Source of the DNA: Crocosphaera subtropica ATCC 51142
Lineage (GTDB): Bacteria > Cyanobacteriota > Cyanobacteriia > Cyanobacteriales > Microcystaceae
Length of the DNA: 32,000 nucleotides
NCBI RefSeq assembly: GCF_000017845.1
Contig: NC_010546.1
Span: 2,130,001 to 2,162,000 of the forward strand
Direction: 5' to 3'
This document shows positions 1 to 32,000 of this stretch, piece by piece. Numbering within the stretch: position 1 is the stretch's first letter; each line of letters opens with the position of its first letter. The notes beneath the pieces are model-generated. The model was not told the origin of the DNA. It did no database searches and saw only the letters and a program-made list of their open reading frames with translations. The translations under genes were made by a program, and so were the position numbers.

Positions 1-3000
1 ATTAACATCGGTTAAACTAATGGAATCACCATCAGGATCACTATCATTGGTAAGTAAAGTAGTTGCTGAAATTGTAACTGGGGTGTTGATATTTGTTGTT
101 ACATTGTCGTCAGCAGCCACAGGATTATTGTTCAAATCTAGAGGTGTATTCTCATAAACCTGAAGATTAGAAAAAATACTTTCTGCTGTTGGGTTAGAAA
201 CATCATGATCATTAGTGAAGGTAAGATAATTCATCTGTCCCGTATAGAACTGTCCTACCTCAATACGGTAATGTTGCCACTGTCCTGTTGATTTTTCATA
301 ATTATCAAATGTTTGATTCCCCCAATTACTTTGGGTGCCATACAATTGGAAGGTCAAATTACTACTAATGCTATTATCATTATCAAAGCCAATGCCTTGA
401 ATTTCTCCTTGTTGGGAACTGAAGAAATCAAACTCTAAAATGGTGTCAGTTGTAACTTGGTAAGGCATAGCAATTTTTTTCCAGCCATTACCTGTAATTC
501 TTAAACTGTTCCCGTCGTCTTCAATCGTTGTGGTTGCGTTGATATCTTGACTACTATCGTAGGATTCAATAACATAATCCTTGAAGGATAAAGTGCCTGT
601 AGGAGAAGGATTATCTACGGCATTAACTGTTAGGTTAACTGTAGCTGTATCTGTCTGTCCGTTTAAATCAGCAACAGTATAGACAAAGCTATCACTTCCA
701 CTAAAATTGGTATCGGGTGTGTAAGTTAGAGTCCCATCTCCATTGTCCACAATTTTCCCATGATCAGGTTGACTAATATTGCTAACAAAAATTAAATCGC
801 CATCAGGATCACTATCATTAGCTAGAACATCAATAACGACCGATTGGTTTTCATTGACTTGTGCTGTATCGTTAACCGCAACAGGCGAAGAATTAGAATC
901 GCCGACAGATGTAGATAAGTTACCAATAAAAACATTATCAATGGCTTGAAATTCACCTAGAGATTGATTAACACCCCATGTAGAAAATCTTACGGCAATA
1001 AATTCATATCCTTTTTCCCCAAAATCAATATTATTCCAACTAAATGTTGTCCAGTCAAAACTATTGTTCCCAATATTACCACTATCCAGCAGTAAGCTTG
1101 CTTCTACAGGAATTGTATCCATAGTAGATGCAATCTTGTCGTCCCATACACTCATAGAAAATGGACCATTAATACCATAAACCTGTAATCTTAAGGTGTT
1201 TGAACCGAGATTAGTTGCATCGAAACTAACAGTTTGCAAACCACGAGTTACACCTTGGTCATTAATAGACTGAACAAGTCTCCCTACACCAGTTTCTTTG
1301 ACGGCATAAGCCCAGCCATTGATAACATCTCGGCCCCACATACCATGATCTTTGTTTTGATACCAACCTTGATTAAACCAGTTGACTGTTACATAGGTCT
1401 GTTTAAAATTTGGATCATCGTTACCAAAATCACTAAATTTAACAACATTTGCATAAGGGCTGTAGTCAACCTCTATTTGTTGAGTATTGGTTACCGTATT
1501 ACCTTGTATATCTGTTACCTTAAGAGTGGCATAGTAAGTGCCTGGTTTATCGTAGCTGTGAGTAGTATAGCGACCAAAATCGTCAATAATTCCATCATTA
1601 TCAAAATCCCAGGCAAAGGAGGCAATAGTATTATCCCCAGCAGTATTAGGATCGTTTTTAGAATCAGTCCATTCAGGAATATAGTCAGGATCTAAAGATG
1701 CACTAGCATCGAAACTTATAGCAAGCCCTCCCTTGGGAGAGTTAGTAAATTCAGCAATTGGAGTTGTATCGGTACTAGGAATTTCAAAGATAGTATTTCC
1801 TTTAATTTCAAAATAAGGTGTTACAGGCGGGTTATTGTTAAAAGGATTTGTTGGTTCAAAAGTTGATAAATTGCCTTCTCGACCTGATGCTGGATAAAGA
1901 TTGTAAATATTATTTTCGAAGATACCTCCTATTAATTGACTTTGATTATACTTAATTTCCGAATTGTAGCCCTGGGAACCAGTTTGAGGTATGGTTGCAC
2001 CAATTTCAAAACCTGAAACGATACTATTATCTATAATAATACTGCGTGCATTTTTATCTGAATTTACACCGACACCCTGAGTTGTCAAGTGATTAGAGTT
2101 GGAGTGATTTCGTGTAATAGGATTATCTGGATCTCCTACAATTAGACTATCTTGCACAGTAATATGAGCAGCATACTGTATGTCAACGCCATGGTGACGT
2201 ACACCCCAAATCTCGAACTCACTAATAACACTCTGTTGATCATGTCTAAGACCAAAATAACCCAATCCGTCATCATCTCTAGAAACGCCCCGAAGTTCAA
2301 TACCGCCTTCGGCGTTATAAACTTTATTACCACGAAAATTAATTAAAGGAACTGCCCAAGACTGAATTTCAGTAGCGTTACCAGCAATCCATTGCAGTTC
2401 TTGAGGAAGAGTAGAAACAGATACAATGGGTTGGGCATGAACATCATTGTGTCCGTAAACAAAAATACCAGAGTCTTTTGTTCCCGTAACAATGTTATCT
2501 TCAAAGCCATTAACCACAGAATAAGGGGTTTCTAACCAAAATCCCATACCTCTAACCCCAAAATCTTTTTGATCTCCTCTGGGTCCTTTAGGTTGCAGAA
2601 GATCCGCTGGAGCATCGGTAACCGCACCAGCCGATTTAATAGCAATATTTCCTCGGAATGTGGCTTGTTCATCTCCATCTTCAGTCACAAAATGAGCGCC
2701 AACAGCATCAAAGGAAACATTATTAGTAACATCAACTCGACTACTATGGACACTTAATGCCCATCCAGGAGTACCCCAAATGGCATTACCATTAACTTCT
2801 GCCGTATCCATATCCATAGAATGAGACATATTGGGATCGTGATGTTCTAGAATTTCGTGAAAATGGATGGGATAACGTGCTTTGGGATTAGTTCCTGTAC
2901 CTGGAATTAAGTTCCCTTCACTATCAAATTGAGGATCATTGAGAACAATATCTTTGTTGGTTCGTCCTAATCCATAAAAACCAGCATTATAAATTTGTGT

Positions 3001-3831
3001 ATCGTGATCCATGAACATGGTGTGTCCCCGTTGAGAAGGGGGAACCTCATTGCCACCTTCGGATTGAAAGACCACATTTCTCGTTAAATTAGCAACATAA
3101 ATATCGAGGCCAAATCCTTCAGGGGTTGTATGATCGAATCTTAGAGCATTTCCATTAACATCATTGTGGCTAAAGGTAATGGTATTTCCATTAATGGATT
3201 CAATGGTTAAAACTTCATCTTGAGTAACACTATTATCTGCGTGAGAACCATTATTATTCCATGCAGTTCCTGTGAGAACAATTTGATCTCCTATTTTCCA
3301 ATTGGTAGGAACAGGTTCAGAAAAAGTGAGTTCTGTTGAACCCGCTAAATGATTATCAGCAAGGGTTACATAACCAGTTTTTTCTTTTCCAAAAATACTA
3401 ACTTTAGCTCCGTCTCCTGCCACTAACCCACGACTGATTTGATGAGGGTCCCAAGTCGTATCAATTTCAGGATTATTGGGATCAACGGGAGCAAAAATGA
3501 TATTGGCTTGAGCTTGAATAGGATTAAACTCAGTCCCCATTTCTAGGGTTCCTGTATTAGAAACCGCAATATAATCAACAATAAGTTGAGTATCAGTATT
3601 TTGTGAAAATGCTAGACTCCCATCCACTCTAACGGTATGAATTCGGGCATCACTTTCTTGATCATAGAAAACTTCTACTCCTTGGGCAATTACCACATCA
3701 GCATTATCATTAGGAATAATTCCATCTTGCCAAGTGTTAGGATCAAACCAGCTTCCATTATTAATAGCAACATGAGTGGCATTACTGTGGGGAACAAGAT
3801 TCAAAAAAGGAGCATGGGTGTGGGTTTCCAT
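1..3831 (-). CDS. Large extracellular multidomain protein, 3'-truncated by the window edge. It has an N-terminal G8 domain plus a right-handed beta-helix region, a PKD domain, and two jelly-roll/CBM-like modules each followed by a cadherin-like (DSDPDGD) domain.
   Basis: Absent from the ORF track because no stop codon lies inside the window. My own reverse-strand translation is open from the TAA at 3966..3964 down to base 1, and the codon phase from the ATG at 3831 ends exactly on base 1. N-terminus: METHTHAPFLNLVPHSNATHVAINNGSWFDPNTWQDGIIPNDNADVVI (G8-type). PKD signature near 1480-1760: FDASASLDPD..FAWDFDNDG..GTYYATLKVTDIQGN. Cadherin-like near 625-880 (PVAVNDTAQVNENQSVVIDVLANDSDPDGD..TYTPDTNFSGSDSFVYTV) and near 1-125 (PVAADDNVTTNINTPVTISATTLLTNDSDPDGDSISL). 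An alternative TTG start lies at 3948. No obvious signal peptide. Confidence 0.85.
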   Translation of the reverse strand, partial: METHTHAPFLNLVPHSNATHVAINNGSWFDPNTWQDGIIPNDNADVVIAQGVEVFYDQESDARIHTVRVDGSLAFSQNTDTQLIVDYIAVSNTGTLEMGTEFNPIQAQANIIFAPVDPNNPEIDTTWDPHQISRGLVAGDGAKVSIFGKEKTGYVTLADNHLAGSTELTFSEPVPTNWKIGDQIVLTGTAWNNNGSHADNSVTQDEVLTIESINGNTITFSHNDVNGNALRFDHTTPEGFGLDIYVANLTRNVVFQSEGGNEVPPSQRGHTMFMDHDTQIYNAGFYGLGRTNKDIVLNDPQFDSEGNLIPGTGTNPKARYPIHFHEILEHHDPNMSHSMDMDTAEVNGNAIWGTPGWALSVHSSRVDVTNNVSFDAVGAHFVTEDGDEQATFRGNIAIKSAGAVTDAPADLLQPKGPRGDQKDFGVRGMGFWLETPYSVVNGFEDNIVTGTKDSGIFVYGHNDVHAQPIVSVSTLPQELQWIAGNATEIQSWAVPLINFRGNKVYNAEGGIELRGVSRDDDGLGYFGLRHDQQSVISEFEIWGVRHHGVDIQYAAHITVQDSLIVGDPDNPITRNHSNSNHLTTQGVGVNSDKNARSIIIDNSIVSGFEIGATIPQTGSQGYNSEIKYNQSQLIGGIFENNIYNLYPASGREGNLSTFEPTNPFNNNPPVTPYFEIKGNTIFEIPSTDTTPIAEFTNSPKGGLAISFDASASLDPDYIPEWTDSKNDPNTAGDNTIASFAWDFDNDGIIDDFGRYTTHSYDKPGTYYATLKVTDIQGNTVTNTQQIEVDYSPYANVVKFSDFGNDDPNFKQTYVTVNWFNQGWYQNKDHGMWGRDVINGWAYAVKETGVGRLVQSINDQGVTRGLQTVSFDATNLGSNTLRLQVYGINGPFSMSVWDDKIASTMDTIPVEASLLLDSGNIGNNSFDWTTFSWNNIDFGEKGYEFIAVRFSTWGVNQSLGEFQAIDNVFIGNLSTSVGDSNSSPVAVNDTAQVNENQSVVIDVLANDSDPDGDLIFVSNISQPDHGKIVDNGDGTLTYTPDTNFSGSDSFVYTVADLNGQTDTATVNLTVNAVDNPSPTGTLSFKDYVIESYDSSQDINATTTIEDDGNSLRITGNGWKKIAMPYQVTTDTILEFDFFSSQQGEIQGIGFDNDNSISSNLTFQLYGTQSNWGNQTFDNYEKSTGQWQHYRIEVGQFYTGQMNYLTFTNDHDVSNPTAESIFSNLQVYENTPLDLNNNPVAADDNVTTNINTPVTISATTLLTNDSDPDGDSISLTDVN

Positions 3832-4058
3832 ATCAGCATCATCACAAATAGACTTACTGTCTAAACGTTCCCCGACTGACTTTAGAATTTGCTCAGGAAA
3901 ATTATCTAATTTTGAGTTGCAAATAGGATGCTTTCTTGGGATATTCAATGTCAGTTGTTTTTCTTAGGTATTAACTCGTAAGCGAGATTAGTTTAAAAAA
4001 GTAAAAATATAGTTAATTCTCCTTTAGGAAGATCAGGAATTTTAAAAGTAGAATTATC

Positions 4059-4086
4059 TTGCTAAGGAATAAATATATGGTAAAAT
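4059..4086 (+). promoter_or_regulatory. Candidate sigma70-type promoter for wzm-wzt
   Basis: TTGCTA (4059-4064), a 16-nt spacer, then an extended -10 TGgTAAAAT (TG at 4078-4079, TAAAAT at 4081-4086). It sits about 140 nt upstream of the wzm ATG. This is a sequence pattern only. Confidence 0.3.
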
Positions 4087-4228
4087 TGTCGCTATATTCT
4101 TGCCCGAAGTTTTTTATGGAAACAGAAGGTAGCAGTTTTATAGTATTTAGTAGACACCCTTGATAGAAATAGTTAACTATTTTTGTGAAACAATTTATTA
4201 TTGTATTTATTTAGTAATCTTTTAAATA

Positions 4229-5080
4229 ATGAAAGCAACATCAATTAGGCATACACCAGAAAGCCAGTTACGTCACCCGAAGCAATTATTCAAGCAGATG
4301 TTTCAGGACTTGTTAGCCTCTCGTGAACTTGCCTGGCAACTATTAATTAGAGATATTAATGCTCAGTACCGTCAGTCGTTGCTTGGGGTTTTTTGGGCGT
4401 TTTTACCACCTATTGTCACAGCCGGAGGTATGGTTATGGCAAATGAGGCTAAAGTAATTAGTATTGGTGCAACTGACATACCTTATCCAGCTTATGTTAT
4501 GTTTAGCATGGCTTTATGGCAAACTTTTGTCGAAGCATTAAACGGGCCAATTGTAGCGGTGACAAAAGCTAAAATGATGTTAGCTAAAATAAATTTTCCT
4601 CGTGAGGCCATTATTCTCTCTCAGGTGGGACAAGTCTTTTTTAACTTTACGCTCAAGCTTATTCTGATTATTGGATTATTTATTTGGTTTAAAATTCCTG
4701 TTACTTGGACGATTGTTATTGCACCTGTCGCTTTAATCCACCTAGTTATATTAGGCACAGCAATAGGATTATTATTAGCTCCCTTTGGCGCACTTTATCA
4801 AGACTTTTCTAAAGGACTGGTTATGATAACTGGATTCTGGTTATTTTTAACCCCGGTGGTATTTCCTGTTCCTGCTAAAAGTGGCCTATTTGGAACATTA
4901 GTCAATCTTAATCCAGTTACTCCCTTATTAGTCACTACAAGGGAATTGGCAACTACAGGTATAATATCCAATCCTCAAGGGTTTTGGATTGCTAGCGGAT
5001 TAGCAATAGTTGGTCTATTATTGGTATGGATCGTCTATCGTGTTTCCATGCCTTTTGTAATTGAGAGGATGAGTTCTTAA
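4229..5080 (+). CDS. wzm: ABC-2 type polysaccharide/O-antigen export permease
   Basis: 283-aa polytopic membrane protein of the ABC-2 (Wzm/KpsM/TagG) type. Its stop overlaps the ATPase gene start (TAATG, 5078-5082). Confidence 0.85.
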   Translation: MKATSIRHTPESQLRHPKQLFKQMFQDLLASRELAWQLLIRDINAQYRQSLLGVFWAFLPPIVTAGGMVMANEAKVISIGATDIPYPAYVMFSMALWQTFVEALNGPIVAVTKAKMMLAKINFPREAIILSQVGQVFFNFTLKLILIIGLFIWFKIPVTWTIVIAPVALIHLVILGTAIGLLLAPFGALYQDFSKGLVMITGFWLFLTPVVFPVPAKSGLFGTLVNLNPVTPLLVTTRELATTGIISNPQGFWIASGLAIVGLLLVWIVYRVSMPFVIERMSS

Positions 5081-6393
5081 TGACCGATCATATAACGAAG
5101 GAAAAACTATCAACTAACTCCCAAGATAAAGACATTGTTCTTTCCGTTAAAGGAGTTTCTAAGAAGTTTTGTCGTAGCTTAAAACGCTCATTATTTTATG
5201 GCGTTCAAGATATTGCGGGTGAACTATTAGGTATTCGTGGCGAAAAAAACGAACTTCGTCATAAAGAATTCTGGGCTTTAAGCGATGTTAGTTTTGATTT
5301 ACGTCGAGGAGAAACAATCGGTTTAGTGGGAAAAAATGGTAGTGGAAAAACAACGTTGCTAAGGATAATTGCTGGATTAATTAAACCGGATGCGGGTTAT
5401 GTTGATGTATATGGAATAGTAGCACCATTGATTGCTTTAGGAGCCGGATTTAATCCTATTTTGACAGGAAAAGAGAATATTTATGCTAATATGTCAATCT
5501 TAGGATTATCTAAAAAAGAAATAGATGAGAGATTTGATGAAGTAATAGATTTTGCTGAAATTGAAGATGCTATTGATGCCCCTGTGCAAACTTATAGTTC
5601 CGGTATGGCAGCTCGTTTAGGTTTTGCAAGTGCTATTTACACTGAACCAGAAATTCTCTTAGTAGATGAAGTTTTAGCGGTTGGAGATAGTAAGTTTCGG
5701 GGAAAATGTTTCCAAAAACTTCATGATCTTCGTCAAAAAGGGACTACATTTTTATTAGTTAGTCATGATTCTCATACAGTTTTGACCGTCTGTGAAAGAG
5801 CAGTGTATTTACAAAAAGGGGAATTAATAGAAGTAGGAGATACCCAATCAGTCATTACTCACTATGAAAAAGATTTATTTTTAAATGTTACTGAATCTCC
5901 CTCAAAAAATCATCCCATAAAATCTATTAACACTAATCAACAATTTGCTATTACTTCAATATTTTTTAGAAACGAAGATGACGAAATTATTGATGTTCCC
6001 ACTACAGGGGAACCTACATATTTATGTGTAACTTGTCAAGTTAAAGAAACACTAACCAATGTTGGGTTGACCTTTTCTATTAAAGGCATGGCTGAGGGGG
6101 GCGACCAAGTTTTACTCATGAATAGCTTACATGATGAACGATCTTTGAGCTTTTCATCTGGTAAACAGGAAGTGAGACTAGAAATGCCTTATCTGGGATT
6201 AAAATTAGGAGCTTATGTTCTAGATGTTTATGCAAAAAGAGATGGACTTTATCATCTTGATTCTGTAGAAGATTACAGATTTCAAGTTAAAGCGACAAAA
6301 AGCATGAATCGATGTTTATTTTATCAGCCTAGATCATGGAAAGTTTTACAAAGTTATCAAGATTTAAAACTAAATGACGAGAAAACAGAATAG
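5080..6393 (+). CDS. wzt: Polysaccharide/O-antigen ABC transporter ATP-binding protein with a C-terminal Wzt_C-like glycan-binding extension
   Basis: Walker A GKNGSGKTTLL, signature YSSGMAARLGFA, Walker B ILLVDEVLAVGD. A C-terminal extension of about 170 aa beyond the ATPase (FAITSIFFRNEDDEIIDV...YRFQVK) matches the beta-sandwich carbohydrate-binding domain typical of Wzt. Confidence 0.85.
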   Translation: MTDHITKEKLSTNSQDKDIVLSVKGVSKKFCRSLKRSLFYGVQDIAGELLGIRGEKNELRHKEFWALSDVSFDLRRGETIGLVGKNGSGKTTLLRIIAGLIKPDAGYVDVYGIVAPLIALGAGFNPILTGKENIYANMSILGLSKKEIDERFDEVIDFAEIEDAIDAPVQTYSSGMAARLGFASAIYTEPEILLVDEVLAVGDSKFRGKCFQKLHDLRQKGTTFLLVSHDSHTVLTVCERAVYLQKGELIEVGDTQSVITHYEKDLFLNVTESPSKNHPIKSINTNQQFAITSIFFRNEDDEIIDVPTTGEPTYLCVTCQVKETLTNVGLTFSIKGMAEGGDQVLLMNSLHDERSLSFSSGKQEVRLEMPYLGLKLGAYVLDVYAKRDGLYHLDSVEDYRFQVKATKSMNRCLFYQPRSWKVLQSYQDLKLNDEKTE

Positions 6394-6460
6394 ACATCTC
6401 CATAATTTAATAAAATCAAGAAATATAGTATAATAAAATGAATAATTAGTTCAAAAAAGA

Positions 6461-7505
6461 ATGGAAACTTACACTTGGAGCTATCTAAAAAAATATCCTA
6501 AACAAACCAAAAGATTATTAGGAATTGATGACAATCAATTGGAACAATTGATTGCTCTAGGGAAGCTTCTTCATCAGAAAAAAAAAGAAGAGAACGAAAA
6601 AACAAAAATTAGAATTAATCAACCTGGTGCGGGAAGTCCATCTTTATTAGCAGAAGAAGAACAAATTGTTCTAACGTTAGTTTATTTAAGACATAATATA
6701 AGTTTTCAACTCTTAGGACTACTTTTTCAAGTAAGTGAGTCAACGGCTCATAATATTTTTACTTATTGGCAAACACTTTTTGAAGGAGAGTTACCACCAA
6801 GTTTATTAGAACAAATAAAAAAGTTTCAAGAAGAAAAAGAAATAGTTCTTGAAATGTTAACTGATTATGAATTGATTGTAGACAGCGCAGAACAGGCTAT
6901 TGAAAGACCTTCAGATTATCAAGAACAAAAAAAATATTATTGCGGTGCGACCCCGGCGATTCGTAATCGCCTAGGGAACGCGCACCAAGAGACAGGGTAA
7001 GCAGAAAAGACATACTTTAAAAAGTCAATTCGTTGTCTTGCCAAAAGCTGAAGATATTATTGATGTAGTAATTGGAAAACCTGGGCCGACAAGTGACATT
7101 AACATCTGTCGGCAAACTTTAAATAAATTCAAGATAAACCAAACTTTTAGTGCTGATAAAGCCTACATTGGAGAGACTCAAATTATCACTCCGCATAAAA
7201 AAACTAAGAAAAGAGAATTAACTGAAGCTCAAATAAAAGAAAATAAAGCTTTATCATCTAATCGGATTTTTGTTGAGCATTTAATTCGAGTTGTCAAAGT
7301 ATTTAAAGTAGTTCAAGAAAGATTTCGCTTACATAAGAGTCGATATAAATCGGTTTTGTTAACCGTTTGTGGATTAGTTCGGTTGAGAATTAGTTCCTTG
7401 ATTTTGAAAATAATAGAATCCTCCCAATCTGGAGAGGTAATTGACGTTATAATGAGCCATAGTTTTATGTCCAAATTAGAGTTAATTCCTTCAACCCCTT
7501 ATTAA
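6461..7505 (+). mobile_element. IS element transposase gene (IS5-family / DDE_Tnp_4, Harbinger-like), split into two ORFs (6461..7000 and 6996/7038..7505) by a 52-nt insertion. Ends of the IS are not defined.
   Basis: The N-terminal HTH_Tnp_4-like region has LTLVYLRHNISFQLLGLLFQVSESTAHNIF. DDE residue contexts are IVDSAEQ, FSADKAY and NRIFVEHLI. The conserved YY.GK.KRHTLK motif is broken between YYCG (6935-6946) and KQKRHTLKSQ (6999-7028). I could not identify convincing terminal inverted repeats in 6394-6460 or 7506-7568. Confidence 0.8.
6944..6998 (+). repeat. GC-rich nested-hairpin mini-insertion (about 49 nt plus a duplicated GGT) inside the transposase gene
   Basis: GGTGCG (6944-6949) pairs with CGCACC (6981-6986). 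CCC (6952-6954) pairs with GGG (6974-6976). GGCGATT (6955-6961) pairs with AATCGCC (6965-6971) around a CGT triloop. About 60% GC in a roughly 30% GC context. Flanked by GGT at 6944-6946 and 6996-6998. It shifts the frame by +1 and brings in TAA at 6998-7000. Confidence 0.8.
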
Positions 7506-7568
7506 TTCGTTCTGAAGGCTAATTTTGACTTCAAGTTTAATCTGCCTGTTTTCATTGCTGTAACTGGG

Positions 7569-8228
7569 TTATGGATTCTTGGAGATGTCTAATCTGTGAA
7601 AGAGAAACGAAGAAATAAGAAAGATAATTTTAAGCACAAGTATCATTGGTACTAAACCATATCCAATAATACCGTTGCCTAAGTCTTGCGGCTTCAAGGG
7701 TAGATACTTGGACATAGAATTCAATTGATAACCGACTGTCCCTAAATAACCTTCTAACCAATCTAGACGATCAATAACAAATCCACTGGCTGAAAACAAC
7801 TCACGCAATCCAAACTGAGTATATCTATAAAAATCGTACGGTTGTTCATGTTCTTCGTAAAATAATGGTCCAGAATAAATCATTTTACCTCCAGGTTTAA
7901 GAACTCTATTGAGTTCAATTAAAACTGATTTTGGATCAGGTAAATGTTCCATAACCTGATTAAAGATAATAAAATCGAATCGACAGTCTTCTACCGGAAT
8001 TTTCTCTAAATTACAAACATATGTTGTTTTAGCATAAGTTTTATTGACTTGCTCAAAATCAGCTGATTCATATTGAGCATGAGTGAACAAACTTTTGTAA
8101 GGAGAACTACCAGAGCCAGCATCCAAAACTAAGGCATCTTTTGGTACCGTCTTAGCAAAAGCTGAATTTTCTTCCCAAAGTCGGTAGCGAGAAGAATTAA
8201 ATTCTACTAATCGTTTAAAATAGCTCAT
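7569..8228 (-). CDS. Class I SAM-dependent methyltransferase with a C-terminal membrane anchor
   Basis: Motif I VLDAGSGSSPY, post-I/II region FDFIIFNQVMEHLPD, LKPGGKMIY, and a hydrophobic tail GIIGYGLVPMILVLKIIFLISSFLF. Confidence 0.8.
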   Translation of the reverse strand: MSYFKRLVEFNSSRYRLWEENSAFAKTVPKDALVLDAGSGSSPYKSLFTHAQYESADFEQVNKTYAKTTYVCNLEKIPVEDCRFDFIIFNQVMEHLPDPKSVLIELNRVLKPGGKMIYSGPLFYEEHEQPYDFYRYTQFGLRELFSASGFVIDRLDWLEGYLGTVGYQLNSMSKYLPLKPQDLGNGIIGYGLVPMILVLKIIFLISSFLFHRLDISKNP

Positions 8229-8337
8229 TTTAGACTTTTGCTTTACTTAAGTGAGTACACAAAATTAATTATACTATAATAGTAATTCTCAGACTCATGA
8301 GGTATGGTTAAAAAAATTCCTAAATCTGAAGACTGAT

Positions 8338-9618
8338 ATGAAAATTCTTATTGAAAATTCTGGCTATCCTATGACCAATATGGGTGATATTTCCATGTTA
8401 CAAGTAGCAGTATCAAGATTGCAAAGTTTATGGAATAATGCTGTAATTAGTGTTCTTACTGATCGACCTGATCTTCTAAATAAGTTTTGTCCAGGGGTTC
8501 GTCCATTATATGTTCCTTCCTTACCTTATACTGCTTTTTGGTTTCCCTGTTTATCTAATCGTTTTTATAATTTACTCCCTGGAGTCAGACCTAAACACTA
8601 TTTTGCTGAATTAGATTGGAATTTACATCAAAAATTTCCTCAATTAACTTATCCGTTGCTTGAACTAAAACTAAAAAGACTCATTCAAACTAATTCCAAA
8701 CTTAGTGCTTTTTTAACAGAAATTGAGGCAGTTGACCTGGTTGTTGCGACTGGAGGAGGATATATTACTGATAATTTTCCAGAAAAAACCCATAGAACAT
8801 TAACAATTCTCAACTTAGCTACGTGGCTGAACAAACCAACCATTATGTTAGGTCAAGGTTTGGGACCATTGAAAAGTCAGAATTTGTTGACCAAAGCAAA
8901 ATTAGTATTACCTCGTGTTAATTTAATTGCCTTACGAGAAGGTAGAGCAGGAATTCCATTACTTAAGTCTCTAGGCGTGTCTGATGAAAAGGTTATTGTA
9001 ACAGGAGATGATGCTATTGAGTTAGCCTTTCAAGCTCGAAGTCAGCAACTAGGGAATGGGATTGGCATTAATCTGAGAGTGGCAGATTATTCTATGGTTG
9101 ATAATGATTGTTTTGAACAAGTTAAAATGGCTTTTCGCGAGATTGCTATACAAAAAAATGTTCCTCTAATTCCAATTCCTATTGCTCATGATCCATATAA
9201 GGAAAATGATCCTCAAGCAATTCAAAAATTGCTGGCAGGGTTTGATGACTATTCGGATGGCGGTCAAACTATTGATACGCCACTCAAAGTTATTCAGCAA
9301 GTTCAAAAATGCCGTGTTGTTGTCACTGGAAGCTATCATGCTGGAGTATTTGCACTTTCCCAAGGAATTCCTATTGTTGGACTAGCAAAATCCCAATACT
9401 ATAAAAATAAATTTTTAGGATTAGCAGAACAATTTGAATCTGGCTGTCAAATTTGTTTGATAAAACCAGACAATTTAAAATACGAATTAATAACGGCAAT
9501 AAATCAAGCATGGATATTAGCAGAAGAAGTTAAAAATACTTTGTTAGAATCGGCTCACAAACAAATCAAGCAAGGTCATTTGGTTTATCAAAAAATTCAT
9601 AATACATTTATCGTTTAG
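8338..9618 (+). CDS. Polysaccharide pyruvyl transferase family protein
   Basis: PS_pyruv_trans-like motifs VVATGGGYITDNF and VVVTGSYHAGVFALSQGIPIVGL, in a glycan-cluster context. Confidence 0.75.
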   Translation: MKILIENSGYPMTNMGDISMLQVAVSRLQSLWNNAVISVLTDRPDLLNKFCPGVRPLYVPSLPYTAFWFPCLSNRFYNLLPGVRPKHYFAELDWNLHQKFPQLTYPLLELKLKRLIQTNSKLSAFLTEIEAVDLVVATGGGYITDNFPEKTHRTLTILNLATWLNKPTIMLGQGLGPLKSQNLLTKAKLVLPRVNLIALREGRAGIPLLKSLGVSDEKVIVTGDDAIELAFQARSQQLGNGIGINLRVADYSMVDNDCFEQVKMAFREIAIQKNVPLIPIPIAHDPYKENDPQAIQKLLAGFDDYSDGGQTIDTPLKVIQQVQKCRVVVTGSYHAGVFALSQGIPIVGLAKSQYYKNKFLGLAEQFESGCQICLIKPDNLKYELITAINQAWILAEEVKNTLLESAHKQIKQGHLVYQKIHNTFIV

Positions 9619-9635
9619 AAAAGAATGAATTCAAA

Positions 9636-10703
9636 ATGTTCCCTAAAATTAGCATCCTGATGTCTGTTTATAATGATCAAGTTTATCTAGCAAAATCCAT
9701 AGAAAGTATTCTTGAGCAAAATTTTCAAAATTTTGAATTTCTAATTGTTAATGATGGCTCAACTGATGATAGCTTACAAATTATGACAAAATATGCTGAA
9801 GAAGATGAACGCATAAAAATTATAAATAATGAACAAAACCTAGGGTTAATTGAATCCTTAAACAAAGGAATTAACGTAGCTACAGGCGAATATATTGCTC
9901 GACAAGATGCTGATGATATTTCTTTATCTAAACGCTTAGAACAACAAGTTGAATTTTTAGATAATCATCAAGATGTAGTAGCGGTAGGAACGGCTGTTGC
10001 TATTATTGACGAAGAAGACAATATCACAAAGTATAATTATCCCCCAACTAAACATGATGAGTTACAAGCATCCTTACTGCTAATTTGTGAATTTCATCAT
10101 TCTAGTATGATGCTGCGTCGTAGCTCAGTTCAGAAACTAAGAGGATATAATCAGGCAAAACCCCACGCAGAGGATTATGATTTATGGTGGCGTTTAAGTC
10201 GTTATGGAAAACTAGCTAATCTATCAGAAGTGTTAGTTAAACGTCGTTATGATAAACGTCCGAGGGTTAGTTTAAGGTATCGTCAGCCTCAGTTGGCAAA
10301 TTCCTTAGAAATCTCACTAAAAGCGGTAAAAGAAAGTTTAGCCGAGAGAAAATTAGGGAATTTAGACGAGGAAGCTTTTACGCGCCTATGGTGGACATAT
10401 CTCAGACCAATGGATGAAGAATCATATCAAAAATTTTGGCAAGCTCAACAAAGAAAAGAAGCCTGTTTAAAACCGCAAGATATCGAAAGTCTTAAGAGCT
10501 TTTGGGACTTAATTATCAAACATCCAGGAGGCGTTACCGTTTGGAACAAGCGTTTTCAATGGTTGGCCTATTATCTTTTGTCCCTCAAACAAACTCAAGT
10601 GGGATTACAATTATTTTGGGTACTTTCAACAAAGTTTAAAGTTTCTATTCCTTGGCATTCTGTGCTGAAAAAGTCCGTCGTCCCTTATTTAAGATTTATA
10701 TGA
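9636..10703 (+). CDS. Family 2 glycosyltransferase (GT-A fold)
   Basis: ISILMSVYNDQVYLAKSIESILEQNFQNFEFLIVNDGSTDDS and the ARQDADDIS (DxD) motif. Confidence 0.85.
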   Translation: MFPKISILMSVYNDQVYLAKSIESILEQNFQNFEFLIVNDGSTDDSLQIMTKYAEEDERIKIINNEQNLGLIESLNKGINVATGEYIARQDADDISLSKRLEQQVEFLDNHQDVVAVGTAVAIIDEEDNITKYNYPPTKHDELQASLLLICEFHHSSMMLRRSSVQKLRGYNQAKPHAEDYDLWWRLSRYGKLANLSEVLVKRRYDKRPRVSLRYRQPQLANSLEISLKAVKESLAERKLGNLDEEAFTRLWWTYLRPMDEESYQKFWQAQQRKEACLKPQDIESLKSFWDLIIKHPGGVTVWNKRFQWLAYYLLSLKQTQVGLQLFWVLSTKFKVSIPWHSVLKKSVVPYLRFI

Positions 10704-11938
10704 AAGTTTTACACATCAATCAATCTGATATTATGGGGGGAGCAGCGATCGCAGGTTATCGTCTCCATCAAGCTTTGTTAAATTCAGGTGTAGATTCTCG
10801 TCTTTTTGTCGCTGAAACTAATCTTGATGATCCTCGAATTAGAGAAATACCTCAAAAACGTCGCACTCAGGATTTGTTGAGGAACATTAGTGATCCCCTG
10901 GGACTCAATTTTGTGAACATTGTCAGCACCTTTCTTATGCCTCAAGATCCCTTTTTTCAAGAAGCTGAGATTGTCAATTTTCATAATATTCATCGAGGAT
11001 ATTTTAATTATTTAGCACTTCCCCAATTAACTAAGAATAAACCAGGGGTTTTTGTCCTCCATGATATGTGGACATTCACAGGACACTGTGTTTACAGTTA
11101 TGATTGCGATCGTTGGAAAATTGGCTGTGGTCAATGTCCTTATCCAGAAACTTATCCAAGTATTAATCGGGATAATACTCACGTCGAATGGCGACTCAAA
11201 CAATGGCTGTATCAACAGTCTAACTTGTCAGTTGTTTCTCCTAGTCGATGGTTAATAGAGCAAGTGCAACAGAGTCCACTGCTTCAAAATCTACCTCTTC
11301 ATCATATTCCCCATGGGATTGATACAGAAGCTTATCAACCTCTTGATCCAGAAATGTGTCGCGCTGCCTTGGGAATTCCTACTCATAAGAAAGTATTAAT
11401 GTTTGTTGCCGATCTTCTTCAAGATTATCGTAAAGGTAGCGATCTGCTCTTAGAAGCACTTTCTCAGTTACCAGACTCCTTAAAAGTAGATACAATTCTA
11501 TTAACCCTTGGCCTAGGCAGTGAAAGTTTTTGGAGTTCTTGTGGTCTTGCTAGTATCAATATGGGAGTCGTCAGGAATGATCGCCTCAAATCAGTCATTT
11601 ATTCAGCAGCCGATCTGTTTGTTTTTGCTACCCGTGCTGATATTTTTGGACTTGTTTTACAAGAAAGTATGGCTTGTGGAACTCCAATGATTTCTTTTAA
11701 AATAGGGGGAGTCCCCGATCTGGTGCGTCCAGGTATTACAGGGTACTTAGCTGAGCCTGAGAATTCTCAAGATTTATGCCAAGGGATAATTTATTTATTG
11801 GAAGATAATACCCTGCGACAACAAATGAGCCAACACTGTCGTGATATTGCTCTGAATGAATATTCTTTAGATAAACAAGCTCAACGCTATCTTGAGGTAT
11901 ATAATAAAATTTTAGGTATTGCTCCGAAATTATCATGA
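10700..11938 (+). CDS. Family 4 glycosyltransferase (GT-B fold)
   Basis: Start moved to the ATG at 10700 (MKVLHINQSDIMGGAAIAGYRL), which overlaps the upstream stop as ATGA (10700-10703). The track's 10652 start is a TTG inside the upstream gene. C-terminal GT1/GT4 motif FGLVLQESMACGTPMISFKIGGVPDLV. Confidence 0.85.
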   Translation: MKVLHINQSDIMGGAAIAGYRLHQALLNSGVDSRLFVAETNLDDPRIREIPQKRRTQDLLRNISDPLGLNFVNIVSTFLMPQDPFFQEAEIVNFHNIHRGYFNYLALPQLTKNKPGVFVLHDMWTFTGHCVYSYDCDRWKIGCGQCPYPETYPSINRDNTHVEWRLKQWLYQQSNLSVVSPSRWLIEQVQQSPLLQNLPLHHIPHGIDTEAYQPLDPEMCRAALGIPTHKKVLMFVADLLQDYRKGSDLLLEALSQLPDSLKVDTILLTLGLGSESFWSSCGLASINMGVVRNDRLKSVIYSAADLFVFATRADIFGLVLQESMACGTPMISFKIGGVPDLVRPGITGYLAEPENSQDLCQGIIYLLEDNTLRQQMSQHCRDIALNEYSLDKQAQRYLEVYNKILGIAPKLS

Positions 11939-12870
11939 CCTACACATCGAACAAATTAGCAGAAATATCATTAGTATCTGCCAACTTTGGTAATGGGTTA
12001 GCGTACAAAGACATTCTTCTTGATTGGTTTAAGTTTTTAGGAGGCAAACCTAAGGAGGTTGTCGTCGTAGATGGAGGAAGTAATCAAAAAACCCAAGAAG
12101 TTTATTGGGATCTCTATCAATACGGTTTAATTGATAAATTGCAATTGATTCAACCTAATCATCCTGATAATAATAAAGATACTTGTTATATCCAAGAATA
12201 TACAGTTGGTGCCATTAGTAGTAATCCTTATGTACTATTTTTTAAAATCGATACCTTACCTTATCGGGAAGGTCATGATGATTGGTTAGATGAAGCAATT
12301 GACTATCTTGACCGAGAAGATGTCTTTGCCATTGGTGGGTCATTTAACAAGCCATCAAAGCACCATGATGCCTTTGATGGCTGGTATTTTAGTCATAAGT
12401 GTAGTCTCAACTTTTGTTTAATGAAACGAAGCCGTTTTATGGCAGCTATGCACGAGTTTGCTAATGACTATATCTTAGCTGGTTTTACTGGGGAAAATCC
12501 AGGAGAAGCCACAAATCAAGCCAGATGGTTAGTGGAGGTCGCTTTAGAAAAATATATTCAAAATCATAATGTTTATACTCTATGTAAAGTAGAAGATAAG
12601 ACTTGGACTATTTTTCATACCAATGTACAAGGAGAACATTTAAAAGAAACTAGAGAAAGATACTTAAATCGTGAAGACATTGAACGATTTATGAATGCAG
12701 GTTTAGATGAAGGCGTTGCGACTCCTGGACAAGGAAAATATTATGGGAACTTTTATGGAAAGCCACAAATAAGTATGATAAAGCGAATCAGAATTTTCGT
12801 AGGCAAAACTCCTTTAGGCAGTTATTGGAGACGATTAAAAAAAACGGTTCTACTGAACTTAGTGTGGTAA
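11935..12870 (+). CDS. Hypothetical protein, possibly a divergent GT-A-like glycosyltransferase or glycan-modifying enzyme
   Basis: 311-aa ORF, translationally coupled (ATGA overlap at 11935-11938). EVVVVDGGSNQKTQEVY resembles the nucleotide-sugar-binding start of GT-A enzymes. I recognise no other family signature. Confidence 0.6.
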   Translation: MTYTSNKLAEISLVSANFGNGLAYKDILLDWFKFLGGKPKEVVVVDGGSNQKTQEVYWDLYQYGLIDKLQLIQPNHPDNNKDTCYIQEYTVGAISSNPYVLFFKIDTLPYREGHDDWLDEAIDYLDREDVFAIGGSFNKPSKHHDAFDGWYFSHKCSLNFCLMKRSRFMAAMHEFANDYILAGFTGENPGEATNQARWLVEVALEKYIQNHNVYTLCKVEDKTWTIFHTNVQGEHLKETRERYLNREDIERFMNAGLDEGVATPGQGKYYGNFYGKPQISMIKRIRIFVGKTPLGSYWRRLKKTVLLNLVW

Positions 12871-13115
12871 AAATCGCTCAAACCCTAACTAAGCCTGACT
12901 TGGCAAGGAATTCAGTCAAAAGCAAACTGTTAAAAACTAAAATATTTGCCCAATCAAGCTTTCAAGATGTTATTTCTAATAGTTTTACATGACAGGTTCG
13001 GTAGAACCAAAAAGACTTTTGTAAACTCTTAAAATCAAAATCGCTTATTATGACTCTACTCAAACAACTATTTATTCGCGGTTCCGCTAATCGTTATCTA
13101 TAAAAAATTCTAAAA

Positions 13116-13883
13116 ATGAATGTAGAAATGTCTCAATTTCTTATGGGAATAGGATCAGGATGTAATGTTAATTATAGCGGTGAAAAAATTGCTTTTGAAG
13201 TTTTGCGTTCAAAATCTAATGCACCTTATTGTATTTTTGATGTTGGAGCTAATCAAGGACAATTTTTACATCTTACCCTAGATAGTTTAGGAAAAGATAA
13301 TTTTAAAATTTATTGCTTTGAGCCTGGATTAAGAACATTTGAAATTCTCAAGCAAAATTCAAGACAAGATGAACGAGTTATTGTTAATAATTTGGGATTG
13401 GCACAAAAAAAGGGCGAAATGACACTATACTATGAGAAAGCTGGTTCAGGGCTCGCTTCCCTAGCAAAGAAAAAATTGGATCACTTTAACATATATTTTC
13501 AGCTAGAAGAAAACGTAAAAATTGAGACGATAGATAATTATTGTCATCAAAATTCTATTGATAAAATAGATTTATTAAAATTAGATATTGAGGGGCATGA
13601 ACTAGATTGCTTATTAGGCGCAAAAACTATGTTTGATCGCCAAGCTATTAAAATTGTAACCTTTGAATTTGGAGGATGTAATATCGATACCCGTTCCTTC
13701 TTCCAAGATTTTTATTACTTTTTTAAAGATGCTAAAATGGACATCTTTAGAATCACACCTTCGGGATATCTTCATCCTATTCGCTGCTATCAAGAAATCG
13801 ATGAGCAATTTAGAACCAGTAACTTTTTGGCTTGTTTTATAGATACTAAGAAAATAAATGAGAATAACTTTCATTATTCCTGA
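13116..13883 (+). CDS. FkbM-family SAM-dependent methyltransferase
   Basis: CIFDVGANQGQF and IDLLKLDIEGHELDCL, the typical FkbM-family pair of motifs. Confidence 0.8.
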   Translation: MNVEMSQFLMGIGSGCNVNYSGEKIAFEVLRSKSNAPYCIFDVGANQGQFLHLTLDSLGKDNFKIYCFEPGLRTFEILKQNSRQDERVIVNNLGLAQKKGEMTLYYEKAGSGLASLAKKKLDHFNIYFQLEENVKIETIDNYCHQNSIDKIDLLKLDIEGHELDCLLGAKTMFDRQAIKIVTFEFGGCNIDTRSFFQDFYYFFKDAKMDIFRITPSGYLHPIRCYQEIDEQFRTSNFLACFIDTKKINENNFHYS

Positions 13884-14964
13884 AGCCAATACCCGTGGTG
13901 GCATTCGAGTTGTGGCGATTTACGCAGAACAGTTGCAAAAACGAGGACATGATGTTTTAGTGGTGTCTCAACCCCATTCTATTCCTACGTTTCGGCAGCA
14001 ATTAAAGTCAGTTTTGAAAGGTAAAGGCCTTATTAAGCAGGAACAATCGTCTTTTTCCTATTTTGACACTTTGAATGTCCCTCATAAAATCCTTGAAAGC
14101 CGTCGTCCAGTTATTGATCAGGATATTCCTGATGGTGAGGTCGTAGTAGCAACTTGGTGGGAAACGGCTGAATGGGTTGCTAAATTGTCCCATAGTAAAG
14201 GTGCCAAAGCTTATTTTATTCAGCATCACGAAATACACCCTTACTTACCTAAAGATAGGGTAATAGCCACTTATTATTCACCTCTACATAAAATTGTTAT
14301 TGCTCGATGGCTTAAAGAGTTGATGAAAAACCAATACAATGATTTCTCTATTTCTCTAGTTCCCAATAGTGTTAATCTTGAGCAATTTCAAACAACGCCA
14401 CGACTGAAACAAGATCAACCTACTGTGGGCATGATGTCCTCAAAGCTTGACTGGAAAGGATGTGATATTGCTATTCAAGGAGTTATCCTAGCACGTCAAC
14501 AAATTTCTAACCTTAGTTTAGTCGCATTTGGCCAGGAACAACTGACCTCTGATCTAAATTTTCCTGATGATACTCAATATTTTCAACAACCTCCTCAACC
14601 TATGTTAAAAGACATTTACGCTAGATGTGATGCTTGGTTGTTCCCTAGTCGCTTAGAAGGCTTTGGCTTACCTATTCTTGAGGCAATGGCTTGTCGAACT
14701 CCTGTTATTGGCACTCCTGCTGGTGCCGCCCCTGAACTTATATCTCAAGGTGGTGGCATCTTAGTTAAACCAGAAGATCCTGAAGATATGGCAAAAGCGA
14801 TTATAGAAATAGTAAATATGTCTAATGACCAGTGGCAAGTGATGTCTAATGCAGCTTATCAAACAGCCACTAGCTACACTTGGGAAGATGCTACTGATCT
14901 CTTTGAAGAAGCTCTTTATACAGCAATAGAACGAACTAAAAATGGAGATTTAAAGGCTCAATAA
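13858..14964 (+). CDS. Family 4 glycosyltransferase (GT-B fold)
   Basis: MRITFIIPEANTRGGIRVV start and FPSRLEGFGLPILEAMACRTPVIGTPAGAAPELI (E-x7-E region). Overlaps the FkbM gene by 26 nt. Confidence 0.85.
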   Translation: MRITFIIPEANTRGGIRVVAIYAEQLQKRGHDVLVVSQPHSIPTFRQQLKSVLKGKGLIKQEQSSFSYFDTLNVPHKILESRRPVIDQDIPDGEVVVATWWETAEWVAKLSHSKGAKAYFIQHHEIHPYLPKDRVIATYYSPLHKIVIARWLKELMKNQYNDFSISLVPNSVNLEQFQTTPRLKQDQPTVGMMSSKLDWKGCDIAIQGVILARQQISNLSLVAFGQEQLTSDLNFPDDTQYFQQPPQPMLKDIYARCDAWLFPSRLEGFGLPILEAMACRTPVIGTPAGAAPELISQGGGILVKPEDPEDMAKAIIEIVNMSNDQWQVMSNAAYQTATSYTWEDATDLFEEALYTAIERTKNGDLKAQ

Positions 14965-15041
14965 GATTATTCTGTCAATATAATGTCTGATTAGCCTTTA
15001 CAATAGAGTGATATGCAAAAAATAATTAATTAAGTTAAAAC

Positions 15042-16019
15042 GTGGTTAAAGTATTAGTAACAGGGGCTGCTGGTTTTATTGGCTTTCATGTGAGTCAGAA
15101 ACTATTACATCAAGGAGAGACTATTCTTGGTATTGATAATCTTAATAGTTACTATGATGTTTTTCTAAAAAAAGCTCGTCTTAAACAGATAAAAACTTAC
15201 GAAAAATTTAGGTTTTATCAATTAGATATTGCTGACAGAAAAAGTATTTCTGAGTTATTTACTCAACATAATTTTGATTATGTTATCCACCTAGCTGCTC
15301 AAGCTGGCGTTCGTTACTCCTTGGAAAATCCTTATGCTTATGTTGATAGTAACCTAGTAGGATTTGTTAATATTCTTGAGGGATGTCGTCATCAAAACAT
15401 AAAACATTTAATGTATGCTTCATCTAGTTCAGTTTACGGAAAAAACAAGAAAATTCCTTTTTCAACTGATGATAGTGTTGATCATCCAGTTAGTTTATAT
15501 GCTGCTACCAAAAAAGCCAACGAATTAATGGCTCATACCTATAGTCATTTATACGGAATTCCCACAACAGGATTACGTTTTTTTACAGTTTATGGTCCCT
15601 GGGGTCGTCCCGATATGGCTTATTTTTTATTTACAAAAGCCATATTAGAAGAAAAACCAATCAAGGTATTTAATTATGGAAAAATGAAACGAGATTTTAC
15701 CTATATTGACGATATTGTAGAAGGAATTATTCATGTAATGAATAACATTCCTCAATCTGATAATTCATCGGTTCCGTATAAAGTTTATAATATTGGTAAT
15801 AATCAACCTGTAGAACTTGGTCACTTTATTGAAGTGCTAGAAGATTGCATTGGGAAAAAAGCTATTAAGGAGTTCCTTCCCATGCAACCAGGCGATGTCC
15901 CTATGACTTATGCTGATGTTGATGAGCTTATTAAAGATGTCGGTTTTCAACCTAATACTTCTTTGAAAACAGGATTAGAAAAATTTGTTAATTGGTATCG
16001 TGATTATTATCAATGCTAA
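15042..16019 (+). CDS. NAD-dependent nucleotide-sugar 4-epimerase (UDP-glucuronate 4-epimerase-like SDR)
   Basis: GTG start. Rossmann motif [13 protein letters not shown] and catalytic YAATKKANE (YxxxK). Length and the N-terminal [10 protein letters not shown] pattern are typical of UDP-GlcA/UDP-sugar 4-epimerases. Confidence 0.8.
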
Positions 16020-16052
16020 AAGTCGACAACTAAAAAATTAATAAGAAGAGTT

Positions 16053-17462
16053 ATGACTCCTCAAGCTCAATTGATTATGTTGGCGTGGTTGCCAATCGTT
16101 ATTTTTTTATTCTTACAATTTTCGCCGAGAAAAGCGGTTATTATTAGCTTTTTAGTAGCGTGGTTATTCTTACCCCAAAGGGCAGGTTTTATTATTCCAG
16201 GACTCCCAGACTATACCAGAATATCAGCTACTTGTTATAGTATCTTTTTTTTAAGTTTCTTCTTTGATTCTCAACGCTTCACACGCTTCAAATTAACATG
16301 GCTAGATTTACCCATGTTGATTTTATGTATTTGTCCTTTTTTCTCTTCTATAAGTAATGGTTTAGGCCCTTATGATGGACTATCTCAAACCCTTTCACAA
16401 ACAGTTACTTATGGTCTGCCTTATTTTATAGGTCGATTATATTTCAGTGATTTAGTTGGATTACGTCAACTCGCTATTAGTATTTTTATCAGTGGATTAA
16501 TTTATCTTCCTCTATGTTTATATGAAATTCGTATGAGTCCACAACTTCATAGAATGGTCTATGGTTATTTTGCTCATAGTTTTGCTCAAACCATTCGTTA
16601 TGGGGGATTTAGACCTACCGTTTTTATGCTGCACGGACTAGAAGTGGGGATGTGGATGATGGCTGTGACGCTTATTGGAATTTGGTTATGGCAAGCTAAA
16701 GTTATTAAAAAAGTAAGGGGAATCCCTATGCAGTGGATACTCGTAAGCCTACTTATAACGTTTGTTTTGATTAAGTCTACAGGAGCTTACGGTTATTTAG
16801 TCTTTGGCATTATCATTTTATTTATAGCTAAATGGTTTCGTAGTAATGTTCCTTTGTTGGTACTAATAATCAGCATCGCATTATATTTGGGTTTAGCATC
16901 AACTGGAAACTTTTCAACTAAAAATGCTGAACCCTTACTTACCACAATTTATAATACTGTGGGAGAAGATAGAGCAGGTTCGTTAGAGTATAGACTGGAT
17001 AATGAAGAAATACTGGTAGAAAAAGCACTGGAAAGACCCATATTTGGCTGGGGAGGTTGGGGTAGAAGTCGTGTTTATGATTATAACTGGGAAGGGGTGT
17101 TAGTTGATATTTCCACAACTGATAGTTTATGGATTATCATATATGGAGATCGTGGAATATTAGGATTAACCAGTTTATACGCTTCCTTTTTGCTTCCTGT
17201 ATTCATTTTTGCGACACGGCGTTATCCTCCTAAGTTTTGGTTTCATCCCCAAGTCGCACCGGCTGCTGTTTTATCTGTTGTGATAGTGCTTTATATGGTA
17301 GATAATACACTCAATGCCCTGCTTAATCCTATATTTATTGTAGTTAGCGGAGGTATGACAGGCTTAGTAGTACAAGTTCCTAAAAAAAGCAAAAGTGCTA
17401 AAAAGCTCAGTAGTAGATCAAACAAGATGCTACCAAAAACTTCCAGAAATACATCCTCTTGA
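16053..17462 (+). CDS. O-antigen ligase/polymerase family (Wzy_C-type) integral membrane protein
   Basis: 469 aa with more than 10 predicted TM segments and a large loop RAGSLEYRLDNEEILVEKALERPIFGWGGWG, characteristic of the WaaL/Wzy_C/ExoQ-like family. Basic C-terminal tail. Confidence 0.7.
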   Translation: MTPQAQLIMLAWLPIVIFLFLQFSPRKAVIISFLVAWLFLPQRAGFIIPGLPDYTRISATCYSIFFLSFFFDSQRFTRFKLTWLDLPMLILCICPFFSSISNGLGPYDGLSQTLSQTVTYGLPYFIGRLYFSDLVGLRQLAISIFISGLIYLPLCLYEIRMSPQLHRMVYGYFAHSFAQTIRYGGFRPTVFMLHGLEVGMWMMAVTLIGIWLWQAKVIKKVRGIPMQWILVSLLITFVLIKSTGAYGYLVFGIIILFIAKWFRSNVPLLVLIISIALYLGLASTGNFSTKNAEPLLTTIYNTVGEDRAGSLEYRLDNEEILVEKALERPIFGWGGWGRSRVYDYNWEGVLVDISTTDSLWIIIYGDRGILGLTSLYASFLLPVFIFATRRYPPKFWFHPQVAPAAVLSVVIVLYMVDNTLNALLNPIFIVVSGGMTGLVVQVPKKSKSAKKLSSRSNKMLPKTSRNTSS

Positions 17463-17504
17463 ATCAGAATGATTATAAAAACATAGATGTGCTAGTTTTT
17501 TTAT

Positions 17505-18008
17505 TTACGGACAGAATAGAGTGTCTTTAGTATTTCTGCCTGTAATTGGATTAGTTCCCTTTGCTATTTCACATAACTTCTTTTCGGTATCCAGACGCAG
17601 TAAAACGTCAGTAAAATCTGCCCCATCAATAACGGCTCCGTTAAACAAGGTATTAGTTGCAAATGCTCCTTCTAAAATAGCATTAGTAAAGTTAACGCGA
17701 ACTAATCTCGCTGACTCTAAATCAGCATATCTTAAGTCTGCCCCTTCAAAATTTGCTCCTTCTAAGTTAGAGGCAAAAAACCTTACCCCTTGTAAATTTG
17801 CATGACTAAAATTACAACCCCGTAAGTTAGCGTGTTCAAAGTCTGAATCTCGCAAATCTTGACTCGAAAAATCTCGCTCAACTAAGTTTTGTTTAGCATA
17901 ATTAACACTCCAAGCCGGAGCAATAGGCTGTAAAAAATAGATAATAGTCGATAATAGTAAGAGAACGCAAACTGTCAAGATAGTTTTATAATTGTTAATA
18001 TTAATCAT
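17505..18008 (-). CDS. Pentapeptide-repeat protein with an N-terminal signal/anchor (thylakoid-lumen or periplasmic type)
   Basis: Hydrophobic N-terminus ILTVCVLLLLSTIIYFL, followed by tandem A(N/D)LxG pentapeptides (ANLRGCNFSHANLQGVRFFASNLEGANFEGADLRYADLESARL). Confidence 0.85.
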   Translation of the reverse strand: MININNYKTILTVCVLLLLSTIIYFLQPIAPAWSVNYAKQNLVERDFSSQDLRDSDFEHANLRGCNFSHANLQGVRFFASNLEGANFEGADLRYADLESARLVRVNFTNAILEGAFATNTLFNGAVIDGADFTDVLLRLDTEKKLCEIAKGTNPITGRNTKDTLFCP

Positions 18009-18181
18009 AATTGATAATTTGACTTATCTTATACCAGTTCTCAGAAATAGTTAGATAGATTGCTTCGGATATTCTCAGTAAAAATCAAAGCTTACTGTTT
18101 ATATCACCCCTCGCAATGACCACATAAGTTTCTAATAACTTTCGAGAATTGGGATCACAATCACTATTCTACCGTAATTGG

Positions 18182-18610
18182 ATGACTTCTATCGGCAAAA
18201 TTGGTGAACAATTTGTGGCTCAATGGCTAATTTCTCAAAGTTGGCAAATTTTACATGAGCGTTGGCGATCGCCTTGGGGAGAAATTGATATTATTGCCCA
18301 ACATCATCATAGTAATACTATCATTTTTGTTGAAGTTAAAACCAGAAAAAGCAAAAACTGGGATCAATCTGGCATTTTAGCAGTCACCCCTCAAAAACAA
18401 GCTAAAATCACCCAGACAGCCTCTTATTTTTTAGGGGAATATCCCCAATTTTCTAACTTTATTTGTCGTTTTGATGTGGCTTTAGTTCACCATGAACCTT
18501 GTTCTCAGAATGATTATAAAGACTCTAATTTTGTTATTGAAATAGGAAAACCTATACAATGGCAAGGCTATCAACTTACTTTATTAGACTATATCGAAGC
18601 TGCTTTTTAG
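18182..18610 (+). CDS. yraN: YraN-family (UPF0102) predicted endonuclease
   Basis: IGEQFVAQWL..WQILHERWRSPWGEIDIIA..IIFVEVKTR is the typical YraN core. I prefer the ATG at 18182 over the track's TTG at 18149. Confidence 0.75.
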   Translation: MTSIGKIGEQFVAQWLISQSWQILHERWRSPWGEIDIIAQHHHSNTIIFVEVKTRKSKNWDQSGILAVTPQKQAKITQTASYFLGEYPQFSNFICRFDVALVHHEPCSQNDYKDSNFVIEIGKPIQWQGYQLTLLDYIEAAF

Positions 18611-18635
18611 TATGATACCAACCCTGTTTAATTGG

Positions 18636-18671
18636 AAAAAAGCAGTGATCCTTAAAATGAAGATCACTGCT
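18636..18671 (-). terminator. Rho-independent terminator ending the minus-strand V4R/ferredoxin/TPR operon
   Basis: A perfect 10-bp stem, AGCAGTGATC (18641-18650) with GATCACTGCT (18662-18671), and an 11-nt loop. On the minus strand the hairpin is followed by TTTTT (complement of 18636-18640). Confidence 0.7.
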
Positions 18672-18716
18672 AACAAGGAGAATTAAGACACCAAGTATGA
18701 AATAGGGTTGAAAGGT

Positions 18717-19664
18717 TTAACCAAGCACAGTAATGTTTTGCTCAGTGTCAAAATCATCATCGAAAAGACCACCAACAGAAATTAAATTAACTTGATTAGA
18801 TGAATTTTCTTTCATGATTGATTCGTCAGAAACCACTGAATCAGATTCTAGGTGATTAATAAGAGAATGACGAACTTCATAGAATTCCTTGCTAAGATTT
18901 CTTGCTTTTTCGTAGCTTTCAATATCTCCTTGTTCAAAGTAATATTTAGCAGCTAATCTTAGGTCTTCAACGGCTTGTTTTTTGTTCCCCATTTCTGCCA
19001 AAAGAATACCACGATTATGATAAGCTTTTGCATAAGTGGAGTTAAGATGTAGAGCTTCGGTATAGTCTTCTATTGCTCCTGTTTTATCTCCTAATTTTTG
19101 ATGACTTAATCCTCTTTCATAATAAGCATCAGCACCTTGAGGATTAATACGAATAACTTGGGAAACGTTTTCAATCTGTTGCAAAGTTTCAACAATCTCT
19201 TGAACTTTACTGAGTTGAGATTCTAAGGAATGAGTGAATTGATTTAATTGATCTTTTTCTACTTTTAATGTATTTAAAGATTCTTGATGATTTGTGATTT
19301 TTTCTGATAGTTCACTAACAACTATTTTGACTTTTTGATCTTGCTGATTTAAGTGTTCTTCACTGTCTTTTCTAAGCTGTTGAAATTGTTCAAGAATAAT
19401 AGACTGATTGTTATTTATTTGTTCGCTCATTTGGATGACAGCACTTTCTTGTAATTGAGCTAATTGTACTTTCAACTGGCGACGATTAGCAATTTGTAAA
19501 GCAACCGAAAAAGAAATAGGAATAGCAGCAAAAACAGCATTGCCAAAGAGAGAACCAACAGCACCACCAACTAAACCAATACCTGATAATAAATCAAAAA
19601 TATCAGAGCGGTTACTCTTATTATTTTCATTGGTTAATTCTTGTTTTTCTACTTGGGTTTCCAT
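18717..19664 (-). CDS. Membrane-anchored coiled-coil plus TPR-repeat protein (Slr0151-like position in the pap-type operon)
   Basis: TM segment GIGLVGGAVGSLFGNAVFAAIPISFSVAL, a long heptad-like region, then TPR units YYERGLSHQKLGDKTGAIEDYTEALHLNSTYAKAYHNRGILLAEMGNKKQAVEDL. Confidence 0.8.
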   Translation of the reverse strand: METQVEKQELTNENNKSNRSDIFDLLSGIGLVGGAVGSLFGNAVFAAIPISFSVALQIANRRQLKVQLAQLQESAVIQMSEQINNNQSIILEQFQQLRKDSEEHLNQQDQKVKIVVSELSEKITNHQESLNTLKVEKDQLNQFTHSLESQLSKVQEIVETLQQIENVSQVIRINPQGADAYYERGLSHQKLGDKTGAIEDYTEALHLNSTYAKAYHNRGILLAEMGNKKQAVEDLRLAAKYYFEQGDIESYEKARNLSKEFYEVRHSLINHLESDSVVSDESIMKENSSNQVNLISVGGLFDDDFDTEQNITVLG

Positions 19665-19715
19665 TATATTAAATCCTATTTAATGGTTTGATTAACGATG
19701 ATTAATGGTGAAAGA

Positions 19716-20036
19716 CTAAACTAAATATTCTTCTTCTTGATGGGTTAGAATTGTACAATCGGAAGTAGGAGAACAAGCACAAAGTAAAACATATCCTTGA
19801 TCTAATTCATCTGGTTTCAAAAAGGATTCAGCTTTTTCTGTTTGTTCAACTTTCCCAGAAATAACTTTACCTAAACAGTCAAAACAAGAAGCTGCACGAC
19901 AAGAACAAGGATGTTTAATCCCTTGGCTTTCAGCAATATCAAGAATATACTCATCTGAAGCAACTTTGATGGTTTTATTTAACTTGTGTTTAGGGTTAAC
20001 TAAGGTGACTTGAAACGAACTGTGATTTTGACTCAT
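19716..20036 (-). CDS. Plant-type [2Fe-2S] ferredoxin
   Basis: Ligand pattern C-x4-C-x2-C (CRAASCFDC) plus the downstream YVLLCACSPTSDC. GAGGA Shine-Dalgarno sequence 8 nt upstream of the ATG. Confidence 0.85.
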   Translation of the reverse strand: MSQNHSSFQVTLVNPKHKLNKTIKVASDEYILDIAESQGIKHPCSCRAASCFDCLGKVISGKVEQTEKAESFLKPDELDQGYVLLCACSPTSDCTILTHQEEEYLV

Positions 20037-20080
20037 GTTTAAATCCTCAAGGTTAAATTAATGAACAAATATTCAAAGGT

Positions 20081-20554
20081 TTATGCACCCAAAATTGTAC
20101 AATCAAGTTGGAAAGCTGGTAAGATAAATTTTGCTTCTTCAGGGGTCAAATATTGTTTAATGACCTCCTGAATAATAGGATAATGGGTCCGAACAAAACG
20201 CTCATATCCTACTGCACGAACGATAGTTTGTAGCCAAATTAAAAGACCATCTCGTAAGCGATCTAAATCGTTAATGACCATAGCAGCACTGGTATATTTA
20301 ATCGCTTGTTTGCGATCGCGTCGACAAATGTCTTGGCCGTGTTCATCCATTTTGTACAAACAATTATCTTTATTTAATTCGTGCATTTTGGCATCAACTT
20401 CTTGCAAGATTGCTTCTTCATTTGCCTTGATTTTTTCGTAGGTACTAATGCGAACATCTACAGATTCTAAATAATCTTCGATAAACTGTAGTTCAGTATC
20501 CGTTGCATAGCGACCATCGGTATCTAAACTTAACTTTGAAAATTGGGTTAACAT
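20081..20554 (-). CDS. Phycobiliprotein-like (globin-fold, PF00502-type) protein retaining the Cys-x-Arg-Asp bilin-site signature
   Basis: LSLDTDGRYATDTELQFIEDYL resembles phycobiliprotein N-termini. ICRRDRKQAIKYTSAAM aligns with the canonical CxRDxxxxLRY chromophore site. I prefer the ATG at 20554 (MLTQFSKL), preceded by GAGGAA, over the track's 20572. Confidence 0.75.
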   Translation of the reverse strand: MLTQFSKLSLDTDGRYATDTELQFIEDYLESVDVRISTYEKIKANEEAILQEVDAKMHELNKDNCLYKMDEHGQDICRRDRKQAIKYTSAAMVINDLDRLRDGLLIWLQTIVRAVGYERFVRTHYPIIQEVIKQYLTPEEAKFILPAFQLDCTILGA

Positions 20555-20591
20555 TGTGATTCCTCGGTACAAGAATTAGGGTTTAAAGGGA

Positions 20592-21074
20592 TTAAGCATC
20601 TTGAATTTTAGCCATGTATTCTGATACTTCAATTTGTGTATCTTTTAGTTGAGTAATCATGGAACGGGTGACTAATTTTCCTTCTTCAACTAAAATCGAA
20701 CCATTGATAGGATGGAGAATATTTTCTTTAGCTCGACTGCCAATTAAATCTTCAATATTTTCGATTTCACTGACATACATTCCTGAAGGAATTTCTACCA
20801 CGACTCCTTCCCCAATAACCCTTGCTTGACAAGCTAAACGAGAGCATTTATTAGCAGTGGTAATGACTTCCATTGTCCGTATTTCTCGGCGGTTAACGGG
20901 GGATAAACTATCCATTCCTTCCGTGATAAAAACATGGCAAGTGGAACACATTCCCCGCCCTCCGCACTCTTTCCAAACATTCAAGTCTTTTGCTAGTAAA
21001 CCGCTTAAAAGATTATCATTGGTTTGTATATCAATTTCTTGATTAATGGGGTCAAGTTTTACTTTTTTTGCCAT
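20592..21074 (-). CDS. Adrenodoxin/vertebrate-type [2Fe-2S] ferredoxin with a C-terminal extension of about 60 aa
   Basis: C-x5-C-x2-C (CGGRGMCSTCHV) plus CSRLACQARV. An extra tail runs from SEIENIEDLIGSRAKEN to the end. GGAGAA Shine-Dalgarno sequence upstream. Confidence 0.85.
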   Translation of the reverse strand: MAKKVKLDPINQEIDIQTNDNLLSGLLAKDLNVWKECGGRGMCSTCHVFITEGMDSLSPVNRREIRTMEVITTANKCSRLACQARVIGEGVVVEIPSGMYVSEIENIEDLIGSRAKENILHPINGSILVEEGKLVTRSMITQLKDTQIEVSEYMAKIQDA

Positions 21075-21096
21075 GTTTTAATTCTCCGTTTAATTA

Positions 21097-21768
21097 TTAA
21101 CCTTGAGATTGACTACCGCATAATAATTCCATGATTGTGGCATGATCATGTCCTTCTTCAAGCCACGCTTGGATAGGATTAATTCTATCAGCTAAACCGA
21201 TTACAAACATATTAGAATTGGCTCCCATCGATTCATAATTTGTTTGAATACAATGTAAATCTTCTCCTGTTAACTTACTGAAAAAAGCACTTAAAATACC
21301 TGCTTCTAGGAAACACATAGAACGTAAATTTTGTGGGGCAATTTGTGCAAAAGGAGAGTTGACTATTTGAGCAACTAAGAAACCATTTTGATAGTATTTT
21401 AAGTCAATATCTAAAGTTCCCCATCCATGAGTTTTCCAACATTCTTTTAAGCATTGGATGAATTGAATCATCTCCATTTCTGCCAGCGGTTTTCCGTAGT
21501 ATTCTCCTAATTCATCGGCAAATCTTTGATAGAAGTTTTTGCCCCACCAACGACCACAACTAAATAAAGCAACACTACTGCCTGCTCCTAATTCATCTTC
21601 TAAGGTGGCATAGAGTGCCTCTATTAAAGGTTGAGGTAACGCCAATAAACGGGAACCACTTCGGTTCTCTAATAAGCCAAATTCAAAGTCTCCTTGTAAA
21701 TAAGCATCATGGGAAAAATAATTACCTTTTAAAGAAGACTGTTCTACTAAATTGGCAACATCAATCAT
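21097..21768 (-). CDS. V4R (4-vinyl-reductase) domain protein, the paralogue lacking the Cys/Glu metal-site residues
   Basis: Collinear with the 22655..23380 product (GWGTLDID.. / GWGNWEVD..; AGILSAFFSKL.. / AGLLAGFFSNL..). The C-terminal segment reads CFLEAG..(x22)..Q-TN-Y-ESMGANS-N instead of C..E..C..C. Confidence 0.8.
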   Translation of the reverse strand: MIDVANLVEQSSLKGNYFSHDAYLQGDFEFGLLENRSGSRLLALPQPLIEALYATLEDELGAGSSVALFSCGRWWGKNFYQRFADELGEYYGKPLAEMEMIQFIQCLKECWKTHGWGTLDIDLKYYQNGFLVAQIVNSPFAQIAPQNLRSMCFLEAGILSAFFSKLTGEDLHCIQTNYESMGANSNMFVIGLADRINPIQAWLEEGHDHATIMELLCGSQSQG

Positions 21769-21773
21769 CTTAT

Positions 21774-22268
21774 TTATTCTCCTACCATTAAGGTTTCAGA
21801 TTGAGATTTTGTTTCTAATAGGGTAATTTTAGCTTGCTCTAAAAAGGGGTTTAAAAGTTGCATTTGCTCTGAGGAAAGCATTTCTTCTAATCCTTGTTTT
21901 AGATGCTCAAAAATATGAGTTTCTATGGTTACCATATCTTGAGCTTGAACAATATCTGTGAGCCATTCTAAAATGCGATGTCTGAAATAATCAGGGTTAT
22001 TTAATAACATAGCCATGGCAGCGTAACGCATCACTGAGATCCAATGTTTTAAGCCTTTTTGTAGCCGTTGATTATCCTCATCAGGAAACGTTTCTCCTAA
22101 ATTATCAGCAACAAATTGAAAAATAGAAATCTCTTGATCCCGTAATAATCGATAAATAGCTAAACGCTCTTTGAGACTATTTACACTATTTTTTAACATT
22201 ACTAAATCTGAAGATTGAAGATAATGATCTTCTGCTTCATAAAATAAAGTTTCAAAGTCTTTTTGCAT
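21774..22268 (-). CDS. Phycobiliprotein-like (globin-fold) protein lacking the bilin-attachment Cys
   Basis: KGLKHWISVMRYAAMAML aligns with the phycobiliprotein CLRDMEIILRYVTYAL region, but with Cys->Gly and Arg-Asp->Lys-His. Confidence 0.7.
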   Translation of the reverse strand: MQKDFETLFYEAEDHYLQSSDLVMLKNSVNSLKERLAIYRLLRDQEISIFQFVADNLGETFPDEDNQRLQKGLKHWISVMRYAAMAMLLNNPDYFRHRILEWLTDIVQAQDMVTIETHIFEHLKQGLEEMLSSEQMQLLNPFLEQAKITLLETKSQSETLMVGE

Positions 22269-22277
22269 GATCTTACC

Positions 22278-22658
22278 CTAAAATAAATCTGATAAGTTAT
22301 CTAAGTCTAGGTCTGTAGAAGATGAGTCGATTGAATTTCTAGATGAGGATGGTTTGGAGATTGGAGCAATCGTAGGATAACTTTTCCAAACCATTTCTTG
22401 AAAGAAATCCCTAACGGACAAACTCAGTAAAGATTCTTGAGAACGGTTAAGGGACTGGGATAAGGAAATAGTTTCTTGTATGCCTGTCCAATTGGATTGT
22501 AAGAGAAATCGTTGTAAATTTAAGGACAATAAAGATTCACTATTTTCGGTTCGATGGTTGGGATTTAAGACGGCTAATGTATCCGTTTCTCCTGTCCAAT
22601 TATAGGTACGAAAAAAATCATAAACACTAATACTAGACCATGTTTTTCTGCTCATCAT
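22278..22658 (-). CDS. Small repeat protein with three copies of about 35 aa (FF-x4-NW-x-G type motif) and an acidic C-terminal tail (Slr0145-like position)
   Basis: Repeats SVYDFFRTYNWTG / NLQRFLLQSNWTG / SVRDFFQEMVWKS, each followed by a Ser-rich spacer ending (E)SLLSL. Tail DLDLDNLSDLF. The start overlaps the upstream stop (ATGATG/TGA at 22653-22658). Confidence 0.65.
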   Translation of the reverse strand: MMSRKTWSSISVYDFFRTYNWTGETDTLAVLNPNHRTENSESLLSLNLQRFLLQSNWTGIQETISLSQSLNRSQESLLSLSVRDFFQEMVWKSYPTIAPISKPSSSRNSIDSSSTDLDLDNLSDLF

Positions 22659-23380
22659 TTAAGATACTCCCCATGATGTAAACGCTTTTCGATATCTTTA
22701 GCTAATGCGCCTTCATTTAACCAGAAAGTTGCAGCGTCAATACGGTCTTTTTTACCTACTAAAAACTTACAATAAGTTTCTCCCATAGCATAGCATTGAA
22801 TCTCAATGCAATTCAAATCTTTGTTGACTAAATTGCTAAAAAATCCAGCTAATAATCCTGCATAAATATGACAAACTGGTTTACCCACATCTCCTAATGT
22901 TCGAGCAACGGCAGAATCAAAAATATTGACAAACATAAAGCCATTTTTCTGCTCACTCATATCCACTTCCCAGTTGCCCCAACCTTGTGCTGTAAATGGC
23001 CACCACCAAGCTTCTAAAACATAGTTAAGGTTCATTTGATTAAGGGGTTTCTCATACTCATATTCAGAATAAAGCCATTGTTGAAAAAAGTTTGCGTCCC
23101 GTTTTCCCCATTCTTTACCAATGTTATAAGTAACAACGCCGGCAGCACTACCGATTTCTTCTTCTAGTCCTTCAATTAACCCTAAAATAAAATCTTCACT
23201 GGTAAGAATATTTCGAGATTCATTCCAATCAATAATGGTTCCTGTTTCTGTCTGAAAACAGAAGAAATCTTCTAAACCATAATGATGATGTCTTTTAGGA
23301 TATTTCTTTTTTAAACGATGCTCAAATTTTGTTAGTAACTCTTTCGTTTCTTGTTTGCTATCACTTGAGGTGAAAACCAT
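22655..23380 (-). CDS. V4R (4-vinyl-reductase) domain protein, the paralogue retaining a C-x22-E-x2-C-x7-C motif
   Basis: CHIYAGLLAGFFSNLVNKDLNCIEIQCYAMGETYCKFLVG. This is the first gene of the minus-strand operon. Confidence 0.8.
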   Translation of the reverse strand: MVFTSSDSKQETKELLTKFEHRLKKKYPKRHHHYGLEDFFCFQTETGTIIDWNESRNILTSEDFILGLIEGLEEEIGSAAGVVTYNIGKEWGKRDANFFQQWLYSEYEYEKPLNQMNLNYVLEAWWWPFTAQGWGNWEVDMSEQKNGFMFVNIFDSAVARTLGDVGKPVCHIYAGLLAGFFSNLVNKDLNCIEIQCYAMGETYCKFLVGKKDRIDAATFWLNEGALAKDIEKRLHHGEYLK

Positions 23381-23581
23381 CTTATATAAACCTCAATATT
23401 TTATCGAATGTGATTTCATTGTAGGGAGATAATTTAGGGCTTTCCTCTGTGGTTATGGGGAAATCACCAGGGTTTTTTACTTAAGTTTTAGTGGTTATAC
23501 GGACTCATCAGCAAAAAAGAGGAAAATCAGTTATAAAAAATAAACAAGATTACGGTTTGATAACAATTATTCAGAGTTATT

Positions 23582-23953
23582 ATGGAATTGTTTGAGCATA
23601 TAGAAGGAGCGTTGCAACATTGGGTGACACTGTTTCGCCTAATCTTAGAGTCTGTATCGGTGTTGTGTGTTGTCTTGGGGCTATTGTCAGGTATTCGTTG
23701 TGTAATCATGAATTTTCGCTTTCGCTCTTTTCCCTTTTTAGAAGTGCGTCTGCGCTTTGGTTCCTGGTTAGCGTTGGCCTTAGAGTTTCAACTGGGTTCA
23801 GATGTTCTCAGCACTACCATTGCACCGTCGTTTCAAGCGTTGGGAAAATTAGGAGCGATTGCGGTGATTCGGACTTTTTTGAACTATTTTTTGACACAAG
23901 AATTGGAAGCTGAACAACGCCTAAAAGAGCGAAAAAGAAGTTCAAATGTATAA
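23582..23953 (+). CDS. Small integral membrane protein (DUF1622-like)
   Basis: 123 aa with hydrophobic segments (VTLFRLILESVSVLCVVLGLL, FGSWLALALEFQLGSDVL, LGAIAVIRTFLNYFL). The family name is from memory. Confidence 0.6.
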   Translation: MELFEHIEGALQHWVTLFRLILESVSVLCVVLGLLSGIRCVIMNFRFRSFPFLEVRLRFGSWLALALEFQLGSDVLSTTIAPSFQALGKLGAIAVIRTFLNYFLTQELEAEQRLKERKRSSNV

Positions 23954-23989
23954 AATTAAAGAAGATACCAAGTTGTCTGGGATTTTATC

Positions 23990-24382
23990 ATGAACCCACC
24001 CCATCAATGGACAATTTATAAAGAGTTTCGTTTTGAAGCAGCCCACCGACTTCCCCATCATCAGGGTAAATGTAGTCGCCTTCATGGTCATAGTTGGGTA
24101 GGGCGAGTTTATGTGAGTCGAGATCGCCTTCACGAAACCGGGCCACAACAGGGGATGGTGATGGATTTTGGTGAGATTAGTGCTTATCTTGACCCTTTGG
24201 TGGAAAATTTCTTAGATCATTACTACTTGAATGAAACCACAGGGTTAGAAAGTCCTACCAGTGAAGCGATCGCACAATGGATCTTTGAAAAATTGGAAGC
24301 AGCGAAACTACCAGGATTGTGTATGGTAGAAATACGAGAAACTTGTACGTCTGGGGCCCAATATCGTCGCAGTAATGAATAA
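23990..24382 (+). CDS. queD: 6-carboxy-5,6,7,8-tetrahydropterin synthase / 6-pyruvoyl-tetrahydropterin synthase family
   Basis: FRFEAAHRLPHH..GKCSRLHGHSW (C-x3-HGH zinc/catalytic motif), 130 aa. Confidence 0.85.
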   Translation: MNPPHQWTIYKEFRFEAAHRLPHHQGKCSRLHGHSWVGRVYVSRDRLHETGPQQGMVMDFGEISAYLDPLVENFLDHYYLNETTGLESPTSEAIAQWIFEKLEAAKLPGLCMVEIRETCTSGAQYRRSNE

Positions 24383-24447
24383 ATTGTGCAAAGCTAATCC
24401 GTTGCTTACAATAAAGTCACAGAAAATTCTTACCCTGTCCATTTAAC

Positions 24448-25884
24448 ATGGAAATTCTTTGTACTCGTCCAGGATGTTCTCATCCTCAAAACAATTTTTC
24501 TGATCTTGATGATCCCTCAAAATTAAAAACGGTTCAACAAAAATACTGTACCAGTTGCGGAATGCCTCTAATTTTGGCAGGCCGTTATATACCGTCTAAG
24601 TTGTTGGGAAAAGGGGGGTTTGGGGCTGCGTTTTTAGCCAAAGATCGCTTTACTCCGACCGTGCGTTTATGTGTGGTCAAACAGTTTCAACCGGAAGGAA
24701 ACTTAAATACTCAAGCATTAGCGATCGCTCAAGAGTTGTTTGAACGAGAGGCGGTTATTTTAGAAGATTTAGGCAGTAAACACCCTCAAATTCCTCAATT
24801 ATATGCCTTTTTTCCCTTAGTGGTTTCTAATCAGATTACTAAAGAAGAAGAACAGTTTTTTTACTTAGTACAAGAACTCATTGATGGGGAAGATTTAGAA
24901 ACAGAATTAAAAAGAAAAGGAATTTTCAAAGAAAGTGAAGTAATAGAAGTTCTCCACGAAATTTTATTAGTGTTACAGTTTATTCACGATAATAATTGTA
25001 TTCACCGTGATATTAAACCCTCTAATATTATGAGGGATAAAAAAGGTCGTTTATATTTATTAGATTTTGGTGCAGTTAAACAAGTGGCTGCCAGTGCTGG
25101 TAATCCTCAAAAACGCTCAACAGGAATTTATTCGATGGGGTTTGCTCCCCCTGAACAAATGCAGGGATCGGCGGTTTATCCGGCAACAGATTTGTATGCT
25201 TTGGCTACCACCTGTTTAAATTTATTAACAGGAAAATCCCCAGAAGAGTTATATGATTCTTATAATAATTGTTGGAACTGGAAAACTCAGGTTACTAATA
25301 TTAGTGATGGGTTAGCTGATATTTTAGATCGATTATTGTTACCCATTCCAAGCGATCGTTATCAAAGTGCGTCTGAGGTTTTACAAGCGTTACATTCATC
25401 CCAATCTCAAGGGGTTTCTTCGAGTTCAAAAACATCAATCCAAACGTCACAAAATTCCCCTATTCCTTCTCCGTCGCCTCCACCTCAACCAACTCCTAGT
25501 CCCTCTTCTTCTCCCATTTCACCTAGTCTGAAAAAAAGTTTTTCTAGTGTTGATTTATTAATCTATTCAGGGTTTACAGGATTTGAAGGGGCAATCCTTA
25601 TTTTAGGGTTAAAAAACTTTCTGGCTGCTCCTGGAATCATCATCGGATGTATGATTATTGGTGGTTTGATTTATCTCCAATTCCGTCGTTTTCTGGATAA
25701 AAAAGACTTATTAATTATTGGAACATTTACAGTATTATTATTAATTGTTTTTCTATTTTTTGGTACTTTAGGATTTGAATCTGTTTCTTTTTTGTTAATA
25801 TCAGGATTAGTAGCAGGAGCAGGTTTAATAGCGGTTACATCTTTGTTTAAATTAATTTATCAACTGCTATCTAGTATTTTTTAA
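24448..25884 (+). CDS. Hanks-type Ser/Thr protein kinase with an N-terminal 4-Cys (zinc-ribbon-like) prefix, a Pro/Ser-rich linker and a C-terminal multi-TM region
   Basis: CTRPGC...CTSCG prefix. Kinase motifs GKGGFGAAFLA, CVVKQF, HRDIKPSNIM, LLDFG and FAPPE. Linker PSPSPPPQPTPSPSSSP. About 4 hydrophobic helices at the C-terminus. Confidence 0.85.
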   Translation: MEILCTRPGCSHPQNNFSDLDDPSKLKTVQQKYCTSCGMPLILAGRYIPSKLLGKGGFGAAFLAKDRFTPTVRLCVVKQFQPEGNLNTQALAIAQELFEREAVILEDLGSKHPQIPQLYAFFPLVVSNQITKEEEQFFYLVQELIDGEDLETELKRKGIFKESEVIEVLHEILLVLQFIHDNNCIHRDIKPSNIMRDKKGRLYLLDFGAVKQVAASAGNPQKRSTGIYSMGFAPPEQMQGSAVYPATDLYALATTCLNLLTGKSPEELYDSYNNCWNWKTQVTNISDGLADILDRLLLPIPSDRYQSASEVLQALHSSQSQGVSSSSKTSIQTSQNSPIPSPSPPPQPTPSPSSSPISPSLKKSFSSVDLLIYSGFTGFEGAILILGLKNFLAAPGIIIGCMIIGGLIYLQFRRFLDKKDLLIIGTFTVLLLIVFLFFGTLGFESVSFLLISGLVAGAGLIAVTSLFKLIYQLLSSIF

Positions 25885-25908
25885 TGTTTTGTCAGGATAA
25901 GACCATTT

Positions 25909-27420
25909 ATGATTGGTAAAGTTTATTTAGTGGGTTCAGGAATCGGTAATATTAATTATTTAACCTTGAGAGGATACCATCTTCTATCTCAAGCTCAAGT
26001 CTTAATTTATGATGCTTTAGTTGATCAAAAATTACTGAACTTAGTACCTGAGAGTTGTCTAAAAATTGATGTTGGTAAAAGAGCAGGTCAACCCAGTCCT
26101 CAACAAAGTCAAATTAATAGTTTGCTGCTAAACTACTGTTTACAAGGAAAACAAGTTGTTAGATTAAAAAGTGGTGATCCTTTGATTTTTGGTCGTGTTA
26201 ATGAAGAAATTAAAGCATTAGAGGAAGCTAATTGTACTTATGAATTAGTCCCTGGAATTTCATCAGCTTTAGCTGCTCCTTTATTGACAGGAATACCCTT
26301 AACTGATAAAGAAGTTGGTCGATGTTTTACGGTTTTAACCGGACATCAACCCAACTTATTAAATTGGGAAGCCTTAGCAAAAATTGATACATTAGTTATT
26401 TTGATGGGAACAAGAAACCTTGATAAAATTGTTGAGAATTTAATCAGGAACGGGCGATCGCCTGATGAACCTATTGCTATTATTCGCAATAGTGGAAGTG
26501 AGCAAGAGAAAGTTTGGATAGGGACGTTAAAGACTATAATAGAACAAGTATCAGGATTCTTTTTATCTCCCGCAATTATTATTATTGGAAACGTCGTTAA
26601 TTTACGCTATATGTCTTCCTCTATAAGCCTTCCTTTAGCTCACAAAACTGTATTAATTACCCGTGCCAAAGAACAATCAAGTCAGTTTAGTAGCCTTTTA
26701 CAACAACAGGGGGCCAATACGCTAGAAATGCCGGCGTTAGAAATTTTGCCTCCCTCTTCTTGGGAACAATTGGACTTAGCTATTGAAGCTTTATCTTCTT
26801 TTGATTGGGTAATTTTCACCTCAGCAAATGGGGTTAAGTTCTTCTTTCAACGATTACAAGAATTAGGTCAAGATATTCGTGTTTTAGGTAAGATTAAAAT
26901 TGCTGTGGTGGGTAAAAAAACAGCTTCTTGTTTAAAGCAATATCATCTCACTCCTGATTTTATTCCTCCTAATTTTATTGCAGATTCATTAATTGATTAT
27001 TTTCCTGAGAGTTTAGGTCATCAAAAAATATTATTTCCCCGTGTAGAAACAGGAGGAAGAGATATTTTAGTTAAAGAGTTACAAAAACAAGAAGCTAATA
27101 TTGTTGAAGTTCCAGCTTATCAGTCAGGATGTCCTGAAACCATTAATTCTCAAGCATGGGAAGCCTTACAAAACAAACAAGTTAATATTATTACCTTTAC
27201 CAGTTCTAAAACCGTTAAAAACTTTTATACCTTGGTTCAAAAAGCCTTAAAAACTCAGAGCAAGTCAGAGATTTTATCTCTTTTAGATAATATTTGTCTG
27301 GCATCTATTGGTCCACAAACGTCAAAAACCTGTTATGACTTATTAGGAAGAGTGGATCTAGAGGCTGAAGAATATACCTTAGATGGGTTAACTCAAGGAT
27401 TAGTTAACTATTTTAGCTAA
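25909..27420 (+). CDS. cobA: Bifunctional uroporphyrinogen-III C-methyltransferase / uroporphyrinogen-III synthase (CobA-HemD fusion)
   Basis: The N-terminal half has VYLVGSGIGNINYLTLRG and LKSGDPLIFGR (SUMT). The C-terminal half of about 260 aa has the HemD-like repeated alpha/beta pattern (VLITRAKEQSS..., FTSANGVKFF, FTSSKTVKNF). Confidence 0.8.
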   Translation: MIGKVYLVGSGIGNINYLTLRGYHLLSQAQVLIYDALVDQKLLNLVPESCLKIDVGKRAGQPSPQQSQINSLLLNYCLQGKQVVRLKSGDPLIFGRVNEEIKALEEANCTYELVPGISSALAAPLLTGIPLTDKEVGRCFTVLTGHQPNLLNWEALAKIDTLVILMGTRNLDKIVENLIRNGRSPDEPIAIIRNSGSEQEKVWIGTLKTIIEQVSGFFLSPAIIIIGNVVNLRYMSSSISLPLAHKTVLITRAKEQSSQFSSLLQQQGANTLEMPALEILPPSSWEQLDLAIEALSSFDWVIFTSANGVKFFFQRLQELGQDIRVLGKIKIAVVGKKTASCLKQYHLTPDFIPPNFIADSLIDYFPESLGHQKILFPRVETGGRDILVKELQKQEANIVEVPAYQSGCPETINSQAWEALQNKQVNIITFTSSKTVKNFYTLVQKALKTQSKSEILSLLDNICLASIGPQTSKTCYDLLGRVDLEAEEYTLDGLTQGLVNYFS

Positions 27421-27556
27421 CCTTAATTTCCACTTTTTTCTATAAAACAACCTGAACCTTCCCTTATGGTTGGGACTGACATCCCTTAATAAAAGACTTA
27501 TGCTGAAAATAGAGGGGGATAAAACCTAACCTCTAGCGCAAAGGAGGGAACAAAAA

Positions 27557-28285
27557 ATGTTAAAACTTAATCTTAAAAAATCAGGATTTTCTACACTAAG
27601 TGCGTTCTTAGTTGCTATTACCGCTTCTACTTCTTTATTACCCTTTAGTGCCGTTTCTGCTCAGCCTTTTCCTACTACTAACCCCACTGCAACAGACAAT
27701 TATCGGGTTCGTATTCCCCAAGGAACTTTAATTCCTGTTACCTATACTCAATCCCAACAAATTCGTGTTAATCAAGGAGAATATTTACCTCTAGAATTAC
27801 AAGTGTCTGCTAACCTTCGGGATAGTAATGGTAGTCTTTTAATTCCGGCCGGAACCAGAATTATGGGCCAACTCGAACCGACCGAACAAGGAACGCGGTT
27901 TGTGGCACGGGAGATGATTATTAATAATCAATGGATACCTTTGAATGCTACTTCTCAAGTCATTTCTAGGACAGAAACCGTTAACAATGGGGCAACCGTT
28001 GGAAATATCTTATCTGGAACCTTTTCCGGAGCCGGTGCTGCTACTATTATTGCAGGAACAACAGGCGATCGCCGTATTGATGCCCTAGAAGTATTAGGGG
28101 GTGCTGCTTTAGGAACCTTATTAGGATGGGGTTTACCGGAAGGTCAAATTATTGGTGGTGGAGAGCATCAAGAAGTAGTCATCGATCCTAACCGTGATCT
28201 TACCCTAACCCTTAATTCAGATTTATCTCTCATAGCTAATCAGCAAAATTTCCCCTATCGTCGTGCTTTTAATGTTCGTCGTTAA
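27557..28285 (+). CDS. Secreted hypothetical protein with a C-terminal glycine-zipper segment
   Basis: Signal peptide ...LLPFSAVSA/QP. Gly-rich segment GTFSGAGAATIIAGTTGD...LGGAALGTLLGWGL. AGGAGGG Shine-Dalgarno sequence upstream. Confidence 0.7.
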   Translation: MLKLNLKKSGFSTLSAFLVAITASTSLLPFSAVSAQPFPTTNPTATDNYRVRIPQGTLIPVTYTQSQQIRVNQGEYLPLELQVSANLRDSNGSLLIPAGTRIMGQLEPTEQGTRFVAREMIINNQWIPLNATSQVISRTETVNNGATVGNILSGTFSGAGAATIIAGTTGDRRIDALEVLGGAALGTLLGWGLPEGQIIGGGEHQEVVIDPNRDLTLTLNSDLSLIANQQNFPYRRAFNVRR

Positions 28286-28347
28286 CTCTGTTTTGGGAGT
28301 GAGGAGTGTCTAATACTAATTAGACAGTAGATAATCATCTTGAGAAG

Positions 28348-28379
28348 GCAGAGGGAGCAGAGGAAGCAAGGGGAGAAAG
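28348..28379. repeat. Purine-rich repeat arm (GCAGAGGGAGCAG..GGGGAGAAAG), the inverted partner of 28857-28880
   Basis: The 13-nt core GCAGAGGGAGCAG (28348-28360) is the exact reverse complement of 28868-28880. The adjacent GGGGAGA also matches. Confidence 0.6.
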
Positions 28380-28407
28380 AAGATTACTCTACGATGATAA
28401 GCGGATT

Positions 28408-28416
28408 TGGTATAAT
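28408..28416 (+). promoter_or_regulatory. Candidate extended -10 promoter element (TGgTATAAT)
   Basis: TGGTATAAT at 28408-28416 with a weak -35. It would drive the hairpin at 28434-28480 and the small ORF at 28564. Confidence 0.3.
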
Positions 28417-28563
28417 ATCAAACGCTTTATGTTTGCTACAAAAGACTGCAAGGGAGTGGGGAGAGAGATAATTTGTAGCATTCTTATTTCTATTGGATAT
28501 AATTTTAACCGCTTTTGGGGAATACTAACATTACCAGATTTGTGATTCCCTGAAGTAAAAATT

Positions 28564-28806
28564 ATGAAACCATTAGGATCGGTCCTATTAGTTTTAGGGT
28601 TAATTTTTGTCGGTTTTGGAGACAGTTTTTTACCCAAACCCTTAAGTACCGTGAGCAAAAATGCCCGTACCCATGTTAATAAAATTTTCCTAAGTTTTAC
28701 CCCTGATACTGACTTTGAGAAACCCAGTAAGCAACGAGAGGCACAAGTTGAAGATATGGAAGAACGGGTTAAAGGAAATCGGGATCAATTAGTCAAAGAG
28801 CGATAA
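28564..28806 (+). CDS. Small membrane-anchored hypothetical protein (80 aa)
   Basis: N-terminal TM helix LGSVLLVLGLIFVGFG followed by a charged tail. I prefer it to the overlapping antisense ORF 28389..28658. No strong Shine-Dalgarno sequence. Confidence 0.45.
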   Translation: MKPLGSVLLVLGLIFVGFGDSFLPKPLSTVSKNARTHVNKIFLSFTPDTDFEKPSKQREAQVEDMEERVKGNRDQLVKER

Positions 28807-28807
28807 T

Positions 28808-28927
28808 TGATACCAATTCTCAAAAGTTACTAGAGACTTAATTAATATTCTTTTTGCTTTATCTCCCCTGCTCCCTCTGCTTACCTCAACTAATAATCTC
28901 TATTGTTAATAAAGAGAATTGGTATGA
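28808..28927. repeat. Palindromic, MITE-like element of about 120 nt (or a long-stem bidirectional terminator) between convergent genes
   Basis: TACCAATTCTC (28811-28821) is the exact reverse complement of GAGAATTGGTA (28914-28924). The inner pair is TAGAGA (28831-28836) with TCTCTA (28897-28902). The arms are imperfect over about 30 nt, and the interior carries the CTGCTCCCTCTGC repeat arm. Confidence 0.5.
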
Positions 28928-28997
28928 GTCCTAGTATCGGGAAAAGTCCCCACATAAACTAGAGTTTGGTGAGGATCAATCCCGAATTAAACAAGAT

Positions 28998-29993
28998 TTA
29001 CTTGTCTTTTAACCAACTAAACATAGCCCGTAAATCTTTGCCCACTTCTTCAATGGGGTGTTCCGCTTCTTGACGACGCATCGCCGTAAACCCTGGTTTA
29101 CCGGATTGATTTTCTAGAACAAATTCCCGTGCAAATTGACCCGATTGAATCTCTCTAAGAATTTGTTTCATTTCGGCGCGAGTTTCATCGGTAACAATCC
29201 GAGGACCTCTGGTTAAATCTCCATATTCTGCGGTATTGGAGATACTATCACGCATTTTCGCCAGTCCTCCTTCCACAATCAAGTCCACAATTAATTTGAC
29301 TTCGTGGAGGCATTCAAAATAAGCTAATTCGGGCTGATAACCGGCTGCAACGAGGGTTTCAAACCCTGATTTAATGAGTGCCGATAAACCACCACAGAGG
29401 ACTACCTGTTCCCCAAATAAGTCCGTTTCTGTCTCTTCTCTGAAGCTGGTTTCGAGAATACCGGCACGGGTTCCTCCAATTCCTTTAGCATAGGCCATAG
29501 CGCGATCACGGGCCTGTCCACTGGCATCTTGATAAACGGCGAATAAACAGGGAACCCCTTCCCCTTGTTCGTAGGTACGGCGCACTAGATGCCCTGGTCC
29601 TTTAGGGGCAACCATTATCACATCTACGGTTTCGGGGGGAACAATTTGACCAAAGTGAATGTTAAAACCGTGAGCAAAGGATAAAACCTTACCCTCTCTT
29701 AAATTGGGTTCGATATCTTCTTGATAAACCGCTTTTTGAACTTCATCGGGCAACAAGATCATGATCCAATCAGCAGCACTGGCAGCATCAGCCACATTCA
29801 TAACTTTTAGCCCTGCATCTTCGGCTTTTTGTCGTGATTTACTGCCTGGATACAGCCCCACTACCACATTGATGCCACTATCTTTTAAATTGAGGGCGTG
29901 AGCATGACCTTGAGAACCATAGCCAATAATGGCCACAGTTTTATCTGCTAATAGATCAAGGTTGGCATCTGCGTCGTAATACATCCGAGCCAT
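28998..29993 (-). CDS. ilvC: Ketol-acid reductoisomerase
   Basis: [34 protein letters not shown], 331 aa, class I KARI. Confidence 0.95.
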
Positions 29994-30117
29994 GAGGCTG
30001 TCTCCTAATTTTCTTACAAACTCTCCATTATATAATCTATAGGCCCTGGGGTGCGGATTTGGGGATTTTGTAATCTTTCTTTTGTCTTTGAAAATGAAGG
30101 AACTTTTGTTATTGCAA

Positions 30118-30585
30118 TTAACTCGGATTTACCCACATCAAGGTTTGACCATATTCGACGGGTTCCCCGTTGGCTACTGCAATCTCCATCACTTCTCCAG
30201 TGACTTCGGCTTCAATTTCATTCATCAATTTCATCGCTTCGATAATACAGACGGTTTGGGTATTACTGACGCGATCGCCCACATCTACAAAAGGCGGTTC
30301 ATCGGGGGCAGGAGCGCGATAAAAAGTTCCTACCATCGGAGAAGTAATAGCCACCCATTTTTTCTCTGCTGGAGAGGGGGGGGTTTCTGGGGGTGGGGTA
30401 GGTGTGGCAGGGGCTGAAGGTGGGGCTACGGTTTCTGGGGCGATGGGGCTTAACAGTTGAGTGGTGTGGGCAACGTCTCGACGGACATTTAACTCAAAGG
30501 TTTCTGTTTTCAGGCTAACTTCGGCAATATCGGTGTGAGCGATCGCCCCTAACAAATCTCGTAGTTCATTAAAATTAATTGACAC
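30118..30585 (-). CDS. accB: Acetyl-CoA carboxylase biotin carboxyl carrier protein
   Basis: GTG start. Pro/Ala-rich linker [18 protein letters not shown]. Biotinyl-lysine motif [14 protein letters not shown]. Confidence 0.9.
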
Positions 30586-30650
30586 AGATTATCTATCCCA
30601 TAATCGTTGATCAAACAGAGGCTGTCTCCCTAGGGACAACCGTTCGGGCT

Positions 30651-31211
30651 TTAAGTTTCTCGTCCTAAATAGGAACCATCACGGGTATCGACTTTAATTT
30701 TTTCTCCAATGGAAATAAACAGAGGTACCATCACTTGCGCTCCTGTTTCGACAATGGCGGGTTTGGTTCCCCCGGTTGCCGTATCCCCTTTTACCCCTGG
30801 ATCGGTGTCGGTTACTTCTAAAATCACTGAGGTGGGCAGTTGTACCTCTAAGACTGTATCGTTCCAGAAGAGAACATCGGCTTCCATTTCTTCTTTGATA
30901 TAGTTGACCGTTGTTCCCATTTGTTCAGGGCTTAAACGCACTTCTTCATAGGTTTCCATATCCATAAAGACGTATTGTTCCCCTTCTTTATAGGTATGTT
31001 GCATGGTGCGTTTTTCTAAAGTGGCTTGGGGAACGGTTTCTCCTGCACGAAATGTCCGTTCAACGACACTACCTGTCTGAGCGTTTTTTAATTTGGTTCG
31101 CACGAAGGCAGAACCCTTACCTGGTTTGACGTGCAGGAATTCAACGACGCGCCATACTGAACCATCTAATTCAATGCTGGTACCAGTCCGAAAATCGTTA
31201 CTAGAAATCAT
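30651..31211 (-). CDS. efp: Translation elongation factor P
   Basis: [43 protein letters not shown], 186 aa. Sits upstream of accB, as is common in cyanobacteria. Confidence 0.95.
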
Positions 31212-31296
31212 GAAAGGCTTTTAGAGCTTAGAAAGTCAAGATTTATTTTACAAGAGTTTGGCAACCCTGAGGTTAATTACCTCATATCTATTAACA

Positions 31297-32000
31297 TTAT
31301 TGAGACACTCTAGCGACGATCGCCCGATGTCTAGGACTGATAGGGGTAATTTTCGGGGGGTTAAACCCTGCTTCTTGTAGGGCTGTTTCTATATCTAAGG
31401 CAAAATATTGATCGAGATAGGGTTCGGTGCTTTTGAGTAGGGTTAAGATGTAGGGGGGCATTTTTTGGTAGGCTTCGGCACGGGGGTTCATGTCCATCAT
31501 GGTAAAGTATCCCCCAGGTTTAAGGAGGCGACGGGCTTCTTTAAAGATGGCGATCGCTGCTGTTTGGGGGAGTTCGTGGTACAACAAAAAGGCTGACACG
31601 AGATCAAAAGAGGTTTCGGGTAAGTTGGTGGCTTCGGCTGCCCCGTGTACCCAGTCAATAGCTAGGTTCCGTTCTTGACTACGGTAATGGGCAACGGCTA
31701 AATGATAGGCTGATAGGTCTAATCCTGTTACCTTTGCGTCGGGGTACATTGCTTGAAGGGGGAAGGTACTCATGCCAACACTACAACCCATGTCTAAAAT
31801 CCTCTGAGGTGTTGAGGATAGCTGTTGTTTCAGAATTTCATGATAATTGTGTCGTAAACGGGGATCTCCATTTACCCCTGCTCCTGGCCAAATACTAGCA
31901 TGAACGGCATAAGCAGCAGATTCTACTTCCAGGGCTGACTCCCAACTTAAATTTCCTGTTTCATAACCATGAAAGGAACACACATAATAATCAGGATAGA
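31297..32000 (-). CDS. Class I SAM-dependent methyltransferase; the 5' end lies beyond the window
   Basis: Motif I ILDMGCSVGMST and LLKPGGYFTMMD. The reading frame stays open past the track's internal Met (31983) to base 32000. Confidence 0.8.
   Translation of the reverse strand, partial: YPDYYVCSFHGYETGNLSWESALEVESAAYAVHASIWPGAGVNGDPRLRHNYHEILKQQLSSTPQRILDMGCSVGMSTFPLQAMYPDAKVTGLDLSAYHLAVAHYRSQERNLAIDWVHGAAEATNLPETSFDLVSAFLLYHELPQTAAIAIFKEARRLLKPGGYFTMMDMNPRAEAYQKMPPYILTLLKSTEPYLDQYFALDIETALQEAGFNPPKITPISPRHRAIVARVSQ

Follow-up and report, generated by a model that had tools for sequence, protein, structure and literature searches.

The question raised by this stretch of Crocosphaera subtropica (Cyanothece) ATCC 51142 DNA, a window of 32,000 nucleotides, is what is accomplished by a run of eight genes that brings together two V4R proteins, two phycobiliprotein-like globins and two 2Fe-2S ferredoxins with a small repeat protein and a TPR protein. 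An earlier note on the sequence had likened the run to slr0144-slr0151 of Synechocystis sp. PCC 6803, a cluster said to have been described by Wegener et al. in 2008 as the 'pap' (photosystem II assembly protein) operon. When the reciprocal best-match test was run, all eight products proved to be reciprocal best matches of their positional counterparts in Synechocystis at 30-71% identity (slr0144 70%, slr0145 30%, slr0146 52%, slr0147 64%, slr0148 71%, slr0149 45%, slr0150 58%, slr0151 37%), with the paralogues (two V4R, two globins, two ferredoxins) cleanly separated. The eight genes, their order and their orientation all agree between the two organisms, as do the 4-nt overlap of the V4R-A and slr0145 genes, the CRRD motif in the downstream globin and the absence of cysteine from the upstream one. 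The flanking genes are entirely different: in Synechocystis SpkG (slr0152) is encoded directly 3', whereas in Crocosphaera what follows the TPR gene is a terminator, with a UPF0102 gene in convergent orientation. We regard it as essentially settled that the locus is the ATCC 51142 orthologue of the pap operon, in the eight-gene form that lacks the kinase gene. The operon was already known, since the kinase-less eight-gene set is given for Cyanothece sp. ATCC 51142 as 'cluster e', the fed4/fed5 gene cluster of Cassier-Chauvat and Chauvat (2014) (PMC4284462); this is the same locus with the same composition, no difference being found, and so its presence here is ordinary.

The layout of the locus is that of an operon (Table 1). 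All eight open reading frames lie on the minus strand between 18717 and 23380, each exactly where the earlier note had placed it, and the domain order it had read (V4R, repeat protein, globin, V4R, adrenodoxin-like ferredoxin, globin, plant-type ferredoxin, TPR) was borne out by Pfam and NCBIfam, the 126-aa protein being without a family. The intergenic distances are, in operon order, -4, 9, 5, 22, 37, 44 and 51 nt, in keeping with the description of gaps of 51 nt or less or overlaps. A clean terminator had also been proposed after the TPR gene and is indeed present; its stem includes 5 G-C pairs, it lies 46 nt past the TPR stop, and it is the sole strong terminator-like site in 18000-24600. 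Upstream of V4R-A there is a GAGG Shine-Dalgarno sequence (23391-23394), a TAcAAT -10-like box (23418-23423) that is invariant in the seven Crocosphaera-clade genomes compared, and a direct repeat of two ATAACCAC elements at -76 (23449-23456) and -118 (23491-23498), although a sigma-70 consensus scan of the minus strand of 23381-23581 did not find a full promoter. Most likely the genes form one transcription unit that begins at a promoter within the 201-bp divergent region and ends with the terminator at 18641-18671, and the Synechocystis genes are co-transcribed as the single unit TU2264 (Kopf et al. 2014; PMC4195498).

Table 1. Features of the pap-type locus, with positions in the window.
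Feature	Position	Strand	Size or basis
V4R-A, Slr0144 orthologue	22655..23380	-	241 aa; Pfam V4R E = 6.6e-23
Slr0145 orthologue, three-repeat protein	22278..22658	-	126 aa; reciprocal best match slr0145
Cys-free phycobiliprotein-like globin, Slr0146 orthologue	21774..22268	-	164 aa; Pfam Phycobilisome E = 1.7e-9
V4R-B, Slr0147 orthologue	21097..21768	-	223 aa; Pfam V4R E = 1.8e-11
Fed5, adrenodoxin-like 2Fe-2S ferredoxin, Slr0148 orthologue	20592..21074	-	160 aa; Fer2, fdx_isc-like
BBAG-type globin, Slr0149 orthologue	20081..20554	-	157 aa; Pfam Phycobilisome E = 1.7e-14
Fed4, plant-type 2Fe-2S ferredoxin, Slr0150 orthologue	19716..20036	-	106 aa; TIGR02008
Membrane-anchored TPR protein, Slr0151 orthologue	18717..19664	-	315 aa; TPR_1/TPR_2/TPR_11
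Intrinsic terminator closing the operon	18641..18671	-	12-bp stem, 7-nt loop, T-run
Putative divergent promoter/5' region	23381..23581	-	sequence, direct repeat, conservation in 7 Crocosphaera-clade genomes

The synteny survey that had been proposed across cyanobacteria found the genes colinear in 35 of 37 loci, so the arrangement is not a matter of chance. What did not survive the survey is the idea of a self-contained eight-gene module. Because Fed4 is linked in only 14 of 34 loci and true SpkG orthologues in 10 of 27, the cluster is modular, with these two components variable; the TPR gene is linked in 31 of 34. No SpkG orthologue lies within the 32-kb window, and the neighbouring kinase there is not SpkG.

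Both globins share the globin-like phycobiliprotein fold of the allophycocyanin and phycocyanin subunits (PF00502), and many database records name them 'allophycocyanin' or 'phycobilisome protein', which would make both of them allophycocyanin subunits and the cluster a part of phycobilisome biogenesis. This ordinary light-harvesting role is effectively refuted: the NCBIfam allophycocyanin models gave 16-32 bits with the two globins, far under cutoffs of 228-270, and the matches to phycobiliproteins in the PDB were weak (best E = 3.6e-5). Moreover, the upstream, Slr0146-type globin has no cysteine. It places G-L-K-H on the C-L-R-D of ApcF, and in its family CXRD is found in no member, while 28 of 31 have His in place of the Asp. 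The downstream, Slr0149-type globin has C77-R-R-D80 aligned with C-I-R-D of ApcB3, at the phycobiliprotein attachment Cys; the C-x-R-D motif of ApcB, lost in the upstream globin, is in register here. Across its family the Asp is invariant and the Cys is kept in 30 of 38 members, and since the other eight lack it, covalent attachment is not universal. For this gene a TTG at 20572 is also open, and every homologue begins at the ATG that yields 157 aa.

In the accessible text of Rockwell, Martin and Lagarias (2023; PMC10151467), slr0149 is given as a cyanobacterial BBAG, and the BBAGs are set out as weakly fluorescent proteins in a clade apart from the light-harvesting phycobiliproteins. BBAG-1 and BBAG-3 bind bilins covalently via CXRD in a lyase-independent manner; the binding assays in that text concern BBAG-1, BBAG-2 and BBAG-3, all heterotroph proteins, and no cyanobacterial BBAG. 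The earlier statement that these components have no assigned cofactor, substrate or reaction is thus partly outdated: covalent bilin binding has been shown for related globins. The same source traces the core (two V4R, Fe-S protein and globin) to pre-PcyA bilin-biosynthesis clusters. The heterotroph pre-PcyA (pre-1/pre-3) BBAG clusters and the cyanobacterial version share a core in which a single Fe-S protein is combined with a pair of V4R proteins, of clades A and B, and with either one or two CXRD globins; the cyanobacterial version differs in having gained the TPR protein and the Slr0145-type repeat protein, with Fed4 and SpkG as further gains in some lineages. As described there, the ancestral clusters code for heme oxygenase and bilin reductases and not for enzymes of chlorophyll metabolism. 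In or near the Crocosphaera cluster we found neither a heme oxygenase nor a ferredoxin-dependent bilin reductase.

The Fe-S ligands are complete in both ferredoxins. Fed4 matched TIGR02008 at 109 bits (cutoff 81), whereas the best NCBIfam match of Fed5 is the ISC/adrenodoxin-like fdx_isc (54.6 bits); its C-x5-C-x2-C...C ligands and a C-terminal block are kept in 90% or more of the 34 sequences, and its C-terminus is lengthened by a conserved extension some 60 residues long. Both proteins, named fed5 and fed4 for the slr0148 and slr0150 types, are dispensable (PMC4284462). The link drawn earlier between SpkG, Slr0151 and Fed5 phosphorylation agrees with the literature, in which the modification is SpkG-dependent and Slr0151 is also connected with it (PMC11863333). 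The Slr0145 orthologue, identical (100%) to cce_2111 of C. subtropica ATCC 51142, matched no family in Pfam or NCBIfam, and the three repeats ascribed to it are visible as S-[LI]-S-[VL]-x-x-F-[FL]-x3-[NV]-W-x-[GS] motifs. Its C-terminus, N-L-S-x-L-F, is invariant, its low-confidence AF2 model (pLDDT 49.5) has helices at the motifs only, and 22 of 24 loci retain the 4-nt overlap of its start with the V4R-A stop. In the TPR protein, Pfam places TPR_1/TPR_2/TPR_11 at residues 178-245, and the transmembrane segment noted earlier corresponds to a run of hydrophobic residues near the N-terminus (~22-58), a feature that Slr0151 has too.

By alignment, V4R-A has a complete Cys-Glu-Cys-Cys set of Zn-type ligands (C170, E193, C196 and C204) in columns shared with PoxR and MopR and invariant in 29 of 29 orthologues; the Zn site of DmpR has the same Cys/Glu/Cys/Cys composition (PMC7264223). 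In V4R-B the site is gone, with Gln for Glu and Asn for the last Cys, replacements that are invariant in 31 of 31 orthologues, and a sequence search of the PDB with V4R-B gave no match. The AF2 model of V4R-A, of mediocre confidence (pLDDT 69), resembles the folds of the ligand-binding MopR/PoxR/DmpR domains, MJ1460, TRAPP Bet3/TPC6 (which form heterodimers) and H-NOX, with TM-scores of only 0.4-0.6. With the aromatic-sensor domains of MopR/PoxR/DmpR the likeness extends over the V4R core, every Zn ligand being in register, and the model superposes on their structures at a sequence identity of just 16-19%; they differ in having an output domain (AAA+ or DNA-binding) that V4R-A lacks and a Zn site that V4R-B lacks.

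Since the nearest solved relatives of V4R-A are sensor domains, and the NCBIfam model that it matches best is for the V4R part of MsvR, a redox regulator, the module could signal redox or iron status rather than handle a pigment. The V4R proteins would then sense small molecules or thiol redox state, as MopR/DmpR and MsvR do, Fed5 would report the state of the ferredoxin pool, tuned by phosphorylation where SpkG is present, and the output would adjust photosystem biogenesis by way of the TPR protein. The Synechocystis operon does respond when iron is limiting or under oxidative stress, and also to light level and DCMU (PMC4853703; PMC4284462), and the SpkG requirement of Fed5 phosphorylation, together with the linked SpkG orthologues, fits such a role. 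We nevertheless consider it unlikely, as Pfam and NCBIfam detect a DNA-binding or other output domain in none of the eight proteins, the Zn-type site is structural in the MopR/DmpR family, and both the two globins, one with a bilin-attachment motif, and the reported descent from bilin-biosynthesis clusters would go unexplained. A role as carrier of chlorophyll, a closed tetrapyrrole, seems to us quite improbable. Here BchJ-like V4R proteins would chaperone chlorophyll or its precursors, and the globins and ferredoxins would aid delivery to, or recycling at, D1/CP43 during photosystem II (PSII) repair. The V4R domain takes its name from BchJ, the modelled fold of V4R-A weakly resembles that of heme-binding H-NOX, D1 and CP43, which Slr0151 contacts, bind chlorophyll, and pre-PcyA enzymes are reported to be able to bind cyclic tetrapyrroles (PMC13446030). 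However, V4R-A reached only 20.6 bits with the BchJ model, far under the cutoff of 74.3, the motif of the downstream globin is that for linear tetrapyrroles, and the enzymes described for the ancestral clusters are heme oxygenase and bilin reductases.

We therefore favour the reading in which the six upstream genes would be the cyanobacterial descendant of a bacterial pre-PcyA bilin-biosynthesis cluster from which heme oxygenase and bilin reductase have been lost, and we give this explanation as a whole, from pap-operon identity to a role in PSII assembly and repair, a probability of about 55%. The Slr0149-type globin would carry a covalent bilin at Cys77 of CRRD, most likely phycocyanobilin in a cyanobacterium, with the Cys-free Slr0146-type globin as a partner subunit without bilin attachment. 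For the rest of the core we infer that V4R-A, which retains its Zn site, and V4R-B, which does not, form a Bet3-like heterodimer whose buried hydrophobic pocket may hold a tetrapyrrole or pass one on, with Fed5 donating electrons as a one-electron carrier dedicated to the module and the Slr0145-type protein serving as a flexible adaptor that joins the subunits via its three F-F/W motifs and C-terminal LSDLF. The lineage-variable additions would connect this soluble module to photosynthesis: Fed4 may tie it to the general ferredoxin pool, and the membrane-anchored TPR protein may dock it at thylakoid sites of PSII assembly and repair (D1/CP43). On balance the module would be an accessory, not essential, for sensing or handling tetrapyrrole and redox state, and one that improves PSII assembly and repair.

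The association of the pap operon with PSII, which the earlier note had put forward, agrees with the literature (PMC4853703; PMC9145668). Rockwell et al. caution that the PSII phenotypes may stem from slr0150-slr0152 rather than the core (PMC10151467). Pap proteins stabilise PSII intermediates, with Slr0151 interacting with CP43 and D1, and the cluster has been linked to PSI as well (PMC4853703).

The eight minus-strand genes lying between 18717 and 23380 represent, with a probability that we would put at about 0.97, the ATCC 51142 ortholog of the pap operon (slr0144-slr0151) of Synechocystis PCC 6803. The earlier note had correctly recognised this pap-type identity from the raw sequence and had staked it on reciprocal best matches, which we find for all eight products when BLASTP is run in both directions, in a comparison of locus against locus rather than genome against genome. 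The correspondence is strictly one-to-one and resolves the paralogs (V4R-A and V4R-B, the upstream and downstream phycobiliprotein-like globins, and the ferredoxins Fed5 and Fed4), with cross-paralog matches being much weaker at 22-30% identity. For the V4R pair, reciprocal BLAST and the distinct conserved residues of each protein assign one member to the slr0144 group and one to the slr0147 group. PCC 6803 itself was absent from the results of the pattern scan on which our survey of loci is based, and its locus was found through a V4R-A search leading to a Synechocystis protein cluster and its member "4-vinyl reductase [Synechocystis sp. PCC 6803]"; the PCC 6803 contigs that hold this member carry consecutive genes of 243, 136, 170, 221, 160, 156, 103, 320 and 620/631 aa. 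The 126-aa product of the second gene is 100% identical to the hypothetical protein cce_2111 of Crocosphaera subtropica ATCC 51142.

All eight open reading frames have exactly the coordinates proposed from sequence alone, the proposed domain order agrees with both Pfam and NCBIfam, and the tight spacing is borne out by intergenic distances of -4, 9, 5, 22, 37, 44 and 51 nt, as would fit one shared transcript. All homologs of the sixth gene start at ATG 20554, not at TTG 20572. The terminator that had been placed after the TPR gene is also there, 46 nt beyond the last stop codon, and it is the sole convincing site of its kind in 18000-24600, where six terminator-like hits were obtained against a shuffle expectation of 3.9 ± 2.0; the remaining five are weak stems within coding sequence. 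With the exception of this one strong terminator, the region has promoter-like and terminator-like sites in numbers close to the shuffle expectation. A sigma-70 consensus scan of the 201-bp upstream region on the operon strand gave no full promoter match, and an Rfam scan of the whole window gave no riboswitch, sRNA, rRNA or other family at gathering thresholds. The GC content of the cluster (0.32-0.37) is the same as that of its surroundings.

Positions of the operon genes and other features in the window, with family assignments, protein identity to the Synechocystis counterparts and presence among those surveyed loci that have enough flank
Feature	Position	Strand	Family or structure	Counterpart (identity)	Presence in loci
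V4R-A (first gene)	22655-23380	minus	V4R, Pfam E = 6.6e-23	Slr0144 (70%)	26/31
Repeat protein (second gene)	22278-22658	minus	no Pfam/NCBIfam family	Slr0145 (30%)	21/31 (BLAST-detectable)
Upstream globin, globin 1 (third gene)	21774-22268	minus	phycobilisome-protein fold, Pfam E = 1.7e-9	Slr0146 (52%)	27/31
V4R-B (fourth gene)	21097-21768	minus	V4R, Pfam E = 1.8e-11	Slr0147 (64%)	27/31
Fed5, adrenodoxin-like ferredoxin (fifth gene)	20592-21074	minus	Fer2, best match ISC/adrenodoxin-like	Slr0148 (71%)	28/31
Downstream globin, globin 2 (sixth gene)	20081-20554	minus	phycobilisome-protein fold, Pfam E = 1.7e-14	Slr0149 (45%)	
Fed4, plant-type ferredoxin (seventh gene)	19716-20036	minus	TIGR02008, 109 bits (cutoff 81)	Slr0150 (58%)	14/34
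TPR protein (eighth gene)	18717-19664	minus	TPRs at residues 178-245	Slr0151 (37%)	31/34
Kinase directly downstream of TPR gene					10/27
Terminator	18671-18641	minus	12-bp stem, 7-nt loop, T-run		
Promoter region	23381-23581	minus			
TAcAAT box	23418-23423				
ATAACCAC element, -76 from V4R-A start	23449-23456	minus			
ATAACCAC element, -118 from V4R-A start	23491-23498	minus			
Ser/Thr kinase	24448-25884	plus			
CobA/HemD fusion	25909-27420	plus	uroporphyrinogen-III methyltransferase + uroporphyrinogen-III synthase		
Polysaccharide / O-antigen-type cluster	~4200-17500	plus			
Housekeeping genes	29000-32000				

The promoter region holds two ATAACCAC elements, whose 42-nt spacing is kept in 7 Crocosphaera-clade genomes, the most divergent one included, together with a TAcAAT box that is invariant in the same clade comparison. 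When the repeat was sought 5' of V4R-A in 29 other loci it was seen in the Crocosphaera clade only, and we therefore reject it as a general regulatory element of the operon; the pair could be the site of a lineage-specific regulator, or could simply reflect shared ancestry.

Much is already published on this system. The name pap (PSII assembly proteins) goes back to Wegener et al. 2008. The products of the operon stabilise PSII intermediates, with Slr0151 contacting CP43 and D1 and being required for efficient repair; the cluster has been tied to PSI as well, and iron limitation and oxidative stress down-regulate it (PMC4853703, PMC9145668). The PSII association and the deletion effects come from Synechocystis data. 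In Synechocystis, slr0144-slr0151 form one transcriptional unit, TU2264 (PMC4195498), and slr0150 and slr0148 encode Fed4 (plant-like) and Fed5 (adrenodoxin-like), which are both dispensable (PMC4284462). The latter review also defines the cluster variants e, e', e'' and e*, and assigns the kinase-less "cluster e" to Cyanothece sp. ATCC 51142 and the kinase-containing e' to PCC 6803, so the locus in the window has already been catalogued; a literature search on the locus tags cce_2107 to cce_2112 found no mention of them. According to Rockwell, Martin and Lagarias 2023 (PMC10151467), the core of Fe-S protein, two V4R proteins and globin descends from clusters of heterotrophs in which heme oxygenase and pre-PcyA bilin reductases are encoded as well. 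The globins of those clusters, termed BBAGs, bind bilin covalently without lyases and fluoresce weakly; in the sections consulted the proteins assayed for binding were BBAG-1, -2 and -3 of heterotrophs, with no cyanobacterial BBAG among them. The authors state that BBAG functions are not yet known and possibly not conserved. A 2026 follow-up (PMC13446030) characterised the reductases, not the V4R or Fe-S proteins. The system is thus already known, as is the locus itself. The view that the cluster is wholly uncharacterised has to be given up as regards the ancestry of its core and bilin binding by BBAGs.

The operon in the window contains what defines a BBAG cluster, namely a phycobiliprotein-like globin orthologous to slr0149, two V4R proteins assigned one to each of the clades A and B, and a cluster-associated Fe-S protein of the Fed5 type (2Fe-2S). 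The downstream globin carries C77-R-R-D80, the same CRRD as Slr0149, which HMMER aligns onto the C-I-R-D of ApcB3, a CXRD attachment motif; within its family (n=38) the Cys is present in 30/38 members and the Asp is invariant. This CXRD motif is also described for "some" cyanobacterial BBAGs, Slr0149 for example, in PMC10151467 (Rockwell et al. 2023). From orthology to slr0149 only, we infer that the downstream globin belongs to the cyanobacterial clade from BBAG-1/BBAG-3. The upstream globin has zero cysteines and aligns G-L-K-H onto the C-L-R-D of ApcF; CXRD occurs in none of the members of its family, which have His in the Asp column in 28/31 cases. With CRRD in the downstream globin and none in the upstream one, the operon would therefore encode one attachment-competent and one non-attaching globin, an arrangement that may be reminiscent of an alpha/beta pair. 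That the globins are instead ordinary phycobilisome components, as their Pfam fold might lead one to suppose, is extremely improbable. Scores against the allophycocyanin models (TIGR01337 / NF058521) stay below the equivalog cutoffs, at 32.4 and 16.4 bits where 228 is required and 18.7 bits where 270 is required; one of the globins is Cys-free, and published phylogeny and fluorescence data contradict such a role.

A comparable asymmetry is found between the two V4R proteins. In V4R-A, C170, E193, C196 and C204 fall column-for-column on the Cys/Glu/Cys/Cys of PoxR and MopR, the equivalent set of which coordinates Zn in DmpR (PMC7264223), and this predicted Zn ligand set is invariant in 29/29 orthologs. 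Mean column identity of V4R-A is 77% across 36 sequences, with its WWWPF and GWGNW blocks invariant. V4R-B is without the Zn-type set, the Glu being replaced by Gln and the last Cys by Asn in 31/31 sequences and the first Cys being variable, and has conserved residues of its own (C71, C110, C178 and H209) whose conservation is specific to the V4R-B clade. At residue 178 the window protein itself has Tyr, where 29/31 orthologs, the closest relatives included, have Cys. An AlphaFold2 model of V4R-A reaches a mean pLDDT of 69; averaged in blocks, residues 51-240 score 65-89, and the first 48 residues are poorly defined. Its best PDB matches are the MopR/PoxR/DmpR sensor domains, the archaeal V4R protein MJ1460 and the TRAPP subunits Bet3/TPC6, with heme-binding H-NOX domains matched more weakly (E = 3.5e-4 to 5e-2 and TM 0.4-0.6 across the search); all of these hold a buried hydrophobic ligand. 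Bet3-family proteins form heterodimers and the phenol sensors intertwined dimers (PMC7264223). Taken with the ligand-holding folds, this suggests that V4R-A and V4R-B may plausibly pair as a heterodimer enclosing a ligand pocket. V4R-B gave no match to PDB sequences even at E = 10. V4R-A falls short of the model for BchJ, the bacteriochlorophyll 4-vinyl reductase (TIGR02019), with 20.6 bits against an equivalog cutoff of 74.3; the same search with V4R-B gave no match.

Fed5 and Fed4 each have their four Cys ligands intact. Fed5 also has a C-terminal extension of about 60 residues (~100-160) that is conserved across cyanobacteria (E.LIG.RA...ILHP..G..LV...KL.TR..I..L). Neither Pfam nor NCBIfam has a family that matches this extension, which might serve to dock Fed5 onto a cluster partner. 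The phosphosites of Fed5 are presumably T18 and T72, and both would be conserved in the window protein. The three repeats noticed earlier in the 126-aa protein are confirmed as S-[LI]-S-[VL]-x-x-F-[FL]-x3-[NV]-W-x-[GS] islands at residues 8-23, 44-59 and 78-93, separated by variable linkers and followed by an invariant C-terminal N-L-S-x-L-F. This Slr0145-type protein belongs to no Pfam family and all its named homologs are 'hypothetical'. Its AF2 model, with a pLDDT of 49.5 and short helices at the motifs only, fits a flexible multi-motif adaptor, and a shallow alignment may also lower the confidence of the model. The TPR protein has in common with Slr0151 an N-terminal hydrophobic stretch of about 35 residues.

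The mechanism that we would propose, at odds a little below even, is a soluble tetrapyrrole-binding, ferredoxin-coupled module that is tethered by the TPR protein. Its core would comprise the BBAG (downstream globin) with a covalent bilin, the upstream globin as its non-attaching partner, a V4R-A/V4R-B heterodimer, Fed5 as a dedicated electron carrier and the Slr0145 protein as an adaptor; the TPR protein would tether this core to thylakoid sites of PSII assembly and repair, and Fed4 would join it to the ferredoxin pool. Taken together, the identity of the operon and this mechanistic picture seem to us slightly better than an even bet. A redox or iron-signalling module is an unlikely alternative, and a chlorophyll-carrier system is rather less likely again. 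A bolder version of the tetrapyrrole-binding module is more doubtful still: the core (V4R-A, V4R-B, Fed5, the two globins and the Slr0145 protein) would be a cryptic ferredoxin-driven tetrapyrrole-processing machine rather than a passive binder, its parts held together by the Slr0145 motif protein. The V4R heterodimer would draw on Fed5 electrons to modify its substrate, either a bilin or a breakdown product of chlorophyll or heme set free in D1 turnover, or to transfer it to or from the CRRD globin, and a second tetrapyrrole, perhaps heme, would be bound non-covalently by the His-bearing, Cys-free globin. If such a machine were confirmed, it would provide the first enzymatic or transfer role for V4R proteins and would assign the pap operon a specific reaction in PSII repair.

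How the cluster is composed elsewhere was surveyed by a pattern scan of species-representative genomes with the downstream-globin alignment, which returned 37 loci from Crocosphaera, Microcystaceae, a Synechocystis MAG, Pleurocapsales (Stanieria-like, Myxosarcina, Waterburya and Chroococcopsis), Pannus, Prochloron and Acaryochloris and, because a single peptide pattern was used, is biased to relatives of the window's downstream globin. In 35/37 loci the genes are colinear, in the order V4R-A, repeat protein, globin 1, V4R-B, Fed5, globin 2, (Fed4), TPR, (kinase). The presence counts show a near-constant core accompanied by the TPR gene, whose optional additions are Fed4 and the kinase, and the cluster is therefore modular rather than the self-contained module that had been suggested. 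The 4-nt overlap of the V4R-A and repeat-protein genes is conserved in 22/24 loci, which suggests that the two may be translationally coupled. Of the species-representative genomes fetched, those of Cyanothece sp. BG0011 and C. chwakensis CCY0110 are closest, with 63-98% protein identity across the cluster.

The Ser/Thr kinase gene in the window lies upstream of the operon and divergent from it, with DUF1622 and QueD genes in between. Its product carries a 4-Cys prefix (NF045510) at the N-terminus and, at the C-terminus, a multi-TM region that is missing from SpkG (slr0152), the kinase whose mutation abolishes Fed5 phosphorylation according to Angeleri et al. 2018, as relayed in PMC11863333. 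We reject it as SpkG, since the two match in the catalytic domain only (24.6% identity) and a tblastn search of the window with SpkG residues 301-631 found no match. In 13 other loci a kinase 34-54% identical to SpkG lies directly downstream of the TPR gene; nine of these are full-length ORFs that span 88-98% of SpkG, the other four spanning only 40-66%. Given the unlike kinase here and the true orthologs downstream of TPR elsewhere, gene content indicates that the window lineage is without a linked SpkG.

The pap/BBAG cluster is among the more widely conserved cyanobacterial operons still without an assigned reaction, and it joins the question of PSII assembly and repair to that of the origin of bilin biosynthesis and phycobiliproteins. 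The window brings no new system, being a known locus in a well-studied model strain, but it offers handles for experiments: one globin with a bilin-attachment motif and one without, one V4R protein with a predicted Zn site and one without, an adaptor-like repeat-motif protein, and an operon that naturally lacks the kinase, in a diazotroph whose genetics and physiology are well characterised. Such handles could help to tell what the core does apart from what Fed4, the TPR protein and SpkG do.

Several loci depart from the common arrangement. In C. watsonii WH 8501 (survey locus L011, 3335-11828) the upstream half of the cluster is fragmented over about 5 kb into a V4R-A fragment, a repeat-protein fragment and two pieces of globin 1. 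The TPR gene is also split, and the cluster looks to have been disrupted by insertions. In C. chwakensis CCY0110 (L008, 7178-7902) V4R-A is divided between two overlapping ORFs, owing perhaps to a frameshift or to an error in the draft assembly. Acaryochloris marina MBIC11017 has two complete copies of the cluster (L036, L037), both without Fed4, one MAG has a tandem duplication of the downstream globin within the cluster (L015, 10001-11142), and Chroococcopsis and an uncultured relative (L026, L027) have an additional, orphan downstream-globin gene with no other cluster genes near.

As for the surroundings in the window, the kinase-QueD-DUF1622 block beside the operon is conserved in the Crocosphaera clade only (survey loci L007, L008, L010 and L013). 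We discarded a functional link of CobA/HemD, QueD and DUF1622 to the operon and take them as local synteny because their linkage is confined to this clade; the position of the CobA/HemD fusion about 2.5 kb from the cluster is probably a coincidence. Between 29000 and 32000 the GC content climbs from ~0.35 to ~0.45 over genes for ketol-acid reductoisomerase, a biotin carboxyl carrier-like protein, EF-P and a methyltransferase. Downstream of the operon, the polysaccharide / O-antigen-type cluster encodes an ABC-2 permease, a Wzt-like ATPase, a polysaccharide pyruvyl transferase, a methyltransferase, a GT4 glycosyltransferase, an epimerase and a Wzy_C ligase-like protein, and appears to be unrelated to the operon.
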